64,000 nucleotides of DNA, from the IMG/VR virus record IMGVR_UViG_2931736537_000001, positions 64,001 through 128,000 of that record; one strand, 5' to 3'. Position 1 is the stretch's first letter. Every line of letters starts with the position of its first letter. Below are positions 1-64,000 of this stretch, one piece after another. Both the position numbers and the translations under genes were made by a program. The DNA comes from a virus (taxonomy: Duplodnaviria; Caudoviricetes). The notes under the pieces were generated by a model. The model was given only the letters and a program-made list of their open reading frames with translations, made no database searches and was not told where the DNA came from.

Positions 1-453
1 CCCGGCGCGCACCCCGTTCTTCCCGGAGTCCAGCCCTTCGACGAGCAGGGCGTCGAAGGCGCGCTCGAGACGGCGCCCGGCGCCTCCCTCATCGCCGCGA
101 CCCGGCAGTTCGACGCCGTCCTCGTCCCGCACCGCATCGGGATGGCGACCATGGCGTGGCTCGACCGCAGCCACCCCGTGCCCTGCCTGGTGACGGACTC
201 GAACGTCGCGGCCCTGCTGGTGCTGCCGGCCACCGGCCGGTACGCGGCCGTCCACGCGTGCGTCGAGGTTCGCACCGGAGAGGACGGCTGGATCGCCCTG
301 CCGCCCAGCCACGGCACGCGGTGGGACACCCCGCCCTGGCTGGAGGCCACCCGTACGCCGCGCGAGCTGCTCAACGGCCAAGAGGTCGGCCGATACCTGC
401 GCGAGGTCATCAGGATGTCGACGGTCATCCGGTCCCGAGGGGCCCGGCGGTGA
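1..453 (+). CDS. Bifunctional DNA primase/polymerase (Prim-Pol)-like protein, 5' partial
   Basis: Frame open from base 1 (PGAHPV...ASLIAATRQFDAVLVP...GWIALPPS...W), resembling actinobacterial Prim-Pol N-terminal domains. Confidence 0.55.
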   Translation, partial: PGAHPVLPGVQPFDEQGVEGALETAPGASLIAATRQFDAVLVPHRIGMATMAWLDRSHPVPCLVTDSNVAALLVLPATGRYAAVHACVEVRTGEDGWIALPPSHGTRWDTPPWLEATRTPRELLNGQEVGRYLREVIRMSTVIRSRGARR

Positions 454-797
454 CCGCCGCGGCGTCGAAGTCAGCCGCGCCGATAGACGTGCAGACCATC
501 CGCGCCACATACGACAGGCTGCTGTGGGGGGCCGACATCTCCGGCGGCGAGTTGGAGATCCTCGCCGGCCGGGTGCGCGGCCACGTCGGCCTGCTGGTGC
601 ACGAGGTGGCCACACTGGTGCCGCGGTTGCGCGGCCACCAGCAGTTCGTCGCTCGATGGGTCCTCGTGCGAAGCCGGCGCATGCTCCGTACGTCCCGCGG
701 CAACGACTGCCCCGAGCAGTTGCGGGACCTGGCGACACAGTGCCGCGCCCTCCTCGTCCTCCACGAGAATCCCGGCGTCCTTCATCCGCCGTCCTGA
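450..797 (+). CDS. DUF6415-like protein
   Basis: GTG overlaps the upstream TGA; PIDVQTIRAT...RVRGHVGLLVHEV...LATQCRALL pattern. Confidence 0.6.
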   Translation: MTAAASKSAAPIDVQTIRATYDRLLWGADISGGELEILAGRVRGHVGLLVHEVATLVPRLRGHQQFVARWVLVRSRRMLRTSRGNDCPEQLRDLATQCRALLVLHENPGVLHPPS

Positions 798-846
798 ACT
801 TCCGTCCCGCCCGGGCCTCTGCGGTCTGCGGCGGGACGGGGTGTGT

Positions 847-1296
847 TCAGTTACCCACGAGGGAGGCGAGCGCGGCAGGGTCCGCCGCACGTGTGGAGAG
901 GTATCCGCCGTGCTCGTCGTAGCCGATGAACCCGCCCTGGAACAGACGCGTGTGCGAGGCGATGTACTCGTCGAGGTCCATGTCGTCACGGGACCTGACG
1001 CCGGCGTTCTCCTCGGCGGTGGTGATCATCGCCGCCAGGTAGCGTGCGTCGTGGCCGGTGATGCGTCCCTCGGCGATGGCGCACATGCTTGCGATGGCGT
1101 CGAGCGCCACGAGGTCGCCGGTCTCCTCCATGCGGATTCGCATCGTCGGAGGGTACGTTCGCCCTTCGATCACTTCTGCGCAGTCCCGGTGCACGAGGGG
1201 GTACAGGGGCACTGACATGGCCGGCGCGTCCCGCCAGCTGCGGTCCTTGGGCCTCTTGCCCTTCGCCGCTCGTCGAGCCTGACTCTTCCGTCCCAT
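847..1296 (-). CDS. Hypothetical protein
   Basis: 149-aa ORF with protein-like composition. Confidence 0.55.
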   Translation of the reverse strand: MGRKSQARRAAKGKRPKDRSWRDAPAMSVPLYPLVHRDCAEVIEGRTYPPTMRIRMEETGDLVALDAIASMCAIAEGRITGHDARYLAAMITTAEENAGVRSRDDMDLDEYIASHTRLFQGGFIGYDEHGGYLSTRAADPAALASLVGN

Positions 1297-1452
1297 GGCC
1301 GGTCAACGACTCGGAACTGCGCCCGGCGCTGGTCTGGTCCCGTACTTCACGCATTCGGTGCAGCGCGGATACCCGAGGGTGTGGGCGGCCTACGATGGCG
1401 GCCCGGGGCCGACCCCGATACGCGCGGGGCCGGGCCCGGGCCTGTGCCTGCG

Positions 1453-1842
1453 TCAGGCCGCCGCGGCGGTGCCCGTCTCGGCCGGGCCCCGGTCGACGCC
1501 CTCGGGGGCCACCAGCCGCTCCAGGAAGGCGCCGATCAGTTCGACCGGCACCTCACCGGTGAAGGTGGCGGTCCAGGAGCGCGGCTTGGCCGGTACCGCG
1601 AGGAACTCCTGGTCGTGGCCGGGCGCGAAGGTGACCGCCTGGACCTTCCAGAGGACGTCGGTGCTGGCGTACTCGGCCGACTCGGGCTGGAACACCAGCC
1701 GGGCCTGCCCGCCGGGCGCCACCATCTGGCTGTTGTCCGTCGGGACGGAGTGCAGGGTCCACCCGGCCGCGGCCAGGAGGTCGAAGGCGACCTGCGGTTC
1801 GCCCTCGTCGGCCAGGAGCGCCGGGATGTTGGTCGTCGTCAT
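1453..1842 (-). CDS. DUF317 domain protein (plasmid/AICE type)
   Basis: LAAAGW...PGGQARL...WTATFTGEVPVELIGAFL pattern. Confidence 0.7.
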   Translation of the reverse strand: MTTTNIPALLADEGEPQVAFDLLAAAGWTLHSVPTDNSQMVAPGGQARLVFQPESAEYASTDVLWKVQAVTFAPGHDQEFLAVPAKPRSWTATFTGEVPVELIGAFLERLVAPEGVDRGPAETGTAAAA

Positions 1843-2173
1843 GCCGTGGAGTCCATTCCTCGGGTCGGCGGAATTTCCCGCTCGCCGCTTTCGGGTGGCC
1901 AGGAACGTAGCTCGCCGTTCCGGACCACATCAACGGCCTTCGAAAAGATCCCGGATTCGGCGCGGACGACTTTTTCCCACGCGGCTTCGCCGCCCGCGCC
2001 GGCGCCTAACACCACTGGTGGATGGCCTACGGCCGTCACCACCGACGCCTTTCCCAGGTTCATGCTTCTAACAGGTTCGTCGGCAACGGTTTCTACCCGT
2101 GGGCAGCGTCGTATTTCCACCCGCGGCCCGTTCCAGCGGGCCGCTGGAATTCCGGATCCGATCCCGAATCGAC

Positions 2174-2203
2174 TGGACTCTTTACAACGTAGCGTTGTAA
2201 AGT
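2174..2203 (+). promoter_or_regulatory. Promoter with palindromic operator TTACAACG-N3-CGTTGTA (copy 1)
   Basis: ctttacaacg-tag-cgttgtaaag, -10 TAAAGT, upstream of small gene at 2242. Confidence 0.8.
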
Positions 2204-2241
2204 CGTGGGCGTAGGGAACGCCACGACGACGGAGGACCACG

Positions 2242-2487
2242 ATGCGGCCCGAGGGCATAACCGACACCACCGCCGAGTCGCTGTTCATCGAGGAGCTGGA
2301 CGGCATCACCTACGCCACCGAGGACGAGGCGGTGTACGCCCGGTACAGCCCGGAAGACTGGGAAGCCCAGGCCAAGAGCGAGGCCGACGCCGAGAACGGA
2401 TGGCTGCGAGCGGCGGAGACCAATGACCGCTACGCCTGGGAGGACGAACAGGACCGGATGCGAGCCGCCTTCTACGGCACCATCTGA
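2242..2487 (+). CDS. Small acidic protein
   Basis: GGAGG RBS; about 21 D/E versus about 7 K/R in 81 aa. Confidence 0.75.
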   Translation: MRPEGITDTTAESLFIEELDGITYATEDEAVYARYSPEDWEAQAKSEADAENGWLRAAETNDRYAWEDEQDRMRAAFYGTI

Positions 2488-2524
2488 CATCACCAACCGG
2501 CCGAGACGGAGAAAGGGAGCCACG

Positions 2525-2668
2525 ATGCCGACTGAGACCATCGAGACGGAGCCGCGCACCTGCCGCGGCTGGACCGAGCCCTGCGGGAACCCGGTCGAGG
2601 ACGGCGACCTCTGCCCCGACTGCACCATGGGGCGCCTGGACGCGCAGTCCCCCCGGATCCCGCTCTGA
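2525..2668 (+). CDS. Small Cys-rich (Zn-ribbon-like) protein
   Basis: GGAG RBS; C-x6-C...CPDC. Confidence 0.6.
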   Translation: MPTETIETEPRTCRGWTEPCGNPVEDGDLCPDCTMGRLDAQSPRIPL

Positions 2669-2679
2669 CCCCGACCACC

Positions 2680-2703
2680 GGGCCCTGCCGAGAGGCAGGG
2701 CCC
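2680..2703. terminator. Hairpin terminator between convergent genes
   Basis: gggccctgcc-GAGA-ggcagggccc. Confidence 0.7.
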
Positions 2704-2720
2704 TTCCGCTGTCCCGCTCG

Positions 2721-3596
2721 CTACCCGGCCGGTGGCCCCGCGGCCGCGCTCTCCTCGTCGGCCTCGACAGTGCAGAACTGCTCGAACAGCAGCGGCGTGC
2801 CCAACGCCGTGGCGGTCAGCTTGCGGTGGGCGGCCTCCAGCGTCCGTACGGCCGCAGGCAGCCCGGCCGGGGGCGCCGGCTGCCCGCCGCGCGGACGCCC
2901 GGGCGCCGTGGTCACCCACACTTCTTCCACCCGCCCGCCCTTCAGGACCTTCAGGTGCCCGGCGGTCAGCGCCTTGTGCGTCGCCTTCCAGCGGGCGAGT
3001 GCACCGCGCGAGACGGCGTCCAACGGGTACCAGGCGCCGGCGACCCGGGCACGCGGCAGCGACCGCTCCAGCTCGAGGTCGGCCAGCCGCATCGGGTGCA
3101 GCACTCCTATCCCGTGCCCCGTGCACACCGCGAGCGCGATCAGCGCGACCGAGCGTTCCCAGGTCGCCTCGAGCATCCCGGCCGGGTGGTGGCCGGTCAG
3201 CAGCCGCAGCGTGCGGTGGGCCTCGGTCGGCGTGAGCCGGTCGGCGAACTCCGCCGCCGGCGGCTGCAGCTCGAGCGGATGACCGCAGTAGCGGGAGAAG
3301 GTGTTCACCGAGCTGGTGCGCGCGGCCATGGAGTTGGTCGCGGCCGGCGCGGTCGGCCCGTGCAGGCCCGGGCGGCGCCGGGTGAGGCCGCGCTGGGCAG
3401 CGGCCAGCCACGCCAGGGCGTTCTCCTCGTCCAGGAGGTCCTCGGTGGTGACCCGGCTGGTGCCGCACTGCTGCTGCTCGGCGAGCCAGGCGATGTACTC
3501 GTCCAGGTACGTCCGGCGCAGGCGCTGGGTGGCCTCCGCGCGCAGCGTGGCCACGAACCGCTTCACGGCGGCCGTACCGCGGGCCGGGGCGTTCAC
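2721..3596 (-). CDS. Degenerate tyrosine-recombinase-fold protein
   Basis: ERSVALIALAVCTGHGIGVLHPMRLADL resembles integrase box I but lacks the catalytic Arg; no HxxR/Y box seen; GTG overlaps the stop of the HEPN gene. Confidence 0.5.
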   Translation of the reverse strand: MNAPARGTAAVKRFVATLRAEATQRLRRTYLDEYIAWLAEQQQCGTSRVTTEDLLDEENALAWLAAAQRGLTRRRPGLHGPTAPAATNSMAARTSSVNTFSRYCGHPLELQPPAAEFADRLTPTEAHRTLRLLTGHHPAGMLEATWERSVALIALAVCTGHGIGVLHPMRLADLELERSLPRARVAGAWYPLDAVSRGALARWKATHKALTAGHLKVLKGGRVEEVWVTTAPGRPRGGQPAPPAGLPAAVRTLEAAHRKLTATALGTPLLFEQFCTVEADEESAAAGPPAG

Positions 3597-4327
3597 GTGG
3601 CGCTCCGCACCATCGCGCGGTGCGCGGCCTTCACGGCGCGGGCGGTCGGTGCGACGAAGGCGTGCAGCAGTTGCAGCGCGCCGTCGCACTGGGCGCCGAC
3701 GGCCGCGAGGTCGCGGTGCCGTCGGCGGCGGGTGCCCCGACCGGAGGGGTCGACCAGGTCGAGTTCGTGGACGACCTCGTGCCGGGCGTTGAAGAACGGC
3801 TGGTGGCTCTTGAGTATCTGGTCGTCGAGGGCGGGATCGTTCTTCAGGCCGAGGGCGTTGCGGCAGCGGATGAGGTCGGCGCCCCCCTGGATGCTGGAGC
3901 CGGTTAGGTCCTGGACGTAGAGGTCGATCAGGGCCGAGCGGGGGTCGATGTCGACGACGGCCTGCTTGGTGGCCCGGGTCATGTCGCCGTTGAGCCGGTT
4001 GGCCATGAAGTGGGCGACGAAGGCGCCGTGTGCGTCGCCGGCGGTGGAGAGCAGGGTCGGCAGCGAGTCGCGCAGCAGGGTGCGCAGGCAGGCGTCGATG
4101 CCGGCCGCGGTGAAGACGATCGCGGCGCGGGCCTGGTCGCGGTGGGTCTCGGAGACGGCGCCGCGCATGTCGTCCTGGGCGGCGCGCAGTTCGTTGAGTG
4201 TGGTGAACAGTCCGGACACGGACTTGTGCGTGGCCTTCAGCCTCTCCCAGCTGCGCTGGACCTCCGTGGGGCAGCCGTGGGGCTTGTGGGGAAGGTCGCT
4301 CAGCTCGACGAGGGTCAGTTTCGACAA
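3593..4327 (-). CDS. HEPN-domain protein (putative RNase)
   Basis: TTG start with GGAGAG RBS; C-terminal R-x4-H motif (NARHEVVH); helical composition. Confidence 0.6.
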   Translation of the reverse strand: MSKLTLVELSDLPHKPHGCPTEVQRSWERLKATHKSVSGLFTTLNELRAAQDDMRGAVSETHRDQARAAIVFTAAGIDACLRTLLRDSLPTLLSTAGDAHGAFVAHFMANRLNGDMTRATKQAVVDIDPRSALIDLYVQDLTGSSIQGGADLIRCRNALGLKNDPALDDQILKSHQPFFNARHEVVHELDLVDPSGRGTRRRRHRDLAAVGAQCDGALQLLHAFVAPTARAVKAAHRAMVRSAT

Positions 4328-4643
4328 CGTCTCTCCTTGGCCGTGTCCGCGTGGTGCCCGCGGTCCTCTCGCCTCGAAGTATGCGCGGTGTCCGACCGCC
4401 GTGTCACAAAATAAGAGCAAGCAGCTAGCGATCACACCTCCCCTCGTCCAGCCAGCCCATCGTTTCGGCTCGTGTCGAACCGAGTCGTACGTGCCGGTCC
4501 GGTACGGACATTGCGAACCTCCGACCCTCCGGCCACGCGCTCCCCCACCCCTGCCAACCCATGTATCAGGGTGTTCGGCTGTTTGCTGTTATTTAGTTAC
4601 ACGAGGGTCGGACACCCGCGCGCAGCCGGTGCCCGATCCCTTC

Positions 4644-5390
4644 CTACTGCTGGGGCGGGATGACGCTCGGCTCGCCCTCGCCCGAACCGTCGCCGGCCGA
4701 CGGCGTCCTCGAGCTGGCACGCCGTGCTCGGCGCTCCTCGATCTCCCGCATCATGCGCTCCCGCTCCTCCTGCACGGCCGGACCGGTCACCTGCTTGTAC
4801 CGACGGACCAGCTCATCGAGTTGTGCGGAGATGCCGTCCAACGCCTCCTCCAGCCGCAGCGTCGGCCGCTCCTCCGCGAGGGACTCCGCCCACGTGGAGA
4901 TATCGACGGTGTACTCCGCGGGCTCCATCTCGTCGTACGGGCCCTTGGCCCGAACCGTGAACACGTAGACGCTGGGCAGTTCCGTCCCCCACCGGTCGTG
5001 ATCGTCGAACAGGTAGGTCAGGCGCCGCCCCGGCGGCAGCATCGGGATCGGACGAGTCAGTACCCGCTGGAGGATCTCGGTCGGCTCCTCGCCCCAGGTC
5101 GTCTCGAGCGGCCGGTCCGCGCTGATCCGTACGTTGCGCGCGACCGTGGTACCGATGTTCTGGATGACGAGAACCATCAACGCGTGCCCGGGCATGTAGG
5201 GCTCGATGTCCACGATGACGTATGGCTCGTTCTGCTCGCGGTGGACGCGCTCCGCCAGCTCCAGCTGCTTCTTCCCAGAACTGCGGGCGATGTTCGCTTG
5301 CCACGCACTGATGACGGCCGCGATGACGGCAACGACTGCGGTTCCGAGACCGATCCAGTCTCCGGCGTCCAGCGCCTCGAGGTGATCCAT
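4644..5390 (-). CDS. Hypothetical membrane-anchored protein
   Basis: N-terminal TM helix (WIGLGTAVVAVIAAVISAW) followed by a beta-rich domain. Confidence 0.7.
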   Translation of the reverse strand: MDHLEALDAGDWIGLGTAVVAVIAAVISAWQANIARSSGKKQLELAERVHREQNEPYVIVDIEPYMPGHALMVLVIQNIGTTVARNVRISADRPLETTWGEEPTEILQRVLTRPIPMLPPGRRLTYLFDDHDRWGTELPSVYVFTVRAKGPYDEMEPAEYTVDISTWAESLAEERPTLRLEEALDGISAQLDELVRRYKQVTGPAVQEERERMMREIEERRARRASSRTPSAGDGSGEGEPSVIPPQQ

Positions 5391-5463
5391 GCGGGCACGC
5401 TATCGGCCGGTACCGACACCGGGGCGAGCCCTCCCTACGGTGGCCGGTACGGACCGGTCGCGC

Positions 5464-6291
5464 TCAGATCGCGGTACTGCAGAACTCACGCACGCCGCGC
5501 AGTGTCGTCCTCAGTTTCTGCTGGGTTGCCTGGCTGTCGAGGCGTACGTCCAGGGCGCCGGGCAGGGGGCTGTCGGCCCGCAGTCCGGCGGGCAGGCGTG
5601 AGGCGTCGAGGCCGTCCCGGCCGGCGATGAGCGTGCCCAGCTCGAAGCGGCTCACCGCGTCGGCTCCCGCGATGTGGTGGATGCCGGCTGTCTCCAGTGA
5701 CGCCAGCTCCAGCAGGGCGGCGGCCAAGTCGCCCACGTACACGGGGCAGCGGACGTCATCGGTGAACAGGGCGCCGGCGCGGGTACCGGCGGCCAGCTGG
5801 TACACGGTCTGCTCGTGAGCGGACCGTCCGTGGCCGATGATCAGCGACGTGCGGGCGACAGCGGCGTCCGGGTGCACGGCCAGGATCCCGGTCTCGGCCG
5901 CCGCCTTCGCTGCGCCGTACGGGGTGACGGGGTCTGGAAGGCAGGACTCGTCGTAGTGCACTCGCGAGCCGGAGAAAATGGCGTCGCTGGACACGTGGAC
6001 CAGGCGGATGCCGTGCTGCGCGGCGGCCATCGCGAGCCGGATGGGGCCCTGGGCCGTGATTGCCCAGTCGGCGGCGCCGCTCGAGACGTTGATGACGACG
6101 CGTGGCCGGACCTCGGCCAGGACGGCGTCGACGAGCTCCGGGTTGCGCAGATCCAGGTGGTGCCAGGCCGCGGTGGAGGCGTCGCCCGGTTTCGTGGCGT
6201 ACGTTGCGGCTGTGGTGTGCCCGGCTTCTGTCGCCTGTCGGACGAGTTCGGAGCCGAGGAAGCCGCTGCCGCCGATGATCAGAGTGGTCAT
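5464..6291 (-). CDS. RmlD-like NAD(P)-dependent sugar reductase (extended SDR)
   Basis: GGSGFLG, HVSSDAIFSG, YGAAK, RCPVYVGDLA. Confidence 0.85.
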   Translation of the reverse strand: MTTLIIGGSGFLGSELVRQATEAGHTTAATYATKPGDASTAAWHHLDLRNPELVDAVLAEVRPRVVINVSSGAADWAITAQGPIRLAMAAAQHGIRLVHVSSDAIFSGSRVHYDESCLPDPVTPYGAAKAAAETGILAVHPDAAVARTSLIIGHGRSAHEQTVYQLAAGTRAGALFTDDVRCPVYVGDLAAALLELASLETAGIHHIAGADAVSRFELGTLIAGRDGLDASRLPAGLRADSPLPGALDVRLDSQATQQKLRTTLRGVREFCSTAI

Positions 6292-6442
6292 GGAGCGACA
6301 CGGTAGACCGCTCGGAGCCGGTGGCGATGGACCCCTCGACGGTCGCCGGGACGCCGCCGGCCCGTGGCGGCCACCGCGAAGTGCAGGTGACCGGCACGGG
6401 CCGACAGCGTTCGGTCCCGGCGGGCGGGCAGTTTCGGACCGT

Positions 6443-6898
6443 CTACGCGGGTGCCCAGACGTAGCAGATGTCCGGCTCCCGCTCGTCGTTGCGGGCGCCG
6501 TCGGTTCGGTCGGCCTCGACGAAGCCGTGCCTCTCGTAGAAGCGACGGGCCGGACGGTTCACCTGGAACGTCCACAGCGTCAGTCCGCCCGGCTGCCGCT
6601 GCTTGGCCAGGTCCATGAAGCGGTCGCCCAGCCCGCGGCCGCGCCAGGCCGGGTCCAGATAGAGCTGCTTCAGCTCACGGCCGGCGAGCACCATGACGCC
6701 CACCACGCTGCTTCCGCTGGTCGCCACCCAGGTCTCGCGGTGCGGCACGAGCACGCGTGTGAACCAGTCCCGCACCTCGGCCGCGGTGTGGGCGCAGCGC
6801 ACTGAGGGCACGGCGGCGGCGTAGGAGCGCAGCCACACGTCGGCGGCGGGCAATGCGTCGGCGCTGTCGGCGCGACGGAGAACGACCTCGTGGGGCAT
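6443..6898 (-). CDS. GNAT acetyltransferase
   Basis: LYLDPAWRGRGLG; N...ARRFYERHGF. Confidence 0.9.
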   Translation of the reverse strand: MPHEVVLRRADSADALPAADVWLRSYAAAVPSVRCAHTAAEVRDWFTRVLVPHRETWVATSGSSVVGVMVLAGRELKQLYLDPAWRGRGLGDRFMDLAKQRQPGGLTLWTFQVNRPARRFYERHGFVEADRTDGARNDEREPDICYVWAPA

Positions 6899-6938
6899 CG
6901 TGCGTCATCTCCTGCTCGGTGCGGTGGCGGGCGGGGTT

Positions 6939-8261
6939 CTACTTGCCGGGTCGTCCGAGTTGGTGGACGGTCCAGCCGGCCGCGCGCCAGGGCTCGGGGT
7001 CGAGGCTGGTGCGGCAGTCGACGAGCAGGGGCTGGGCGGGCCGGTCCGCGAGGGTCTGGGGGTTGGCCTGCTGGTACTCGGGCCACTCGGTGGCCAGGAC
7101 GACGATGTCGGCTCCGTCGAGGGACGCGGGCAGGTCGTCGGTGTAGTCGAGCTCGGGGTTGCGGACCATCGCGGTGGTCACGGCCTGCGGGTCGTGGATC
7201 GTGATGGTGGCGCCGGCCTGTTGGAGGGCCTGCGCGAGGGCGAGGGCCGGGCTTTCCCGGACGTCGTTGGTGCCGGGCTTGAAGGCTGCGCCCCATACGG
7301 TGGCCTTGCTGCCCTTGATGGGGCGGTCGCCCAGGGCGCGGGTGATGAGGCCCAGGGCGACGGTCGTGCGGTTCTCGTTGATCACCTCGGCGGCGCGCAG
7401 GAGCGTGGCGGCCTGGTCGGCGCCGAGCTGCCGGGCGCTCGCGGTGAAGGCGCGAACGTCCTTGGGGAGGCAGCCGCCGCCGTAGCCGATGCCGGGCTGC
7501 ATGCCGCCGCTGCCGATCCGCGGGTCGATGCCGAGGATCTCCACGATCTGGGAGATGTCGCCGTCGGCGGCCTCGCACATGTCGGCGACGGCGTTGATGT
7601 AGCTGATCTTCAGGCCGAGGAACGTGTTCGCGGCGCCCTTGGCCAGCTCGGCGGTCTGCGGGTCGGTGACGAAGATCGGCACTCCCGCGTCGATGATCCC
7701 GGCGTACACCGCGCGGATCGCCTTTTCGCCCTCCGCGGTGGTGACGCCGGCGATGAGGCGGTCCGGGCGCAGGGTGTCCTCGACGGCGTGGCCTTCGCGT
7801 AGGAACTCCGGGTTCCAGACGACCTCCACCGCTGCGCCGGCGGGCGCCAGGCGCTGGGCGAGGGCGGTGACCTGTCGGGTGGTGCCGACGGTGACGGTGC
7901 TCTTGCCGACGATGGTGCACGGCTGGTGGAGGTGGGGGGCGAGTTGGCGGATGGCGCCGTAGACCTGGCCAGTGTCGTAGGAGCGGCCGTCGGCGTCGAT
8001 GGGGGTGCCGACGCCGATGAAGTGCAGCTCGGCGAAGTCGGCGGCCTCGCGGATGCTGGTGGTGAAGCGCAGGCGACCGTTGGCTGTGTGGCGGGCGAGC
8101 AGCTCGGGCAGGCCGGCCTCGTAGATGGGGCATTCGCCGGCGTTGAGCCGGTCGACCTTGGCCTGGTCGACGTCCACGCCGACGACCTCGTGGCCCAGTT
8201 CGGCCATGGCCGCTGCGTGGGGGATGCCGAGGTGGCCACAGCCGATCACGGATACGCGCAT
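6939..8261 (-). CDS. ugd: UDP-glucose/GDP-mannose dehydrogenase family protein
   Basis: GCGHLG, VGTP, KSTV, NPEFLREG, GYGGGCLPKD, AFKPGTND. Confidence 0.93.
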   Translation of the reverse strand: MRVSVIGCGHLGIPHAAAMAELGHEVVGVDVDQAKVDRLNAGECPIYEAGLPELLARHTANGRLRFTTSIREAADFAELHFIGVGTPIDADGRSYDTGQVYGAIRQLAPHLHQPCTIVGKSTVTVGTTRQVTALAQRLAPAGAAVEVVWNPEFLREGHAVEDTLRPDRLIAGVTTAEGEKAIRAVYAGIIDAGVPIFVTDPQTAELAKGAANTFLGLKISYINAVADMCEAADGDISQIVEILGIDPRIGSGGMQPGIGYGGGCLPKDVRAFTASARQLGADQAATLLRAAEVINENRTTVALGLITRALGDRPIKGSKATVWGAAFKPGTNDVRESPALALAQALQQAGATITIHDPQAVTTAMVRNPELDYTDDLPASLDGADIVVLATEWPEYQQANPQTLADRPAQPLLVDCRTSLDPEPWRAAGWTVHQLGRPGK

Positions 8262-8356
8262 TGCAGAGTCCTTGTCTGGTCTGGGGGCACTCCGTGCCCG
8301 GTGTGCCCCCAGACGGTATCGGGATGTGAACTCGCCCTGGCCCGGGCGGAGTTCGC

Positions 8357-9619
8357 TCAGATGTTCACCTTGAGGAGTTCGGCCAGGTGCTGGAGGGCGG
8401 GGATCGCCTCGGAGCGGACGATGACGTCGCCCTCCCGGGCGCCCTCGATGAGGTATTCCTTGTGCACCCCGTTCTCGGTGACGCCCTCGGTGTCGAGGTA
8501 GAAGACCTTCAGGCCGCGCTCACGGGCGCGGGCCTGGACGGCGCGGCGGTCGGCGTGCAGGCCGATGACGAGCAGGGCCTTGGCGTCGTCGGGGAAGGGC
8601 ATGTACGGGGTGCGCTGGTCGTAGCGGCGCATGAACGCCTCTTGCAGCTCCGCCTTGGCGAACAGCCGGTCGAAGTTGTGGGTGGCCACCGGGCCGGTCA
8701 TCGCGCCGGCGTCGTGGAGCGCCTTCAGGACGCGGTGGGCGCTGGTCGGCTCGGCGAGGACCAGGGACCGGAACATGGAGGTCATGTCGTTGACCTTGCG
8801 GGTGGTGTCGGTCAGGACCTCCTTGACGAGGATGTCATCGGCGGGGACGAGGGTGAACTTGTATCCCTGGGTGAGGTCGTTGCCCGTGCGGGCGGTGACC
8901 CGGTAGACCTCGTGGAGCCAGTGCAGCGGCGGGATGCCGGCCTCGATGCTGGTCCCGCATCCGGCTTCCACGACGAACGGCAGGTAGTCCAGCAGGCCGG
9001 ACAGGTCGTCGGCGTAGGTCGGCGTGCCGCGCTGCTCCTTGACGCGCATGCCGCCGGCGAGGACGTCCCAGGGCAGGTTCCGGGCGGCCCGGGTGAGGGT
9101 GTAGTCCACGGAGTGGATCGTGACGTCGACCGACGTGAACCCGTCGGGGGTGTCGCGGTCGGCGCGTTCGTCCTGCGGGTGGGTGGTGTGCTCGGTGACG
9201 GTGGCGCGGAGGTCGCCGCGGCGCCAGGTGCCGGGCTCGTCGCTGGCCGGCTTCCATCGGCCCTCGGCGAGCCACTTGTCCAGCTCCTTGCGGTGGACGG
9301 CGACCTCGGCGGCCGGGGCCAGCCAGGACACGTACAGGTACAGCTCCTCGAGCACCAGGCGCTCCATGGGCTGGGTGCGGTCGAGGCCGTAGTGCAGGCG
9401 GTAGTGGACGACGCGGCGGCGTCCGGACTCGTCCTCGGTCCATCCGGACTGCTCGCGGTTGGCCGGGTCCTGGGTCCGCCGCCAGATGCCCTCCTCGATG
9501 GCCGGGCGGCGCTGGCCGCCGGCCTCCGGGGAGAAGTGCGCGTCCCACATGCTGACTTGCTCGGGGGTCAGGGAGTCGATCACGGGGTAGGGCAGGAACA
9601 CGATGGTCCTCCTGAGCAC
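8357..9619 (-). CDS. Unknown N-terminal domain plus Sir2-like Rossmann domain
   Basis: EAGCGTSIEAGIP (compare GAGxSxxxGIP), EPTSAH and THNFDRLF (compare TQNxD) motifs. Confidence 0.65.
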   Translation of the reverse strand: MLRRTIVFLPYPVIDSLTPEQVSMWDAHFSPEAGGQRRPAIEEGIWRRTQDPANREQSGWTEDESGRRRVVHYRLHYGLDRTQPMERLVLEELYLYVSWLAPAAEVAVHRKELDKWLAEGRWKPASDEPGTWRRGDLRATVTEHTTHPQDERADRDTPDGFTSVDVTIHSVDYTLTRAARNLPWDVLAGGMRVKEQRGTPTYADDLSGLLDYLPFVVEAGCGTSIEAGIPPLHWLHEVYRVTARTGNDLTQGYKFTLVPADDILVKEVLTDTTRKVNDMTSMFRSLVLAEPTSAHRVLKALHDAGAMTGPVATHNFDRLFAKAELQEAFMRRYDQRTPYMPFPDDAKALLVIGLHADRRAVQARARERGLKVFYLDTEGVTENGVHKEYLIEGAREGDVIVRSEAIPALQHLAELLKVNI

Positions 9620-9688
9620 TGGTGATTCGTGGTCACGAGCGCGCGGGGGCCGCGGTGGCCGTCTGCGGCGTTCGTGGTGGTGTCGGCG

Positions 9689-10993
9689 CTAGCCGTTGTG
9701 GTGCAGCGCGGTCGCCGCGTCGGCGAGCGCTGCGGTGAGGAAGTCGATGTCCTCGTCCGTTGAGGTCAACGGTGGGGCGACGACCAGCCCTTCGGTGCGC
9801 GGCTGGCCGGCCCCGGTGAACGGGTAGAAGAAGACGTCGCGCTCTTCGGTGGCCTCCATCAGGGGCCAGAGCAGACCGGGCTCGACCTCGACGCCGTACA
9901 GGTGCCCGAGCCCGCGCACGGTCCTCACCGGCCCTCGGCCGGCCAGTTCGTGCAGGGCCCGTCCGAGTCGCTCGCCGCGGGCGGTGAAGGCGTTGTGGTC
10001 CATGGATTCCAGCTCGTCCAGGACGCCGAGGCAGGCTGCCGCCTGCAGCGGGTGGGTGGCCATGGTGCCCATCGCGGGCAGTGGGTCGGCGTTCTGGTGG
10101 CGGATGAGGGGTGCGATGTCGGGCGCGACGAGTACGGCTCCGATGCCGGTGTAGCCGGCTCCCAGCCCTTTGGACAGGATGCACAGGTCCGGTTCGGCGC
10201 CGTCCCAGTGGTGGCTGGCCAGGGGTGTGCCGGTGCGCCAGAGCCCGGTCAGCACCTCGTCGTGGATGACGAGGACCTCACGTTCCCGGCAGATCTCCGA
10301 CACGCGCCGCAGGTACCCGGCGGGCGGGACGTAGGCCCCGCCGGTGGTGCCGTTCACTGGTTCGAGCAGGACGGCGGCGACGTTCTCCGCTCCCCTGTTG
10401 TCGATCGCCTTGGCCACCTCGTCGGCGCACGAGGCGTCGCACTCGCGCTGTTCGTGGCTGTGCGTCGGCGGGTAGGGCGCGGCGAAGGCCGGTCCGAGGC
10501 CGAGGGCGTCCTCGGGGTGGGGTCGTCGGGCGTGGTTCCCGGCGAGCGCGAGGGTCAGGGCGCTGTTGCCGTGGTAGCTCAGGGTGGACGTCAGGATGTC
10601 CCCTCGGCTCTTCCCGCCTCGGCGCATTCGGGTGATGTTCCGGGCCAGGCCCACGGCGACCTCGACGCCCAGGGTGCCGCAGGTCGTCAGCGCGACGGAG
10701 TCTTCCGTGCGTCCCACGGCGCGGCAGAGGCGGTCCATCAGTTCCATCTGGATGTGGGGCTGGACGACGGCCGCGCCTCCGAAGGAGTAGCGGTGGAACT
10801 GCTGCTCGATGCGGGCGAGGACCTTCGGGCTGCTCTGCCCCACGTTCGCGCAGAGGAGGCCGCTCGATCCGTCGAGGATCCGCCGGCCATCGGCGCGGTG
10901 GAGCCAGGAGCCGCTGGTGGCCACGACGTCGAAGTCCGGCAGGGGCCTGGATGACGTCAGCAGCCTTGTGCGGCTGGGTAAGTACCGATCCAC
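9689..10993 (-). CDS. Class III PLP-dependent aminotransferase
   Basis: DGSSGLLCANVG, SYHG, EPVNG, DEVLTGLWRTG, SKGLG. Confidence 0.9.
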   Translation of the reverse strand: MDRYLPSRTRLLTSSRPLPDFDVVATSGSWLHRADGRRILDGSSGLLCANVGQSSPKVLARIEQQFHRYSFGGAAVVQPHIQMELMDRLCRAVGRTEDSVALTTCGTLGVEVAVGLARNITRMRRGGKSRGDILTSTLSYHGNSALTLALAGNHARRPHPEDALGLGPAFAAPYPPTHSHEQRECDASCADEVAKAIDNRGAENVAAVLLEPVNGTTGGAYVPPAGYLRRVSEICREREVLVIHDEVLTGLWRTGTPLASHHWDGAEPDLCILSKGLGAGYTGIGAVLVAPDIAPLIRHQNADPLPAMGTMATHPLQAAACLGVLDELESMDHNAFTARGERLGRALHELAGRGPVRTVRGLGHLYGVEVEPGLLWPLMEATEERDVFFYPFTGAGQPRTEGLVVAPPLTSTDEDIDFLTAALADAATALHHNG

Positions 10994-11372
10994 GTAGGAC
11001 GTCCCTTCTTGGGCGTGCTCGCACGCGGGCGCGCGGGAGCACGACGGCGGGTCTGTGTGGAAGGTGGCCGAGCGCGCCTTGCAGGGTTCCGGGAACGGCG
11101 ATGACCTGCGGTCGCGTCCGGAGGTCCGACTGCTCGACCGCTTCCGACGATACTCATAACACCCCCTTACGCATAGGGTTTCGAGAGTGATCGTGTGTCC
11201 TGCGGCACATCTCGGCCAGGTGTCCCTGTCGGCAGGCATATGCGGCGATCGCAGCCGAGCGCCGTCAATGGCACCGAGCCCCCTGAGCTGGGTGCCATGA
11301 TTAAGAAAACATGGCGGTCGGACACACCGTCAGCGGGCGCACCCCGCCCGAGGTGACGAGTGAGGGGACTTT

Positions 11373-12053
11373 GTGGCCAGGCGCACGACGGCCTACCGGC
11401 GCGTCGCCCAGGAGCTGCGCGACCAGATCGCAGGCGGGCAGCTCAAGGAAGGCGACCGCATTCCGTCCCTGACGGAGCTGCAGGCCGAGTTCGGTGTCTC
11501 GGACACCGTGATCCTGGAGGCTCGCAAGGTCCTGGTGGCCGAGGGCCTCCTCGTCGCGCGGACCGGCGACGGCACGTACGTCCGTGAGCGGCCCGAGCCG
11601 CAGCGCCTGCTGCACGGTGAGCCGGCCGAGGCCGGGCAGCCCTGGTTCCGGCTGGAAATCGGCGAGTCCGCCCTGTTCCCCGACGTAGTCGAGGTGGAGC
11701 CGGAGACGAGCGTGCCGGCGCCCGCCGACGTAGCTCGGCACCTGGGCGTCCGTACGGGTCGCCGGGTGCGCCGCGCGGTGCGGCTCTTCCGGCACGACGG
11801 CTCCGCCGTGCAGCTGGTGACCGCTCACGTGCTGGCGAGCGGAAAGGCGGAGACCGCAGCGACGGAGGAGCAGGTCACCTCGCGGCCGGCGCTGGATTCG
11901 GAGGCCCGGGCGTTGGACGGCGTAGTCGGCCAGCCGGTGACCGTGGTGACCCGTGTGGAGCGTCCGGAGTCCGGCCGGGCCCGCGTGCTGCAAACGGTGG
12001 TGCTGGCCGACCGGTTCAGCCTGGTCTACCAGCCTGGGCGCCCCGGGGAATGA
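11373..12053 (+). CDS. GntR/HutC-family regulator (wHTH plus UTRA-like domain)
   Basis: YRRVAQELRDQI...GDRIPSLTEL...FGVS...GDGTYV. Confidence 0.85.
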   Translation: MARRTTAYRRVAQELRDQIAGGQLKEGDRIPSLTELQAEFGVSDTVILEARKVLVAEGLLVARTGDGTYVRERPEPQRLLHGEPAEAGQPWFRLEIGESALFPDVVEVEPETSVPAPADVARHLGVRTGRRVRRAVRLFRHDGSAVQLVTAHVLASGKAETAATEEQVTSRPALDSEARALDGVVGQPVTVVTRVERPESGRARVLQTVVLADRFSLVYQPGRPGE

Positions 12054-12083
12054 CGGCACCCCGGCCACGGGGCCGGGGTGCCG
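12054..12083. terminator. Hairpin terminator
   Basis: cggcaccccggcc-acgg-ggccggggtgccg directly after the GntR stop. Confidence 0.7.
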
Positions 12084-12177
12084 AGGGGGGACGCAGACCT
12101 GCCCTGCGGGCCGGGCTACGGGGCGAGCGTAGCCCTGGGTCAGGGGCAGTGTCGGGCAGTTCGGGTGATGTCGCCGC

Positions 12178-12576
12178 TCAGGCGACGCCCTTGGCCCAGC
12201 CCGGGGTGCAGGAGATGATCGTCTTGTTGCCGTTCTCCCCGATGCACGCCTGGTAGTAGACGGTGGTGCCCTCCGGGATGGCGGTCCCGTAGCTCTTGTA
12301 GCGGGCGGTGCCCTTGCCGTCGGGGTTGAACAGGTTGTGCGCGATGCCGACGGAGGGGACGTAGACGCGGACGACGGCCGAGTGGCCGTCGGCCTTCGTG
12401 TCCTCGACCCAGAAGACGTCGCCGTAGTGCTTGAACCAGGCCGTTGCGCCGCGGGTGGGGTCGACGACGCTTCCGCCGTCGGAGCCGGCACTCGCGGCGG
12501 AGGCGGTGGCGAACAGCAGGGCGGTGGACGCGGCGAGCGCGCCGGCGACGTAGCCGAAGCGGGTGCGGAAACGCAT
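12178..12576 (-). CDS. Small secreted protein
   Basis: Signal peptide (MRFRTR...ASAASA); D..ADGHS motif common in small Streptomyces secreted proteins. Confidence 0.75.
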   Translation of the reverse strand: MRFRTRFGYVAGALAASTALLFATASAASAGSDGGSVVDPTRGATAWFKHYGDVFWVEDTKADGHSAVVRVYVPSVGIAHNLFNPDGKGTARYKSYGTAIPEGTTVYYQACIGENGNKTIISCTPGWAKGVA

Positions 12577-12673
12577 GGGGAACTCCTTCTTCAGGGGATC
12601 GGGGCAGCAGGTGGTGTGCTGGGCCGCGCCGGGCCGGGCGGATCGGGACGTCTGGCCCGGCGCGGACCCGGAA

Positions 12674-12919
12674 TCAGCGGCCGAAGGCACCCCAGGCGCC
12701 GACGATGAGGGCGCCGAGGGCGATCAGGACGCTGAGGGTGGGAAGGGGCCAGCGGGCACGCTCGAGCGCGGCGACGCGTTCCTGGAGGTCCGCGACGTCC
12801 TTGTCGGTCTGGTCGGTGCGCTGGACCAGCAGGGCCAGTTGGCCGTCGATGCCCGCCAGCCCGACTTCGAGGCTGCGGCGCAGGTCAGCCAAGGCGAGAG
12901 CGACCTCTCCGTCGGGCAT
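12674..12919 (-). CDS. Lysis-cassette membrane protein (coiled coil plus C-terminal TM)
   Basis: Follows the holin; heptad region then one TM helix. Confidence 0.7.
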   Translation of the reverse strand: MPDGEVALALADLRRSLEVGLAGIDGQLALLVQRTDQTDKDVADLQERVAALERARWPLPTLSVLIALGALIVGAWGAFGR

Positions 12920-12935
12920 GGTCAGGTCCTTTGTG

Positions 12936-13193
12936 CTAGGAGCGGGTGGTGGGGTCGGACTTGGCCGGCAGCCAGGAGGCGGTGCCGAGCTTCCCGAGGC
13001 GGGTGCCGATGGCGCCCTTGATGACGGTGAGTCCGGCGGGGATCGAGGCGACGGCCGCGGACTGCAGGACCGAGAGGTCGACGACGTCGGTGGCGGCCCC
13101 GGCGAGCAGGAGGCCGAGGAACGCCTCGGCGTAGGTCAGGGCGGTGCGCTCGGCGACGTCGGCGAGGGCCTCGGTGGTGGACTTGGCTGCCAT
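12936..13193 (-). CDS. Holin (r1t-like)
   Basis: DVAERTALTYAEAFL plus two TM segments, downstream of the endolysin. Confidence 0.8.
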   Translation of the reverse strand: MAAKSTTEALADVAERTALTYAEAFLGLLLAGAATDVVDLSVLQSAAVASIPAGLTVIKGAIGTRLGKLGTASWLPAKSDPTTRS

Positions 13194-13213
13194 GGGGTGT
13201 CTCCCTTGAGGTG

Positions 13214-14677
13214 TCAGGCGGTTGCGGTGAAGCCATGCCGGGCGGCCAGGCGGCGCAGCGAGTCGAGGCCGGGGTAGCCGTCGGCGGCCGAGCCGGTGTA
13301 GGAGCCGCCGGCCTTGCTGCGCTGCCAGGCGGCGTACGCGGTCCGGGTCTTGGTGCCGAAGGAGCCGTCGGCGTACCGGCGGGCGAGTAGGCCCTCGGCG
13401 ACCAGGGCGTCCTCGACGAGGCCGACCTCGCCCGGGTAGGTGGTGTGGCCGTCCGGGGCGGGGATGTCCGCCTTGGCTGCGGCGACCATGTGGGCGACGC
13501 TGACCTTGCGCTTCGCGGAGGCGGCCGGGATGTCCTTGCCGCGGCCGGTGACCAGCAGTTCCCACGTGGTCGGTCCGGGGATTCCGTCCGCGTCCGCGCC
13601 GCTCCAGCCCTGGGCCGTCTGGAAGGCCTTGGTCGCGTCGCGGTCGGCGTCGCTCCAGCGCGGGCCGGCGCCGACGGAGTAGAAGCGCTTGCCGCCGCGG
13701 GCGATGAGCATGGTGCCCAGCCGGGTGACGTGGGCGTTGTTGGCGCCCGGGCCGAAGACGCCGACGCCGGGGAAGGCGTCCTTGGCGGGCTTGCTCGGTG
13801 CCGGCGTGCTGCCGGTGCCGCCCAGGATCTTCCGGGTGTCGACCGCACCGGGGTCGCCGTGGTCGTTGCCCGGGACGTGGGCGTGGGCGAAGTGGCCGCC
13901 CTTGTTCTGCCAGGTGCTGCGCGAGCGCGCCGAGTAGCCGCCGGGGTACTTCGGCGGGGCACCGGCCGGCCACACGTCGGGGACGCCCCAGGAGCGGGCG
14001 GCGGCCAGGATCTTCTGCCAGCCCGGCTTCTTCGCCGGGTCCCAGCCGGTCGTCCAGGGGTTCTTGGCGTACGCCAGGACCTCGATCTGGATGTTGACGC
14101 GGCCTTCGCGGTTCGTCCGGCGGCTGCCGTCGTTGCGCAGGGCGCGGGCGCTCTGGTTGAGCGGTCCGAACTGGCCGACGCGGTCGGTGACCGGGCAGTA
14201 GATCAGGTGCGGTTCGGAGGCGACTCGGATCAGGTACGAGCCGATCGACTCCAGGTACTTGCCGCCGGCCGGGGACTCGGTGCTGTGGTGGGTGACCCGC
14301 GGCGGGTTGCCGGGGGTGTCCATCGCCCCGCCGATAACGCCGTCGCCGAGCCGGATGGCGCCGGAGATCCACGCGGTGCCGGTGGCGCCGCGCGGCAATT
14401 CACCGGCCGGCGGGAGGTCGTCGGCGACGGCCCGCGGCTCGGGGTCGGGCATGTAGGCGGGCGCGGGGGCGGCGTCGACCGGCTCGTACCAGTCCAGGTC
14501 GCCGTCCTCGCGGAGCACGAACAGCGCGCCGGGGCGGCTGGGGTGCTCGACGGTGAACCGGGGGCTGGTGTCGGCGGCCGCGATGGCGCGGACCTGGTCG
14601 AGGTGGTCCTGGGTGACCTCGCCGCAGTAGGTGACGGACTGGTCGGGGTGGACGATGGCAGCGTGGAAGGCGGACAT
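13214..14677 (-). CDS. Endolysin: amidase-like domain plus peptidoglycan-binding domains
   Basis: HHSTE, NIQIE, HAHVPGNDHGDPG; FQTAQGW..ADGIPGPTTW and DGSFG..T..AYAAWQ PG-binding repeats. Confidence 0.85.
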   Translation of the reverse strand: MSAFHAAIVHPDQSVTYCGEVTQDHLDQVRAIAAADTSPRFTVEHPSRPGALFVLREDGDLDWYEPVDAAPAPAYMPDPEPRAVADDLPPAGELPRGATGTAWISGAIRLGDGVIGGAMDTPGNPPRVTHHSTESPAGGKYLESIGSYLIRVASEPHLIYCPVTDRVGQFGPLNQSARALRNDGSRRTNREGRVNIQIEVLAYAKNPWTTGWDPAKKPGWQKILAAARSWGVPDVWPAGAPPKYPGGYSARSRSTWQNKGGHFAHAHVPGNDHGDPGAVDTRKILGGTGSTPAPSKPAKDAFPGVGVFGPGANNAHVTRLGTMLIARGGKRFYSVGAGPRWSDADRDATKAFQTAQGWSGADADGIPGPTTWELLVTGRGKDIPAASAKRKVSVAHMVAAAKADIPAPDGHTTYPGEVGLVEDALVAEGLLARRYADGSFGTKTRTAYAAWQRSKAGGSYTGSAADGYPGLDSLRRLAARHGFTATA

Positions 14678-14692
14678 GCGTGACGCTCCTCG

Positions 14693-15508
14693 TCAGGCGT
14701 GGAGTTGGATCGCGTCGACCTGCTCGCGCAGCGCGACGTAGGTGGACAGGCGCAGGAAGAAGTCGCCGCCTTGGCCCCAGGCCGGGCCCCAGGAGTTGCG
14801 CAGCCGCAGCACGGTCCGCTCCGGGACGACGCGGCCGTCGCTGTACTGGGCGACCTCCTCGAGGCCGATGGCACACACCTCGTGGCCGCCGGCGAGGCCG
14901 GAGGTCCGCCAGTACGGGACGGTGTCGACGAAGCCGTCCGCTGCGGGCGTGAACCAGGCGTTGAACCAGGGCAGACCGAGCAGGACCGGCCCCTTCTGCA
15001 GGGCGGCGGCCAGCGCCGCGGCGTCCAGGGCGTGGGTGTAGGAGCCGATCAGGCCGCGGCTCTTCAGGACGCGGGCGACGCCGAGGCCGGAACTGCCGCT
15101 GTCGGCCGGCGGCCACTGGTAGGGCACGAACTCGTCGACGGCGGTGGCCTCGGAGTACAGCTGCAGCGCCCACTGCTCTGCGGCGACCGCGTCGTCGGTG
15201 GGCAGTCCCGCCCGCTCGAGGGCGGGTGCGTCGAGCAGGACGGACAGGGCCGCCGCCGCGGCGTTCGCCGTGCAGGAGCCGACGGCGTCGACGTCCCGGG
15301 TGCCGGTGATGGTGGAGGTGTGGATGCCCTGGGCGAGCAGGTCCTGCTGGTTCAGGACGGGGATGGCGGGCTGCCAGCGCACCGGCTGCAGCGCTTCACC
15401 ACCGTGGGTCTCGCGGTGGGCCAGTGAGCGGGCGTCGAGGACCTGGTGGCGGCCGAGCGCCGGATGGACGTCGTAGTGGCGTACGAGGACGCCGTGCGTG
15501 GTGGGCAC
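14693..15508 (-). CDS. Papain-like (C1) cysteine peptidase
   Basis: GSCTANA (Cys), GGHEV (His), LRNSWG (Asn). Confidence 0.8.
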   Translation of the reverse strand: MPTTHGVLVRHYDVHPALGRHQVLDARSLAHRETHGGEALQPVRWQPAIPVLNQQDLLAQGIHTSTITGTRDVDAVGSCTANAAAAALSVLLDAPALERAGLPTDDAVAAEQWALQLYSEATAVDEFVPYQWPPADSGSSGLGVARVLKSRGLIGSYTHALDAAALAAALQKGPVLLGLPWFNAWFTPAADGFVDTVPYWRTSGLAGGHEVCAIGLEEVAQYSDGRVVPERTVLRLRNSWGPAWGQGGDFFLRLSTYVALREQVDAIQLHA

Positions 15509-15709
15509 CGTCTGGTCCGCTTCTCCCCCGCGCCCCGATGGCTGTGTCCTCCGGTCCGCGCAGTGGCGGAACGGCCGGAATCCCTCGGGGGGTGGTGCGG
15601 ACCGCGAAGCGGTGGCGTTGGGACGGAGGGTCGTCCGCAGGTGCCGTGATCAATGATAGGTGCGGCCCGATGGGCGCCAGGCCCGCGTGCCCGGGCCCGC
15701 CGGTGCGGC

Positions 15710-17044
15710 TCAGGTGCCGTCGATGAGGCGTTCGGCGAGGAACGGGCTAAACGTGCCGGCGGGGGTGTCGGCGGGGGCGATGCCGCACTGCCCGTCGCTG
15801 TCCCCCGGGTACTTGATCCAGAGCAGGTACTCGGCGCCACCGACGCCGATGGAGCTGGGGACGCCGAGGCGCCGCCCGGCGGGGTTGCAGTAGTCGACGT
15901 GCTGGCCGCGGTCGTCCATCGCTCCGTTGCCGTTGCGGGCGGTGTCGATGACGAAGGTGACACCGGGGACTCCGGCGGCTGCGAGGGCGGCGACGACCTG
16001 CTGGCCGTACTGACAGGAGATGTCGGTGGAGTCGAAGTTGCTGACGCCGATGGCGATGCGCCTGGTCGCGGCGACGCCGCCCCGGATGAGCTGGGCGGCC
16101 ATTTGGACGGGGCGGAGCCAGGTGGCGTTGCCGGCGTCGAGGTACGCCTGGACGCGGGGTCTCGCGGCGAGGGCCTGTGCGATGTACGTGCACAGCTCGT
16201 ACCGGGTTGCCCGGGCCTCCGGGGTGGGCAGTTGCTCGGCCTGGGCCAGGGAGTCCGGCTCGACGATGACGATCGCCGGCCGGTCCCCGAGCCCGGCGAC
16301 GAAGGCGTCGACCCACGCCTTGTACGCCTCGGGGGTCGCCGCGCCGCCGCTGCTTTCGCCTCCGTTGTCCCGCCAGTACATGGCGTACGCGGCCAGGATG
16401 GGGACCTGCCCGGCCGCGGCGGCCGCGGCGACGTACGCGTCGACGTCCGTCTGGATGGTGGTGTTCCAGTCGCCGAACCAGCGGGCGCCCGGACGCCGCG
16501 CTATCGATTGGCGGATCTTCGCGGCGCGGCCGTCGGTGGGGTTGGCCGCCAGCCACTTCGCGGCGTTGCTGTCGGGGTCGACGTAGAAGCCTTCTCGGAT
16601 GGTCGACGTGGTGAGCCGGACCTGGGCGAAGGTGATGGTGACGGGGCTGGCCTGCCCCATCTGGAAACTGACCTGCCCGGCCGCGGTGTCCAGGTCGGAC
16701 ACGAAGGTGTACACGAAGCTCGTGTCGCTCATCCCGAGGGTGATGGTCTTGTCCAGGGCCGGGGTCCACGGGTCGACGCCGAGCCCGACCTGCACCCGGA
16801 GCTGGGCGCCAGCCTGCGAGGCCCTCGCCGTGAAGCTCAGGGTGTACCGGGCGCCCTTGCGCAGCACGATGTTGTCCTGCCCGAAGGGCGCGTCCCAGAG
16901 GTTCAGGGCATCGGTGGTGGCCACGGCGTCCATGCCGCCGGGGCCGGGCGCGATGGTCACCATGGCGGGGTCGCCGGCCCACCAGGAGGCGGTGCCGTCG
17001 GTGAAGTCGGGGTTGTCGATCAGGTCGCCGTACATGCCGGCCAT
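15710..17044 (-). CDS. CBM4/9 plus GH6 endoglucanase (cellulase), no signal peptide
   Basis: N-terminal LIDNPDF...YTLSFTA CBM; GH6 motifs FYVDPDS, WRDNGG, VEPDSL, YLDAGN, VSNF, IDTARNG, WIKYPGDSDG; GAGGAG RBS. Confidence 0.9.
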   Translation of the reverse strand: MAGMYGDLIDNPDFTDGTASWWAGDPAMVTIAPGPGGMDAVATTDALNLWDAPFGQDNIVLRKGARYTLSFTARASQAGAQLRVQVGLGVDPWTPALDKTITLGMSDTSFVYTFVSDLDTAAGQVSFQMGQASPVTITFAQVRLTTSTIREGFYVDPDSNAAKWLAANPTDGRAAKIRQSIARRPGARWFGDWNTTIQTDVDAYVAAAAAAGQVPILAAYAMYWRDNGGESSGGAATPEAYKAWVDAFVAGLGDRPAIVIVEPDSLAQAEQLPTPEARATRYELCTYIAQALAARPRVQAYLDAGNATWLRPVQMAAQLIRGGVAATRRIAIGVSNFDSTDISCQYGQQVVAALAAAGVPGVTFVIDTARNGNGAMDDRGQHVDYCNPAGRRLGVPSSIGVGGAEYLLWIKYPGDSDGQCGIAPADTPAGTFSPFLAERLIDGT

Positions 17045-17058
17045 GAACGCGGTCTCCT

Positions 17059-19341
17059 CTACTTGGTGTAGGTCACCCGCAGCTTGGGCGGATAGGTCTG
17101 GCCGGCCCCCCTGAAGGCGCCGTAGTAGGTCCTGTTCGTGGAGTTCGGATCGAGCGCGACCCCCCTCCATCGCGTGCTGTCGAAAACCGACGTGATGTCG
17201 ACCCACTTGCCTTCGTTGCGGCGCCACGAGACGGTCTTTGCTTCGGAGTCGCTGGAGAACTTGGCGGGTCGGCTGGTGTGGGAGTGGGCCTTGATGACCG
17301 CGCTGCCGCCGGACGCGTAGTACCAGTGCTCCGCGTACAGGTAAATTTCCGCTCTCTGGATGGTGGCGCCGGCCAGGTCTGTGCCCAGGGCGGCGGGGAA
17401 TCCGATCAGGGACGCCTGGACTCCGTTGTTGGAGCTGTAGTAGCCCTGCATGCACTTGGCGCCGTAGTAGGAGTTGTAGCCGGAGCGGTTGGCGTAGGAG
17501 CCCGACCAGCTCGCCGTGTAGGTCTTGGTGTACTGACGCACCGGGTCCGGTTCGCTGCCACCGCCGGTGTTGTAGCCGCCGGTCTCCGGTACGTGCGGTC
17601 CGATGTCCTCGACGTACAGAACGCCCAGGGCGGTCGAGGAGCCGTAGAGGTCGACGGTCTGGCCGGACGGTCCGCCCGCGCACCTGAAGGTGATGAGCAG
17701 CCGGTGGAGCCCGGCGCCGAATCCGCCGCCGTTCCGGACGGCTTCCAGCCGTACTCTCTGGCTCGTGGCCAACGGCATGGGGTACGTGGCCAGCTGCAGC
17801 TGTGGGGAGCTGACGGTGGGCTTCCCGGTCTTGCCGTCGCGCAGGCGGATCTGGATCTCGCCGCCGGCCGCGGACGGATCCGCAATGGCGTCGAAGACGA
17901 CCCGGTACATGCGGTCGGTCTCGGCCTCGAAGGCGAGTTCAACGAACCCGATCTCGCTGGTGCCGCCGGTGACGCTGGCGGCCTGGTAGTCGATGGCGAG
18001 CAGCCCCCGGGGGCGGTCGCCGAGGAACGCGGAGATCGGCTGGCCGCCGACCGTGAGGCCGCCAGCCACGCTCACGTCGGCGAAGGCGGCGTTGCCCTGG
18101 TCGTCGATGGTGGCGACGGCGGTGCCGCCATTGCGCAGGGTGAGGTACTGGGGCTCGCCGGTGACCAAGGAGACCGCTTCCTCGCCGGTCTCGTCGTACA
18201 GCCGGACCCCTTGCGGCCCGACTTCGGCGCGGGCGCCGCCGGTGACCCGGCCGAAGATGGCGGTCGCCTCCGCGTTGTCGAACACCACCCAGCCGCGGGT
18301 GGCCTCGGACGCTTCCAAGCACACGACGGCCTGGGTGGCGCCCTGCGGCGCGGCGACCTGCCCGGAGATGCGCTGCCAGCGTCCGGGCTCCGGCGCGACG
18401 GCCTCCACGACTCCGTATCCGAGGACGGTGCCGGCGGCGCTCTCGTAGCGGGCCAGGATCTTCACTGCCTGCGCGGCGAGGTCCTCGGAGATCAGGAGGT
18501 CAATGCCGAGGGCGAACTGCTGACCTGGCAGGACGGGGACCGTGGCCAGGGGGAGGGTGAAGTAGGTGGCGGTGTCGGCGGTGCAGTCGCACAGGACACC
18601 GACGCCGGTCCGGTTGCCTGGTGCCAGGGCCCAGGGGGCGCCCGCGGCGGCGATGGTGCTGGCGGTGGCTGCGCTCTCGAAGCCCGGGTCGGGGATGAGG
18701 TTGGTTCCCTGGCCGACGGCTATCTGGTCGGGGGTGACCGCGCCGACGGCCAGGTGCGGCGTGACGATCGCGCCGACGGCGATGTGGCCCTCCTGGATGG
18801 CGCCGTTGCCGACGTCGCCGGCCGCTGCCCGGCGGGCGGCCGTACGGGTCGCGGCCGAGGCGACGCTCGGGGTACCGGAGGTGTTGACCGCGACGAGCCG
18901 TACCCAGATGTCGTCGTAGTAGTTGGTGGCGATGGTGACCGAGGCCCCGGAGGCGGCTTCGATCGTCGCGGCCGGCCACATCACGTCCGGCTCGGTGTCC
19001 TCGCCGGTCACCAGGTGCACCTGGACGCGGGACAGGTCCAGCGGTGCGACGGTGTCGGCGTCGGCGAAGGCGCCGTCCCAGGTGATGCGCAGGCCGCCGA
19101 GGATGGGCTCGGCCTGCGGGGCCGACGGTGTGGGCGGGCGGGGCCCGTTGACCGCGACGACGCCGCTGGTGCCGTCCGGCTGCTGCCCGATGACGGCGCG
19201 CAGCGAGCCGTCCACGTCGTACACCTCGACGGCGCCGTCCTCGATGGAGGAGTAGGCGAGCTGGGACGTGCGGCTCTGCTGGCTGATGAGCCGCTCGAGG
19301 TTGGCGATGCGCCCGGCCAGTCTCGCCAAGTCGTTGGCCAT
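17059..19341 (-). CDS. Minor tail / tail fibre (receptor-binding) protein
   Basis: Position after the hub gene; N-terminal coiled coil, FN3-like segment, NLIPDPGFE jelly-roll domain. Confidence 0.75.
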   Translation of the reverse strand: MANDLARLAGRIANLERLISQQSRTSQLAYSSIEDGAVEVYDVDGSLRAVIGQQPDGTSGVVAVNGPRPPTPSAPQAEPILGGLRITWDGAFADADTVAPLDLSRVQVHLVTGEDTEPDVMWPAATIEAASGASVTIATNYYDDIWVRLVAVNTSGTPSVASAATRTAARRAAAGDVGNGAIQEGHIAVGAIVTPHLAVGAVTPDQIAVGQGTNLIPDPGFESAATASTIAAAGAPWALAPGNRTGVGVLCDCTADTATYFTLPLATVPVLPGQQFALGIDLLISEDLAAQAVKILARYESAAGTVLGYGVVEAVAPEPGRWQRISGQVAAPQGATQAVVCLEASEATRGWVVFDNAEATAIFGRVTGGARAEVGPQGVRLYDETGEEAVSLVTGEPQYLTLRNGGTAVATIDDQGNAAFADVSVAGGLTVGGQPISAFLGDRPRGLLAIDYQAASVTGGTSEIGFVELAFEAETDRMYRVVFDAIADPSAAGGEIQIRLRDGKTGKPTVSSPQLQLATYPMPLATSQRVRLEAVRNGGGFGAGLHRLLITFRCAGGPSGQTVDLYGSSTALGVLYVEDIGPHVPETGGYNTGGGSEPDPVRQYTKTYTASWSGSYANRSGYNSYYGAKCMQGYYSSNNGVQASLIGFPAALGTDLAGATIQRAEIYLYAEHWYYASGGSAVIKAHSHTSRPAKFSSDSEAKTVSWRRNEGKWVDITSVFDSTRWRGVALDPNSTNRTYYGAFRGAGQTYPPKLRVTYTK

Positions 19342-19346
19342 GGGGG

Positions 19347-20435
19347 TCAGCTCCCGTAGGTGAAGCGGTCGGCGCGGGCGAGTTGGAGGGTGATGCGCTC
19401 GGGGGCCTTGCCCTGGGGTGGGCGCAACGTCCAGCTGGTGATGCGGCACCAGCCGTCGAAGTCGGACCACTGGTCGTGGAGGGACACCCGTACGTCGTCG
19501 CCGACCTGCCAGGACCCGATGCGGGCGGCGGGGTGGTCGATGACCTCGATCTCGGTGACTTCGCCCATGACCTGGCGGGAGGTGCGTTCGGTGCGGGCCC
19601 GGGCGGCGAGCCGGTCGTTGCCCTTTTCCGCCGGGACCTCGAGGACGTGTTCCAGGCGCAGTCGGCCGTTGCGGATCGCGTCGATCGCGCGGCGGCGTCC
19701 GCGGCCCTCGCCGGCGCCGAGCGCGATGACGACCTGGGCGTAGTCGTCGGCGTCGTAGCTGACGGGCACGGTGGTGGCGACGTTGACGCCGGAGGTGAAG
19801 GAGATGTCCGTGCGCCTGGTGCCCAGCCTGGGCCAGCCGAGTCGGATCCGACCGGCCGGTCGGCCGCTGGACCAGTCCGTGGTCTCCGTCCACTCCGGGC
19901 CGCCCTCGGTCTCCGTCATGTCGTCGACGACCTCGCCGAGCACTGGGGACTCCCACCAGGCGGTGCTGTAGGGCTCGGCGGTGGTGCCGACCTTTGCCTT
20001 GCTGGTGGTGGCGTCGACGCTGACCCGGAGGTTGCCGTCCGGCTGGGCCTGCGCGTAGGCCCAGGCGTCGCGGATGACCTTGCAGGGGTCGGCGTTGGTG
20101 TACGGGCCTCGGCCGTCGAGGTTGCCGTGGGTGTCGTGCCGGCGGTGGAGGTAGCTGCCCCAGCCGGAAGCCTCGACCGGGTAGCTGGCTCCTTCCGGCT
20201 CGGCCCGCCACAGCACACCGCCCCACAGCAGCGTGCGGTCGCGTTCGGCGGTCAGCACGGTGTTGCCCGGGTCGAGCTGGGAGCCCAGCAGGTGCGCGAA
20301 GCGCGGCTCGAGGCGGCCGGAGAACTCCCCGGCCGCGTTGCGGGCGGTGCCGAATTCGACCTGCGACAGCGGCAGGTCCGCGGCGAGCAGCTCGCCCGTG
20401 AGGGCATGCCAGCTGCGGAACCGGTACGTCTGCAC
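19347..20435 (-). CDS. Siphovirus baseplate hub / ReqiPepy6 gp37-like protein
   Basis: LLWGGVLW...VIALGAGEG...GSWQVGDDV; synteny. Confidence 0.75.
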   Translation of the reverse strand: MQTYRFRSWHALTGELLAADLPLSQVEFGTARNAAGEFSGRLEPRFAHLLGSQLDPGNTVLTAERDRTLLWGGVLWRAEPEGASYPVEASGWGSYLHRRHDTHGNLDGRGPYTNADPCKVIRDAWAYAQAQPDGNLRVSVDATTSKAKVGTTAEPYSTAWWESPVLGEVVDDMTETEGGPEWTETTDWSSGRPAGRIRLGWPRLGTRRTDISFTSGVNVATTVPVSYDADDYAQVVIALGAGEGRGRRRAIDAIRNGRLRLEHVLEVPAEKGNDRLAARARTERTSRQVMGEVTEIEVIDHPAARIGSWQVGDDVRVSLHDQWSDFDGWCRITSWTLRPPQGKAPERITLQLARADRFTYGS

Positions 20436-20438
20436 GGC

Positions 20439-21368
20439 TTACCTCACGCCCTCGTTGAACTCGATGTCCGCGATCAGGGAGGTGGAGCCGTCGACGCTGA
20501 GGTCACCGGTCTCGATCTTCGACATGTACGTCTGCACGTACAGGGTCTGGGTGGTGCCGCGTATGGCTGCGGGGATGGACAGGCTGTCGGCGAGGACGAT
20601 CGTGTTGCGACGGGTGGAGGTTCCCTGGTCGTCGTCGATGGCGGTGTTCTGTCCCTGCACCGTCCCGAAGACGTTCTGCATGTTGGCGTATACGTTGCTC
20701 TTGGTCAGCCGCAGGCCCGCGAAGGTGGTTACGAGCTTGGCGCTGGTCGCCCATGACGGCACGGCAATGCTCCAGCGCGCGGAGGACGGCCAGTTGTGCC
20801 ACTTGTTGTCCTGGTACGTCAGCGTGCTGAGCGAGCCGGGGAAGGACGTGTACAGCCGACGCTCGCGGCGCGGGTTGGCGACCGCCCGCACGTCCTTGAT
20901 CATCGAGTCGGTGATGACCGCCGTGTTGGCGGGTATGTCGATGCGGGCTAGCGGGACGGCCGTCATGCCGGCGGGCACCGTCGTGGTGGTGGCCGGCACG
21001 TTGCTGACGACGTGGAAATATCCGATCTCGTCCTTCTCCGGATCGCGGGTGCCTTCGTACTCGGGGTCCTCCACGCGCAGGCACACCAGGTCGGAGCGGG
21101 CGGTCGCGCCCGTGGGGGCGACGGGCACGATGGCGTCGCCGACGTTGTACTGGGTGTACGAGCCCTGCCCCCAGGTGGCTCCGCGGATGACCGCCGAGCC
21201 GTCGCGGACGCGTACGCCGGCCCCGGGGGTGGCCAGCTGGTAGACCTTGAGGTCGTCGCCTTCGGTGACGCCTTGGGAGCCGCGCGCCAGGTCGCGCACC
21301 ATCATGCGGAAGGCGCGGGCGGCGTGGGTGCCGCCGTGGGTCATCAGCGGCGGGTTGATCAGCGTCAC
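20439..21368 (-). CDS. Minor tail protein
   Basis: DLKV...GVRVRDG...RSDLVCLRV...PLARI motifs typical of actinophage minor tail proteins. Confidence 0.7.
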   Translation of the reverse strand: MTLINPPLMTHGGTHAARAFRMMVRDLARGSQGVTEGDDLKVYQLATPGAGVRVRDGSAVIRGATWGQGSYTQYNVGDAIVPVAPTGATARSDLVCLRVEDPEYEGTRDPEKDEIGYFHVVSNVPATTTTVPAGMTAVPLARIDIPANTAVITDSMIKDVRAVANPRRERRLYTSFPGSLSTLTYQDNKWHNWPSSARWSIAVPSWATSAKLVTTFAGLRLTKSNVYANMQNVFGTVQGQNTAIDDDQGTSTRRNTIVLADSLSIPAAIRGTTQTLYVQTYMSKIETGDLSVDGSTSLIADIEFNEGVR

Positions 21369-21387
21369 GGGTCGTGCTCCTTCGGGG

Positions 21388-22281
21388 TCACAGGGCGGCG
21401 TGGGCCGCACGCCAGGTGATGGCCAGCCGGGTGCTGTTGGAGTAGTTGCGGGCGGTCCACCAGAGCTCGGTGGTGCCGGGCGGGACGGTGAAGTCCTCGA
21501 GTCGGCTGGCGGCCGACAAAGCGGTGGCGAGGTTCCCGGAGCCGTTCTTGAGGACCCATCGGGTGCCGGGGCGGGTCTCGATCTCGATGCGCTCGCCGGT
21601 GGCCAGCGACGTGCCCAGCTCGATGACGCGGCCGGACTCGACGTGCCGGATGCGGGGGTTGGTGCACGGGCCGGTGATGACCAGCGACGGCCAGGCCGGC
21701 CGGTCCCCGTCGTTGGTCATCCAGCCGCGCCGCTCGTCGGGGATGGCCACGCCGGTGGTGAGCGGTGCCACGAGCGGGGCGCGGAAGCCTCCGAGGCCGT
21801 CCGTGGACAGCGGCAGGGTCAGCGAGTAGGCGTCGTCGGAGTGGTACAGCGGGTCGACGGCGACGAACTCCAGGTCGAGGGGGATCCAGCCGTTGACGGT
21901 GTTGGCGGTGCTGGTGGCCTCGACTCGGCGCAGCCGCCCGTACAGGCGGCGGGCGGGCCGGCCGGGCCAGCTCATCCGCAGGACGCTCATCGCGCCGGGC
22001 GTGAGGCGGACGTCCGGGTTGTCGGCGGCGCGCTGCAGCTGGGCGAGGAGGTCCAGGCCGCGGCCGGGGTCGCCTGGCGTACGGATGCCGGCCTCCATGC
22101 GGATGGTGCGCGCGCCGTACAGGTCGACGCCGGGGAAGACGCCGTCGCCGGCCGGGTTCTCCGTGTCCTGCGAGCGCTGCTCGGGCCCGCCGATGCCCTC
22201 GACCTCTCCGACGGGGATGTCGGTGCCGGCGCCCATGAGGACGCCGTCGACGTCGAACTGCCACTCCTTCAGGTCGGCCAT
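21388..22281 (-). CDS. Distal tail (Dit)-like protein
   Basis: TGATG-coupled to the tape measure gene; AVDPLYH, NDGDRPAWP..ITGP..NP. Confidence 0.8.
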   Translation of the reverse strand: MADLKEWQFDVDGVLMGAGTDIPVGEVEGIGGPEQRSQDTENPAGDGVFPGVDLYGARTIRMEAGIRTPGDPGRGLDLLAQLQRAADNPDVRLTPGAMSVLRMSWPGRPARRLYGRLRRVEATSTANTVNGWIPLDLEFVAVDPLYHSDDAYSLTLPLSTDGLGGFRAPLVAPLTTGVAIPDERRGWMTNDGDRPAWPSLVITGPCTNPRIRHVESGRVIELGTSLATGERIEIETRPGTRWVLKNGSGNLATALSAASRLEDFTVPPGTTELWWTARNYSNSTRLAITWRAAHAAL

Positions 22282-25200
22282 CACGCCCGCCCTCCTCGCT
22301 GGGCGTTGCGCAGCCGCCGCATGACCTCGGCGCCGAACTGCTCGGGTGTCGCGCCGGGAGCGGCGGCCATGGTGACGGGCATGCTGCCGATCAGCGCGGC
22401 AGGCTGGCGGATGACGATGACGCGGACCCGGCTGGACTGGGCGTCCTGGGCACCGGTAAGGGTGTAGCCGAACCGGCCGGCGACGTCGTCGAGCACGGCG
22501 GTGGCGCGGTCGCGCCTGCCGAGGCCGAGGGGGATGTACGCCTCTCCCCCGGTGCTCGGCTCCGCGAAGCGGACCAGGCCGGCGCTGGTGGAGTAGATGC
22601 CCTCACGGATGCCGCCGTCCGCGAAGGCCAGGCCCTTGTTCGCCGCGCCGAGGTCAGCGAGAAATTTCGTCGCCCGGGAGCCGAGGGCGCTCTGGATCTG
22701 CGACTTCGCCAGGTTGGCGATGTCGATGATGTCCTCTTCGCTCAGCCCGGTCTTCTCGGCGACGTCGTGAATGCCCACCTTGCTGCTGGTGACGGCGGAG
22801 ATGATCTGGACGAGGTCCTCGACCTGGTCGGAGCTGAGCGTGGTGTTGGCCTTCTTCGCCGCGCTGTTGGCCGCCGCAGCCTTCTTGTTGTCCTTGACCG
22901 CGGCCGCGGCCAGGTCGGCAGCGTCCTGGTCGTTCTGCTCGGCCAGGCGGGCTGCGAGGTCGCCGTAGCCGCGGGCGGCCAGGGTCGCCAGGTTCTTCTG
23001 GAACGCGGTCTGGTCCTTGACGGCGTCCGTGAGCTGCGAGGTGTATTCCGGCAGCGACGCCTTGGCCGCGTTGGCCAAGTTCTGCAGCTCCTTGGACATC
23101 TGCTTGAGGTACTTGGAGCTGCCGGTGGCCATCTGCCGGGTCAACTCGATGCCCTCGTCGCCCATCTCGGCGAGCGCGTCGGCGACGTCCTGGCCGGCCC
23201 GCCGGGCGACGGTGTCCAGATTCTTCCGCCACGCGGCAAGCGCGTTGTTCGACTGCGCGAGCTTCTTCGTGAAGATCGAGAGGCTGAAGTTGCCCTTCTT
23301 GTCGTTGGAGGCGTTGATCAGGCCGGACAGCGTGTACTTGTTCGCGGCCGTCCCGGACGACGAGTAGGAGAAGCTCATGCCGCCGTCGGCGTAGCGGGTG
23401 ATGCCCCCGTCGGCGTTCCACGCGATTCCACTGGGGTCACCACCGAGGCGGCGTACAACTTCCTCGGTGATCCGACGCGACCGCGGGCGCTTTGACCTGG
23501 CGAAAGGCACGTACGCCTCGCCGTGAGTCTCGTCCTCCGCCCATATGCGCCAGTCGCCGCCGCGGGCGATCTGCGCGATGTGGTTCTCGCGGCGCAGGCC
23601 GCCGTCGGCGTAGAAGTCGACGATGCCGCCGTCCGCCTGCGCACCGAAGTTCCTCGCCTGCTGTTCGATGAGGTCGGCGGTGGTCTGCGTCTGAGTGTGG
23701 ACCGTCTCGTAGATGCTGACGTGCCGGGTGGTGATGGTGATGGATTTGTCGCTGAGGGCGTCCCGGGCGCCCTGCACGGCGCCGATGTTGGAAAGCGCCG
23801 TACCTGTCGCCGCGGTCACCACGACGCGGCCGTCGGGGAGGGTGCGGGTGGTGAAGCCCACCGCGTTCAGCGCCTGGATGGCCGTCTGCGACAGGGTCTT
23901 GACGGTGACGCTCTTTGCTCCGGGCGTGGCCCTGATCTTGGCGATCACCGCGTCGAGGTCCTGCACCGCGTTGGCGCTGTTCGCGTCAATGGTGATCGTC
24001 TTGTTCTGCAGACCGTCGCGCGTCGCCTTGAGGCCCTCGAGGCGGTCCTTGGCCGTGCCGGTCTCCGCGGTCACCTCGAACTGGCCGTCGGGCAGCCGGG
24101 TGACCTCGAACCCGAGGGACTCCAGCACGGTGACGGCGTCCTTGGTGAGGGCGTCGACCTTCACGCTCTTGGCGTCCGGGGTCGCCTCGATCTGCTCGAT
24201 GACCGCGTTCAGGCCGGCGAGCGCGTCTTCGTTTCGCATCTCCAGACGGGTCGTCTTCTCGTCCGGGATCTGCAGGTAGCTGTCGGCCAGCGCCTCGGCC
24301 TGTTCACGGGTCAGGCCCATGGTGTCGGCGGCGTCGATGAAGGTCTTGCGGCCCTTCTCGTAGATGCCGGTGACGTCTTCCCAGGAGCGGCCCTGCTCAC
24401 GGGCGGCGGTGGTCGCCGCATCCGTGTTCGCCGCCAGTTCGCTGAGCGTCTTCTCGGCCTCGCGCGCCTTGTCGTTGCCCAGGTCGAGCTGCCCGTCCCG
24501 CATCTTGAGGACGTTGTGGTGTTCCTTCGCGGCCTTGGCGACGTCGTCGATCGAGGCTTCGAACGCGCTCATGGCGCTGCCGGCCTTACGGTTCACGTCG
24601 TTGAGGGCGACGATGCTTTGCCGCAGACCGTCCGCGCTGGCCTTCTGGGCGTCCAGGCGGGCCTGGGTGTCCTGAGCGGCCTTGCCGAAGATCCCCATGC
24701 TGGCCGCTGCGAGCGACTGTTCGAACTCCAGGTCTTCGACTGCGGACTTGTACTGGTCCATCTGCCCGGTGAACTCACCGACGTCGTGGCCGCCCTTGGC
24801 GTACGCCTCCTTCAGCCGCTCGTACGCCGCGGCGGCCTGGTCGGCCTTGCCACCCTTCACCAGGTTGGCCAGGCCCTCGTCGATGGCGTCGAGGTTCTCC
24901 CGGGCCTCCTGCCACGGCGTGGAGTCCATCAGGGTGAGGCTGAAGATCTTGACCAGCGCGTTCTGGACGTTGTCGGCCGTGCTGGGGTCGGTGATGTTGC
25001 GGATCTTGTCGTAGAGGTCGTCCAGGTCCTGACCGAAGTTCTTCGACAGCTCGCCGGTGACCTTCCCGGACTGGCCCAGCTTCCCCAGGGAGGTGGTGAG
25101 CCTGTCGATGTCCGGCGGAGCCTCCTTGCCCATCTCCATCAGCTCGTGGATCGCGGCGGCGGCCAGACCGATACCGGCGACGATGACGGAGGCCCGGGCG

Positions 25201-26915
25201 GCGGTGCCCAGGCTCAGGAAGGCCGCGCGCAGGCCGGCCAGGCCGCCGCCAGCGGCGACCGACGTGGCGTGCAGCGCGGCAATACGGGCCTGCACGGTGG
25301 CCAGGCCGCCGGCTACCGCCGCGATACCGGCGCCGGCGAGCTGCACGAGCTTCAGCGCGGCGGCGACCTGGATGATCGTGCCGACCAGTTCCGGGGGCAG
25401 GGCCGCGACCAGCTTGGCGGCGGCGTTGACCAGGGTCAGCATCGTGGGTCCGGCCTCTGCGGCGCCCTCGAACAGGTTGCCCACGGCGTCGCCGAGGTTG
25501 GACAGCGTCTCGCGGGCCTCGTCGCCGTTGGCCCGGATGTAGTCCATGACCTGGGCCAGGGGGCCGCCGACCTCGCCTTCGGACATCAGCCGCAGGACGT
25601 GCACGAGCCGGTCGCCCATCCGGTCCAGGGTCTGGTCCGTGAAGTCGGCGAACCGGTCGCTGGCTGCGTCGAAGCCGGGCGTATTCACTGCTCCGCCCGC
25701 GAGGGTGACGAGCCGGTCCAGCTCCCGGGACGCCGACTTCACCTCAGGCGTGAGGTGCGGCAGCAGCGCGTCCATGAGCGCCAGTGAGTGGATGACCGGC
25801 TGCATGGTGGAACCGCTGAGACTGTCCGACCACTGCTGGTAGTTGTCCTTCAGCTCGGCCAGGGCCATCGCGGCGCGCTGTGCCTCGGGCGGGAGCTGGG
25901 CGAGCTGGGACTGGTACTCCGCCTGCGCTTCGGCGGCCTTCTGCGAGGTCGCGCCGTGCTGGCGCACCGCGTCCTGGTACTTCGTCGCGGCGTCCGACAC
26001 CTCGGAGATGGCGGTGAGCTGCCCGGCGACGGCCAACCCGAAGGCGGTGGCCGCGGCGCCGGACGCGGCGAAGATGCCGGGCAGCGGGGCGAGGGCGGTC
26101 GCCAGCGGGATGACTGCCGGCGCGAGCAGCATGAGGCCCTGGAGGCCGCCGCCCGCGTCGCCGCCACCACCGCCGCCGCCGAGCGTGCGGGGTAGGTCTC
26201 CCAGGCCGCTGGTATCGGCGCGGACCCGGACGGTGATGGTCTGGTCCGTCTGCGCCCAGCGCACGGCGGCGCTGACGTCCCGGCGCAGTTGCATCGGGTC
26301 CGCGAGCCCGATCGGGATGTCGATGCGGTGGCCCCACGAGGCCCAGCGCACGGCGTTCTGTACGTCCCGGCGCAGTTGCTGAGCGTCGACGAGCCGTAGA
26401 CCGACGGCCAGGCCACGGTCGGGGTCGGCGCCGCCCACTGCGGCCTGTACCTCGGCGCGCAGGCTGCTTCCGTTGCCCCGCAGTCCGATCGGCACTTCGA
26501 TGCGGTGGCCCCACGAGGCCCAGCGCACGGCGTTCTGCACGTCCCGGCGCAGTTGCTGAGCGTCGGCGAGCCGCAGACCGACGGCCAGGCCCTGGCCGGT
26601 GCCGGCGGCACCGACCGCGGCCTGTACGTCGCTGCGCAGGGTCGCCGCGTCGACGCGGAGCCCGACGTGGATGTCCGAGGTTGCCTCGCGACGCAGCTCG
26701 GCCAGTTCCCGGCGAAGGTCACTGACGTCGCCGCGGGCGTCGCGGACCTCCCGGGCCAGCGTCGTCAGGCTGCCGCTGCCCAGGGCGTCCAGGTTCCGGC
26801 GGGCGTCGGCCAGTTCGCGGGAGAGGTCGCGGGCCTGGTTGGTGGAGCGGCGCAGGGTGCGCACGAGGTTGTCGCTGTTGCCGGTCAGGGAGACCGACAG
26901 GTTCCAGGCGACCAC
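22281..26915 (-). CDS. Tape measure protein (about 1544 aa)
   Basis: Longest ORF, Ala-rich and helical, follows the tail chaperones; AGGAGG RBS; ADGG...EAYxP repeats. Confidence 0.92.
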   Translation of the reverse strand: MVAWNLSVSLTGNSDNLVRTLRRSTNQARDLSRELADARRNLDALGSGSLTTLAREVRDARGDVSDLRRELAELRREATSDIHVGLRVDAATLRSDVQAAVGAAGTGQGLAVGLRLADAQQLRRDVQNAVRWASWGHRIEVPIGLRGNGSSLRAEVQAAVGGADPDRGLAVGLRLVDAQQLRRDVQNAVRWASWGHRIDIPIGLADPMQLRRDVSAAVRWAQTDQTITVRVRADTSGLGDLPRTLGGGGGGGDAGGGLQGLMLLAPAVIPLATALAPLPGIFAASGAAATAFGLAVAGQLTAISEVSDAATKYQDAVRQHGATSQKAAEAQAEYQSQLAQLPPEAQRAAMALAELKDNYQQWSDSLSGSTMQPVIHSLALMDALLPHLTPEVKSASRELDRLVTLAGGAVNTPGFDAASDRFADFTDQTLDRMGDRLVHVLRLMSEGEVGGPLAQVMDYIRANGDEARETLSNLGDAVGNLFEGAAEAGPTMLTLVNAAAKLVAALPPELVGTIIQVAAALKLVQLAGAGIAAVAGGLATVQARIAALHATSVAAGGGLAGLRAAFLSLGTAARASVIVAGIGLAAAAIHELMEMGKEAPPDIDRLTTSLGKLGQSGKVTGELSKNFGQDLDDLYDKIRNITDPSTADNVQNALVKIFSLTLMDSTPWQEARENLDAIDEGLANLVKGGKADQAAAAYERLKEAYAKGGHDVGEFTGQMDQYKSAVEDLEFEQSLAAASMGIFGKAAQDTQARLDAQKASADGLRQSIVALNDVNRKAGSAMSAFEASIDDVAKAAKEHHNVLKMRDGQLDLGNDKAREAEKTLSELAANTDAATTAAREQGRSWEDVTGIYEKGRKTFIDAADTMGLTREQAEALADSYLQIPDEKTTRLEMRNEDALAGLNAVIEQIEATPDAKSVKVDALTKDAVTVLESLGFEVTRLPDGQFEVTAETGTAKDRLEGLKATRDGLQNKTITIDANSANAVQDLDAVIAKIRATPGAKSVTVKTLSQTAIQALNAVGFTTRTLPDGRVVVTAATGTALSNIGAVQGARDALSDKSITITTRHVSIYETVHTQTQTTADLIEQQARNFGAQADGGIVDFYADGGLRRENHIAQIARGGDWRIWAEDETHGEAYVPFARSKRPRSRRITEEVVRRLGGDPSGIAWNADGGITRYADGGMSFSYSSSGTAANKYTLSGLINASNDKKGNFSLSIFTKKLAQSNNALAAWRKNLDTVARRAGQDVADALAEMGDEGIELTRQMATGSSKYLKQMSKELQNLANAAKASLPEYTSQLTDAVKDQTAFQKNLATLAARGYGDLAARLAEQNDQDAADLAAAAVKDNKKAAAANSAAKKANTTLSSDQVEDLVQIISAVTSSKVGIHDVAEKTGLSEEDIIDIANLAKSQIQSALGSRATKFLADLGAANKGLAFADGGIREGIYSTSAGLVRFAEPSTGGEAYIPLGLGRRDRATAVLDDVAGRFGYTLTGAQDAQSSRVRVIVIRQPAALIGSMPVTMAAAPGATPEQFGAEVMRRLRNAQRGGRA
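26320..26591. repeat. 95-bp near-perfect direct repeat (177-bp period) inside the tape measure gene
   Basis: 26320-26414 versus 26497-26591, 3 mismatches; encodes QQLRRDVQNAVRWASWGHRI twice. Confidence 0.85.
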
Positions 26916-26938
26916 CGCCGCTTCCTCCTTCCTGGCTG

Positions 26939-27322
26939 CTACCTGCGGTGGTCCCGGAGTGCACGCGCCCGGGTGCGCATTTCGTACACGGCCCTGGGGA
27001 GCAGGCCGACCTTGACGCCGAAGCCGTGCGGTCCGTCCGGAACGTTTTCGCGTTCGTGGGCGATCAGTTCGCAGCCGGGGCAGCGGCTGGTGGAGCTGAC
27101 GTAGGCGAACCGGTCGCCGCCGGCGTCTTCGTCCCACTCGTCGCTGCGGGTTCCGCACGACGCGCAGGTCGCCCGCATCAGGTCCTGGTAGGCGAGGGCC
27201 TTGGCGCGGTCGGCGGGGCTCCAGGTGCCGTCACCGCCGTGGAACTGGCTGTGCGGGATGCCCCACCGGTCACAGAGTTCGAGTTCGGCTCTCAGCCGCG
27301 GGTCGGCCCGGAGCCTTTTCCC
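26939..27322 (-). CDS. Tail assembly chaperone gpT part (reached by -1 frameshift)
   Basis: GKRLRADPRLRAELELCDRWGIPHSQF...CASC...CPGC; no own start seen; begins at the slippery site. Confidence 0.75.
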   Translation of the reverse strand, partial: GKRLRADPRLRAELELCDRWGIPHSQFHGGDGTWSPADRAKALAYQDLMRATCASCGTRSDEWDEDAGGDRFAYVSSTSRCPGCELIAHERENVPDGPHGFGVKVGLLPRAVYEMRTRARALRDHRR

Positions 27323-27861
27323 CAGTCGCTCCGCCGTGTGTTCTGCGCCGAGAGGGCGGCCTGGAACAGGCCGGCACGGTCGGCCACGCCCCAGGTGGCG
27401 AGCAGCTCTGCTGCGTCGTCCTCGGTCATGGGGTCGACGCTGGCGGCGGCGACCAGCGCGGCGGGGAAGGTGTCCTCGTTCCAGTCGCTGCCGTTCTCGG
27501 CCTGCTCTTCGGTCGGGGGGTGTGCCTTGACGAGCTTGGTGAAGGTGTCGCCGGGCAGGGACCGGAAGACGAGGACCTCGCAGTCCGCCTCGTGGGCCGT
27601 CCGGGCCTCTTCCAGGGCCTTCTCCGCGGCGTCGGCGGCCACGGCCAGTTCGGCGTCCTCCGGGGCGGCCTCGGCGTGCTTGCGGGCGCGCTGGGCGAAG
27701 CGGCGGGCTTCCTCGAACTTCTCCCGCAGCGCCTGGTCCTGCCACAGGTACAGGGGGACTTCGGCGGCGGCCCGGGCCTTGAGGCGGGCCATCTTCTGCG
27801 CCCAGTGGGCGTCGGCAGCCACGGCCTTGGCGGGCGGTTCGTTGTGGATGGCGGCGCTCAC
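27292..27861 (-). CDS. Tail assembly chaperone gpG
   Basis: Between the major tail and tape measure genes; AHPPT...WNEDTFPAAL. Confidence 0.8.
   Translation of the reverse strand: MSAAIHNEPPAKAVAADAHWAQKMARLKARAAAEVPLYLWQDQALREKFEEARRFAQRARKHAEAAPEDAELAVAADAAEKALEEARTAHEADCEVLVFRSLPGDTFTKLVKAHPPTEEQAENGSDWNEDTFPAALVAAASVDPMTEDDAAELLATWGVADRAGLFQAALSAQNTRRSDWGKGSGPTRG
27316..27322 (-). other. -1 programmed frameshift slippery site G GGA AAA
   Basis: Minus strand tgg gga aaa ggc near the chaperone C-terminus; the -1 frame continues to 26939. Confidence 0.8.
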
Positions 27862-28403
27862 TGGGCCAGCTCCTTCTTCGCGCGGTTCGTGACGGTCTGG
27901 GCGCCGGCGGCGGCGGGCACGGCGAGGCCCTGCTTCGGGCGGCGGGTGATGGTGAATTTGGTCTCGAACTTCGCGGCTTCGTTGTCGGTGCTGTACGCGG
28001 GCGACTGGGAGCCGACGCGGATCGGGAAGACGTCCATGGACTTGCTGGCGGGGACGTCGCCCTTGCGCAGGATGACGATGTTGCCGACGGTGCCCTTCTT
28101 CAGGAGCTCCTCGATGACGGCCGTCACCTTGTCCTCGTAGAAGGTGAAGGACGAGTCCTCGGCCTTGTCGGAGCCGGGGATGGAGCTGTCGAAGTCGTCG
28201 CTCATGTCCGGCGTCTCGATGCTCTGGTTCTCGAGCGTGAAACCGGAGATGCCGGCGATCGCCGCGGACAGGTTGGTGCCCGCGTCGAGTTCGGCACGGG
28301 TGGGGGTGAGGTCCGTCGTATCGGCGATCTCGGGGACGAACAGGAAGATGGAGACGCCGCGCCGGGAGAACTTCTCGACCGGCGTGGCTGCGGGCAGTGC
28401 CAT
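27858..28403 (-). CDS. Major tail (tube) protein
   Basis: FLFVPEIAD...PTRAELDAG...MDVFP motif of actinophage tail tube proteins. Confidence 0.85.
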   Translation of the reverse strand: MALPAATPVEKFSRRGVSIFLFVPEIADTTDLTPTRAELDAGTNLSAAIAGISGFTLENQSIETPDMSDDFDSSIPGSDKAEDSSFTFYEDKVTAVIEELLKKGTVGNIVILRKGDVPASKSMDVFPIRVGSQSPAYSTDNEAAKFETKFTITRRPKQGLAVPAAAGAQTVTNRAKKELAQ

Positions 28404-28504
28404 GAGGAAGCCCCTCGGGTCTGAGCGTGTCAGAACTGGTTGGCCACCTGGTACTGGTGGCTCGTCCGCGTGAGGGGCCGCCGCGGTGCGGAGTGGCCGG
28501 ACGG

Positions 28505-28939
28505 TCAGCCGGCCGATCGGGTCCAGCGGAGCCGGAACCTGATCACATAGAAAACGATAGCCGCGGCTGCGTCCTCCTCCGGTCCAGCGTCGAGGTCCAG
28601 GTCGCGGGCGTAGCAGGACCATCCCGGCACGGCGAGGGCGTGCAGCCACCCCCCTCGGTCGTCGCGGCCGAGGACGCCGGTGCGGGCCCGGTCGCCGAGC
28701 CACTCGGCCTGGGCGTGATTGCGGGCCACGCAGTCGACCTGGTACACGGTGTCGGCGTCCTCGTGCCGGTCGGTGAACGGGGCGCCGGCCAGGGTGAGGG
28801 GCAGGGAACGGAGCACGCTGTACGGCGGCTCGGCCGGCTTTCCGCCGACCTGGGGCAGTGCACCCGTGCCGCACGGTTTCCCGGTCGCCGCGGCGAGCAG
28901 CCCCTGCAGCGCGGTCGTCACGAGGCGGCGTTCGATCAC
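28505..28939 (-). CDS. Tail terminator / neck protein
   Basis: PPYSVL...YQVDCVA...QAEWLGD; synteny. Confidence 0.7.
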   Translation of the reverse strand: MIERRLVTTALQGLLAAATGKPCGTGALPQVGGKPAEPPYSVLRSLPLTLAGAPFTDRHEDADTVYQVDCVARNHAQAEWLGDRARTGVLGRDDRGGWLHALAVPGWSCYARDLDLDAGPEEDAAAAIVFYVIRFRLRWTRSAG

Positions 28940-29343
28940 GCGAGTGCCTCCATCGCGGCGGTGCCGATCCGCTCGGCGAAGCGTGGCCGGACCACGGCGA
29001 GGGCTGGCGCGACGTGCGGGAAGGGCGGTTGGGCGTAGACGCGTCCCAGGGAGTCGGCGCCGTAGAAGCCGAGTTCGAGCCGGCGGCCCTGCGGTGCAAA
29101 GGTCCCCACGATGGCGGTCGCCCCGTTCCCGTGGGGGAACACCTGTGTCTGCCAACTGGCGCGGTAGCGGCCGGTGATGACGTTCGGCCCGGGCCGGCCG
29201 CTCGCGGCGGCCTGGATGAGGTGCTGCAGCAGGAGCGCCTCGTGCCGGACCGCCTGTTCGGTCGCCAGCCCCACCCGAGCGGCGGCCTGGGCCATAGCGG
29301 CGGCGAGTTGGTCGGGGTCGGTGAAGTACCGGGTGGTGGTCAC
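28936..29343 (-). CDS. HK97 gp10-like neck protein
   Basis: ITGRYRASW...RLELGF...QPPFPHVAPA. Confidence 0.8.
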   Translation of the reverse strand: MTTTRYFTDPDQLAAAMAQAAARVGLATEQAVRHEALLLQHLIQAAASGRPGPNVITGRYRASWQTQVFPHGNGATAIVGTFAPQGRRLELGFYGADSLGRVYAQPPFPHVAPALAVVRPRFAERIGTAAMEALA

Positions 29344-29765
29344 GGGCTGCCTCCTCTCGGGTTGCTCTCGTCGACCCAGGTCACGCGGACTGCGATGACC
29401 GTGGCGGCCTGGCCCGGCTGGGTACAGCGCCAGGAGCGGCCGAGCAGGGCCGGGTCCTGCGCGGCCTGCAGGACCTGCACGGTGTCGTCCCGTTCGGCGA
29501 CCGGCGCGTCCGCCGGGGTGATGAGCCGGTAGGCGGTCCGGGGATCGTCCGGGTACGGCTGGGTGGCGACGGGTGCGGTGATGCCGGGTGCCGCACTGGC
29601 GTCGAAGAGGGCGCCCGGGCCCTCGTAGACGACGGCCGGTGGCGGGTCCTCCAACTCGCCGGTGGCCGGGTTGAGGACCGGCGGGCCGGCGGGCCGGCTG
29701 ATCCGCACGGTGTCGCCCATCACCAGGTCCTGGACGAGCGCCCCGAGGAAGCTCAGGTCCAGCAT
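29340..29765 (-). CDS. Head closure protein (DUF6093-like)
   Basis: MGDTVRISR...NPATGE...VVYEGP. Confidence 0.75.
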   Translation of the reverse strand: MLDLSFLGALVQDLVMGDTVRISRPAGPPVLNPATGELEDPPPAVVYEGPGALFDASAAPGITAPVATQPYPDDPRTAYRLITPADAPVAERDDTVQVLQAAQDPALLGRSWRCTQPGQAATVIAVRVTWVDESNPRGGSP

Positions 29766-29767
29766 GC

Positions 29768-30145
29768 TCAGCCGTCACCCCCTGCCCAGGCGGCGAGCTG
29801 GCGGAGTAGGGCGCTGGTCAGCTCGGTGGGGCTCCCGTCGAGGTCGTCACGGTCCAGGACGGCCCGCTGCAGGCGGGCGGGGTCGACGCTGGCCAGGAAT
29901 GCCGCGATGGCCTCGGCCGGTGGTGTCTCGCTGGCCACGGCAATCTGTGCGTGGCCGTCGAAGACGGCGCCGGCGTTCGGCCGGGCGTAGAGCACGAGCA
30001 GCGGGGGCTGGTTGGCCCGGTGCTCGAGGGTGTAGCCGGACAGTGCGCCGGTCACGTCGGTCCCGTCGAGGGTGACGGCGGCGCGCACCCCTTCGGTGGT
30101 GATGCGTACGGCGTGCAGGTCGTCGGCCAGGCTGGCGTTGTTCAT
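29768..30145 (-). CDS. Hypothetical phage protein
   Basis: 125-aa ORF within the structural operon. Confidence 0.6.
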   Translation of the reverse strand: MNNASLADDLHAVRITTEGVRAAVTLDGTDVTGALSGYTLEHRANQPPLLVLYARPNAGAVFDGHAQIAVASETPPAEAIAAFLASVDPARLQRAVLDRDDLDGSPTELTSALLRQLAAWAGGDG

Positions 30146-30180
30146 ACGGTGGGCATCCTGATCAGTCGGTTGGCCGGTGG

Positions 30181-30378
30181 TTACTCGTCGTCGGGGGCGC
30201 GCTCGGTGTCAGTACTGACGGAGAACCCGAACGGGGTCTCGGCCTGCTCCTCCTGGTCGCCGGGCATGGCGGCCAGCAGACGGAGTGCGACTCCTTCGGC
30301 AGCCTTCAGCGCGGCCTGGGTGTTCTGGCCCAGCTCGATGTCGATCTCACGGCCGGGTGCGCGGACGGTCAGGCGCAT
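30181..30378 (-). CDS. Small hypothetical phage protein
   Basis: Coupled ORF with a PFGF tail. Confidence 0.55.
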   Translation of the reverse strand: MRLTVRAPGREIDIELGQNTQAALKAAEGVALRLLAAMPGDQEEQAETPFGFSVSTDTERAPDDE

Positions 30379-30623
30379 CGGGTGTCGCCCTTCTGCTGGT
30401 TGGGCCAGTGCCAGGTGCCGCCGGTCAGCGGGACGGGCTCGGCGTGCGGCAGCGGGCCGCTGCAGAAGAAGCCCTCGGGGCTGAAGACGGTGAGGGTGGG
30501 CTGGTCGACGTCGTCGACGGCGGTGACGATCGCCGCCCGGCAGGTGCTGGGGTACTGGCCGTCGGCGCTGCCGCGGGCGACGTAGTGGACGATGCGGCCG
30601 ATGACCAAGGGCTGGCTGCTCAT
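30369..30623 (-). CDS. Conserved small phage protein
   Basis: IGRIVHYV...CRAAIVT...GTWHWP. Confidence 0.7.
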   Translation of the reverse strand: MSSQPLVIGRIVHYVARGSADGQYPSTCRAAIVTAVDDVDQPTLTVFSPEGFFCSGPLPHAEPVPLTGGTWHWPNQQKGDTRCA

Positions 30624-31471
30624 GAGTGCTGTCCCTCCTCGATGGCGGGGTCTTCGTTGAGGTCCGGGCGGGGGATGAAGCGGCGGAGGCAGCCGGGGTG
30701 CGCGATCGGGTGGGCGGCGGCCTCCTCGGCGGAGCGGAAGGTGTTGTGGGCCAGGTCGGGGTCGGTGTGGACGGTCCATCCGCACTCCGGGCCGTCGGTG
30801 ACGTGCACCCAGTGCGCTGCCAGGTCCGCCGTGGTCGCGGTCAGCGCCCCGGTGTTGGCGACGGTGACGGCCTGGGCGGTCAGGGCAGTGCGGGCCCAGG
30901 AGAAGGCCGGGTGCCGGGCGCCGTGCTCGTAGGTGACGGTGTCCAGCGGGTGGGCAGCGGCCAGGTCCTCGGTATCCGGTGAGGTAGTCGAACGGGCGGC
31001 GGAGGTGACGGCCCGGGCGAAGGCTTGGGCGCGGCGGACGGTGTCCGTGACCCGGCGCATGAGCGCGGAGTAGCAGGCGTCGGTCAGTACGCTCAGCACG
31101 TCCTGGTGGGTCGACGTCCAGTCAAAGGACGGCCGCCGGCGGCCGGGGGCGAGAACGGCGGTGCGCAGGGCGTCCTCGGCTCCCAGCCGGTAGGCCCAGG
31201 GCAGGTCGACGGCGGTCCACCGTTCGAAGAGGGCACCGATGTCGGTGCTGAAGCGGCGGGTCGCCGTGGTGAAGACTTTCAGGGCGTCGCGTACGGCCAG
31301 GGGCACGGAGCCGGGCCGGAGGCCTCGGCGGCGGGCGCCGGCCAGCGCGCGGAGTACCGTCTGCTGGGCTGTGGTCAGCCGGGTCCAGCCGCGCTCGAGC
31401 TGCTCCAGTGCCGCGCGGATCAGTTGCCGCAGCGCCTCGTTGCGGGTGGGCTCGCCCGGTGGGGTGGTCAT
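30620..31471 (-). CDS. Minor capsid / MuF-like head morphogenesis protein
   Basis: DGPECGW..H...PIAHPGCLRRF C-terminal motif. Confidence 0.7.
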   Translation of the reverse strand: MTTPPGEPTRNEALRQLIRAALEQLERGWTRLTTAQQTVLRALAGARRRGLRPGSVPLAVRDALKVFTTATRRFSTDIGALFERWTAVDLPWAYRLGAEDALRTAVLAPGRRRPSFDWTSTHQDVLSVLTDACYSALMRRVTDTVRRAQAFARAVTSAARSTTSPDTEDLAAAHPLDTVTYEHGARHPAFSWARTALTAQAVTVANTGALTATTADLAAHWVHVTDGPECGWTVHTDPDLAHNTFRSAEEAAAHPIAHPGCLRRFIPRPDLNEDPAIEEGQHS

Positions 31472-31800
31472 CGGCGGGGCCGCTCGCGCAGGCGCAGGAT
31501 GCCGCTGCTCTGTTCGGTGCCCTCGCCCGGTGTCTCCTCGCCGGGCACGGGCGTGGTCGGGTCCTCGAGTTCGGCGATGAGCCGGTCCAGGACGGCGACG
31601 TTGCCACTGGTGTCGACGGACACCACGCCGCTGAGGGTGACCTTCAGCGGCTGCGCGATGAGCGACGCGCGGCGTTCGCGCAGCACCTCGAGCGCCACGG
31701 CCCGCAGCGAGTGCAGTCGGGTGTAGCGCGTCTCGAGGTCGGTGGTGTCGGTGGCCGGGCCGAGGGTGGCCAGCAGCCATCGGCGGGATGCTTCATCCAC
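31468..31800 (-). CDS. Putative head-tail adaptor
   Basis: Position after capsid genes; helical, 110 aa. Confidence 0.55.
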   Translation of the reverse strand: MDEASRRWLLATLGPATDTTDLETRYTRLHSLRAVALEVLRERRASLIAQPLKVTLSGVVSVDTSGNVAVLDRLIAELEDPTTPVPGEETPGEGTEQSSGILRLRERPRR

Positions 31801-31886
31801 GGGACAGCCCCAGCTGGTGGGAAGGGGTGTCCGGTGCAGGGCGGGCGAGGACGGGTCCCGCCCTGCACCGGACGTGAGGGGCCGAC

Positions 31887-32153
31887 TTACTCGTCGGTCT
31901 TGGAGGCCGGGCGGCGGGCGCGCGGCTTCTTCTCCAGCTCCTGGTCGGCCGGCTTCTGCGCGCCCGGGTCGGCGCCCGGGACGGCGTCCTTCTCGGCGCT
32001 GTCGCCCAGGTCGGGGAGCTTGCCGTCCTCCCACGCGGACGCCGTGGTGATGAGGGCGGCCAGCCGCGCCTCGGGCTCGGTGCCGGCGTCGCAGGTGACC
32101 CACTGATGGGTCTCGGGGTCCTTGACGTAGACGGTGGCGATGAGTCGGGCCAT
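31887..32153 (-). CDS. Hypothetical phage protein
   Basis: ATG directly after the major capsid stop. Confidence 0.6.
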   Translation of the reverse strand: MARLIATVYVKDPETHQWVTCDAGTEPEARLAALITTASAWEDGKLPDLGDSAEKDAVPGADPGAQKPADQELEKKPRARRPASKTDE

Positions 32154-32155
32154 GG

Positions 32156-33226
32156 TCACCACACCCGCGCGGCGATGTGGATGTCCGGCACGTACATCAC
32201 CGGCATGGCCGCGGCGGCGACCTTGGTCCACACGGTGACGGGGTCGTCCGTGTAGCCGTGGGTCACGACGATGCCGGGGGCGTCCTCCCGCAGGATCGCG
32301 GGGTTGGTGCCGCGGGACAGCTTCAGCGACTCGGCGGTGATGCCGTACTGCGTCTCGCCCCACTGCCGCACGTTGGGCGGCACCATCAGCCACAGGTTCT
32401 CCGGCAGCGCCCGGGGGTTGCTGCCGTCGTCCAGCGGGATCTGCACGTCGTACTCGACGATCTCGGGCAGGCCGTAGCGCGCCCGCACGGAGTCGACCTC
32501 GTTGGGGGCGAGGACGGCGGTGGGGATCTGCGAGCCCAGGAGCGCCCCGTAGAAGGCTGCGCGGTAGGACTGGTTCCCGGCGAGCAGGGCCTTGGCCTTG
32601 GACGACGTGAAGATGCGCTTGGGGATCGGCGCCCGGGCGTCGCGCAGGACCTGGATCCAGCGCATCTCGTCGCCGAGGGCGTCTGCGGTCGGGTCGGTCC
32701 ACGGCACCGGTGCGACGGGCATGTGGGCGGCCGGCACCTGGGCGTCGTACTCGATGAACAGGTTGTTCTCACCGGCCAGCGTGAACTTGCCGTCGGACAG
32801 GAGGTCGCCGGCGGCCAGCTCCATCCGGGAGCGGATGGACAGCACGTGCGCGGCGACGTCGTCGTAGACGGACTGGACCAGGTCGTCGGTGTTCGCGCCG
32901 CGGTCGGCGTCGAGGAGCAGCTGCTCCATTTCGCCCACCAGGTACTTCTGTCCGAGGGGCGGCAGCTTTCCCTCGGTCTCCACCATCGTGATCTCGCGGG
33001 TCGCGACGGGCGTGGTCGCGTCCCAGGCGCGGAACTTGGCCGCCGGCACCCGGCGGTTCGTCTTCTTCACTCGCCACTTGACGGTGTTGAGCCGGGCCTC
33101 GGGCAGGACGCTGCGGGTCAGCTCGTAGTCGTCCGGGCTGGGGACGGCCCGCGCGAAGGCGTTGATGTCGGTCGGCGTCAGGTCGCGGAGCAGGAGCTCC
33201 AGCATGTCGTTCGTGTCGTTCGGCAT
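32156..33226 (-). CDS. Major capsid protein (Phage_cap_E-like)
   Basis: KLPPLGQK...RMELAAGDLL...GETQYG...DPVTVWTK..A.AMP; follows the decoration protein. Confidence 0.85.
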   Translation of the reverse strand: MPNDTNDMLELLLRDLTPTDINAFARAVPSPDDYELTRSVLPEARLNTVKWRVKKTNRRVPAAKFRAWDATTPVATREITMVETEGKLPPLGQKYLVGEMEQLLLDADRGANTDDLVQSVYDDVAAHVLSIRSRMELAAGDLLSDGKFTLAGENNLFIEYDAQVPAAHMPVAPVPWTDPTADALGDEMRWIQVLRDARAPIPKRIFTSSKAKALLAGNQSYRAAFYGALLGSQIPTAVLAPNEVDSVRARYGLPEIVEYDVQIPLDDGSNPRALPENLWLMVPPNVRQWGETQYGITAESLKLSRGTNPAILREDAPGIVVTHGYTDDPVTVWTKVAAAAMPVMYVPDIHIAARVW

Positions 33227-33240
33227 GACGAAGCTCCCTC

Positions 33241-33654
33241 TTAGGCGCGGGCGAAGGTGAGGCTGGCGGTGGACTTGGCCACGGTGGCCGGGTCGAAGGC
33301 CACCGGCAGCTTGGCCGGGGCGATGAGGCCGTGGACGCGCAGCGCACCGCCGACGCGGGTGGAGCCGACGCCGAACTGGGTCTCCGTGTCGAGCAGGCCG
33401 GCGAAGATCTCGTGTCCGTCGGTGGCCGCGGGGTCGTACGGCTCGTACAGCCCGCTGGTGGTGTTGAGGGCGAGCGGCAGGCCGGACTTGAAGTGCGCCT
33501 CGACCGTTTTGATGCCGCGCTCCCAGTGGGTGTTCTCCGTGAACTTGGCGACGTCGAGGGTGATGGTCTGGTTGGTCTCGGTGCCGTGGCCGGACAGCAG
33601 CCAGGGACGGCCAACCCTGAGCTGCTGGGTCGTGGTGATCGGCTGGATATCCAT
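33241..33654 (-). CDS. Head decoration protein
   Basis: SGLPLA...GLYEPYDPAATDG...AGLL...HG. Confidence 0.8.
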   Translation of the reverse strand: MDIQPITTTQQLRVGRPWLLSGHGTETNQTITLDVAKFTENTHWERGIKTVEAHFKSGLPLALNTTSGLYEPYDPAATDGHEIFAGLLDTETQFGVGSTRVGGALRVHGLIAPAKLPVAFDPATVAKSTASLTFARA

Positions 33655-33778
33655 GCCGGGGCTTCCTCCCGTTTCACGGGCGCTGCGGAAAGGCGGGGCA
33701 CCGGGCGGTGCCGTCCACGGGGAGGAAGGGGGTGGGCGTGGTCCCAGGGGTGGAGCAGGTGGTGCGCGCGGCGGCCGG

Positions 33779-34609
33779 TCAGGCCGCCTTGTTGTCCGGG
33801 GTGCCGAACATGCGGGCCGCCATGGCGCGGCCGGCGTCGCCGGGCTTTCCGACGGGGGTCTGGCGCTGCGGCGGGCCGCCGGCCGGGGAGCCGCCCGGTG
33901 CGGGCGGGGGCGTCAGCTTCGGACCGCCCTCGTCGACGCCGAACAGGCCCGGGCGCCGCTTCTTGAGGTCCTTGGCCGCCTTCTTGATCGTGGCCTCGTC
34001 CGCGTCGGGGGTGTCCCGGAGTTCCTTGTCCAGCAGGACGAGGGCGTCCTCGAGGTCGGCGTCGCTGGCGCCGAGACCCATGAGGGTGGCCGTGCGCTGT
34101 GCTTCCTGCAGCTTGGCTTCGGCAGCGGCCAGCTTCTGGTCGGCGGCCGTCTCCTTCGCCGTGACGGCCTGCTCGCGCTTGGCGAACTCCGCCTGACGCT
34201 TCTGTTCGTCGGACAGCTGGGCTTCCTTGGCCTTCTTGGCGTCGGCGAGGATCTGCTTGATCTGCTCGGCGTCGACGGCCTCCGGGTCGAGTCCGGCCTC
34301 GGCGGCGAGGTCACGCAGGGCGGACTGCCGGCCCTGGTCCTTCTCCCGGGTCATCATCAGGTTCAGGCGCTTCTGGGTGAAGGAGACGGTCTCCTCTTCG
34401 CTTCCCCCCGGGTTGCCGCCGGGCTGCCGGTCGATGACGTCCTTCGGCGTGGGGGCCGGCGGCGCCGCGGGCGGAGCGGCGGGCGGGGTCGGCGGGTTGG
34501 GCGGGTCGTCCTCGCCGGAGCCGCCTGCGATGACGCGGACCGGGCGGCCGTTGACGTAGCCGACGATCGCGCCGGGTACGGGACGCGGTCGGGGGGTGCT
34601 GCGGTGCAT
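33779..34609 (-). CDS. Capsid scaffolding protein
   Basis: GRPVRVIAGGS leader, FTQKRLN, coiled coil, P-rich tail. Confidence 0.75.
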   Translation of the reverse strand: MHRSTPRPRPVPGAIVGYVNGRPVRVIAGGSGEDDPPNPPTPPAAPPAAPPAPTPKDVIDRQPGGNPGGSEEETVSFTQKRLNLMMTREKDQGRQSALRDLAAEAGLDPEAVDAEQIKQILADAKKAKEAQLSDEQKRQAEFAKREQAVTAKETAADQKLAAAEAKLQEAQRTATLMGLGASDADLEDALVLLDKELRDTPDADEATIKKAAKDLKKRRPGLFGVDEGGPKLTPPPAPGGSPAGGPPQRQTPVGKPGDAGRAMAARMFGTPDNKAA

Positions 34610-34665
34610 GCTGGAAGTCCTCCACCGGTGCGCCCCCGCGCCGTTTACGAGTGTAGGGGTGATCT

Positions 34666-36513
34666 TCACTGCTGCTGTCCTGCGTCGTTGGCGCCGGTCT
34701 CAGCGGCTGCTGGGGCGGGCGGTTCGGAACGTTGGGCGCTCGGTCCGGTCAGTACGGGCACGGGCGGGTCGTCGGGGTCGGCGGGCTCCAGCCCCAGGTA
34801 CTCCCGGACGGCGTCGGCGTCGCCGGTGGCGTCCGCGAGGGCGGCGGCCTGGTCGAAGGCGCGGGCCTGGATGCGTTCGATCTCGGCGGGGATGTCCTCG
34901 ATCGGCCAGCCGCCCTCGGCGAGCATGCGCAGCGCGGTCTCCAGGCTGATGAGCCGGGCGGCGAACGCGGTGGCGACCTCCTCGAGGACGCCCATGCGGT
35001 CGGTGGGCGTGTACGCGCCGAAGACGAGGGAGGCCGGGTGCACGGCGCGGCCGACCCAGTCGGGGTGCTGCCCGGCGATGAACAGCCGCTGCACGAACCG
35101 CAGGAGGAGCTGGTACTTGTGCCGGCGGGCCAGGCGCATGGCGGCGACGAGCTTGTCGAGCGGGCCGAGGCTGATCTTCAGGGCGTACCCCGAGGGCATC
35201 TGCGCTGGGTCGTGGGTGCCCAGGGCGACCGCCGGGAGGCGGAGGTTGACCGCAGCGCGGTCGCGCAGGGTGTCCACGGTGGCCAGGAGCTGGGCGAGTT
35301 GGGGTGCGGTGTTCACGACGTCCATGCGCCCGCCGTCAGCCAGCTTGAAGACGGTGCCCGGCTCGACCTGGAGGCTGGCGCGGCCGTCCTGCAGCCCGGA
35401 TACGGACAGGATCGGGATGCCGGTGGTCGCCGAGGCGCGGGCCGCGTCGGTGTCGGAGGCCGCCAGCTCGTCCAGGATCTGCAGGACCTTGGCGAGGGAC
35501 GCCGTGCCCCAGTGCTCCCCGGCCGCGGGCACCGTGTTCGGGAGGTGGATCACCGGCACGAAGTCGATCACGAGGTCGAGCCCGTTGAGGACCTCGCCGT
35601 CGCTGCGCTGGGCGTAGGTGGCCTTGTCCATCGGCAGGTTGTCGACGTCGCTGGTGCGCTCGAGGTCCTCCAGCAGCCAGGTGGCGTCGGTCAGGTAGCA
35701 GGTGACGCTGGACGGCTCGTCGTTCCAGGCGTACTGCCGCCAGATCGTCCCGGCCTCGTCGGCGGCGTCCCCCTGGACGAGCTGCGGTTCGTCCTCACTT
35801 CCGGCCCAGGTGCGCTGGGGCCGGCCGTACCGGTCGGCGCTCGAGGTGGTGGCCGGCCGAATCGGACCGAGCTCGTAGGTGATGCGGCGCAGCCGGTCCT
35901 TCAGCCCGCGCCGGGGGTCGGCCGGCAGTTCCCACGCGAAGTGCACGCGCACCGGAAACTCTCCGTCGTCGTCGCCCAGCACTGGGAAGTAGAAGCCGGG
36001 ATCCATCACACGGACGACCGGGCGCCGTTTGTCCGGCTCCCACGACAGCCGGTAGACGGCGTCGCCGAGGCCGACGGCCTTGCGCTCGGCCTGCAGCAGG
36101 CGCATGGGCAGTTGCTCGTCCTCTGCCCAGGTGAGGAGGTCGTCCTGGACGGCGCGGGCCTCTTCGGCGTCCGGGCTGTCGTCCTCGTCCTCGACGCCGG
36201 CGACGACGATGCGCTGCTCGTCACCGAGGACGTCGGAGGTGATCGCCTCAATGAAGCTGGCCGGGTCTCCGTATTCACGCCGTTCACGGGCCTCGGGTCC
36301 GTCGCGCACCTCGGCGAGTTCGCCGGCCTGGTTGCCGTCGTAGGCGGCGAGGGTGGTGTACGCGGCCAGGCGCCGGACGTCGTCGTCGGGGACCCAGGTG
36401 GCGTAGGCGGACGGGAAGGCCCGGCGGTTGGGGTTGTTCGTGCTCGGGTCGGCGAACACCGGCTTGAAGTTCAGCCAGCCCCAGGTGTCGATCAGGAATT
36501 GCCGCAGGCCCAC
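34666..36513 (-). CDS. Portal protein
   Basis: About 615 aa; GTG with GGAG RBS; LGDAVY..W, DPGFYFP, FVPVIHLPN, SGYALKI. Confidence 0.85.
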   Translation of the reverse strand: MGLRQFLIDTWGWLNFKPVFADPSTNNPNRRAFPSAYATWVPDDDVRRLAAYTTLAAYDGNQAGELAEVRDGPEARERREYGDPASFIEAITSDVLGDEQRIVVAGVEDEDDSPDAEEARAVQDDLLTWAEDEQLPMRLLQAERKAVGLGDAVYRLSWEPDKRRPVVRVMDPGFYFPVLGDDDGEFPVRVHFAWELPADPRRGLKDRLRRITYELGPIRPATTSSADRYGRPQRTWAGSEDEPQLVQGDAADEAGTIWRQYAWNDEPSSVTCYLTDATWLLEDLERTSDVDNLPMDKATYAQRSDGEVLNGLDLVIDFVPVIHLPNTVPAAGEHWGTASLAKVLQILDELAASDTDAARASATTGIPILSVSGLQDGRASLQVEPGTVFKLADGGRMDVVNTAPQLAQLLATVDTLRDRAAVNLRLPAVALGTHDPAQMPSGYALKISLGPLDKLVAAMRLARRHKYQLLLRFVQRLFIAGQHPDWVGRAVHPASLVFGAYTPTDRMGVLEEVATAFAARLISLETALRMLAEGGWPIEDIPAEIERIQARAFDQAAALADATGDADAVREYLGLEPADPDDPPVPVLTGPSAQRSEPPAPAAAETGANDAGQQQ

Positions 36514-36618
36514 GTCGTCCCTCCGGACAAGTCGGCCCCGCGCCGTGATCAAGGATATCGGCGCGGGCTGGCCGGTCCTGCGGGCGTGGCCCGGCCTGAT
36601 CTTTCTCGGGCAACCTCC

Positions 36619-36683
36619 TTCCATCCTTACAACGTACCGTTGTATGGTCGAACCCGAGCCAAAGGCAACGGAACGTTGTATAG
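36619..36683 (+). promoter_or_regulatory. Tandem operator/promoter (full site 36627-36644, partial site 36666-36680)
   Basis: TTCCAT-cc-TTACAACG-tac-CGTTG-TATGGT and caacg-gaa-CGTTG-TATAGT; divergent from the portal gene. Confidence 0.8.
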
Positions 36684-36724
36684 TCAGCGCCGGGAAAGGC
36701 TCGCCCGGCGCGGGAGGAGAAACC

Positions 36725-36946
36725 GTGGAAGGCGCAACGCGGCCGCAGGGCCCCGCACACCCCGACGTGACGGTCCAGCTGTCCGGAGAAGACAGCAACG
36801 CGTACAACATCGTCGGACAGGTCTGCAGGGCGCTGCGACGGGCCGGACACCCCGAGGCGGCCTCGGAGTTCGCGGCGACGGCATTCCGGTCGACGTCGCA
36901 CGACGAGCTGCTGCAACTGGCCATGTGCACGGTCGACGTGCACTGA
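36725..36946 (+). CDS. Small conserved phage/plasmid protein
   Basis: GGAGGAG RBS; VQLSGEDSNAYNIVGQV..ALRRAG motif. Confidence 0.75.
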   Translation: MEGATRPQGPAHPDVTVQLSGEDSNAYNIVGQVCRALRRAGHPEAASEFAATAFRSTSHDELLQLAMCTVDVH

Positions 36947-36957
36947 CACCCGGATCA

Positions 36958-36994
36958 GCGCGGTCCGCCCCGAGGCAAGCGGGGCGGACCGCGC
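36958..36994. repeat. Hairpin with CG-AGGCAAG-CG loop (1)
   Basis: Perfect 15-bp stem. Confidence 0.85.
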
Positions 36995-37024
36995 GTCCAT
37001 CGTCGCAGATCGGAGACAGAGGAC

Positions 37025-37261
37025 ATGAGCGGCAAGCAGGAACAGCAGAAGGCGCCGGAAGTCTGGGGCTACGCGAAGGTCGCCGAGGTGTCCGGCGTGA
37101 AGGTGCCCACCCTGCGCCGGTACAAGAAGGAGGGCCACATGCCTGCCCCGGACATCGCCGTGGGGAACTCGCCCGGCTGGTTCCCGGCGACCATCGAGAA
37201 GTGGCTCAAGGACCGCCCCGGCAGGGGCTTCCGGTCGGACCTGAAGGACCAGGACTCCTGA
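37025..37261 (+). CDS. AlpA/MerR-like HTH DNA-binding protein (candidate regulon repressor)
   Basis: YAKVAEVSGVKVPTLRRY...MPAPD...PGWFPATIEKW...RPGRG. Confidence 0.8.
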   Translation: MSGKQEQQKAPEVWGYAKVAEVSGVKVPTLRRYKKEGHMPAPDIAVGNSPGWFPATIEKWLKDRPGRGFRSDLKDQDS

Positions 37262-37363
37262 CGCCGCCCAGCCCGCCGGCGCCGCCTCGACGCGCCCCCG
37301 CTCCCCCGCCGGAGCCGGGGCGCGCGGCGTTTCCGGAGGGGTTGAGGAAGATCAGAAAAGCCC

Positions 37364-37393
37364 TTCTCACCTTACAACGCAACGTTGTAAGGT
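37364..37393 (+). promoter_or_regulatory. Promoter with operator
   Basis: TTCTCA-cc-TTACAACG-caa-CGTTG-TAAGGT. Confidence 0.85.
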
Positions 37394-37433
37394 TATGGGA
37401 GAGGCCGGGCCCGCCGGCCAGGAGAGGAGTCCG

Positions 37434-37928
37434 ATGTTCACCGTCAGCCTGGACCTCAACGACCACGGCCTGCCCAAGAGCGACCCGCTGAAGGTCCACG
37501 CCGTCGGCGACTGGGTGCACGGCACGACCAGCATCCGGTACGCCTTCCACGACCCGGCGATCCACTTCCCCGACTCGGACTGCCCGATCACCGGCGTCCT
37601 GCTGATCGACAAGTACATCGACCCGGTCTACCGGGACGACCCGGCCGGGTACGACTTCGACGACGAGCCGGCCGTGTCGGTCAGCCTCGGCGACCCCCGG
37701 GCCGCCGACGTGCACGACCAGATGCTGGAGGTCGGGGACTGGGGCCTCACCGGCCATGTGGTCTGCAGCGACCTGTACATGAACCCGGGACCGCACCCGG
37801 ACCACGCCGACCGGCACCCCTTCGACTTCCGCGTCGGCCTGGACGCCCCCACCCACCACCTGGCTGCGAGCCTCCTGCGGGCCGCCGCCTCCGACTACGT
37901 GCAGCGCTGGAAGGCGGTAAGCATCTGA
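37434..37928 (+). CDS. Hypothetical acidic protein
   Basis: AGGAG RBS; followed by a hairpin. Confidence 0.75.
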   Translation: MFTVSLDLNDHGLPKSDPLKVHAVGDWVHGTTSIRYAFHDPAIHFPDSDCPITGVLLIDKYIDPVYRDDPAGYDFDDEPAVSVSLGDPRAADVHDQMLEVGDWGLTGHVVCSDLYMNPGPHPDHADRHPFDFRVGLDAPTHHLAASLLRAAASDYVQRWKAVSI

Positions 37929-37985
37929 CCTGCGCCCCGGCAGCCCTCCGGGGCGCAGCCGCGTGAAGAAGATCGGCGTCACGAC

Positions 37986-38015
37986 TTCCAACCTTACAAC
38001 GCTTCGTTGTATTGT
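37986..38015 (+). promoter_or_regulatory. Promoter with operator
   Basis: TTCCAA-cc-TTACAACG-ctt-CGTTG-TATTGT. Confidence 0.85.
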
Positions 38016-38055
38016 CGGGGTGCAAGGAACGGCCCGGCACCACGAAGGAGACGAG

Positions 38056-38310
38056 ATGGACCTCGACAACACCACCGCCGACCAGGTCTTCCAGGCGGCC
38101 AGTACGGCCACCTTCCGCAGGACCAACCTCGGGATGACTGCCGACGTACCGGTCGACGGCTACCGCTACCGGGTCATCGTCGAGGACCGCTACCTGGCCC
38201 ACACCGACTGCCGGGAGGGCTACGGCGGCACCGAGTGGACCTACGCCAACGCCACCCAGGAGCAGGACCGGGCGCTGCGCGCGGCGATCGCCGCCCAGAC
38301 CGCCAAGTAG
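38056..38310 (+). CDS. Small hypothetical protein (paralog of 39210-39461)
   Basis: AAGGAG RBS; aligns with the 39210 ORF. Confidence 0.8.
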   Translation: MDLDNTTADQVFQAASTATFRRTNLGMTADVPVDGYRYRVIVEDRYLAHTDCREGYGGTEWTYANATQEQDRALRAAIAAQTAK

Positions 38311-38316
38311 CCGGCC

Positions 38317-38361
38317 GCGGCGGGGGCTTGCCGCGAGGCAAGCGCGGCAAGCCCCCGCCGC
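38317..38361. repeat. Hairpin with CG-AGGCAAG-CG loop (2)
   Basis: Perfect 19-bp stem. Confidence 0.85.
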
Positions 38362-38391
38362 CCGGCCCGACCGTCCAGCGAGGAGGACACC

Positions 38392-39015
38392 GTGACCGTC
38401 ACCTTCACCGCCGCGCACCGCCCGCCCGTCGGCTACGCGGTCAGCTGCGGCTGCGACGAGGCCACCGCGCGCGCTCCGCGCTACGGCGCCTGGCGCGATG
38501 CACAGGACGCCGCCGACCGGGCCAACGCCGCGGCGGACGCCCGACGCCCCCTGCCCGGCTGCGCCATGCCCGAGACCTGCCCCGAGTACCCGCTGTACGC
38601 CGAGGAGGTCGACCCCGACGGGCGGGTGCCGGACGTGACGGTCTCGAGTATCAACGCCGTCGGCGTGCTGGAGGCCCTGGGGGTCGCGCTCGCCGCCGAG
38701 CCGGACGCCGCCGAGCCGGACGCCGTCGAGAGCGAGGCGCTCGAGGGCGGCATGCCCCTGGAGGCGCCGGAGGACGGCGTGGTCGTGCCGATCGCGGTGG
38801 TCGACGCCTGCGGCGAGCTGCCCGTGGAGGACTTCCGCGCGCGGGTGCTCACGGCCCTGGGCCTGGCGCCCGAGGACCCGGGGGTCCCGGGCATCCAGCT
38901 CGGACGCACGTACGTGGGCGGGCGCCCGGCCGGGTACCTGCAGCGCCGCCTGCAGGACCTGTACGCGCTGGCGGACTGGTGCGCCGCACACGGCCGCGAC
39001 GTGGCCTGGTACTGA
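38392..39015 (+). CDS. Hypothetical protein (Cys-containing, acidic)
   Basis: GGAGG RBS; GRPAGYLQRRL...L...C...V.W C-terminus. Confidence 0.75.
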   Translation: MTVTFTAAHRPPVGYAVSCGCDEATARAPRYGAWRDAQDAADRANAAADARRPLPGCAMPETCPEYPLYAEEVDPDGRVPDVTVSSINAVGVLEALGVALAAEPDAAEPDAVESEALEGGMPLEAPEDGVVVPIAVVDACGELPVEDFRARVLTALGLAPEDPGVPGIQLGRTYVGGRPAGYLQRRLQDLYALADWCAAHGRDVAWY

Positions 39016-39138
39016 CGGCCCGCCCCGTTCAGCCAGGGGCGGGCCGACCGGCCCGCACAGGCCCACGTCGGCAGGGGGCCGGCACTCCCGCAACATCTCT
39101 GACCTGCGGTTTTCTTCTGTAAATCCAGGCGACACGGG

Positions 39139-39168
39139 TTCCAACTTTACAACGCAGCGTTGTAACGT
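39139..39168 (+). promoter_or_regulatory. Promoter with operator
   Basis: TTCCAA-ct-TTACAACG-cag-CGTTG-TAACGT. Confidence 0.85.
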
Positions 39169-39209
39169 CGTGATCGCCAGGAACGCACCGCCGCACGAAG
39201 GGATACGAG

Positions 39210-39461
39210 ATGCACCTCGACCGCGTCACCGCCGACAAGGTCTTCGAGGCCGCCTGCCAGGCCCGGTTCCACCCCACCGGCCACCTCGGGATGACCGCCC
39301 AGGTGTTCATCGACGAGTACACCTACCGGATCTGCATCACCGACGAGCGCCCCGCCCGCACCGACCTTCGGGCGGGCTGGGGCGACGCCGAGGAGGCCCT
39401 CGCCGAGGCCACCCCCGAGCAGGACCGGGCGCTGCGCGAGGCGATCGCCAGCCCTGCGTAG
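39210..39461 (+). CDS. Small hypothetical protein (paralog of 38056-38310)
   Basis: Shared TAD.VF.AA...LGMTA...EQDRALR.AIA. Confidence 0.8.
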   Translation: MHLDRVTADKVFEAACQARFHPTGHLGMTAQVFIDEYTYRICITDERPARTDLRAGWGDAEEALAEATPEQDRALREAIASPA

Positions 39462-39472
39462 CCACACCCCCA

Positions 39473-39505
39473 GGGGCCCGCCTCGAGGCAAGCGAGGCGG
39501 GCCCC
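39473..39505. repeat. Hairpin with CG-AGGCAAG-CG loop (3)
   Basis: Perfect 13-bp stem. Confidence 0.85.
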
Positions 39506-39564
39506 GCCGCCTGTGACGCAGGGCTCCGATCAGCGGGCTTCTTCAAGAGATCGGCCGACCCGAC

Positions 39565-39594
39565 TTCCCACCTTACAACGCTCCGTTGTATAGT
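39565..39594 (+). promoter_or_regulatory. Promoter with operator
   Basis: TTCCCA-cc-TTACAACG-ctc-CGTTG-TATAGT. Confidence 0.85.
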
Positions 39595-39644
39595 TGTGGT
39601 GTTGGCAGGGCGGGGAACCGCCCACGGACGAACGAGGAGCGACC

Positions 39645-39983
39645 ATGGACAACACCAGGCGCCACGCCCGGATCTGCATCCACCTCGCACAGCGGGAGGT
39701 CACCGAGGCCCACGGTCCGGTGACCGACCTGGATGCCACCGAGCGCCGCTGGCGGCGCGAGGACCTGGCCTCCGCCTTCCGCGACTACCGCGAGATCCGC
39801 GTACAGGGAGTCGGGGCGACCTGGCGCGAGGCCCTGCAGGACGCAGCCTCCCGAGGCCGCTTCAACCTCACCCCCTACGACGGCAACCTGGACGACGCGC
39901 GCGACGCCCTGGCGCGCGGCGCCATATGGGACTTCACCGCCACCCCGAACGGGACGGCGCTCGTAGGCCCCCTGGCCTTCTAG
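39645..39983 (+). CDS. Hypothetical protein
   Basis: GAGGAG RBS. Confidence 0.75.
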   Translation: MDNTRRHARICIHLAQREVTEAHGPVTDLDATERRWRREDLASAFRDYREIRVQGVGATWREALQDAASRGRFNLTPYDGNLDDARDALARGAIWDFTATPNGTALVGPLAF

Positions 39984-40146
39984 CCCGCCCCCCTGGCCGC
40001 CCGGCCCCCACCGGGCGGCCTTCCCCGTTGCGGCCAGCAAGCGGGGCGCCCGGCGCCTTCACGGGCGCACGTGACCCCGACCGGCCTCGATCCCGAGGTC
40101 GACGCTACGGGGCCGGCATGTCGGCCCAGGAAGATCGCGCACGCGC

Positions 40147-40176
40147 TTCCATCGTTACAACGCTCCGTTGTATAGT
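40147..40176 (+). promoter_or_regulatory. Promoter with operator
   Basis: TTCCAT-cg-TTACAACG-ctc-CGTTG-TATAGT. Confidence 0.85.
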
Positions 40177-40235
40177 TGATCTCGAAGGGGACGGGGAAGG
40201 CCCCCGGACCTTGATGCACACAGAGGGAGCGCAGC

Positions 40236-40448
40236 ATGCACGAGATGACGGTCGCCGAACTGATCGAGCAGCTCGAGGAGATGGACCCGGAGGCGACGGT
40301 GCGCCTGGCCATTCAGCCGACCTACCCCTTCGAGCACAGCCTCGCCAAGGCGGTCCAGGCCGAGGACGGCACCTGCTACCTCGCCGAGGGCGAGCAGCTG
40401 GGCTACCTCAGCGACCGGGCCAGCGAGGACATCGGCTGGGGCCGCTAG
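40236..40448 (+). CDS. Small acidic phage-type protein
   Basis: MTVAELIEQLE..DPEATVRLA.QP.YPFE motif; GGAG RBS. Confidence 0.8.
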   Translation: MHEMTVAELIEQLEEMDPEATVRLAIQPTYPFEHSLAKAVQAEDGTCYLAEGEQLGYLSDRASEDIGWGR

Positions 40449-40459
40449 CTCGGACACGC

Positions 40460-40492
40460 AGGGCCCGCCCCGAGGCAAGCGGGGCGGGCCCT
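40460..40492. repeat. Hairpin with CG-AGGCAAG-CG loop (4)
   Basis: Perfect 13-bp stem. Confidence 0.85.
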
Positions 40493-40549
40493 CGCTTTCG
40501 TTGCCCCGCGGGCCCCCTTCGGGCCGGCCCGGAAAGATCCCGAACCGAC

Positions 40550-40579
40550 TTCCATCGTTACAACGCTACGTTGTATAGT
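40550..40579 (+). promoter_or_regulatory. Promoter with operator
   Basis: TTCCAT-cg-TTACAACG-cta-CGTTG-TATAGT. Confidence 0.85.
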
Positions 40580-40625
40580 TGGGGTGCGAGCGGGGGACGG
40601 CCCCGGAAGACGGAAGGGAAGCGCG

Positions 40626-40850
40626 ATGCTGTACATGCTCAAGGAACTCGACTCCAAGGGCCGCATCTTCCAGGACGACGACACGACCGAGTACTTCAGC
40701 GCGGCCGACTACGGCAGCGACGACGCTGCGAAGGCAGCCGCGATGGACGCGTACAACTGGCGGGTCCGCCAGACCGACGAGGCTTGGGGTGACGGGGTCG
40801 GCAAGACCCGGTGGACCCTCCTGGAGTGGGGGCCCGGGCCCAAGCCCTAG
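40626..40850 (+). CDS. Small hypothetical protein
   Basis: Purine-rich RBS; follows the promoter. Confidence 0.7.
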   Translation: MLYMLKELDSKGRIFQDDDTTEYFSAADYGSDDAAKAAAMDAYNWRVRQTDEAWGDGVGKTRWTLLEWGPGPKP

Positions 40851-40860
40851 CACTCACGCT

Positions 40861-40891
40861 CGCAGCCCCGGCCCGCCTGGCCGGGGCTGCG
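40861..40891. terminator. Hairpin between the convergent small gene and terL
   Basis: cgcagccccggcc-cgcct-ggccggggctgcg. Confidence 0.7.
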
Positions 40892-40895
40892 CCGC

Positions 40896-42455
40896 TCACC
40901 GGCGCCCGTTGAGGCGTCCGTCGCGGTAGCTGCCCGTCCCGCTGTCCACGGCCGCCGGGTTGGCCAGCTCGGTCAACGCGTGCACGCAGGCGTCCATCCG
41001 GTCCGGCGAGTCGAGACCCGGCATCCAGGTGACCATCTGTACCTCGAGCCCCGGCCACTCCCCCACGTGCCTGACCCGACCCTGCTCGTACAGCTGGGCG
41101 ATCGGCTCGGCCCTCAACCTTTTGCCCTGCTTGGCGGTCACGGGCACGATCCGCGGGCGCAGCACGCCAGCGACCTCGGGACCCGCAGCGCGGACCATCT
41201 CCTCCCAGCCCTGGACGAGCACCTGCCTCGTCATGTCGCCGCCGAAGTTGGACTCGACGACCATGGCGTCGGCCTGGACCTCGAGGGCGAGTTCGCACGC
41301 CGCTCGTCCCCAGTCGGCGGCGCCCATCTTCCCTGAGCGGTCGGCCAGGACGTACAGGTTCCCGGCCGCGTCGCGTCCGGCGGCCACGATGCCGACCTCG
41401 TCGCTGTCCTCGCCGCCACCGGCCGGGTCCACGGCGACCACGACCCGGGTGAGCTGGACGCCGCGCAGCTGCTCGGCGCTGACGCGGTGCCGGCGGATCC
41501 ACTCCCACTTCCAGATGCCACCCTCGAGCGGCCTGGGCTGCTGCTGGTACAGCGCCCACCAGCCACGCTCCCCGACCTCGTCGCGGAAGTCCTGCAGGTG
41601 CTCGAGGCCGAACCGCTCGGGCCACAGCGGCTCGCCGAGGGCGCGGCCGAGGGCGTCGTCGGCGCTGTCGGCGATCGCCGGCAGGTTGATGACGGTCCAG
41701 CGGGCGCTGTCCCGGGCGGCGTCCTGCGTCAGGATGCGGCCAGCCAGGTCGTTCTCACTCCAGCGGGTCTGGATGACGACGATGGACCCGTTCGGCTCCA
41801 TACGCGTGTTGAGGACCTGCTGCCACCAGTCCCACAAGTCGCCCAGCACGGTCGGGGAGGCCGCGGCCTTCGCGTCCTTCAGCGGGTCGTCGACGATGGC
41901 CAGGTGCGCGCCCATACCGGTCAGCGAGCCGCCGACGCCGGCGGTGACGAGGCCACCGGGCCCGCCGGTCAGGTCGAAGCGCCCGGCCGCCTTGGAGCCG
42001 TAGCGCAGGGATATGCCGAGCTGGTCCTCGTACTCGTTGATGGAGTCGCGCAGCCAGCGGCCGTGTCCCTCGGCGAGGACCGCGCTGTAGGAGGCGATCA
42101 TCAGCCGGTGGGTAGGGTTGCGCCGCAGGTACCACAGGGGCGCCCAGCGCGCCGCGCGCTGCGACTTGCCGTGCCGGGGCGGCATGTTCAGCAGCAGCCG
42201 GACTCGTTCACCGCGGGCGATGCGGATGAACGCCTGGTCGATGAGGTTGAGGTGCCGGGCCTGCAGCTCCCGGCCGTTGGTCAGCAGCGCGGCCAGGGAC
42301 CCCGGGGAGCGGTCCATGGCCATCTCACGCTCGACCTGGGCCAGGCGCATGCGCATGTCGGGTGAGGCGCTGCGGGCGATGGCCAGGCGTTGCTGGCGGG
42401 GCAGCGTGCGGTAGCGCTTGAGGAGACGTTCCTCCTGGTCCGGCGCCTGCATCAT
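40896..42455 (-). CDS. terL: Terminase large subunit
   Basis: Walker A MPPRHGKS, IVDDPLKD, QTRW, YQQQP, nuclease VAVDPA and SPDRMDA. Confidence 0.93.
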   Translation of the reverse strand: MMQAPDQEERLLKRYRTLPRQQRLAIARSASPDMRMRLAQVEREMAMDRSPGSLAALLTNGRELQARHLNLIDQAFIRIARGERVRLLLNMPPRHGKSQRAARWAPLWYLRRNPTHRLMIASYSAVLAEGHGRWLRDSINEYEDQLGISLRYGSKAAGRFDLTGGPGGLVTAGVGGSLTGMGAHLAIVDDPLKDAKAAASPTVLGDLWDWWQQVLNTRMEPNGSIVVIQTRWSENDLAGRILTQDAARDSARWTVINLPAIADSADDALGRALGEPLWPERFGLEHLQDFRDEVGERGWWALYQQQPRPLEGGIWKWEWIRRHRVSAEQLRGVQLTRVVVAVDPAGGGEDSDEVGIVAAGRDAAGNLYVLADRSGKMGAADWGRAACELALEVQADAMVVESNFGGDMTRQVLVQGWEEMVRAAGPEVAGVLRPRIVPVTAKQGKRLRAEPIAQLYEQGRVRHVGEWPGLEVQMVTWMPGLDSPDRMDACVHALTELANPAAVDSGTGSYRDGRLNGRR

Positions 42456-42495
42456 CAGGGGCTCCGTGCACCCCCGCGCACCCTTACATGATCTC

Positions 42496-42897
42496 TCAGA
42501 TCGGCGGGTCTTCGATCAGCGCGAGCAGTTCCTCCAGCTCGTCGTCGGTGACGGCCGCGGGGTCGGAGAGCGTGCCGGTGCTGTCCATTCGGGCCGGGAC
42601 GCCGAGACCGAGGCGGCGTTCCCGGCTGTCGAGGATCGCCAGGGTCGCGGCGATGGCGTCGAGGTTGCCGGCGGCGGCGCGGTGCCAGATGGCGTGCTGG
42701 AGTTCGTCCAGCGAGTGCTGGTCGGCCTGGTGACGGGCGGCGGGCTCGAGCGGGTCGGCGTCGTCGAGGGCCGCGGCGAACGCCGCGGCGGCGCTGGCCG
42801 TGTCCGGGTAGTCCAGCTCCTGGGCGAGCGACTCGAAGTCGTCGCCGGCCAGGCGGCGGCGGATGAGTTCCGCCTGCCGCTGGTCGAGGTGCCGCAT
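42496..42897 (-). CDS. Terminase small subunit-like HTH protein (copy 2)
   Basis: RLAG.D...A..LDY.D...LD..Q...W..A..G.L.AI...L...D.R.R.LGL shared with 44699-45166. Confidence 0.65.
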   Translation of the reverse strand: MRHLDQRQAELIRRRLAGDDFESLAQELDYPDTASAAAAFAAALDDADPLEPAARHQADQHSLDELQHAIWHRAAAGNLDAIAATLAILDSRERRLGLGVPARMDSTGTLSDPAAVTDDELEELLALIEDPPI

Positions 42898-42910
42898 GCT
42901 GCCCTCCCGG

Positions 42911-43960
42911 TCAGAGGACCTTCTCCCGCAGGGTCTGGGCGATGGCTCGCATCAGGAGCGGCGGCACGGAGTTGCCGATGCGCGCCCACACCTTGTCCAC
43001 TGGGCTGTCTCCCCAGTCGTAGGCGTCGGGGAAGGACTGCAGGCGGGCGAGTTCCCGCACGCCCAGCAGGCGGTCCTCCTCGGGATGGAGCAGGCCGTTG
43101 CGGGAGGCGGAGACCTCCTTGATGAGGGTGTAGGACGGCTTGTCCCAGGCGAGGCGCTCGAGGGAGAAGAACGCCTTCTTCCCGCCGAGGTCCAGCAGCG
43201 TGTCGCCGCCGTTGCGGCCGGGCGGGATGAGGGGCGCGACGCGGGCGGCCTTGCCGGAGGGCCGCTGGAACGGGCCGGGGTCGTCCAGGCCGGCCAGGGC
43301 CTCCCGGACGGTCAGCGGCCGGTCGATGGGTGCCGGGTGGACGGGGTCCAGACCGAGGTCGCGGCGCACGCCGATGAAGATCATGCGCATGCGCTTCTGG
43401 GGGACGTGGAAGTACGAGGCGTCGACCAGGCGGGCGACGACCCGGTACCCGGGCCCGGCGGCCTTGAGCGCGCCGAGGATCTCCGCGAACAGGGAGCGCA
43501 TCTGGCCGCGGACCATGCCGGCCACGTTCTCCATGACGAAGCACTTCGGCTGCCAGTGCTCGATGCACCGGATGTACTGCCGGAAGAGCTGGTTGCGCGG
43601 GTCGTCGATCTGCCGGCGCCCGACGGTGCTGAACCCTTGGCAGGGTGGGCTGCCGTCGAACACGTCCAGCTCGCCGGGCGCCAGGCCGAGGCCGACCGGG
43701 TCCAGGGCGGCGATGTCGCCGTGGTGGAGCGGGACGTGGGGGAAGTTGCGTCGGAAGCACGCGGCGGCGTGGTCGTCCCATTCCACGGCGAGCAGTTCTC
43801 GGTATCCGGCCATGGAGTAGCCCAGGGAGCTGCCGCCCGCGCCGGCGAAGGTGGAGACCACGGTCGGTGCGTCGTCGGCGCGCGGCGCGAGGTGCGCCTT
43901 CCAGGCGTCGGCGAGGATCCGGCTGTAGTCGAGCCGGGTACGGACGACGCGCGGGCTCAC
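42911..43960 (-). CDS. DNA cytosine-5 methyltransferase
   Basis: FAGAGG, GSPPCQGFS, ENV, PQKRMR, ARLQSFP, IGNSVPP. Confidence 0.93.
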   Translation of the reverse strand: MSPRVVRTRLDYSRILADAWKAHLAPRADDAPTVVSTFAGAGGSSLGYSMAGYRELLAVEWDDHAAACFRRNFPHVPLHHGDIAALDPVGLGLAPGELDVFDGSPPCQGFSTVGRRQIDDPRNQLFRQYIRCIEHWQPKCFVMENVAGMVRGQMRSLFAEILGALKAAGPGYRVVARLVDASYFHVPQKRMRMIFIGVRRDLGLDPVHPAPIDRPLTVREALAGLDDPGPFQRPSGKAARVAPLIPPGRNGGDTLLDLGGKKAFFSLERLAWDKPSYTLIKEVSASRNGLLHPEEDRLLGVRELARLQSFPDAYDWGDSPVDKVWARIGNSVPPLLMRAIAQTLREKVL

Positions 43961-44496
43961 TTCGCGGCCTCGGCGCCGGTGAAGGAGTGCCCGCAGTTCG
44001 GGCAGGTGTGGGTGGTGGGGTTGAGGGCCTCGGCGATCGACTCGTCGAAGGCGGCAAATCCGTCGGGCAGTTCGGCGGTGAGCAGGCGCGTGACCTCCTG
44101 CTGGTTCCAGCCGGTTCCCTCGAGGTCGCCGTCGAGAGCGGCGAGCATCGTCGCGAGGTCCTCCTCGTCGTAGTAGCCCAGCTCGGCCAGCTTGTTGTCG
44201 GCCAGGTTGATGCGCCGGGCGGTGTCGTCGTCGCAGGTGATGACCTCGCACCGGCCGGTGGCGTGGCCCTCGGCCTTCAGTGCGTCGCGGGTGTGGTTGC
44301 CGGCCAGCACCACGAGGGCGTCGCCGGTGTCGCGGACGACCAAGGAGCGGTACTGCCCGTGGCGGCGGAGGGAGGCCCGGATCGCCTCGACGTCGCCGCG
44401 CCGGGGGTTGCCGGGGTAGCGGCTCAGCTCGTCGAGGGGTATCTCGCGGGTGCCGGTGTAGGTGGCGCCGGGCAGGCCGGCGCTCGTCTCGCTCAT
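43957..44496 (-). CDS. Stand-alone ParB/Srx-like protein with C-terminal CxxC
   Basis: GNPRRGD...LAGNHT..AL...LADNK; near-copy of the N-terminus of 45181-46455. Confidence 0.85.
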   Translation of the reverse strand: MSETSAGLPGATYTGTREIPLDELSRYPGNPRRGDVEAIRASLRRHGQYRSLVVRDTGDALVVLAGNHTRDALKAEGHATGRCEVITCDDDTARRINLADNKLAELGYYDEEDLATMLAALDGDLEGTGWNQQEVTRLLTAELPDGFAAFDESIAEALNPTTHTCPNCGHSFTGAEAAK

Positions 44497-44699
44497 GCGG
44501 GGCGTCCTTCGTTGTGGTCCGCGATGATGCGCCGGGCCCAGGTGTCCGGGTTCTCGAAGCCCCACCGTCGGGCGTCCCATTCGGTGGCTCGGTCGCGGAT
44601 GTCGATCCAGATGTCCAGGAGGTGGTCGCGCATGGCCGGGTCCCGGGTGCGTCGCAGCCGGGCGGCCAGGTGCGCGAAGGCGGCCGGGTGAGCGGGCAT
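44493..44699 (-). CDS. Small hypothetical protein
   Basis: Translationally coupled on both sides. Confidence 0.55.
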   Translation of the reverse strand: MPAHPAAFAHLAARLRRTRDPAMRDHLLDIWIDIRDRATEWDARRWGFENPDTWARRIIADHNEGRPA

Positions 44700-45166
44700 T
44701 AGGAGGCGTCCTCCGCGTTCTCGTCGTCGGCTGCCGTGCCCGCGGTCAGGGTGATGAGGCGCTCCAGTTCCGCCAGGTCGACGGCCTCGACCTGCAGGGG
44801 CCCGCCGTCGGCGCCGGTGATCTCCGTGCGTGCGGGCCGGTCGAGCCCGAGGAGACGGGCTCGGCGGTCGATGACCTTCAGGACGGTCTCGATTGCTTTC
44901 AGGTCGCCCTTGGCGGCCTTGGCCCATGCGGCGGCCTGCATCCGGTCCAGGCGCTGCACTTCGAGTTCGCGCAGGGTCGCCGCGGCGACGGACTCGGCTT
45001 CGAGGTTGGCCTCGAGCGCCCGGTGGACGTCCTTGGACGCCGCGCCGCGGTCTGCGTAGTCGAGCCGCTCGGCGATCGTCTGGTAGTCCATGCCGGCCAG
45101 CCGCAGCGCGATGGCCTGCGAGCGGCGTTTGGCGGTGGCGGCGCGTTGCGCCTTGGACGCGGGCAC
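44699..45166 (-). CDS. Terminase small subunit-like HTH protein (copy 1)
   Basis: RRSQAIALRLAGMDYQTIAERL...RRARLLGLDRP..EITGADGGP. Confidence 0.75.
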   Translation of the reverse strand: MPASKAQRAATAKRRSQAIALRLAGMDYQTIAERLDYADRGAASKDVHRALEANLEAESVAAATLRELEVQRLDRMQAAAWAKAAKGDLKAIETVLKVIDRRARLLGLDRPARTEITGADGGPLQVEAVDLAELERLITLTAGTAADDENAEDAS

Positions 45167-45180
45167 GGGTCAGCCCCCTG

Positions 45181-46455
45181 TCAGTCGTCCGCGGGCAGGG
45201 TGAAGTCGTGGGCCTCGCCGGTGTCCTTGAGGACGGGCAGCTCGCCGGTGTGCTCCTGGTAGCGGCGGCAGATGACATCGGCGTACCGGGGGTCCAGCTC
45301 GACGACGCGGGCGGAGCGGCCGGTGACGTGCGCGGCCATGAGCGTGGAGCCCGACCCGCCGAACGGCTCGTAGACGGTGCCGTCGGGCGGGCAGGAGTTG
45401 CGCAGGCCGGCGGTGATGAGGTCGACCGGCTTGGACGTCGGGTGCTCCGCGTTGCGCGCGGGCTTGGGAACCTCGAAGACCGTGGTCGCCGTGTTGTCGC
45501 CATACCAGCGGTCACCGCCCCGGCCCAGGCGCCCCGACCCGGCCGGGGCGTCGGTGAAGCCGTACAGGATCGGCTCGTGCCGGTAGTGGTAGTCGCTGCG
45601 GCCGAGGACCATGGTGTCCTTCGCCCAGATGAGGTTCTGCCGGACCAGCCAGCCGGCGTCCGTCATCGCGGTCTCGAACACGATGCGGGCGGTGTCGGCG
45701 TGCGCGACGTACACCGGGGCGCCCGGCTTGAGGGCGACAGTGGCCACGGCGAACGCGCCGGCGAGGAGTTCGGGCAGGTCGGTGGCGCCGTCGTTCTGGA
45801 TGGTGAGGGCGTCCTTGGTCTTGCCGACGTAGTCGACGCCGTAGGGCGGGTCGGTCCACATGGCGTCGCAGCGGTCCCCGTCGAGCATCTCCTCGACGGC
45901 CGCGACGTCGGTGGAGTCGCCGACCAGGAGGCGGTGGCGGCCGAGGATCCACACGTCGCCGACGCGGCAGTGCGGGTCGGCCGGCGCGTCGGGGATCTCG
46001 TCGGGGTCGGTGAGGGCGGCCGGCTCCTCGTCGGTGCCGAGCAGCGCGGAGACGTCCTCGGCCGAGTAGCCGGTGCCGTCGAGGTCGCCGTCGAGGAACG
46101 TCAGCAGCTCGGCCAGGGCTTCCTGGTCGTAGGTACCGAGTTCGGCGAGGCGGTTGTCGGCGAGGTTGATGCGGCGGGCCTGGTCGTCGTCGCATTCGAT
46201 GACCTCGCACCGGGCGGCGGTGTACCCCTCGGCCTTCAGGGCGTCGTGGGTGTGGTTGCCGGCGAGGATGACGAATCGGTCGTCGCCGACGGCGCGAACG
46301 ACCAGGGAGCGGTACTGGCCGTGGCGGCGCAGTGAGCCACGGATGGCGTCGACGTCACCGCGCCGGGCGTTGCCCTCGAAGCGCTCGAGCTGGTCGAAGG
46401 GGATCTCGCGAGTGCCGAGGTAGGTCACCGCGGCGGTGGGCGTGGGGGTGCCCAT
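45181..46455 (-). CDS. ParB-like domain fused to an N4/N6 DNA methyltransferase (beta class)
   Basis: TDPPY, HPTSKP, EPFGGSGST; GGAG RBS at 46455. Confidence 0.92.
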   Translation of the reverse strand: MGTPTPTAAVTYLGTREIPFDQLERFEGNARRGDVDAIRGSLRRHGQYRSLVVRAVGDDRFVILAGNHTHDALKAEGYTAARCEVIECDDDQARRINLADNRLAELGTYDQEALAELLTFLDGDLDGTGYSAEDVSALLGTDEEPAALTDPDEIPDAPADPHCRVGDVWILGRHRLLVGDSTDVAAVEEMLDGDRCDAMWTDPPYGVDYVGKTKDALTIQNDGATDLPELLAGAFAVATVALKPGAPVYVAHADTARIVFETAMTDAGWLVRQNLIWAKDTMVLGRSDYHYRHEPILYGFTDAPAGSGRLGRGGDRWYGDNTATTVFEVPKPARNAEHPTSKPVDLITAGLRNSCPPDGTVYEPFGGSGSTLMAAHVTGRSARVVELDPRYADVICRRYQEHTGELPVLKDTGEAHDFTLPADD

Positions 46456-46565
46456 GGCAACTCCGTCCACCCCCACAGTGCCGTGATCCATTTTCCCCGA
46501 GCGCGGCGGTTGTCGAGGCGGGCGTCGCGTGGCGGTGGTTCGGCGAAGGATCTCGGCTCCACCCC

Positions 46566-46595
46566 TTCCAACCTTACAACGCTCCGTTGTATAGT
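46566..46595 (+). promoter_or_regulatory. Promoter with operator
   Basis: TTCCAA-cc-TTACAACG-ctc-CGTTG-TATAGT; divergent from the packaging operon. Confidence 0.85.
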
Positions 46596-46631
46596 TGGGG
46601 TGTGAGGACGACCCGCCCCAAGGAGGCCCCG

Positions 46632-46982
46632 ATGCAGCGCACCGCCACCGCCCCCACCTGCCGCCGCTGCTGGCGCCCCCTCAGCTCCGCCCGCTCCATC
46701 GCCACCGGCTACGGCCCCACCTGCCTGCGAAAGGTCAAGGCCGCCGCCGAGACCCACGCGCAGACCAGCGGCCACAAGCCCGCCCAGGTCGCCAAGGCCA
46801 CCGAGCTGATCGAGCAGGGCGCGGTGATCCCCCTGCGGGCCCGCCGAGTCTTCCAGGTGGTCGCCTCCGACGGCCTCACCACCTACAAGACGGCCGCGCA
46901 GGCGTGCACCTGCCCGGCCGGGCGCCGCGGCGAGCACCTCTGCTACCACCGCATCGCCGCCCAGATCCTCATCGCCGCATGA
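46632..46982 (+). CDS. DUF6011-like Zn finger plus SWIM-like Zn finger protein
   Basis: CRRC.RPL....SI..GYGPTC and CTCP...CYH; AGGAGG RBS. Confidence 0.75.
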   Translation: MQRTATAPTCRRCWRPLSSARSIATGYGPTCLRKVKAAAETHAQTSGHKPAQVAKATELIEQGAVIPLRARRVFQVVASDGLTTYKTAAQACTCPAGRRGEHLCYHRIAAQILIAA

Positions 46983-47041
46983 CCGCCCTGCGGGCCCGCC
47001 GCACGGGCGGGCCCGCACCGACCCTCACGGAGGACAACCCG

Positions 47042-47536
47042 ATGACCGAGCCCGAGAAGACGTACGAGATCAGCTGGGAAGACGGCAATCAGGACATCGC
47101 GGAGTCGGTGATGTGGGCAGCCGAGGCCGGCGCCCACCTCGTCGTCACCGTTGCCGACGGCCGCACCGTCCGACTGGTGCCCGACCCGGGACCGCAGGAG
47201 CCGCCCTCGCCGCTTGACGGCATCACCGTTCAGGAGGTGTCACGCTCCACCCGGCCGTTGCGGACCATGACCGAGCAGACCCAGGTGCTGTACATCGACG
47301 GCGCCCCGAAGCTGCCCGCCGGAGACGGACACCCGGCGCTCTCCCCAGGCATCGTCTGGATCGAGTACGTCCAGGAGCCGGGGCAGCCGGTTCGGTTCAG
47401 GGCCGCGCACGTCAGCGGGTACCGCGTAGAGCACACGGGCAGCCCGGCCGACCGCGTCGTGAGCGCCAGCTTCTTCCGTACCACGCCCACGCCGTCCTGG
47501 TTGGCCGAACTGATCACCAGGTACCAGTGGGCCTGA
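47042..47536 (+). CDS. Hypothetical protein
   Basis: GGAGG RBS. Confidence 0.65.
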   Translation: MTEPEKTYEISWEDGNQDIAESVMWAAEAGAHLVVTVADGRTVRLVPDPGPQEPPSPLDGITVQEVSRSTRPLRTMTEQTQVLYIDGAPKLPAGDGHPALSPGIVWIEYVQEPGQPVRFRAAHVSGYRVEHTGSPADRVVSASFFRTTPTPSWLAELITRYQWA

Positions 47537-47747
47537 CCACTCCCGGCCGTCCGGGCGGTCCCTTGCGGGCCGGTCGGACGGCCGGCGTCGCTCTCTCCTG
47601 GTGCCGGCCGCTGCCACTGTGCGCGTGCCGGCATCACCCCAGCACAGAGCGGGTTTTGGCGCTTGCAAGTGTCCGCCGAGCGGAGTGATGAATGGGGCCG
47701 TCGCCCGGGCCGGGCGGCCCCCGACACCCTGCACGAAGGAGAGCGCC

Positions 47748-48296
47748 ATGCCTGACGTCACGAACGACACCCGGGCCGACTACGGGTGGACTGCCCTTGA
47801 GTTCTACTCGGAGGCCCGGACTGCTCTCGGGCACGAGCCCGACCCCGCCGAGGACGTGGAAATGGCCCTCGCGGCCTGCGCGCACGGCGGCAGTCTCGAC
47901 CGCTTGGAGCCGGTGCTGGTCGAGGACCTGCGGAAGGAGGACGACTGGGCGACGGAGGTCTGCAGCGACCTGGTCTCCCACCTCTTCCACGCGGCCGACG
48001 GCGCGGTGGTGCCCCAGCTGCTGCTGGACGCGGTCACCGACCCGGAGACCCGCTCGGAGGCTGCCATAGCCGAAGCCTGGCGCGTCCTGGGCGAGCGTGG
48101 CGCGGAGTTCGCCCGCTTCCTCGCGGCGGTGCGCCGCTTTCTGGTCACGGTGCACGACATCGACGCCGACGACCTGTTCGAGGATGCCCGGCGAGTCTTC
48201 GAGGACGAGGTCGAGGAGGAGCGGTACGCCGCGGCGGCCGAACGCCGGGCCCTGAACGGCCCTCGGGCCGGGACCGTCAGCGACGCATCTGCCTGA
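47748..48296 (+). CDS. Hypothetical acidic protein
   Basis: AAGGAG RBS; SDLVSHLFHAAD motif. Confidence 0.7.
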   Translation: MPDVTNDTRADYGWTALEFYSEARTALGHEPDPAEDVEMALAACAHGGSLDRLEPVLVEDLRKEDDWATEVCSDLVSHLFHAADGAVVPQLLLDAVTDPETRSEAAIAEAWRVLGERGAEFARFLAAVRRFLVTVHDIDADDLFEDARRVFEDEVEEERYAAAAERRALNGPRAGTVSDASA

Positions 48297-48947
48297 TCAC
48301 GGCGGCGATGTCCGGTGGCTGCCTGTCCAGGCCAGCCACCCGGACACAGGCCAGCGTCGGGGACCCCGCGGGGGCCTGCGTCTCCACGTGCCGCCGGAGC
48401 GGTACGACGGTCGTTGCCGAAGACGAGTGGGATACGGCGCCCCCTCTCGGGGCCCGTCTGGTCAGACCCGCGTAGGGCGCGCTGGGATTCGGCAGTTCCT
48501 TGGCGCCTGCGGCGGCTTCGAGGTCGTTCATGTCCTGCCCCCCTGTTGGGCGTGCGGCAGCCTCGCCTGCGCAGTGGCGCGGCAGCGCGTGTGCGCGCTG
48601 CGTAAGTCGGCGCGCGGCCGCCCACTGGTCGACGCGGCGTGGTGCTCGTACCGAGGTACGTGCGCGGTCACCTGGCTGACGTCTCCTCAGCCGGTACAGC
48701 CCCCCTGGATCCAGCTGACGTGTCGGGTGGCTGTCGGTCAGGGGGGTGCTCGATGGCGGCTACCAGCATGGGCGGGCTCTCGTGTGAGGGGTTGGTGAAG
48801 TTGCGCAGAGGGACTTGCACTTGACGACTTCGTGTGTGGAGTCCCTCCCTCCGGGCTCGGATCTTGCTATGCCCACTGACCCTCTGTCAACGATGCTTTA
48901 ATGCTCACCACCGATCGTTATTGACCTGCCCAACCACAGGAGCCCAG

Positions 48948-49541
48948 GTGAACGAGCCCGACATCGCACTTCCAGAGACACTCGAGCGCCTTGAGCAGTT
49001 GCTCTCCGAAAAGCAGCTCGACCGAGCGTCCCTCCTCGACGTGACCAAGCTCGCTCGCCAGGCAGTACTCCGCGAGGCCGAAGTCCAGGCGCTGCTGGCC
49101 GGCCTGAGTCTCGCCGACGACGGCAGCCCGGACGAGGTCGTCAAACGACGCGTGCGTGAGCGGCTCCCCCGCGTGTACCAGACGTACCTCGACACGGAGC
49201 GGGTCAGCTTCGCCGACGGCATCAGAACGATCGCTGCGCAGTTGGAAATCTCCGAGATGTGGGCGCGGCAGCTGGTCAAGGGCGCCAAGGTTCCCTCCGT
49301 CGGGCACCTCTCCGCGCTCGCCAAGTTCTTCAAGATCGATGTGCGCTACTTCACCGGGACGCCGGCGGACAACCTCAGCCGGGCGCTGCAGCCGTTGCTG
49401 AACAGCCTGGAGTCCGGGGACCCGGTGGCGGAGCTGATGACCGAGTACGGCCTGGCCGGAATCAGCTTCCGGGGCCTCGCACCGGAACGTCGGGCCATGG
49501 TCGCCGGGATGATCAAGGCAGTGATGGAGCAGGAGAAGTGA
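48948..49541 (+). CDS. XRE-family HTH regulator
   Basis: IAAQLEISEMWARQLVKG.KVPS..HL.ALAKFF. Confidence 0.8.
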   Translation: MNEPDIALPETLERLEQLLSEKQLDRASLLDVTKLARQAVLREAEVQALLAGLSLADDGSPDEVVKRRVRERLPRVYQTYLDTERVSFADGIRTIAAQLEISEMWARQLVKGAKVPSVGHLSALAKFFKIDVRYFTGTPADNLSRALQPLLNSLESGDPVAELMTEYGLAGISFRGLAPERRAMVAGMIKAVMEQEK

Positions 49542-50200
49542 GCGACACGGCGAGGCCACACACCGCAGGCCGGGCTGGCGTTCGCAGCGTCGACGACGCC
49601 GGTGCGCGCACGATGCGGCGCCTGGTCAACCGCGTCGTCAACAGGCTCGAACCTCCCACCCACGACGATGAACTTCTGCCTGCTCTCGGTCAGGCTCTCA
49701 GCGAGGTGCGCGGCCGACCGGTCCGGCTCCGCAAGGAGGTCTTCCCGCCCGAGACCGCCAGTGGGCTGTGGATCGACGCGGACGACTTCGACCTCATCGT
49801 CATCGAGAAGAACACCGACCCCGACCATCAACTCGTGATCTGCGGTCACGAGAGCTGGCACATGTTCGCCGGCCACTGCGGTGCGGCAACCGCGCACGGA
49901 CCGGCCGCCGCCCGCTCTCTCGAAGCGGGCACCGCTGCCGCGCTTCAAGACCTTGTCAGCCGGGCCGTTCAGGGTGCAACCGCCGACCTCCCGCCGACGG
50001 ACCGCATGGACGCCGGCCTTCACATCGCCGCACTGCGAGCCGACAGCGTCGTCCACGAGGAGACGGAAGCCGAGATGTTCGGCGTGAAGTTCGCGACCGT
50101 CCTGCAGGCCGCCCTCGAGGAAGCCCGTACTGCCGCAGACCTGGGGGGCATCGCGGGACGCATTCAGGTCTCCATGGCCCACCGGTGGCATCGCTCCTGA
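49538..50200 (+). CDS. ImmA/IrrE-like HExxH metallopeptidase-type protein
   Basis: SGLWI...HQLVICGHESWH...E.EAE; GTGA-coupled to the XRE gene. Confidence 0.75.
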   Translation: MSDTARPHTAGRAGVRSVDDAGARTMRRLVNRVVNRLEPPTHDDELLPALGQALSEVRGRPVRLRKEVFPPETASGLWIDADDFDLIVIEKNTDPDHQLVICGHESWHMFAGHCGAATAHGPAAARSLEAGTAAALQDLVSRAVQGATADLPPTDRMDAGLHIAALRADSVVHEETEAEMFGVKFATVLQAALEEARTAADLGGIAGRIQVSMAHRWHRS

Positions 50201-50244
50201 GTGGACCGCCCTGCCCCTGCCCCGCCTCTGGAGAGTCACGTCTC

Positions 50245-51426
50245 GTGGACCACGGACCCAACAACCTTGCCTTCTACATCTGCGGCTGCCTGCTTCTTCT
50301 GATCGGCCTGGTGAAGCTTCCTGCGGCCATCAGCCGGCGAAACGACTTACTGCTGCGGGCCGCCGTGCTGCTGCTCGTCGTCGGGTCGACGGTCTTCTTC
50401 TTCGCCGCGCCGGATTCGATCGCCTTGATCAACGACCTGACGGGGATACCCAACCTGGCGGCGCCTCTGGCGTACACGTCGCTCACGGCCTTCTCAGGTG
50501 CCAGTCTCCTGCTCATCATCAACTGGCGGCCGGCGCCGCCAGAGCAGACGCACCGCGCTTCGCTGATCTGCATCGCGGGGTTCACCCTGGTGATCCTCGC
50601 CATCCACGTCCTGTTCTGGGTGGGTGACGCACCGGTCGAGCAGCTCACGCTGTTCGACGGCTACTACGCGAGCACGCCGTACATCCGGGAGATGATCCTG
50701 CTTTACCTGGTGGCCCAGGGCACGGCCACCTTGACGACCAGCATCCTGTGCTGGCGCTGGTCCCGCGAGGTCGACGGGTCCCTGCGTGCCGGTCTGCTGA
50801 TTCTGGTGCCCGCCTACCTGCTGCACGTCGTGTACGACAGCGTGAAGCTCGTGGCGATCGTGGCTTCGTGGACGGGCCGCCGGTGGGACTTCCTCATCGA
50901 CCAGGTCGCTCCTCTCGCCGCGGCGCCGTCGGCGCTGCTCGTGGTGTGCGGCTTCGCGCTGCCTCTGGCCGGTCCCCGCATGACCCAGAACGCGCAGGCG
51001 CTGCGCCAGTTGAAGGACCTCGAGCCGCTGTGGCAGGAGGTGCAGCGGGTCCCGACGCCCGGCGCGGTGCGCACGTCTCTGCCCTGGTGGTCGACGCCGG
51101 CCGTCCGGCTGACCGCCCGCAAGACCCGCATCTTCGACGCTCTCCTGTCCGTCGCCCCGTACTGCGACCCGGGCCTGCGCGAGCGGAGCTACCGGGCCGC
51201 GGAGCAGGCCGGCCTGGAGGAACCCGCGGCTTCGGTCGCGGCGGAAGCCGCCATGCTCGTCGCCGCCGTGGAGCAGCGGCAGAAGGCCACGAGTCCCGAC
51301 GACGCGCCGGACGTGCCCCTGTGGCGGCCCCGCGACCTCGTCCCGCTGTCGAAAGCCCTCACCGGGCCTCTCGTCCAAGAAGTCCGCCGCAACCACGGCG
51401 TCACCGCAGAAAGCAGTCCGTCATGA
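50245..51426 (+). CDS. MAB_1171c-family multi-TM protein (DUF6545-like C-terminus)
   Basis: About 7 TM helices, LTGIPNLAAPL, LEPLW; contains one TTA codon. Confidence 0.8.
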   Translation: MDHGPNNLAFYICGCLLLLIGLVKLPAAISRRNDLLLRAAVLLLVVGSTVFFFAAPDSIALINDLTGIPNLAAPLAYTSLTAFSGASLLLIINWRPAPPEQTHRASLICIAGFTLVILAIHVLFWVGDAPVEQLTLFDGYYASTPYIREMILLYLVAQGTATLTTSILCWRWSREVDGSLRAGLLILVPAYLLHVVYDSVKLVAIVASWTGRRWDFLIDQVAPLAAAPSALLVVCGFALPLAGPRMTQNAQALRQLKDLEPLWQEVQRVPTPGAVRTSLPWWSTPAVRLTARKTRIFDALLSVAPYCDPGLRERSYRAAEQAGLEEPAASVAAEAAMLVAAVEQRQKATSPDDAPDVPLWRPRDLVPLSKALTGPLVQEVRRNHGVTAESSPS

Positions 51427-52838
51427 GCGAGCCATCGCCTCTCATACCTCGTCGCGCCGTCGTGATCGGCGGAAGCATCGCCGGCATGCTCGCTGCAGCA
51501 GCCGTCAAGGACCACTTCGACACCGTCGAGATCGTGGAAGCCCACGCGCTCCCCGTCGGCCCGGAGTCACGCGCCGGGGTGCCCCAGGCCGCACACTTCC
51601 ACACCCTGCTGTCCGGCGGGGCCGAGGCGATCGACGAGTTGCTTCCCGGCACGGTCGACCAGCTGCTGGCCGCCGGCGCGAACCGGGTGCCCGTGACCAC
51701 CGGCATGGTCATGTACTCCCCCGAAGGCTGGTACCGGCGGTGGCAGAACGCCACCCACTACCTGATCACCGCCTCCCGCGACCTGACCGACTCCGTCATC
51801 CGCCAGCAGGTGCTGAAGCACCAGCAGGTGTCCGTGCGCGAGCACACCCGGGTCGTCTCGCTCCTCGGCGACCGGCAGCGCATCACCGGTGTCCGTCTTC
51901 GCTCCGCCGACGGCGCGGAGACGGAGCTGCCCGCCGAGCTGGTCGTCGACGCGTCGGGGCGGGGCACCCGGACGCCCCGGTGGCTTGCCGAGCTGGGCAT
52001 CACCGGTCTGGTCGACGAGCGCATCGACTCGGGACTCACGTACGCCAGCCGTATCTACCAGGCACCAGTGCCCACCAAGGACTGGCCGGTCATAAACCTG
52101 CAGGCCAACGCGCGCGCCGGGCTGCTGAAGGCCGGCGGGATCATCCCGATCGAGAACGACCGGTGGCATGTGAGCCTCATCGGGCCGCCCGGGGCGGAGC
52201 CCACTCGCAACACCGACGACTTCCTCCCCTACGCACGCAGCCTGCGGCATCCCGTCGTGGCAGACCTCCTCGAGCACGCCGAGCCGCTCACCGAGGTCAC
52301 CGTCACGCACACCACCGCGAACGTCCGCTACCGATACGAGCTGCTCAAGAGCTGGCCCGAGGGCCTGGTAGCGGTGGGAGACTCCGTCGCCGCGTTCAAC
52401 CCCGTGTACGGACAGGGGATGGGGGTTGCCGCCCGCGGCGCCCGGGCGCTGCACAAGGCCGTGTCCGTCGGCCTCACGGACGGCCTGGCCCGCCGGGCGC
52501 AATGCGAGGTCGCGGCCGCCGTCGACGCGGCGTGGAGCCTGTCGGTGGGCAGCGACATCCACTTCCCGTCGACCAAGGGCAAGGACCCCACCGCCGGCGA
52601 CCGGCTGCTGCAGCGGTACGTCAGCCGGCTCTCGCGGACGGCCACCGGCTCGCACCGGGTGGCCACCGCCCTCACGGACGTGCTCATGCTCCAGGCGTCC
52701 CCGGCGTCCTTGCTGTCGCCCAGCCTCCTGCTGGCGGCTGCTCTCGGCCCGCGGAGGCCGCAGTTGGCTGGCCCGCCGCTCTCCCCCGTGGAACGCCTCG
52801 TGCTGGACAGGGGTGCGGCGTCGGCCGTGGCCGAGTAG
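51423..52838 (+). CDS. FAD-dependent oxidoreductase/monooxygenase
   Basis: GGSIAG, R.GVPQ, DASGRG, GDSVAAFNPVYGQGM. Confidence 0.9.
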   Translation: MSEPSPLIPRRAVVIGGSIAGMLAAAAVKDHFDTVEIVEAHALPVGPESRAGVPQAAHFHTLLSGGAEAIDELLPGTVDQLLAAGANRVPVTTGMVMYSPEGWYRRWQNATHYLITASRDLTDSVIRQQVLKHQQVSVREHTRVVSLLGDRQRITGVRLRSADGAETELPAELVVDASGRGTRTPRWLAELGITGLVDERIDSGLTYASRIYQAPVPTKDWPVINLQANARAGLLKAGGIIPIENDRWHVSLIGPPGAEPTRNTDDFLPYARSLRHPVVADLLEHAEPLTEVTVTHTTANVRYRYELLKSWPEGLVAVGDSVAAFNPVYGQGMGVAARGARALHKAVSVGLTDGLARRAQCEVAAAVDAAWSLSVGSDIHFPSTKGKDPTAGDRLLQRYVSRLSRTATGSHRVATALTDVLMLQASPASLLSPSLLLAAALGPRRPQLAGPPLSPVERLVLDRGAASAVAE

Positions 52839-53457
52839 GCGCTGCGGCCGATCATGCTCTGTTCCTGCGGGTAACTCACTGGTTACGCTCGGCGGACTGC
52901 AGCAGCAAATCGGAGGGGGAGGACATGGCCGACGCGAGTGAATCGGGCGAGCAGGCCCGTTCCCCTGCTGGCTCCCGGCGCTCGGCTCCTCGCCGTGACC
53001 GTCTTCAGTGCGCCAGGGGCCCCAAGCTGACGTCGGAGGAACGAAGTGTCCTCGAGCGGTGGCTGGCGGAGATTCTGTGGGGCAGCCGCAGCGCGTAGCG
53101 CAGCCGTCCTGGGGGGTGGGCGTTCGGGCCTGACGGTCTTCTCGGCACGGGGGGTTTAGAGAAGGGATTGGGGTTTCCCCGTCAGGCCCGAACAGGTCAG
53201 ATGATCGGTTCGCCGGGTGGCGGCTGCAAAGCTGCCGGGCGGCGTATTGCGCACACACGACAGCGGCCCCGGTCTCAGTCCCGTGAGGGACTTCCGACCG
53301 GGGCCGATGCGCTCCCAATCTCCCGATGCCCGACAAACTCAGCTGCTCCACGGCTGCGTTCGTCGACCGGTTCCGCCGATGCCCGCGGCTTTCCCGGTGT
53401 CACCACCGTACACGAAACCCACTACGTAAGGAAGCGTTCCGATGGTGGCCGGCAGTG

Positions 53458-54168
53458 TTACTCCCAGGGCGCCGGGCCCTGCTGCTGCGCCCAGGCCAGC
53501 AACTGGCGCGAGCCGAACAGCCGCAGCGGCTGGTCGAGGTCGCTGTTCCAGTCCACGGCGCTGCTGGTGAAGCTGCTCGTGGTGACCACGGCGGCCAGGT
53601 CGCAGCGGTGGCTCTCCCGGTAGGTTCCGTTCACCTGGTAGAGGACCTCTGCGGGGACTCGCTTGGTCTCGCCGTACCGCTTGCACTGCACCAGCAGCCA
53701 CCGCCCGTCCGGGGTGCGGGCGCGTACGTCGCCGGCCCGATCGTTCGCACCACCGAGGACCTCGACGCGGGTACAGCCGTCCCGCCGGCACAGCCGGGCG
53801 ACGGCGTGCTCGAACCCGTCCGGCGACAGCTCCCTCCACTGCTCGATGCCGCCGGGCAGTTGGCCGTGCCCGTCCTGGCGCCAGCGCCGGTACTGGCCCC
53901 GGCCCCAGAGCGCCGCGACGACGACGCCGCCCAGCCCCAGCAAGGCCAGCAGCGCGGCCAGGACGCCCGGGTGCCGGCCGAGGAAGTCCCCGACGAACAG
54001 GAGCACGACGGCCACGATGCCGAGGGTGAGGGACCGGTTCCCCCGGGATAAGGCCCGGCGCCAGCCGCGGCGGGCGGGCGGCCGTCGCCGGGCGGCGGGA
54101 CGGCGCCGGATGGTGCGGCGGCGGGGCTGGCGCCGCTCCGGGCGCGGGCGGCGGGTGGTGCTGGCCAT
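53458..54168 (-). CDS. Membrane-anchored Mrr-like restriction endonuclease
   Basis: Two TM helices, then FEH.VA.L...GGANDRAGDV...VQCKRY...VTTS.FT. Confidence 0.85.
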   Translation of the reverse strand: MASTTRRPRPERRQPRRRTIRRRPAARRRPPARRGWRRALSRGNRSLTLGIVAVVLLFVGDFLGRHPGVLAALLALLGLGGVVVAALWGRGQYRRWRQDGHGQLPGGIEQWRELSPDGFEHAVARLCRRDGCTRVEVLGGANDRAGDVRARTPDGRWLLVQCKRYGETKRVPAEVLYQVNGTYRESHRCDLAAVVTTSSFTSSAVDWNSDLDQPLRLFGSRQLLAWAQQQGPAPWE

Positions 54169-54226
54169 GGGAGTTCTCCTTGCGGGTGAGGGTGTCTCTG
54201 GGGCGAGGGGTCACTCAGGCGACGCA

Positions 54227-54556
54227 TCAGGTGGCCGGCGGTCCTGAAGTGCAGGCGTTGGCGATCACAGGCCCTCGCGGGGTCGCCCGGGACCAGCGGG
54301 TGTAGTCGATCGCGCTGGACACGTAACTCGTGTTCATCATGCTTCCGGCGTCGTCGATGCGGTCTCGCAGCTCTTCCAGGTGCCAGTCCGCCCACGCGAG
54401 CCGGTCGAGAAGCCATCGCGCGTCGTCGGGCGTGAGCCGATCCGGGTGGGCTTGAAGCTCGGCAAGCCGGGCTCGCTGCTCGGAGACGTAGCCATCTGGC
54501 GTCACCGCGGCTGCGCCGGCGGTGTGGCGGGTGCTTTCGGGCTCGGGTTCAGTCAT
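54227..54556 (-). CDS. Hypothetical protein
   Basis: GGAGAG RBS. Confidence 0.55.
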   Translation of the reverse strand: MTEPEPESTRHTAGAAAVTPDGYVSEQRARLAELQAHPDRLTPDDARWLLDRLAWADWHLEELRDRIDDAGSMMNTSYVSSAIDYTRWSRATPRGPVIANACTSGPPAT

Positions 54557-54602
54557 GCGGATTCTCTCCATGCTCGGTGGACGGGGTGTCCGGGAGGTGG
54601 GC

Positions 54603-55196
54603 TCAGTCCTGGCGCCAGGTGCCCTTGATGGAACCTTCGAAGGTGCCGGTGCGCGGGCGGCGGTTGCGGCCGCCGCCGAAGGCGATCCGCGCGAACACGC
54701 CGACCAGGACGACCACGCCGACGATCTTCAGCACGGTGACGGTGGCGCTCCACACCGCGGCCGCGCCGGCGCTGACGGCGGTGGTGATGTCGTGTCCGTA
54801 GACGGCGCCTACGGTGGTGACGGCGGCGGCACCCGCCACGTACGTGCCGGCCTTCAGGCGACGCCGGTTGTCCGTGAGCCACTGGGGCAGGGTGCGCCGC
54901 TCGGTGGAGACCGCAGACGCCGGGGCGGGCGCGGCCGGCGCGGCCGGGCGGGGCGGGGTCGTGTCCGCGGCCGGGGCGAGCGGGACGACCTCGCGGATCA
55001 CCTCCTTGGAACCGTCGGGGGTCGTCCGCTCGGTCTCGCGGATGGTGTAGCCGTCCGGCACGACGAGGGGGGCGATGCCCCGGGCGGCCGCGCCGGGCGC
55101 GGCGAACTGCTCCTGGGCCGTGCTGTCGCCTTCGAGGACGGACAGGAGGGCGCGGGCGGTCTCGCGCTCGGCGTCGGGGAGGCTGAACTGGTCCAT
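54603..55196 (-). CDS. Spd-like membrane protein
   Basis: P-rich linker plus two TM helices, downstream of traB. Confidence 0.55.
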   Translation of the reverse strand: MDQFSLPDAERETARALLSVLEGDSTAQEQFAAPGAAARGIAPLVVPDGYTIRETERTTPDGSKEVIREVVPLAPAADTTPPRPAAPAAPAPASAVSTERRTLPQWLTDNRRRLKAGTYVAGAAAVTTVGAVYGHDITTAVSAGAAAVWSATVTVLKIVGVVVLVGVFARIAFGGGRNRRPRTGTFEGSIKGTWRQD

Positions 55197-55408
55197 GGTC
55201 AGGCTTCCTTCTCTGCAGTCGTTATGGGGGTGTCGGTGGTGCGGGGGTGGGCCAGTGCCCGCCGCAGGGGGCTGGTGGCCGGTGTGCTGCCCGGGTCCAG
55301 GACGGCGATCAAGAGGCGTCCGTCCTGGACGACGACGGCGATGTCGTGGGCAGCCGCGGGTGGTTGGGGCATCGGTTCCTGCTTCGGCGGGGAAAGAGGG
55401 TGGCCGGC

Positions 55409-55720
55409 CTACTGGGGGTTGCTGGAGGGGTCGCCGGGGCGGATGGAGTACGGCTGCGGGGCGGCTCGGTCCGCGTCGGCCTCGAAGGCGTGGTCGCCGG
55501 GGTCGCGCCAGGCGTTGCCGCCGAAGTCGGGGTAGCGCTCGCGCATCTGCCGGTAGTAGGCGCGGCAGTCGAGGGTCCGGTGCCCGGGCACGTGCCACCC
55601 GGAGGCCTCGGCGCACCAGTCGCAGGACGGGCCGGGCCGGAGGCGGAACCAGAGGGCTTCGCCGAGTCCGGCCAGTACGGCGCCGACTGCGACGCCGGCG
55701 ATGACGAGGAGGACATCCAT
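55409..55720 (-). CDS. Small membrane protein with CxxC/H motif
   Basis: N-terminal TM helix, CDWC...H...C. Confidence 0.55.
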   Translation of the reverse strand: MDVLLVIAGVAVGAVLAGLGEALWFRLRPGPSCDWCAEASGWHVPGHRTLDCRAYYRQMRERYPDFGGNAWRDPGDHAFEADADRAAPQPYSIRPGDPSSNPQ

Positions 55721-55732
55721 GGTCGGGGCCTT

Positions 55733-55927
55733 TCAGAAGTTGACGGCCTGCACGGCGTCGGCGACGGCCGTGAGGGCGTTGGTGATGGACGGGGCGATGC
55801 CGGTGGAGGCGAGGAAGAAGCCGAACAGCGTGGCCATGACGGCCGGGAAGGGCTTCAGTGAGCCGCTGCGCACCATGACGATCACGACGATGAGCAGCAG
55901 CAGGGCGGCGGAGACGGAGACAGCCAT
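55733..55927 (-). CDS. Small hydrophobic AICE/plasmid transfer-region protein
   Basis: MAVSVSA.LLL.I...LFGFFLAST.IAPSI pattern commonly found after TraB. Confidence 0.7.
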   Translation of the reverse strand: MAVSVSAALLLLIVVIVMVRSGSLKPFPAVMATLFGFFLASTGIAPSITNALTAVADAVQAVNF

Positions 55928-55931
55928 CGGG

Positions 55932-58472
55932 TCAGTTCTCTTCCTTGATCTGGGCGAGCAGGGCTTCCAGGGCGTCGGGCTTGTACAGCACGTCCCGGCC
56001 CTTGCTGCCGTCGCGCAAGCCGGTGATCTTCCGGGCGGTCATCTGGTCCATGAGCCAGACGGCCTTGGCGAAGCCGACGCGGAGCTTGCGCTGCAGCATC
56101 GATGTGGAGCCGAACTGGGTGGACACGACCAGTTCGACGGCGTGGCAGAACAGCTCGAGGTCGTCGCCGGTGAGCGGCTCGGCGTCGTCGGTGGCGTCGT
56201 CCTGGGTGTCAGGCGGGGCCGGGTGGTCGGGGTCCGCCCAGACGTACGGCGTCTTGGGGCCGCCGGGCTGGACGATGTCCCCCTCGTCTGTGAACCACTT
56301 GTAGATGGCCTGCCGGCTGGGTGCCTTCTCCTTCGGGTACAGGTCCTCGAGCCGCTCGATGCAGGCGCCGATGGTGATGCCGTCCGGTCCGGCGTCGCGG
56401 ACCATCTGCAGCACCTCGTCCTTGCGCGGGTGCTCGCGGTTCTTCTTCTTGTCTTCCTGCTGCGCCTGGTCGGCCACGTGCTGCCGGGCCGCCTCCTGGG
56501 TGATCTGCTCGACGCCTGCCCAGACCTTGTCGAAGGCCGCGCGGACGGTGGCCTCGTCCGGGCCGGGAACGGCCGGGCCGGGGTTGGGCTGGCCACCGGC
56601 GGGCGGCTGCTGTCCTCCGGCCTGGGGCTGCTGAGGGACGTTGTACTTCTTCAGGTAGTCCTCGGCGGACGGGAGGTCGCCGAGCTGTCCGGGCAGCGGT
56701 GCTCCCGGCTGGCCGGGGCGGCTTCCGCCGGTGCCCGACGTCGGCCGCATGGGCGGGGCCGGCGGGGCGGCCTGCATGGTGCCGGTTCCGCCGCCGTTCA
56801 TGCTGGTGGTGGTGTTGCGGCCGACGGAGGCCGGCACGTCGATGCCGTACGCCTCCAGCAGCCAGCCGATGCGCTCGGTGTCGGACCAGCGGTCCGCGTA
56901 GCCCCACTTGGTGGCGATGGCGATCGCCTCGTCGTCCAGGTCGGGGCGGATGTGTGCGCGGCGGACGGCCATCTGCTCGATGGCGTCGCTGTCTTCGTCG
57001 TCGTTGACGTAGGCGAAGCGGCCCTTCTCGGGCGGCTCGGCCTGGTCCATGGCCGGGGTCTTGATGTAGCAGGCGCCGTTGCCGGGCAGGGCCGCCAGGT
57101 TGACCTGGTGGTAGAAGTCCGGGAAGACGTACTGGCCCTCCCCCTTCTTCCTGAACCGGAGGCCGATCGTGGTGTCGTACTGGCTGTCGATCTCGCCGCC
57201 GCCGGTGTTGGGGCCGGTGCCGCGCTGCACGACGTCGACGTAGTCGATGGCCGCCTTACGGCCCTTCTTGATGCCGCGGGTCTTGGGCTTGACGGCCGAC
57301 GTCGACCAGGCCATCAGGTCCGAGCCTTCCTCGGTGATGACGATGATCGCGGGCCGCTCGGCCTTGGGGACCAGCTTTCCGCCGCGGGCGGTCTTCGCGC
57401 GCTGGTCCGCGACGTCGTGTGCCGCGTTGTACATGCGCACGGCCTCGTCCTCGGTGGTGGCGATCCAGTCGATGAGCGGTCGCGGGCACAGCACGTTGCC
57501 CTCGTCGTCCTTCCAGCCCTCCACCCACGGGCGCACCCACCGCTTTGCGGTGTGGCCGCTGGCCATGTCGACCATCCAGATCACCGCGTCGACGCAGCGG
57601 GTGATCAGGGAGATGAGGACGTGCAGGGTGACGGACTTGCCGGAGCCCTTCTGCCCGGCGATGAGCACGGAGTTCTGCCGCATCAGCAGCTCGATGGGCA
57701 GGCCCGACTCGAGCATGCCGAGCGTCAGCGGCTCGTTGATGGTGATGGGGTGGTCGCTCTCGTCGAGCTCGACCAGCTCGGCGAGGACGTTGCGGGTGGA
57801 CACCGACAGGTAGGCGACGTCCGCGGTCTCGCCCGGGCGCAGGGTGAGGGCCCCGGCGCGGACGCCGGCCTTCATCTCCAGGCGCTTCAACAGGGGCAGC
57901 AGGCCGTCGTAGTCGGTCTCGGTGAGCCGCAGCGTGAGCTTGTACCCGTTGTGGGCCTTGTCCTTCTTCTCGACGAAGACGCCGCGGGCGCCGACCGAGG
58001 CGAACAGGTCCTGCCAGTCGGTGAGCGGCTTGTGGAGCGTCGCCTCCTCCTTCGCCCACTGCTCGGCGATCTCCTCGCTGCGCAGGTACCGGTCGACGCC
58101 GTACATCGGGGCGAGGACGGCCGTGGCCGCGGCGACGGCAGCGGCGGAGACGAGCGTCCAGGGGGTGCCGTGCGCGGTCCAGTTCAGCCAGGCCGCGGCG
58201 GCGCCGGTCCAGATGCTGGTGAAGGCGGTGTGGTACCAGCGGGCCCGCTGGCTGCGGTTCTCGCCGCCGGTGCGGATGTAGCGGGCGGTGGCGGCGGCGA
58301 CGACGCCGCCGACGGAGCCGATGCCGAGCATGTCCAGCGGGACGGTGTGGCCCAGGTCCTCGATGGTGCCCAGGCCGAGGCCGGCGGAGTAGATGACCGC
58401 GGAGGTGTACAGCGGGGTGGCGAACACCCCGTGCACCCAAGGGGTGACCTCGTGGTCCTTCGAGCGGGCCAT
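55932..58472 (-). CDS. traB: TraB / FtsK-SpoIIIE conjugative DNA translocase with wHTH and FtsK-gamma domains
   Basis: N-terminal TM helices, Walker [20 protein letters not shown]; C-terminal [19 protein letters not shown]. Confidence 0.88.
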
Positions 58473-58546
58473 GGTGTGGGACTCCTTACGTCGTCTGGTG
58501 GGTGGTCACGGGTGGGGCGCCGGGAGCGGGAGCGTTCCGGCGGAGG

Positions 58547-60943
58547 TCAGGCGTTGCGGGACTGGTCCCACTTGGCGGCCTGGGGGCTGGGGTTCTCGAG
58601 GTTGTGGATCTGGTCGGCGTGCAGGACGCGGTACATCAGGTGCACGCCCTGGATGGCGCCGCCCAGGTCCCGGAAGCGCTGGCCGGCGTCGCGGTGCATC
58701 TCCGTGATCGCTGGGTGCACGCGGAACTCGACCTCGGTGACGTTGGCGACCGTGACCATCAGGTCGTGGAGCGCCTCGGCGAGCGGGGCCAGGTGCTCGA
58801 TGGTCATCTCGTAGCCGAACATCGTGCCGCTGGGGTGCAGCCGGATGTGGATCCCGGCGTCGCGGATGGCGCCGGAGGCCAGCAGCAGCGGCATCGCGTG
58901 GACCGTCGGGTCCGTCCAGGCGAACTGGGGCATGACGTGCGCCCAGTTCTCGGAGACGTCCCACTTCCGTCCCTGCCAGGTGGGGTTCTCGATGTTCTCC
59001 AGCTGCTCGGCGTGGATCTCGCGGTACACCTTGTGCGCCTGGTCGACGAACGCACCGAGCATCAGGAAGTGGACGGCCAGCGTGCGGTACTGGTCGGGGA
59101 TGTGCGCGTTGACCTTGAAGTCGTTCTCGGTGACCTCGGCGATGTTGTGCAGCAGGTGGCACATGGCGAACTCGAGGTGGCCCAGGTTCTCGATGACGGC
59201 CTCGTAGCCCTTCATGCTGTCGGCCGGTGCCGCGGCGAACGCCACGGCGGCCATGCGGATGGCGTCCGCTGCGTAGATCAGCGGGTAGGCGTGGTGGACG
59301 GGGCTGGTGTCCATGGGGGGTACTCCTCCGGGGGGTGCTGATGCCGGCGACGGCACGGGGGCGTAGGCGCCGGGGGTCGGTGCGGGGGCGGCAGTGCCGG
59401 TGCCTGCGGTCGGGGCGGTCGGCGGTACCGGCGAGGTGCCGCTGGCGGCGGGCAGCGGGCGGGCCGTCGCGGTCCGGTAGACCCAGGCGTTGAGCCATGT
59501 CCAGGTGCGCGTGCGGTTCACGACGGCCGCCAGCGGGCTGGTGGCGAAGTGCAGGACGCGGGACAGCGGCCGGAGCCAGTTCGGCCCCATGGTCGAGTAG
59601 CGGACCGTGCCGAGGGCCGTGTTGGCGGAGAGGATGATGCTCCCGCCCCACCGCATCACGTTGGCCATGAACTTGCCGCCGTGCTTGCGAGTGCCGCGGA
59701 AGACGGCCCGGAAGGGCGTGGCGACCTTGTGCAGGCCGCGACGGAACTTCGGGCTGGTGACCTTCGTGTAGCCCTTCCTGACGGCGCCGGTGGTCTTGAG
59801 CGTCCCGGTCTTGATGGCGCCGGCCGTCTTCCGGACCGCGTGGGTCGTCTTGCGGACGGGGTTCTTCTTCCAGGTGTAGCCAGCGTGCCGAGGCGCCTTC
59901 GTCTTGCCGACCTTCGTCTTCTTAGGGGTCTTGCCCTTGCCGCCCGAACCGCCCTTGCCCTTGCCGGGCGTGGGCGTCTTGCTGCCCTTCGGGCCACTCG
60001 GAGCGGTGGTGCCACCGGGCGTCTTCTTCGGGGTTTTGGCTCCGCCCGAGGACGCTGCGCCGGCGCCGCCGCTGCCGGTTCCGCTCGGCTTCCGCTTCTT
60101 CGGGGTGGACGCGGGGCCCTTCGTCCCGGCGCCGGTTCCGCTTCCGGTGCCCTTGCGGTTGAGGATGCTGCCGAGGCCGGTGCCCGTACCGGGCTGCTTC
60201 GGAGCCTTGCCGTTGCCGCCACCGAACGCGCCGAATCCGCTGCCGTTGGACCGCTTGCCGCCGCTGAACAGGCTGCCGCTGCCCTTGAAGGGCTTCGGCC
60301 CGGCTGCCGACTTCGCGCCGCCCAGGCCGCCCTTGTTCAGCGAGCGAGGAGCCGTGCCGGTTCCGCCGCGCCCCGACGGGGACTTGAGCGAGCCCATCCC
60401 GCCCGGCTTCCGCGACAGGGGGCCGGGAGTGTTGGACCCCTTGCTTCCTCCGCCGGAACGGCGCGAGAGCCCGGTGCCGCCAGAGCGGTTGCCCGCGCTC
60501 GAGCGGCCTCCGCCGGAGCCCAGACCGGGCGCGCGTCCGCCGCCGGACCGGCCGCCCCCGGAGCGACCGGCCCCTGGGCCTGCGCGTCCTGCGCCGCGGC
60601 CGCCGCGGTTGCGGCTGGCGGCCTTGGCGGCGCGGCGCCCCACCTTGATGGCCACGGCGGCGGTCGCGGTCGCCGCGGCGGCGAGCAGCGCGAAGATCAC
60701 GACCGGCAGGCCGAACTGGTGGACCATCCAGCACAGCGAGATCAGACCGGTGATCACTCCACCCGGGATGAGGGCGCCGGCGAGGCGATCGTCCTTCTGT
60801 GACGTTGAGCGACGACGCTGCGGGCGCTGGGCGTTCGGGTCCGTGGTCGTGGCCGCGCCCGACACCGAGGGCTGTACGGCGGTCGGCGGCGGCGCGGTGA
60901 CCGTGGCGGCCGGCGGCGCCATGTCGTAGTCGGGGGTGCTCAC
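58547..60943 (-). CDS. TraA-like transfer protein: TM region, G/K-rich linker, duplicated C-terminal domain
   Basis: Directly upstream of traB; two repeats ending ENPTWQGRKWDVS and ENPSPQAAKWDQS. Confidence 0.6.
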   Translation of the reverse strand: MSTPDYDMAPPAATVTAPPPTAVQPSVSGAATTTDPNAQRPQRRRSTSQKDDRLAGALIPGGVITGLISLCWMVHQFGLPVVIFALLAAAATATAAVAIKVGRRAAKAASRNRGGRGAGRAGPGAGRSGGGRSGGGRAPGLGSGGGRSSAGNRSGGTGLSRRSGGGSKGSNTPGPLSRKPGGMGSLKSPSGRGGTGTAPRSLNKGGLGGAKSAAGPKPFKGSGSLFSGGKRSNGSGFGAFGGGNGKAPKQPGTGTGLGSILNRKGTGSGTGAGTKGPASTPKKRKPSGTGSGGAGAASSGGAKTPKKTPGGTTAPSGPKGSKTPTPGKGKGGSGGKGKTPKKTKVGKTKAPRHAGYTWKKNPVRKTTHAVRKTAGAIKTGTLKTTGAVRKGYTKVTSPKFRRGLHKVATPFRAVFRGTRKHGGKFMANVMRWGGSIILSANTALGTVRYSTMGPNWLRPLSRVLHFATSPLAAVVNRTRTWTWLNAWVYRTATARPLPAASGTSPVPPTAPTAGTGTAAPAPTPGAYAPVPSPASAPPGGVPPMDTSPVHHAYPLIYAADAIRMAAVAFAAAPADSMKGYEAVIENLGHLEFAMCHLLHNIAEVTENDFKVNAHIPDQYRTLAVHFLMLGAFVDQAHKVYREIHAEQLENIENPTWQGRKWDVSENWAHVMPQFAWTDPTVHAMPLLLASGAIRDAGIHIRLHPSGTMFGYEMTIEHLAPLAEALHDLMVTVANVTEVEFRVHPAITEMHRDAGQRFRDLGGAIQGVHLMYRVLHADQIHNLENPSPQAAKWDQSRNA

Positions 60944-61003
60944 GGGGGTTCTCCTCCACTTCGGGGGCGGTGGGTCAGTGGTGACGGTGTGTGTCGGGCA
61001 TGG

Positions 61004-61142
61004 CGTCAAGTCGGAGCGTCAACGTCAACGTCAAGGGCTCTCGTCAACGTCAATTTGGCTGTTCAGACGGTGTTTCTCGGAGGTCTGGGCCGGGATCTGG
61101 GTCTGTCTCGTCAGGTTCACGTGAGTGACGTTGACGTTGACG
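61004..61142. repeat. CGTCAA direct and inverted hexamer repeats upstream of the tra operon
   Basis: CGTCAA x1 (61004), x3 (61017-34), x2 (61042-53); inverted TTGACG x2-3 (61126-42). Confidence 0.75.
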
Positions 61143-61162
61143 CGCCCAGCTTCACGTCACGC

Positions 61163-61624
61163 TCAGTTAGTGGCTTCGAGCAGGAGCACGGCGAGGATGA
61201 TGACCAGGATCAGGTGCGTGGAGAACCTCGCCGAGCCGCGCCGGCGGGCCACCGGGCGGTACGCGCGGGAGAAGTCCCTCTCGCCTCGGGAAGCGTCGAG
61301 GGGCTGGCGGAGGCCCGCCTCGATGCCCTCGAAGGCAGTCCGGAAGTAGGTCGGACTGTGACGTTCCGTGAGGTCGAGTGGCAGGCGGTCCTGCTTCACG
61401 GCCGCCTCCAGGAGGTCCAGTTCCTGGCGGACGCGGTCGATGTTGCGCACCATCCAGTCCTTGCGGTCGTTGACCGCGACCGTTTCCAGGACCTGCTCCA
61501 TGTGGTGGTGGACGGCTGCGAAGTGCGCGGTGGCCGGGGTCTCGTTCAGGGCGAAGTGGGCGTCGACGCAGGCCATCTGTCGGCCGTTCAGCTGGGGCCG
61601 CGGCACGATCTCGTAGCCGTCCAT
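61163..61624 (-). CDS. Hypothetical protein with C-terminal TM
   Basis: GAGG RBS. Confidence 0.6.
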   Translation of the reverse strand: MDGYEIVPRPQLNGRQMACVDAHFALNETPATAHFAAVHHHMEQVLETVAVNDRKDWMVRNIDRVRQELDLLEAAVKQDRLPLDLTERHSPTYFRTAFEGIEAGLRQPLDASRGERDFSRAYRPVARRRGSARFSTHLILVIILAVLLLEATN

Positions 61625-61669
61625 GGCTTCCTCTCTTCTCGCGTTGGTGCAGGTCAGGGTGTTTTTGGG

Positions 61670-61891
61670 TCAGAGGGAGGTGTCGTTGTAGGCGTCGAGG
61701 GCCTCGAGCTGGGACCAGTCGACGCGGATCTCCAGCTCGAGCGTCTGGTCCCGGGCCCACGCCTGGCCGTCGCGGTCGCCGGGAAGGCGGCCGGTGACCT
61801 CGGCCTCCAGGCGCTTGGTCGCGGCGGAGAGGATGTCGCGGGCCTCGCCCACGGTCGTGGCCTTCAGGACGGTGCTCTGGCTGCTGCTCAT
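61670..61891 (-). CDS. Small hypothetical protein
   Basis: Co-directional short ORF. Confidence 0.55.
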   Translation of the reverse strand: MSSSQSTVLKATTVGEARDILSAATKRLEAEVTGRLPGDRDGQAWARDQTLELEIRVDWSQLEALDAYNDTSL

Positions 61892-61913
61892 CAGGTGCGT
61901 GCCTTTCAGGGGG

Positions 61914-62183
61914 TCAGGCGGACTCGGAGGGGTGGTCGGTGTCGTCGCCGGAGGTCTCGTCGGGGACGGCGCCGGCGTTGATGGTCTGGATGAGGTCGCG
62001 GAGGTCGAGGCGGATCGTTGCCTGGACCTGGTGGCGGCGCCCGATCGACGGCATCACCCAGTTCTCGGGGTTCGCGGTCTGCCGGTGAGACCGCAGGAGC
62101 TGGGCGGCTGCTTCCAGCGCCGTGGCGGTCTCGGCGGCCGTGCTCGGCGTCCACTCGTAGACGCCGTTGTCGATCGAGGTCAT
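61914..62183 (-). CDS. Small hypothetical protein
   Basis: AAGGA RBS. Confidence 0.55.
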   Translation of the reverse strand: MTSIDNGVYEWTPSTAAETATALEAAAQLLRSHRQTANPENWVMPSIGRRHQVQATIRLDLRDLIQTINAGAVPDETSGDDTDHPSESA

Positions 62184-62198
62184 GGGGTCCGTCCTTCG

Positions 62199-62879
62199 GG
62201 TCTCGGTCTCGCGGTTCGTGGTCTCGGTCCCGGCCGGGGCTGGTCTCGTGTCAGCCCCGGCGGGTCTCAGGTCTCGGTCTCGGTGGTCTCAGCCGTCGGT
62301 CCCGGTCCCATCGGTCTCGGTCTCGCTGGTCCCGGTCTCGTCGGTCTCGCTGTAGGTGCGGTGGCCCTGCTCGTAGTAGGACCGGGCGTCGGCCAGCCGC
62401 CTGGCCGCAGTGGACCGGGGGCGGCCGATGAGTCGCTCGGCCTCGCCCGGCGTGGTCTTGGTACCGATCTGCACGGTGTTCGCGCCGCCTCGTTCCCACA
62501 TCAGGTCCAGGAGGGCCTGGATCTCTGCGGCCTTGTCCGGCAGTGGTGAGACCTTGGCCGTGGGACCGGTCGTGCGGGCGCGAGACCGGGGGGCCGTGGT
62601 CTCACGGGACCGGCGGGACTGGTCTCGGCTGGACTTCTGAGACCGGGTCTCACTGGTCTCGGCGGTCTCGGTCTCGCCCCTGGTGCTGGTCTGAGACCCG
62701 GTCTCGGCGGTCTCGTGGGACCGGGTCTCACCGGTCTCGTGAGACCCGTGGCGGGTGGTCTCAGTGGTCGGGTGGGACTCCGAGACCGTGGTCTCGGCGG
62801 GCGGCAGCGCGGGGCGGGTCTCGGTCTCAATCGCCTCGGTGGCGGCGTCCGAGACCTGGGGGTCGCCCCACTCGAGACC
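62199..62879. repeat. Dense GAGACC/GGTCTC repeat locus (clt-like candidate)
   Basis: About 34 copies counted by eye in 680 bp, both orientations, coding and non-coding. Confidence 0.8.
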
Positions 62880-64000
62880 GATCACGGGGATGGCGGTGGG
62901 ACCGCTGTCGGGTCCGTGTCGGCGGACGGTGACGACGTACCGGTCGGCGTAGGCGATCCCGGACTTGCGGGCCTTGCGGTCGTTCAGGATGCGGCCGGCG
63001 GTCTTCCAGGCCGTGGTCGCGTTGCCCCAGCGGTCCGGGTCGTCGATCATCAGGGACCGGGCGGTCCAGGACCGGATGGGGTAGCGCACCCAGCGGTTGA
63101 TGCCGAGGCTCGGCAGCGCGGGCGGAAGGTTGCGGGCCTTCCGCAGCTTCCGGCGGTGCCGGAGGCTGGCGAGCATCTCCCAGAGGATGACGCCGACCAT
63201 CGACATGGCAGCGAAGGTCACCGACCGCGGGGTGGCCGACCAGTCGTTGGAGTAGTGCCACCACTGCTGGATCGCGGCGCCGGCGCCGAAGAGCCAGGTG
63301 GCGATCCGGTAGCCCCAGCCCTTGTCGCCGTCCTGACGGGCCTGGTCGTACAGCCACGCGCAGAACGCGGTGGTCATCTCGTAGGCGGCGGCGTAGACCA
63401 GGGAGGCGGCGAAGCCCCAGCCGAGGACCTTGATGGCGAAGCCGGACTGGCCGCTCCAGGCGACGACCATCGGGGCGAGGATCGGGCCGACGACCAGGCT
63501 GCGGACGGCGGCGGCGATGAGGACCTGACGGACCTTGTCCAGGAAGGTCGGCTGGCCGGCGCGACGCTGCCGCCGCTCTTCCGCGAGACGCTCCTTCTCA
63601 TTCCGCTTCGCCGTCTTGCGGCGGTCGTCGGCCTCTTCCTTGAGCCTCCGCTTCTCCAGCTTCTGGATGGTCGGGTTCAGCGCCTTCTCCAGGGCGGCGG
63701 CGGCCTGCTCGCGGTCGGCTTCGGCCTCCTGGCGCAGCTGGTCGGCGGCGCTGGACGCCTCGGTGCGGGCGGCCTTGGCCTCGGTCACGGTCTCTGCCGC
63801 GCGTGCGGTCAGCGTCTGGGCCTGGTTCTCGGCACGGGCGACGATGCCGGCGGCCTCCTCCTGGGCCTGGTCGATGACCTGCGCGGAGAGCTGCTCCGCT
63901 TCGGTCACCGTGGTACGGGCCCCCGCGCGCAGTCGCTCGGCCTCGTCGTGGGCCGCCCGCCGGGTACGGTCGGCGTCCTCGGCAGCGTCGGTGCGCATCT
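62289..64000 (-). CDS. DUF2637/SpdB-like membrane protein (coiled coil, TM helices, C-terminal HTH), 5' partial
   Basis: APMVVAWSGQ...four TM helices...RWVRYP..SW.A; ET-rich linker; RPRSTAARRL. Confidence 0.7.
   Translation of the reverse strand, partial: MRTDAAEDADRTRRAAHDEAERLRAGARTTVTEAEQLSAQVIDQAQEEAAGIVARAENQAQTLTARAAETVTEAKAARTEASSAADQLRQEAEADREQAAAALEKALNPTIQKLEKRRLKEEADDRRKTAKRNEKERLAEERRQRRAGQPTFLDKVRQVLIAAAVRSLVVGPILAPMVVAWSGQSGFAIKVLGWGFAASLVYAAAYEMTTAFCAWLYDQARQDGDKGWGYRIATWLFGAGAAIQQWWHYSNDWSATPRSVTFAAMSMVGVILWEMLASLRHRRKLRKARNLPPALPSLGINRWVRYPIRSWTARSLMIDDPDRWGNATTAWKTAGRILNDRKARKSGIAYADRYVVTVRRHGPDSGPTAIPVIGLEWGDPQVSDAATEAIETETRPALPPAETTVSESHPTTETTRHGSHETGETRSHETAETGSQTSTRGETETAETSETRSQKSSRDQSRRSRETTAPRSRARTTGPTAKVSPLPDKAAEIQALLDLMWERGGANTVQIGTKTTPGEAERLIGRPRSTAARRLADARSYYEQGHRTYSETDETGTSETETDGTGTDG

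Follow-up and report, generated by a model that had tools for sequence, protein, structure and literature searches.

A putative promoter-operator module shared by small-gene cassettes between the portal gene and terL of a Streptomyces phage-plasmid

A row of moron-like cassettes lies between the portal gene and terL of a ~142-kb Streptomyces phage-plasmid, each unit headed by a copy of the same promoter-like module with a dyad in its spacer. We read this array as a repressor-type regulon whose dyad is bound by an element-encoded repressor, and put the probability of this reading at about 0.65. An initial annotation of the DNA had likewise proposed a co-repressed regulon; its further suggestions, that the genes fire on entry into a naive cell or on induction and form a candidate anti-defence battery, find no support here. 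The shared regulatory site is there, in the spacer of ~15 candidate promoters; that a regulator controls them we infer from sequence. With such a site, the natural reading is a regulon under a single DNA-binding protein that the element encodes. Coordinates below refer to the window, the whole 64,000-nt stretch analysed (positions 64,001 to 128,000 of IMG/VR record IMGVR_UViG_2931736537_000001).

Results

Array layout. Nine + strand ORFs of 70–207 aa, opposite to the virion genes, split terL from the portal gene, as first described. To the left, the portal gene (34666..36513, - strand) encodes 615 aa with a GTG at 36513, equal in length to the annotated homologue in NZ_CP054917.1, and matches phrog_64 (E 6.3e-13). 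To the right, terL (40896..42455, - strand) carries Terminase_6N and Terminase_6C. From 5' to 3', the module consists of a GATC box, a TTCCAA-like box, an 18-nt spacer that the dyad fills and a TAnnGT box, after which come the leader, the small ORF and a GC-rich hairpin. For each candidate promoter-operator (all on the + strand) we give the -35-like box, the operator with its three-nucleotide centre, and the -10 box.

The first unit comprises c1 (36725..36946, 73 aa) and c2 (37025..37261, 78 aa), behind promoter-operator 1 (36619..36648; TTCCAT, operator 36627-36644, TAC, TATGGT). A second operator (36663..36684) lies 36 nt downstream of the first; its left arm, GCAACG, is degenerate, and it carries a TATAGT box. 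A hairpin with the loop GAGGCAAGC (36958..36994) follows c1. The acidic c3 (37434..37928, 164 aa) has its own module (37364..37393; TTCTCA, operator 37372-37389, CAA, TAAGGT) and a hairpin at 37930..37958. One module (37986..38015; TTCCAA, operator 37994-38011, CTT, TATTGT) precedes both c4 (38056..38310, 84 aa) and the acidic c5 (38392..39015, 207 aa); the hairpin after c4 (38319..38359) again has the loop GAGGCAAGC, c5 comes next with no promoter of its own, and its hairpin lies at 39017..39045. The module of c6 (39139..39168; TTCCAA, operator 39147-39164, CAG, TAACGT) is followed by the gene (39210..39461, 83 aa) and a hairpin with the same loop (39473..39505). For c7 (39645..39983, 112 aa) the module is at 39565..39594 (TTCCCA, operator 39573-39590, CTC, TATAGT), and for the acidic c8 (40236..40448, 70 aa) at 40147..40176 (TTCCAT, operator 40155-40172, CTC, TATAGT), with a hairpin of loop GAGGCAAGC at 40460..40492. 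The last gene, c9 (40626..40850, 74 aa), lies under a module at 40550..40579 (TTCCAT, operator 40558-40575, CTA, TATAGT), and its hairpin (40862..40890) sits between the convergent c9 and terL.

The units had been described as hairpin-ended, and a stable GC-rich stem-loop does lie 3' of each of the nine ORFs (in this element, 80-nt segments reach -34 to -59 kcal/mol). A T tail was found at one hairpin only. The hairpins may not terminate transcription, since all but one are without T tails and both c2 and c5 lie promoterless behind a hairpin.

The putative promoter-operator module. The architecture TTCYMN-NN-TTACAACG-NNN-CGTTG-TAWNGT, with a spacer of 18 nt, fits all seven full sites of the array. 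These were recovered exactly where the initial annotation had placed them, and its partial site is present as a core at 36665 with one mismatch. The dyad TTACAACG-N3-CGTTGTAA fills the spacer and extends over the first two bases of the -10 box. A search of the 64-kb window with TTACAACGNNNCGTTGTA at up to 2 mismatches found 9 sites, compared to hits in 0 of 100 shuffles; the form TTACAACG-N3-CGTTGTA occurs at these 9 places. With the 15-nt core at up to 2 mismatches, the window gave 10 sites; shuffles averaged 1.65 and never exceeded 5.

The whole 141.7-kb replicon has 15 sites within one mismatch of the 15-nt core. Fourteen are non-coding, where the non-coding share of the replicon is 14.5%, and 14 of the 15 are followed by a start codon 55–96 nt downstream on the strand set by the TAnnGT box. 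Outside the array, the window contains two sites and the rest of the replicon five. The two in the window head further + strand units: one (2182..2487) consists of operator 2182-2199 and an 81-aa acidic ORF (2242-2487), the other (46574..46982) of operator 46574-46591 and a 116-aa DUF6011/SWIM-like ORF (46632-46982) that heads a + strand gene row.

Over 56 oriented promoters from five elements, the arms are conserved at 91–100% and the three centre positions at 34–46%, which bears out the earlier observation of fixed arms around a varying centre. The TAnnGT box was itself used in part to choose site orientation, so its 100% conservation is partly by construction. Two promoters with a TTGACT box have a spacer of 16 nt rather than 18. 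The upstream GATC box, also noticed earlier, accompanies 38 of the 56 promoters compared to 9.4% of random 24-nt windows; its modal position is 10 nt from the TTCC box. A generic sigma-70 scan accepted one of the seven array promoters (that of c7). The -35-like box is poor, so a different sigma factor or an activator may be required at these candidate promoters. The initial annotation had missed the additional sites, the poor -35-like box and the near-absence of T tails.

Distribution and cassette exchange. Five related Streptomyces elements have 15, 14, 14, 12 and 9 sites (9–14 in the four relatives), and orthologous genes at 50–80% identity retain the site. The motif might have been a common chromosomal site of a host regulator, which had been named as grounds for rejecting the regulon. 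This is not the case: of 401 Streptomyces genomes, 2 contain the exact 18-mer, always on plasmid-like contigs, and the reversed control gave no match; this confinement argues that the site does not belong to a host regulator. The element's contig carries 7 of 7 exact core sites in one host genome and 8 of 10 in another. A blastn search found no phage record with similar DNA. In the distant relative pCQ3, 710 bp and no array separate the portal gene from a terminase-like gene, and the motif is absent (2 matches at up to 2 mismatches, 3 for the control).

Cassette order and content differ among the five related elements, with breakpoints between hairpin and leader, in agreement with the earlier suggestion of shuffling around the repeated promoters. 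A hairpin stays attached to the gene before it and a leader to the gene after it, which places the exchange points around the shared promoter. For example, c1 is absent from NZ_CP054917.1, and in two relatives the c8 cassette with its own leader directly follows c2. The replicon also encodes, away from the array, a tyrosine-integrase-like protein, as well as an FtsK/TraB-like translocase.

Cassette proteins. Seven of the nine proteins, including c3, c4, c7 and c9, have no family match in any library searched (Pfam, NCBIfam and PHROG among them). The only match of c1 is the phage family phrog_1933 (E 8e-17), whose function is unknown; Pfam and NCBIfam gave none. No family of known function was matched beyond the DNA-binding domain of c2, and the only PADLOC match in the array was the helix-turn-helix (HTH) of c2, with no match to a defence family. 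Six of the nine have a pI below 5, compared to 25% of all 187 called proteins; this acidity may be a weak hint of an anti-defence role.

Homologues of c3 form 11 clusters, all from Streptomyces and confined to this phage-plasmid family; its AF2 model is poor (pLDDT 59.5). c6 is a second member of the c4 family, whose orthologues sit under the motif in all four relatives; the NA02950 copy is 66% identical to c6 and 58% to c4. c5 has four invariant N-terminal cysteines in the alignment (C19, C21, C57 and C63) and 27 homologue clusters on plasmid-like contigs, 26 of them Streptomyces or unnamed and one Saccharomonospora. Its AF2 model has a pLDDT of 82; c5 had no PDB match at E <= 0.001 and matched uncharacterised phage proteins in BFVD (best E 3.9e-9). 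c8 resembles ~70-aa hypothetical proteins of Actinomycetota and their phages. The NA02950 relative carries genes annotated as defence-type, AbiV and a Pycsar effector, elsewhere in its sequence.

Candidate operator-binding proteins. Our best candidate for the repressor is c2, a tentative choice. It is basic (pI 9.6) with a MerR-type winged helix-turn-helix that lacks the dimerisation helix, and is the sole protein with a DNA-binding domain among the motif-headed genes. It matches the DNA-binding protein family phrog_597 (E 1e-25) and, below the cut-off, Pfam MerR (E 4.5e-5); among solved proteins, its profile picks out the N-terminal HTH of MerR-family members (best E 7e-4). In the presumed recognition helix T29, R31, Y33 and K35 are invariant in 10 sequences. 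A tandem operator pair lies upstream of c2 in all five elements, including NA02950, which lacks c1 (Q 100629 and 100665; NA 103143 and 103179; H27 39788 and 39823; IMG 24559 and 24595; DIA 112841, with the upstream copy visible in the flank). Two observations count against c2 as the binder: its orthologues are only 51–77% identical although the operator is unchanged, and it has no recognisable dimerisation element. Small excisionase-like proteins of its type are often monomers. Also against c2, three further regulators are common to all four full-length elements, of the GntR/HutC, MarR-like (double winged-helix) and WhiB-like types. In favour of c2, its paralogue Q_174 heads a gene row with an FtsK/TraB-like gene, and in both Q and NA02950 three copies of a different palindrome flank it.

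The GntR/HutC-type regulator (11373..12053, + strand, 226 aa; GntR E 1e-17, UTRA E 8e-8) is the alternative binder candidate. Here the regulon would be the same and the dyad would be the operator of a TraR/KorA counterpart, in a kil-kor-type circuit with transient derepression in new mycelium. The protein matches solved GntR relatives and is 72–75% identical across the four full-length elements, and the FtsK/TraB-like translocase is in line with a TraR-type circuit. However, HutC-type operators read GT..AC from the outside in, opposite to the dyad, and upstream of the GntR gene lies a different inverted repeat. Conjugative Streptomyces plasmids encode a dimeric GntR-type repressor, TraR, and that of pSVH1 binds the repeats TTTGGTACACAACT, according to the available text of PMC4447253. 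These repeats share ACAAC with the half-site, but an overlap of 5 nt is within chance. No copy of the dyad was found upstream of the GntR gene or of the translocase gene row, where TraR-type repressors act according to the available text (PMC4447253). We consider this assignment unlikely.

Less probable again is a reading of the cassettes as ordinary lysogenic-conversion morons, with steady expression from the resident plasmid-prophage, for instance for phage exclusion or host fitness. The dyad would then only trim the level, and there would be neither an entry burst nor counter-defence. The moron-like architecture (own promoter and hairpin, between genes that are close together in pCQ3), an orientation opposite to the silent late genes and the defence-type genes of NA02950 would all suit it. 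But in every copy the operator spans the entire spacer, reaches into the -10 box and is 91–100% conserved, which points to tight control rather than trimming, and no cassette protein matches a defence family.

We rate slightly lower the idea that the dyad is a MerR-kind activator site, at which c2 or a partner would remodel a poor -35 promoter, giving positive feedback and an early-to-middle switch. A dyad filling the spacer is a hallmark of MerR-type promoters, the -35-like box is weak, and the HTH of c2 can be aligned to the one at the N-terminus of MerR-family proteins. The spacer, however, is 18 nt (16 nt in the two TTGACT promoters) and not the 19–20 nt of MerR-type promoters, and c2, at 78 aa, lacks the coiled coil and effector domain needed for the twisting mechanism. 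A role as recombination sites or as a selfish repeat (integron-like attC, miniature mobile element), rather than a regulatory one, is very improbable for the repeats despite the variable cassette order and content and the tyrosine-integrase-like protein encoded elsewhere, as every copy has a -10 box and is placed at a constant distance and in a constant orientation relative to a start codon, each cassette has its own promoter rather than one in common, no integrase adjoins the array, and inspection by eye found no target-site duplications or terminal repeats at the modules.

Discussion

Under the repressor-type regulon, each moron-like unit would have its own promoter, leader, small ORF and GC-rich hairpin. 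The units stand in a row, antisense to the flanking terL and portal genes, and would have one standard promoter in common with ~7 further units outside the array. RNA polymerase would be blocked by an element-encoded protein, dimeric or paired, on the dyad, and all units would then be switched together. Encoded in the first unit behind the double operator, c2 may let an initial burst of expression pass and then repress its own operon along with the others, the logic of Aca at anti-CRISPR operons and of KorA/KorB on plasmid RK2.

This design is familiar; we did not find this motif sequence or cassette family described in the literature. Morons of temperate phages, as in lambdoid phages, are autonomous promoter-gene-terminator units between late genes. 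The array units similarly have their own promoter-like module and hairpin, contain small genes of unknown function and lie between two head genes (710 bp apart in pCQ3). Unlike morons, they form a row of seven promoter units with nine ORFs, all on the opposite strand under one standard promoter-operator, and the module also heads units elsewhere on the replicon.

In the Streptomyces phage phiC31, the repressor c is accompanied by conserved inverted repeats (CIRs), and the early promoters form a conserved family. Both phiC31 and the phage-plasmid are temperate Streptomyces elements in which a conserved promoter and a palindromic repressor site (both putative in the phage-plasmid) recur many times before small early genes, and both have tail-less hairpins; here promoter and operator are fused in one module, with the dyad inside the spacer. 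Cluster A mycobacteriophages also spread many repressor sites over a temperate actinophage genome. Their stoperators are asymmetric sites that halt elongation and are found in a single orientation both inside genes and between them, whereas the sites described here are symmetric and built into putative promoters.

In acr-aca operons, the Aca proteins are autoregulators (PMC6765145, PMC9410906), and a shared regulatory sequence has been used to find anti-defence genes (PMC11065993), as far as the available text of these papers goes. Similarly, the small HTH protein c2 is encoded downstream of the small unknown gene c1, with inverted repeats in the operon's own promoter (two at this first unit) and a predicted burst followed by shut-off. 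In contrast to the acr-aca operons of those texts, c2 has no family match at the curated cut-off, one operator type recurs at ~15 promoters rather than at one operon, and the cassettes have no known counter-defence activity.

Plasmid RK2 (IncP-1) has a global kor regulon, with KorA/KorB operators at many promoters. The kil-kor circuits of Streptomyces plasmids involve TraR/KorA (PMC4447253, available text). Compared to both, the operator sequence and candidate protein family differ, no site lies at the transfer genes, and the targets are small ORFs without known function instead of replication, partition and transfer genes. What is alike is one putative element-encoded repressor site at many plasmid promoters and a control operon that is likely autoregulated. 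If this kor-type logic holds for the phage-plasmid, a transient burst of expression would be expected in a new host.

Operator sites

The nine small plus-strand ORFs c1-c9 of the array at 36619-40891, lying between the portal gene and terL, probably belong to one regulon of moron-like cassettes, and the shared site that defines it is real, statistically solid and element-specific. The initial annotation had listed seven full palindromic operators and one partial site in this array, and pattern searches of the window recovered all of them at the positions it assigned. With TTACAACGNNNCGTTGTA as the pattern and up to two mismatches allowed, the window contains nine sites, compared to none in 100 shuffles; those not previously listed are at 2182 and 46574.

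Across the replicon, 17 matches to the 15-nt core of the palindrome (the dyad) were found at ≤2 mismatches. Fifteen of these have at most one mismatch and a full promoter context, which is lacking at the other two (genome 24438 and 36903). All but one of the 15 lie in non-coding DNA, which by our own gene calls makes up 14.5% of the replicon, and 14 are followed, 55-96 nt downstream and on the strand to which the TAnnGT box points, by a start codon that has a Shine-Dalgarno sequence. The exception is a module at genome 3422-3436 (minus strand, within 3410-3440) that runs antisense to a DNA-ligase-like gene without a credible ORF and possibly serves an antisense or non-coding RNA. Three relatives have ORF-less modules with a similar TGGACT-type -35 box at the corresponding place.

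Element and relatives

The window covers bases 64001-128000 of a single record, classed as virus, of 141,694 bp and 71.5% G+C. Of its annotated relatives, the closest is a linear plasmid of Streptomyces sp. NA02950 (NZ_CP054917.1, 151,949 bp), which matches the reported stretch at 77% identity over 88%. The annotation of this plasmid lists genes for capsid, tail, holin and terminase as well as ParA/ParB, an integrase and an FtsK-type translocase. In the window we confirmed terL (40896-42455, minus strand; Terminase_6N/6C) and the portal protein (34666-36513, minus strand; phrog_64), and identified a major capsid protein, a scaffold protein, two DNA methylases and a ParB-N-like protein among the window's proteins. 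An 846-aa protein with an FtsK gamma domain, resembling the TraB translocase of Streptomyces conjugation, is encoded at 55932-58472 (minus strand). Since the virion genes (terL, capsid, portal, scaffold) and the ParB-N-like and FtsK-gamma proteins are all confirmed, the element is a Streptomyces phage-plasmid with a conjugation-type translocase in addition. The element family, which unites virion genes, partition genes and an FtsK/TraB-like translocase, occurs in about 1% of the Streptomyces genomes sampled. Here the translocase and a full virion module share one replicon, and the element may spread as a phage and also by conjugation. No terminal inverted repeats were found in the first and last 600 nt of the record, so its ends may differ from the true ends of the element. 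We found no paper on the element family or the motif in the non-subscription literature on Streptomyces plasmid-prophages and phage-plasmids.

We compared five elements: the present one (Q), the NA02950 plasmid (NA), an 89-kb contig of Streptomyces sp. H27-C3 (H27), a 140-kb contig of S. diastatochromogenes (DIA) and a 51-kb IMG/VR provirus fragment (IMG). The site is specific to these elements. The pattern occurs 14 times in NA and its reversed form not once. Two genomes of strains that host relatives have 7 of 7 and 8 of 10 of their exact core sites on the plasmid-like contig. The exact 18-mer occurs in only 2 of 401 Streptomyces genomes, with every match on those two plasmid-like contigs and none for the reversed control. 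The possibility that the motif is a common chromosomal site for a host regulator, which would have refuted the regulon, therefore does not apply.

In pCQ3 of Streptomyces sp. W9, a more distant relative whose similarity is confined to the ends of the query, 710 bp without an annotated gene separate the portal gene from a terminase-like gene. The motif is also lacking from pCQ3 (2 matches at ≤2 mismatches, compared to 3 for the control). These two observations support the view, first put forward in the initial annotation, that the array is an insertion.

Promoter-operator module

The module was described from an alignment of 56 oriented sites in the five elements, taken from 64 sites at ≤1 mismatch. 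The eight left out for a low orientation score are five downstream 'partial' operators, H27 64157, DIA 68620 and IMG 34820. The consensus reads aAGATC, about 10 nt, cCTTCCAaC, c, TTACAACG-nnn-CGTTG-TAtAGT-TG. Conservation is 91-100% in the arms of the dyad and 34-46% at the three positions of its centre. It reaches 100% for the TA..GT of the -10 box, partly by construction, as orientation was chosen partly on that box.

The dyad sits within the -35/-10 spacer. Most promoters have a spacer of 18 nt; two, which carry a TTGACT box, have one of 16 nt. Measured against the TTGACA standard, the -35-like box is poor, and a generic promoter scan passes only one of seven, at 39565. In the 56-promoter consensus the TTCCAAC box (window 36619-36625 and equivalents) lies 8 nt upstream of the left arm, TTACAAC, which it repeats directly at 6 of 7 positions, and could be a third half-site instead of or besides a -35 box.

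GATC is present within 24 nt 5' of the TTCC box in 38 of the 56 promoters, against 9.4% of random windows, and starts at -24 or -25 in 22 of them. GATC is also over-represented on all five elements, with 593 occurrences on this one against 364 expected from base composition. Between terS and the promoter at 46574, the minus strand (42911-46455) encodes a C-5 cytosine methylase, the ParB-N-like protein and an N6/N4 methylase. The GATC box is part of the module, and methylation might conceivably affect promoter activity.

A GC-rich stable stem-loop lies 3' of every array ORF, and only one of these hairpins has a T tail. Judging by position, c2 and c5 would each have to be read through a hairpin. 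Five hairpins with different stems have the loop GAGGCAAGC in common (window 36972, 38335, 39485 and 40472, and genome 20764); in relatives the corresponding loop is GAGGTAAGC or GGGGCAAGC. All stems are perfect palindromes and would fold in antisense transcripts from terL too. Rfam returned no RNA family in 36000-41500 at E ≤ 0.1.

Probable cassette exchange

The array is at the same junction in all five elements, where orthologues are 50-80% identical and still stand behind the module, and the array maps differ by whole cassettes. With P for a promoter-operator and PP for a tandem pair, the Q array reads PP-c1-c2 / P-c3 / P-c4-c5 / P-c6 / P-c7 / P-c8 / P-c9. In H27 and IMG, c8 is directly 3' of c2 and is followed by an additional gene of 65-71 aa; IMG also has an additional 137-aa gene 3' of c3, and H27 a 56-aa gene 5' of c9. 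NA is missing c1. DIA is missing c9, has a different 75-aa gene, and carries c5 in two pieces; at 14634-15235 of the DIA contig these are ORFs of 81 and 119 aa, probably split by a frameshift. In Q, c6 is a second c4-type gene with 66% identity to the NA copy, against 58% for c4; since c6 is the nearer of the two, the sequences fit acquisition better than recent tandem duplication.

The c8 leader (GATCTCGAAGGGG...) accompanies c8 in 5 of 5 elements. In general, intergenic sequences read by eye pair the hairpin with the gene before it and the leader with the gene after it, so exchange points probably lie in or beside the shared promoter. The placement of breakpoints rests on this reading, as global identity is 0.66-0.82 for all pairs and is non-discriminating for such short GC-rich intergenic pieces. 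The comparison of cassette content and order proposed in the initial annotation gave whole-cassette differences in five elements, with probable breakpoints around the shared promoter. Contigs assembled from four DNA runs of close relatives have the same cassette order; they break at the repeated hairpin and promoter, and their joints are uninformative.

NA, H27 and the contig L045 carry further cassettes with the same module at their terS/methylase junction, where Q has none. On L045 (IMGVR_UViG_3300049259_000276, metagenomic), positions 4800-5750 hold two divergent cassettes with the module between a cytosine methylase gene and terS, one of which encodes a relative of Q_183, a gene at Q's right end. 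A c3 profile found only the two elements already known in IMG/VR, and the 22-nt module matched one JGI metagenome contig. These searches and those with c5 returned no wider relatives with a changed operator. The maps suggest that standard promoters can act as joints for small-gene exchange between elements.

Candidate repressor

Of the genes that immediately follow a module, only that of the small helix-turn-helix (HTH) protein c2 (37025-37261, plus strand, 78 aa), in the first unit, encodes a DNA-binding domain. A PDB profile match over residues 11-45 pairs the HTH of c2 with the N-terminal HTH of MerR-family proteins of known structure (best E 7e-4). Against Pfam MerR it scores 23.6 bits, below the cut-off of 28.2, with the HTH part alone aligning. 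Residues T29, R31, Y33 and K35 are invariant in 10 sequences. In all five elements the first unit carries a pair of operators spaced 36 nt apart, of which the second (core at 36665 in the window) has a degenerate left arm; in NA the pair is still 5' of c2 despite the loss of c1.

An 81-aa paralogue of c2, Q_174, is encoded by the first gene of the long minus-strand row to which the FtsK/TraB-like gene belongs. Between Q and NA (NZ_CP054917.1), the 245 nt upstream of the Q_174 gene are almost identical, far above average conservation. Around Q_174, both elements have three copies of a second palindrome, roughly TGTaCCC-N5-GGGtACA, which in Q are outside the window at genome 131891, 132215 and 132315 (L006:6891-6913, 7215-7237 and 7315-7337); these sites, too, differ hardly at all between Q and NA. 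The features of c2, its tandem operators and the palindromes at Q_174 form the pattern expected of palindrome-binding autoregulators, which we infer this small protein family to be.

Against c2 as the binder are its length of 78 aa with no visible dimerization element and the presence of GntR/HutC, MarR-like double winged-helix and WhiB-like proteins in all four full-length elements. The GntR/HutC protein (11373-12053; GntR and UTRA domains) is the counterpart of the Streptomyces plasmid regulators TraR/KorA. The TraR site of pSVH1 is TTTGGTACACAACT, located at the transfer operon, according to PMC4447253. No dyad was found at the GntR gene or at the FtsK/TraB-like transfer row. A sugar-nucleotide gene row at 5464-10993 (minus strand) adjoins the GntR gene and the lysis genes; the relative's annotation of this row includes UDP-glucose/GDP-mannose dehydrogenase, class III aminotransferase, GNAT acetyltransferase and a sugar nucleotide-binding protein, and the row may serve to modify DNA or the cell envelope. 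On balance we regard c2 as a tentative assignment for the dyad binder, with a chance somewhat short of even.

Cassette gene products

Family, fold and pI results name no function for the cassette proteins. None of the nine passes a curated Pfam cut-off, and none of ten proteins matches NCBIfam. PHROGs assigns c1 to phrog_1933 (unknown function) and c2 to phrog_597 (DNA binding protein, E 1e-25), with weak N-terminal matches for c8. No Aca or anti-defence name appears among the Pfam, NCBIfam and PHROGs results for the cassette proteins. The sole PADLOC match is the HTH of c2, to mad1 (E 1.8e-5). Six of the nine proteins have a pI < 5, compared to 25% of all 187 called proteins.

For c3, 11 homologue clusters were found, in Streptomyces only; an atlas search gave no match, and the predicted model is too poor for a fold search. 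Atlas matches of c8 are unnamed clusters only. The c5 protein has 27 homologue clusters on plasmid-like contigs and is present in 5 of 401 Streptomyces genomes, in one of which a distant copy has an unrelated context. Relatives of c5 also occur on ordinary large linear Streptomyces plasmids with neither virion genes nor the array (NZ_CP109047.1, NZ_CP106651.1). Several of these plasmid relatives are near plasmid ends, and one is 5 kb from a gene annotated as LPD29 domain-containing. The c5 alignment has four invariant N-terminal cysteines, and its model is confident (pLDDT 82). Against the PDB this model gives nothing at E ≤ 0.001; the first-ranked entry, the Neisseria DNA mimic DMP12, stands at E 0.97 and carries no weight. 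It does match uncharacterized phage proteins in BFVD, best a protein of Mycobacterium phage Quesadilla (E 3.9e-9).

Relation to known systems

The units of Q fit the concept of morons in their insertion between head genes that are close together in pCQ3. The module 55-96 nt before each first ORF, with its poor -35 box, is a candidate for a promoter of the unit's own, and the hairpin after every ORF, in one case with a T tail, for a terminator; a moron would also be expressed from the repressed prophage. The regulon logic resembles that of phiC31 (CIRs, conserved early promoters), the RK2 kor regulon and acr-aca operons. With acr-aca operons the layout is the same: c2 follows c1, and two dyads lie at the c1-c2 promoter in five elements, which would make c2 a candidate autoregulator.

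Other systems differ. MerR-type promoters also have a dyad operator inside the -35/-10 spacer, but theirs is over-long at 19-20 nt whereas Q modules have 18 or 16 nt, and MerR-type regulators combine a winged HTH with a long dimerization helix and an effector domain, of which the 78-aa c2 has only the HTH part. Streptomyces kil-kor circuits have a GntR-type repressor gene, as does Q (11373-12053), but place its sites at the repressor's own gene and the traB/spd operon, and the Q dyad is at neither. Cluster A stoperators are asymmetric, in one orientation, and within as well as between genes, while Q sites are symmetric, 14 of 15 non-coding, and in promoter modules. Integron cassettes are promoter-less, carry attC and share one common promoter next to an integrase; the Q array has seven promoter modules. 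No integrase gene adjoins it, the only integrase-like gene being ~45 kb away.

A blastn search of the array against 50,697 phage records gave no match. The fused promoter-operator module, its use for a whole moron row inside the head-gene region, the cassette-level exchange between relatives and the module sequence itself distinguish this system.

Proposed mechanism and significance

We propose that the modules are promoters used by host RNA polymerase, possibly with a helper factor at the GATC box. With a repressor bound to the dyad, the spacer and the first bases of the -10 box would be covered and all units turned off. The repressor gene is probably c2, which is itself under the dyad. If so, a newly entered cell would have no repressor yet, and the whole set would be expressed once and then shut down. 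We give this repressor-regulon reading a probability of roughly 0.65.

That the products are counter-defence or takeover factors is a separate claim, and we consider it rather unlikely. A broader reading, improbable on present evidence, makes the module an exchangeable 'establishment island', with acidic inhibitor-type proteins made in one burst in naive mycelium, shut-off by an Aca-like c2, and recombination at the shared promoter. Under it, the small acidic proteins would be candidate counter-defence or host-takeover factors, and genes would join or move within the regulon via the shared promoter, integron-like but without an integrase.

Provided that the regulon is real, the dyad singles out a defined group of ~20 genes that are co-switched by a Streptomyces phage-plasmid. 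Only one of the genes immediately behind it has a known function, and the set would be a short, testable gene list for establishment functions (counter-defence, host takeover, exclusion). The protein c2 and its 18-bp site would likewise be a simple candidate repressor-operator pair for Streptomyces genetics. Shared regulatory sequence has served as a key to anti-defence genes in archaeal viruses, as described in PMC11065993. Should the establishment-island reading be true, searches with the dyad could turn up unknown anti-defence genes in the mobile elements of actinomycetes.

Follow-up and report, generated by a model that had tools for sequence, protein, structure and literature searches.

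Intergenic hairpins with a shared AGGCAAG loop in a small-gene array of a Streptomyces phage-plasmid-like element

Four strong hairpins, H1 to H4, which differ in their stems and share one 7-nt loop, AGGCAAG, punctuate an array of small genes carried by a Streptomyces phage-plasmid-like element. According to our reading, which stands at about even chances, they would act in RNA, ending or punctuating transcripts in the absence of a U-tract, and their loop would be a feature selected for recognition or folding. In that case the loop may mark a control point for read-through at gene ends. To our knowledge, almost nothing is known about the timing of early genes in Streptomyces phages and phage-plasmids, and termination by U-less hairpins in actinobacteria is disputed. 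The array represents a compact natural test set on a single 4-kb stretch, with motif and non-motif hairpins, intercistronic and unit-end positions, and natural loop variants. Should a factor read the loop, the hairpins would represent the first case in actinophages of read-through or processing that is hairpin-loop-specific, and could be useful to Streptomyces engineering as an orthogonal part; otherwise, they would still be strong and well-defined insulators.

Gene array and hairpin structures

The window, that is, the whole stretch of 64,000 nt analysed here, is part of a viral record of 141,694 bp. H1-H4 are located in an array of small + strand genes in which operator-promoters recur; the window holds 10 such sites against 0.25 expected. 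The first one (36627..36644, + strand; operator scan and sequence reading) is an inverted repeat, TTACAACG-N3-CGTTGTA, overlapping TATAGT, and is accompanied by a weaker second copy at 36663-36680. They are followed by gene A (36725..36946, 73 aa, phrog_1933 with no assigned function) and gene B (37025..37261, 78 aa, MerR/excisionase-type HTH, phrog_597). The operator scan located further + strand operator-promoters for gene C (37372..37389), for the unit of genes D and E (37994..38011), for gene D' (39147..39164), for gene F (39573..39590, also seen in the terminator scan), for gene G (40155..40172) and for gene H (40558..40575). The corresponding + strand genes are C (37434..37928, 164 aa), D (38056..38310, 84 aa), E (38392..39015, 207 aa), D' (39210..39461, 83 aa, a paralogue of D), F (39645..39983, 112 aa), G (40236..40448, 70 aa, weak matches to function-unassigned PHROGs) and H (40626..40850, 74 aa), with C, D, E, F and H having no family. 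The large terminase gene (40896..42455, - strand) is convergent with the array. An operator-promoter of its own lies upstream of 7 of the 9 array genes, and the two remaining ones, B and E, lack it, as had been noticed in the preliminary description; there is none between each of them and the preceding hairpin.

A strong hairpin is found at the end of every array gene, but the loop motif is present on only 4 of the 9. These four, on the + strand, are backed by sequence reading, hairpin scan, folding and the covariance model, and the reading and hairpin scan bore out the perfect stems of 15, 19, 13 and 13 bp with their common loop. H1 (36958..36994) begins 11 nt past the stop codon of gene A and lies 30 nt ahead of the start of promoterless gene B, while H2 (38317..38361) begins 6 nt past the stop of gene D and lies 30 nt ahead of the start of promoterless gene E. 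H3 (39473..39505) comes 11 nt past the stop of gene D' and is followed by the next operator-promoter, and H4 (40460..40492, seen in the terminator scan as well) comes 11 nt past the stop of gene G and is followed by a T-rich stretch and then by an operator-promoter. These distances, based on our own ORF calls, agree with the 6-11 nt given earlier. Motif hairpins ahead of promoterless genes are H1 and H2 here, H1, H2 and H4 in the related genome G2, and H1 and H4 in G1.

The identical 11-nt apex that had been reported, CGAGGCAAGCG, occurs as exactly four exact copies in the window, all on the + strand. Exact matching in the whole record gave four forward and no reverse copies, with 0 and 0 for the reversed-pattern control. 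If one mismatch is allowed, the 6 matches in the window are not remarkable by themselves, since 3.33 are expected and 14 of 100 shuffles yield at least that many. What is far beyond chance is the hairpin context of the 11-mer. In the window, 7 perfect hairpins have a stem of at least 12 bp, whereas 50 dinucleotide shuffles averaged 0.18 and never exceeded 1. The AGGCAAG loop is carried by 4 of the 7. Folding energies of the RNA are -36.2, -46.8, -31.2 and -31.6 kcal/mol for H1 to H4, with z-scores of -6.6, -7.4, -5.9 and -4.8 and none of 200 shuffles folding equally well, and the covariance-model scores are 53.1, 47.1, 51.9 and 49.5 bits. Comparison with Rfam gave no match above the gathering score, the best being Scr3920 over 36877-36997 (24.2 bits against a cut-off of 88, E 0.15).

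The stem of H2 is unrelated to those of H1, H3 and H4. A fifth AGGCAAG hairpin, H5, with a 13-bp stem of unrelated sequence, is found beyond the window, at 20752-20784 of the record, flanked by two minus-strand genes and 80 kb from H1-H4. The same loop is carried by unrelated stems in one genome (H2 and H5 versus H1, H3 and H4). Non-motif hairpins on the + strand of the array, all found in the hairpin scan, include hC after gene C (37930..37958, loop CAGCCCT; also relatives and folding), hE after gene E (39016..39046, loop GTTCAGCCA; also relatives), hF after gene F (39995..40020, loop CCCCCA; also folding) and hH after gene H (40861..40891, loop CGCCT; also folding), the last one where the array and the terminase gene converge.

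Variation among relatives, hosts and other phages

Relatives were retrieved by means of the large terminase gene. The loop had been called invariant, which is true of H1-H4 and too strong for the relatives, where variants and, at some of the same positions, ordinary tetraloops are found. Orthologous loops are AGGCAAG, AGGTAAG, AGGAGAG, GGGCAAG, GGGCGAG and AGGCAAC, so that positions 2, 3 and 6 are constant, position 4 can be C, T or A, and position 5 alternates between A and G. This variation fits the pattern G-G-N-R-A of a possible GNRA-like fold; one exception, with a pyrimidine at loop position 5 (AGGCTAG), comes from a member (L079) of a second phage family described below. The central bases at orthologous H1 and H4 are CA/CA in G0 and L034, TA/TA in G1, and AG/AG in G2 and L035, and have thus changed in parallel in each lineage. 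In G1 and G2, H1 and H4 have different third stem pairs, counted from the loop, and their identity there is thus limited to 11 nt. The loops of one genome do not all track one specificity, since H1 and H4 have become AGGAGAG in the G2 lineage, whereas H2 and an inverted copy at hE are still GGGCAAG.

Stems vary with pairing preserved. A compensatory C-G to T-A change keeps H3 paired between the window and the close relative L034, and compensatory changes among G0, G1 and G2 maintain the pairing of H1. In an alignment of 17 sequences, both partners vary at 10 of the 12 stem pairs and pairing holds in 98.5% of cells, a value that is partly circular because the sequences were picked for at most one mismatch. 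An internal control is provided by hC, whose stem is kept in 7 genomes while its loop (4-7 nt) is different in 7 of 7. Conservation of the motif loop in related elements, named beforehand as a point on which a recognition role could fail, was observed, with position-specific variation next to the hypervariable control loop of hC.

The loop motif is dispensable at each position. The H4 position has the tetraloops CCAG in L036 and GGAA in L037, H2 in G1 has a CCAG loop, L038 has another hairpin (loop GCGCG) in place of H1, and the array of L037 contains no motif hairpin. At the hE position, five relatives have an H1-like stem with the inverted motif (CTTGCCC or CTCGCCC). The motif is opposite to transcription at two loci, hE in those relatives and H5 in this record, and in the sense of transcription at 7 of 9 independent loci by our own count.

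A model search, as proposed in the preliminary description, separated the elements from their hosts, and the loop class extends to two other Streptomyces phage families. Five host genomes of 7.8-9.9 Mb, with 150 first-look candidates scored per genome, contained no hairpin-model match of at least 41 bits outside element contigs, the next best reaching 29 bits; the motif hairpins are element-specific and absent as strong matches from host chromosomes. The phage contig L078 carries AGGCAAG on forward-oriented hairpins between cistrons, and a second prophage family (L041, L042/L055, L043/L056, L079, L081) carries AGGTAAG, AGGAAAG, AGGGAAG or AGGCTAG on forward intercistronic hairpins. In both, the next start codon is about 25-35 nt downstream of the hairpin, except in L055, where the next called start is at 85 nt. 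In the fragments compared, no protein was common to all three phage families.

Alternative explanations

One explanation, in our estimate rather unlikely, is that these are plain terminator or stabiliser hairpins without a U-tract and with a functionless loop, the sameness of which results from common descent, copying of short tracts, and few, mostly transitional mutations. The stem pattern gg(t/c)ccgcc(c/t)cg, common to H1, H3, H4 and hE, agrees with it, and so do the C-G or T-A alleles of the third stem pair, found at different positions in different genomes, which suggest exchange between hairpins. Relatives lost the motif without losing the hairpin, hairpins with ordinary loops close other cassettes belonging to this regulon (e.g., GAGA at window 2680-2703), and the position-specific loop pattern is statistically weak because independent substitution events are few. 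However, descent and copying do not readily account for an identical loop on the unrelated stems of H2 and H5, nor for the same derived central bases in H1 and H4 of G1 and G2, where the 11 identical nt are flanked on both sides by a differing stem pair. In addition, hC illustrates how fast an unconstrained loop changes, and the loop class recurs on other stems in two other phage families. It is very improbable that an element-encoded regulator binds the 11-bp core as double-stranded DNA, in the manner of a roadblock or 'stoperator', with an incidental hairpin. The sites are indeed intergenic and oriented, and they agree within a genome but not between related genomes, as is likewise the case for immunity-specific sites in mycobacteriophages. 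Yet every copy in the record (5 of 5) coincides exactly with the loop of a perfect hairpin of 11-19 bp, the compensatory changes that keep the arms complementary are unexplained by selection for double-stranded binding, and the array already has its own repeated operator.

Earlier suggestions of a single-stranded DNA, attC-like or telomere-like role found no support. The record gave no match to a tyrosine recombinase (PF00589; control positive in 14 of 14 genomes), a serine recombinase (control positive) or a Y1 HUH transposase (PF01797; control positive). Integron attC sites are rejected in view of the missing PF00589, perfect stems without extrahelical bases, and own operator-promoters of most array genes; REP/RAYT or IS200/IS605-type hairpins in view of the missing PF01797, differing stems and hosts without copies; and Streptomyces telomere palindromes in view of internal sites, which lie 20.7 kb and 101-104.5 kb into the 141.7-kb record. 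The more general idea of a strand-specific DNA signal, extruded as single-stranded DNA or a cruciform, whose loop a DNA enzyme would read in order to prime, to nick or to recombine cassettes in an attC-like way, is improbable as well. All five AGGCAAG loops of the record lie on its + strand, H5 included despite the minus-strand operon around it, and this is a point in favour of such a signal. In five relatives the inverted hE copy maintains the motif on the opposite strand, altered by no more than one purine for another, cassette order varies among relatives, homology ends right after H4 in G0, G1 and G2, and GNRA-type folds form in DNA too (PMC12550061). Against it stand the missing enzymes, the perfect stems, the operator-promoters that precede 7 of 9 array genes, and the predominance of the sense orientation; moreover, no single replication-strand rule fits, because the array itself includes hE on the opposite strand.

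Possible role and comparison with known systems

A site recognised in antitermination, processing or stabilisation had been suggested, and the comparative evidence indicates that the loop is more than passive, while function and partner remain putative. The core of that suggestion is supported by position-specific conservation, the parallel changes, the hypervariable loop of hC, absence of strong matches from the five host chromosomes, and recurrence in Streptomyces phages unrelated to this element. As RNA hairpins with a selected loop, H1-H4 and H5 would act at the ends of, or between, cistrons of small repressor-controlled units, most likely by stopping or attenuating transcription and by protecting the 3' end of the upstream mRNA. 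Their heptaloop cap, A/G-G-G-N-R-A-G closed by a G-C pair, would define a distinct subclass and could fold as a GGNRA pentaloop with one looped-out base or as G[GNRA]G. The loop would most likely be a handle for a phage-associated factor, through protein or RNA contact, and that factor would tune read-through, processing or stability where the downstream gene has no promoter of its own. A more specific scenario, which we regard as doubtful, is loop-specific read-through control in temperate Streptomyces phages and phage-plasmids, where a phage factor would allow or block expression of a promoterless gene at a terminator hairpin with a boxB-like AGGNRAG loop, and where specificity (CA, TA, AG) would co-evolve as in N/boxB.

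Early-region terminators of phage phiC31 were reportedly described by Ingham et al. in 1995. H1-H4 resemble canonical intrinsic (Rho-independent) terminators in being GC-rich hairpins directly after a gene, and differ in the U-rich tract of about 7-9 nt after the stem, which all four lack, H4 having 5 T in 10 nt. The earlier remark that no long U-tracts follow applies to H1-H3, but H4 is followed by CGCTTTCGTT, which is terminator-like, and is the sole one of the four flagged by a simple terminator scan. A stable hairpin 3' of the stop codon without a U trail corresponds to the 'I-shaped' terminators of actinobacteria and actinophages (WebGeSTer class; phiC31 early region), and the location in an early or regulatory region of a Streptomyces phage-like element is a further likeness. 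A conserved loop is not known to belong to that class, whereas the subclass considered here shares a constrained heptaloop and is often inside an operon. Termination by U-less hairpins is only putative, because mycobacterial RNA polymerase is reported to require a U-tract at intrinsic terminators (PMC3993855).

Strong hairpins within one transcript, about 10 nt past a stop and about 30 nt before the next start, also resemble intercistronic stem-loops that set mRNA stability or partial termination, exemplified by REP elements in E. coli operons. REP elements are host-wide repeats with conserved stems, whereas here stems vary, the loop is conserved and hosts have no copies. Integron attC sites share with our hairpins the position at 3' ends of small cassettes of variable order; they differ in that the present cassettes have their own promoters and no integrase, the stems are perfect without extrahelical bases, and conservation is in the loop instead of core sites in the stem.

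A boxB-like role in antitermination is possible. Phage N peptides read GNRA-like pentaloops with a looped-out base, and the P22 boxB loop GACAA has its C looped out (PMC12550061); the core GGCAA differs from it only at the free N position. The likeness to boxB of lambdoid nut sites would include a GNRA-like loop with one extra looped-out base, if the loop folds in this way, and it includes copies that are the same within a phage and different between related phages, and a promoter-proximal or intergenic position. Unlike the short boxB stems, those described here have 11-19 bp rich in GC and two extra flanking purines at the loop, and the hairpins themselves resemble terminators, while boxB sites lie upstream of terminators. 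By eye, the flanks of H1-H4 share nothing that would represent a linear boxA-type element beside the hairpin. No protein was recognised as N-like, but a composition scan gave putative candidates for a small arginine-rich N-type protein, for example a 149-aa protein with a basic N-terminus at window 847-1296 on the - strand.

Small-gene array and its hairpins

The record is 141,694 bp long, the window being its bases 64001-128000, and it is syntenic throughout, at about 75-89% identity, with G2, a linear Streptomyces plasmid of 151,949 bp. Since the genes annotated on that plasmid include capsid, terminase, ParB and methyltransferase, we infer that the record is a Streptomyces phage-plasmid-like element. 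Outside the window, a short palindrome, ggtgattgc-N3-gcaatcacc, is present in five copies within 3.8 kb (record 30564-34342), resembling the iterons or operators of some other system, perhaps for replication or partition. Long poly-C and poly-G runs able to pair are found at both record ends (record 24-126 and 141568-141616), and they could be linear-replicon terminal structures or assembly artefacts.

On the plus strand, nine small genes (A, B, C, D, E, D', F, G and H) form an array, flanked on one side by a long structural gene and on the other by the large-terminase gene (40896-42455), which is convergent with the array; both flanking genes are on the minus strand. Their proteins are ORFans, except for the gene B product with its MerR/excisionase-type HTH and the gene A product, which belongs to a PHROG family of unknown function. 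Seven of the nine genes are preceded by an operator-promoter copy, in which the inverted repeat TTACAACG-N3-CGTTGTA overlaps a TATAGT box and a conserved TTCCA-type stretch lies ahead of the repeat. The window holds ten such sites (2182-2199, 36627-36644, 36663-36680, 37372-37389, 37994-38011, 39147-39164, 39573-39590, 40155-40172, 40558-40575 and 46574-46591), compared to 0.25 expected from shuffles. These repeats define a regulon of small genes spread across at least 44 kb, for which the MerR-type product of gene B is one candidate repressor. Another cassette of the regulon, with genes at 2242-2487 and 2525-2668, is ended by a 10-bp hairpin with a plain GAGA tetraloop (2680-2703).

Every array gene is followed, 1-14 nt after its end, by a GC-rich hairpin, perfect in all cases save the one after gene B. 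Four of them, all on the plus strand, have perfect stems of different sequence and the heptaloop AGGCAAG: H1 (36958-36994, 15 bp), H2 (38317-38361, 19 bp), H3 (39473-39505, 13 bp) and H4 (40460-40492, 13 bp). As the preliminary description had reported, the apex is the same in all four, the two identical closing pairs and the loop together making the 11-mer CGAGGCAAGCG. The hairpins indeed stand 6-11 nt after a stop codon (H1 11, H2 6, H3 11 and H4 11 nt), and both H1 and H2 lie 30 nt upstream of a gene without its own operator-promoter. The claimed lack of a long U-tract holds for H1-H3, which none follows, while H4 has a weak one. The remaining five array hairpins carry the loops CAGCCCT, GTTCAGCCA, CCCCCA and CGCCT, the fifth being the imperfect hairpin after gene B. 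Seven perfect hairpins with a stem of 12 bp or more occur in the window, four of them with the AGGCAAG loop, against a mean of 0.18 in 50 shuffles; folding energies of H1-H4 range from -31 to -47 kcal/mol, and none of 200 shuffles folds equally well.

A fifth copy, H5, lies 43 kb before the first base of the window (record 20752-20784), where a 13-bp stem of unrelated sequence, gctccggccccgg, presents AGGCAAG on the plus strand. It is flanked by two minus-strand genes (141 and 153 aa), and mRNA there reads the complement of the loop. H5 is kept in the genome of L034, a Streptomyces contig, and its G2 orthologue has the core GGTGAG. A kissing loop between minus-strand H5 and the complementary H1-H4 was considered and rejected, because in G2 the loops and the H5 orthologue do not co-vary.

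Loop variation among relatives

Relatives were gathered by terminase-based and small-protein-based searches, and comprise plasmid G2, a 51-kb provirus (G1), a 5.9-kb fragment (L032) and five Streptomyces genome contigs (L034-L038) with terminase identity of 86-99%. Loops were compared by calling the array genes and folding the sequence after each stop, with ORFs outside annotated records called by a third-position-GC heuristic, without a gene finder. At the H1 position, AGGCAAG is present in the window, L034 and L032, AGGCAAC in L036, AGGTAAG in G1 and AGGAGAG in G2 and L035, and a different hairpin with the loop GCGCG replaces it in L038. H2 has AGGCAAG in the window, GGGCAAG above one C-C mismatch in G2, L035, L036 and L038, and a shorter hairpin with the loop CCAG in its place in G1. 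H3 was found in the window and L034 only. H4 has AGGCAAG in the window, L034 and L038, AGGTAAG in G1, AGGAGAG in G2 and L035, CCAG in L036 and GGAA in L037. At the position after gene E, the motif is inverted on an H1-like stem, reading CTTGCCC in four relatives and CTCGCCC in L036, and unrelated hairpins occupy this place in the window and L034. The loop had been called invariant; as orthologous loops vary or are replaced by others, it is neither invariant nor needed at any single position.

Related arrays also differ in other respects. Cassette order and content vary between window 36600-40900 and L006, L007, L036, L037 and L038, the gene G cassette being second in G1 and L038 and next to last in the window, and some relatives have additional genes (65-71 aa, 137 aa). 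Genes D and D' are paralogues, and G2 and L035 have lost gene A except for its last bases, which remain before H1. Homology rightward of H4 stops at the hairpin in the window's element, G1 and G2. In L034, a 99%-related genome, a long poly-C run stands in place of the top of the H2 hairpin (array orientation 7306-7380); either the top has truly been replaced there, or the inverted repeat was misassembled. The contigs from four DNA runs stop at the array hairpins, probably because inverted repeats disturb assembly, and no loop differences are seen among the rows listed. A 15-base stretch of gene E, at 38691, is missing from the contigs of all four runs, and the window therefore has a 15-base in-frame tandem duplication in comparison to close relatives.

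Regarding the pattern of loop changes, positions 2, 3 and 6 show none across orthologues. Positions 1 and 5 are each A or G, position 4 is C, T or A (G in another family), and position 7 is G, with C in H1 of L036 and in the AGGCAAC variant of another locus, L049. This variation appears to follow the GNRA rule at positions 3-6, or that of a GGNRA pentaloop with one looped-out base, although support from such a position-specific pattern is only moderate because independent substitutions are few (about 8-12 by our own count). The control hairpin after gene C (37930-37958) keeps its stem, ctgcgccccggc, in seven genomes (window, L006, L007, L034-L036 and L038), and its C-rich loop of 4-7 nt differs in both sequence and length in all seven.

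The central bases (positions 4-5) of H1 and H4 agree within each lineage, being CA, TA or AG. The third stem pair of H1 is unlike that of H4 in both G1 and G2, thus leaving an identical tract of only 11 nt, and the parallel change of the two hairpins would require that very short tracts were copied or that a shared loop was selected for. The 11-mer also caps the unrelated H2 stem in the window, where four relatives have a ctg/cac top with the loop GGGCAAG. From these comparisons, the loop looks selected. The motif lies in the transcription sense at seven of nine independent loci by our own count, which is suggestive and not significant. Its tie to promoterless downstream genes is likewise suggestive, as orthologous positions are non-independent and non-motif hairpins also stand between cistrons in some relatives.

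Occurrence in hosts and other phages

A covariance model built from 17 hairpins gave matches of at least 41 bits in five host genomes on element contigs only, the next best reaching 29 bits (150 first-look candidates scored per genome), which rules out a host-wide terminator type for the five hosts examined. Matches at E <= 0.001 turned up in 11 genomes of a first sample of 151 from Streptomyces; the element family is present in two of the 11, and the other nine have single matches of 36-40 bits. Three of the nine (L041, L042 and L043) represent one prophage family with a sense-oriented hairpin within an early operon, located between two cistrons in L043, and with the loops AGGTAAG and AGGAAAG. 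In another of the nine, L045, the loop AGGTGAG lies between convergent genes, and a further one, L049, has the variant AGGCAAC. In a second sample, of 151 Streptomycetaceae genomes, only generic GC hairpins were found outside the element family; none of 18 non-family matches had the exact heptaloop, the nearest loops being AGGCGAT and AGGTGAT. Altogether, weak single or double matches occurred in 9 and 15 non-family genomes of the two samples.

Pattern scans with free central bases added two further members of the L041-L043 prophage family, with AGGCTAG and AGGGAAG, as well as the 53-kb phage contig L078, which is unrelated and has AGGCAAG in a hairpin placed 13 nt behind a stop codon, the next start codon following 26 nt further on. 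Among viral contigs, the central-base-free scan returned three true hairpins and three short in-ORF matches, and another stem variant in-ORF matches only; in metagenomes, only two of 42 stretches had a stem of at least 10 bp. BLAST of one hairpin against phage and plasmid collections gave chance-level matches and the known relative only, and no Rfam family exceeded the threshold in 36000-41200. A close sequenced phage was not found for the two other motif-bearing phage families, nor did tblastn of record ORFs against their short fragments detect a protein common to all three. The Streptomyces prophage family of L041, L055, L056, L079 and L081 has one motif hairpin per early operon (L055 9991-10027; L056 10036-10066), with the loops AGGAAAG, AGGTAAG, AGGCTAG and AGGGAAG. 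In L056, L079 and L081 a gene with a LuxR-type HTH follows one or two genes downstream, and recombination genes are also present in L055 and L056.

Possible roles of the conserved loop

To judge by their positions, compensatory changes and folding energies, these structures appear to have been selected as nucleic-acid hairpins at the ends and junctions of transcripts, and we rate them as terminators or intercistronic hairpins whose conserved cap is GNRA-like. H1-H4 agree with the U-tract-less 'I-shaped' class of actinobacteria and actinophages described by WebGeSTer. The mycobacterial polymerase is reported to require a U-tract (PMC3993855). Because self-sufficient termination by U-less hairpins is disputed, roles as attenuator, processing site and/or 3'-end protector can only be proposed. 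Given the constrained heptaloop, its parallel changes and its frequent placement before promoterless genes, it is suggested that a phage-associated partner may read the loop. Use of the loop as the Shine-Dalgarno sequence of the next gene was rejected, since it lies 40-50 nt upstream and the downstream genes carry Shine-Dalgarno sequences of their own at about 8-10 nt from the start.

Several observations speak against loop recognition. In some relatives the motif gives way to an ordinary tetraloop, the G2 lineage changed H1 and H4 only, with H2 and the inverted copy unchanged, and two loci are inverted. Plain terminators with a hitch-hiking loop are a serious rival, if a rather improbable one. 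It is also conceivable, with a small probability, that the motif is a strand-specific DNA signal, as all five AGGCAAG copies are on the plus strand. However, no tyrosine recombinase, serine recombinase or Y1 HUH enzyme was found in the record, and the sites are internal and their stems perfect; on the same grounds the attC-like and telomere-like readings raised earlier are not supported. A double-stranded binding site, which would leave the hairpin context and the compensatory changes unexplained, is highly improbable.

Returning to recognition of the loop by a partner, the nearest working analogy, not a membership, is boxB with N of lambdoid phages. N peptides read pentaloops folded like GNRA with a looped-out base, and the P22 boxB loop, GACAA, is unlike the core GGCAA of our hairpins only at the free position (PMC12550061). 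On the other hand, the stems here are three times longer than those of boxB, and no boxA-like element was seen beside the hairpins. Our literature search found no account of this motif, nor of control through specific hairpin loops in phages of Streptomyces, and that the conserved-loop hairpins mark a new antitermination-like system is unlikely. For an N-like protein, a composition scan gives basic-N-terminus candidates only; among them, a 149-aa protein (847-1296, minus strand) has a strongly basic N-terminus, MGRKSQARRAAKGKRPKDR..., and by composition is a candidate for an RNA-binding arginine-rich motif.
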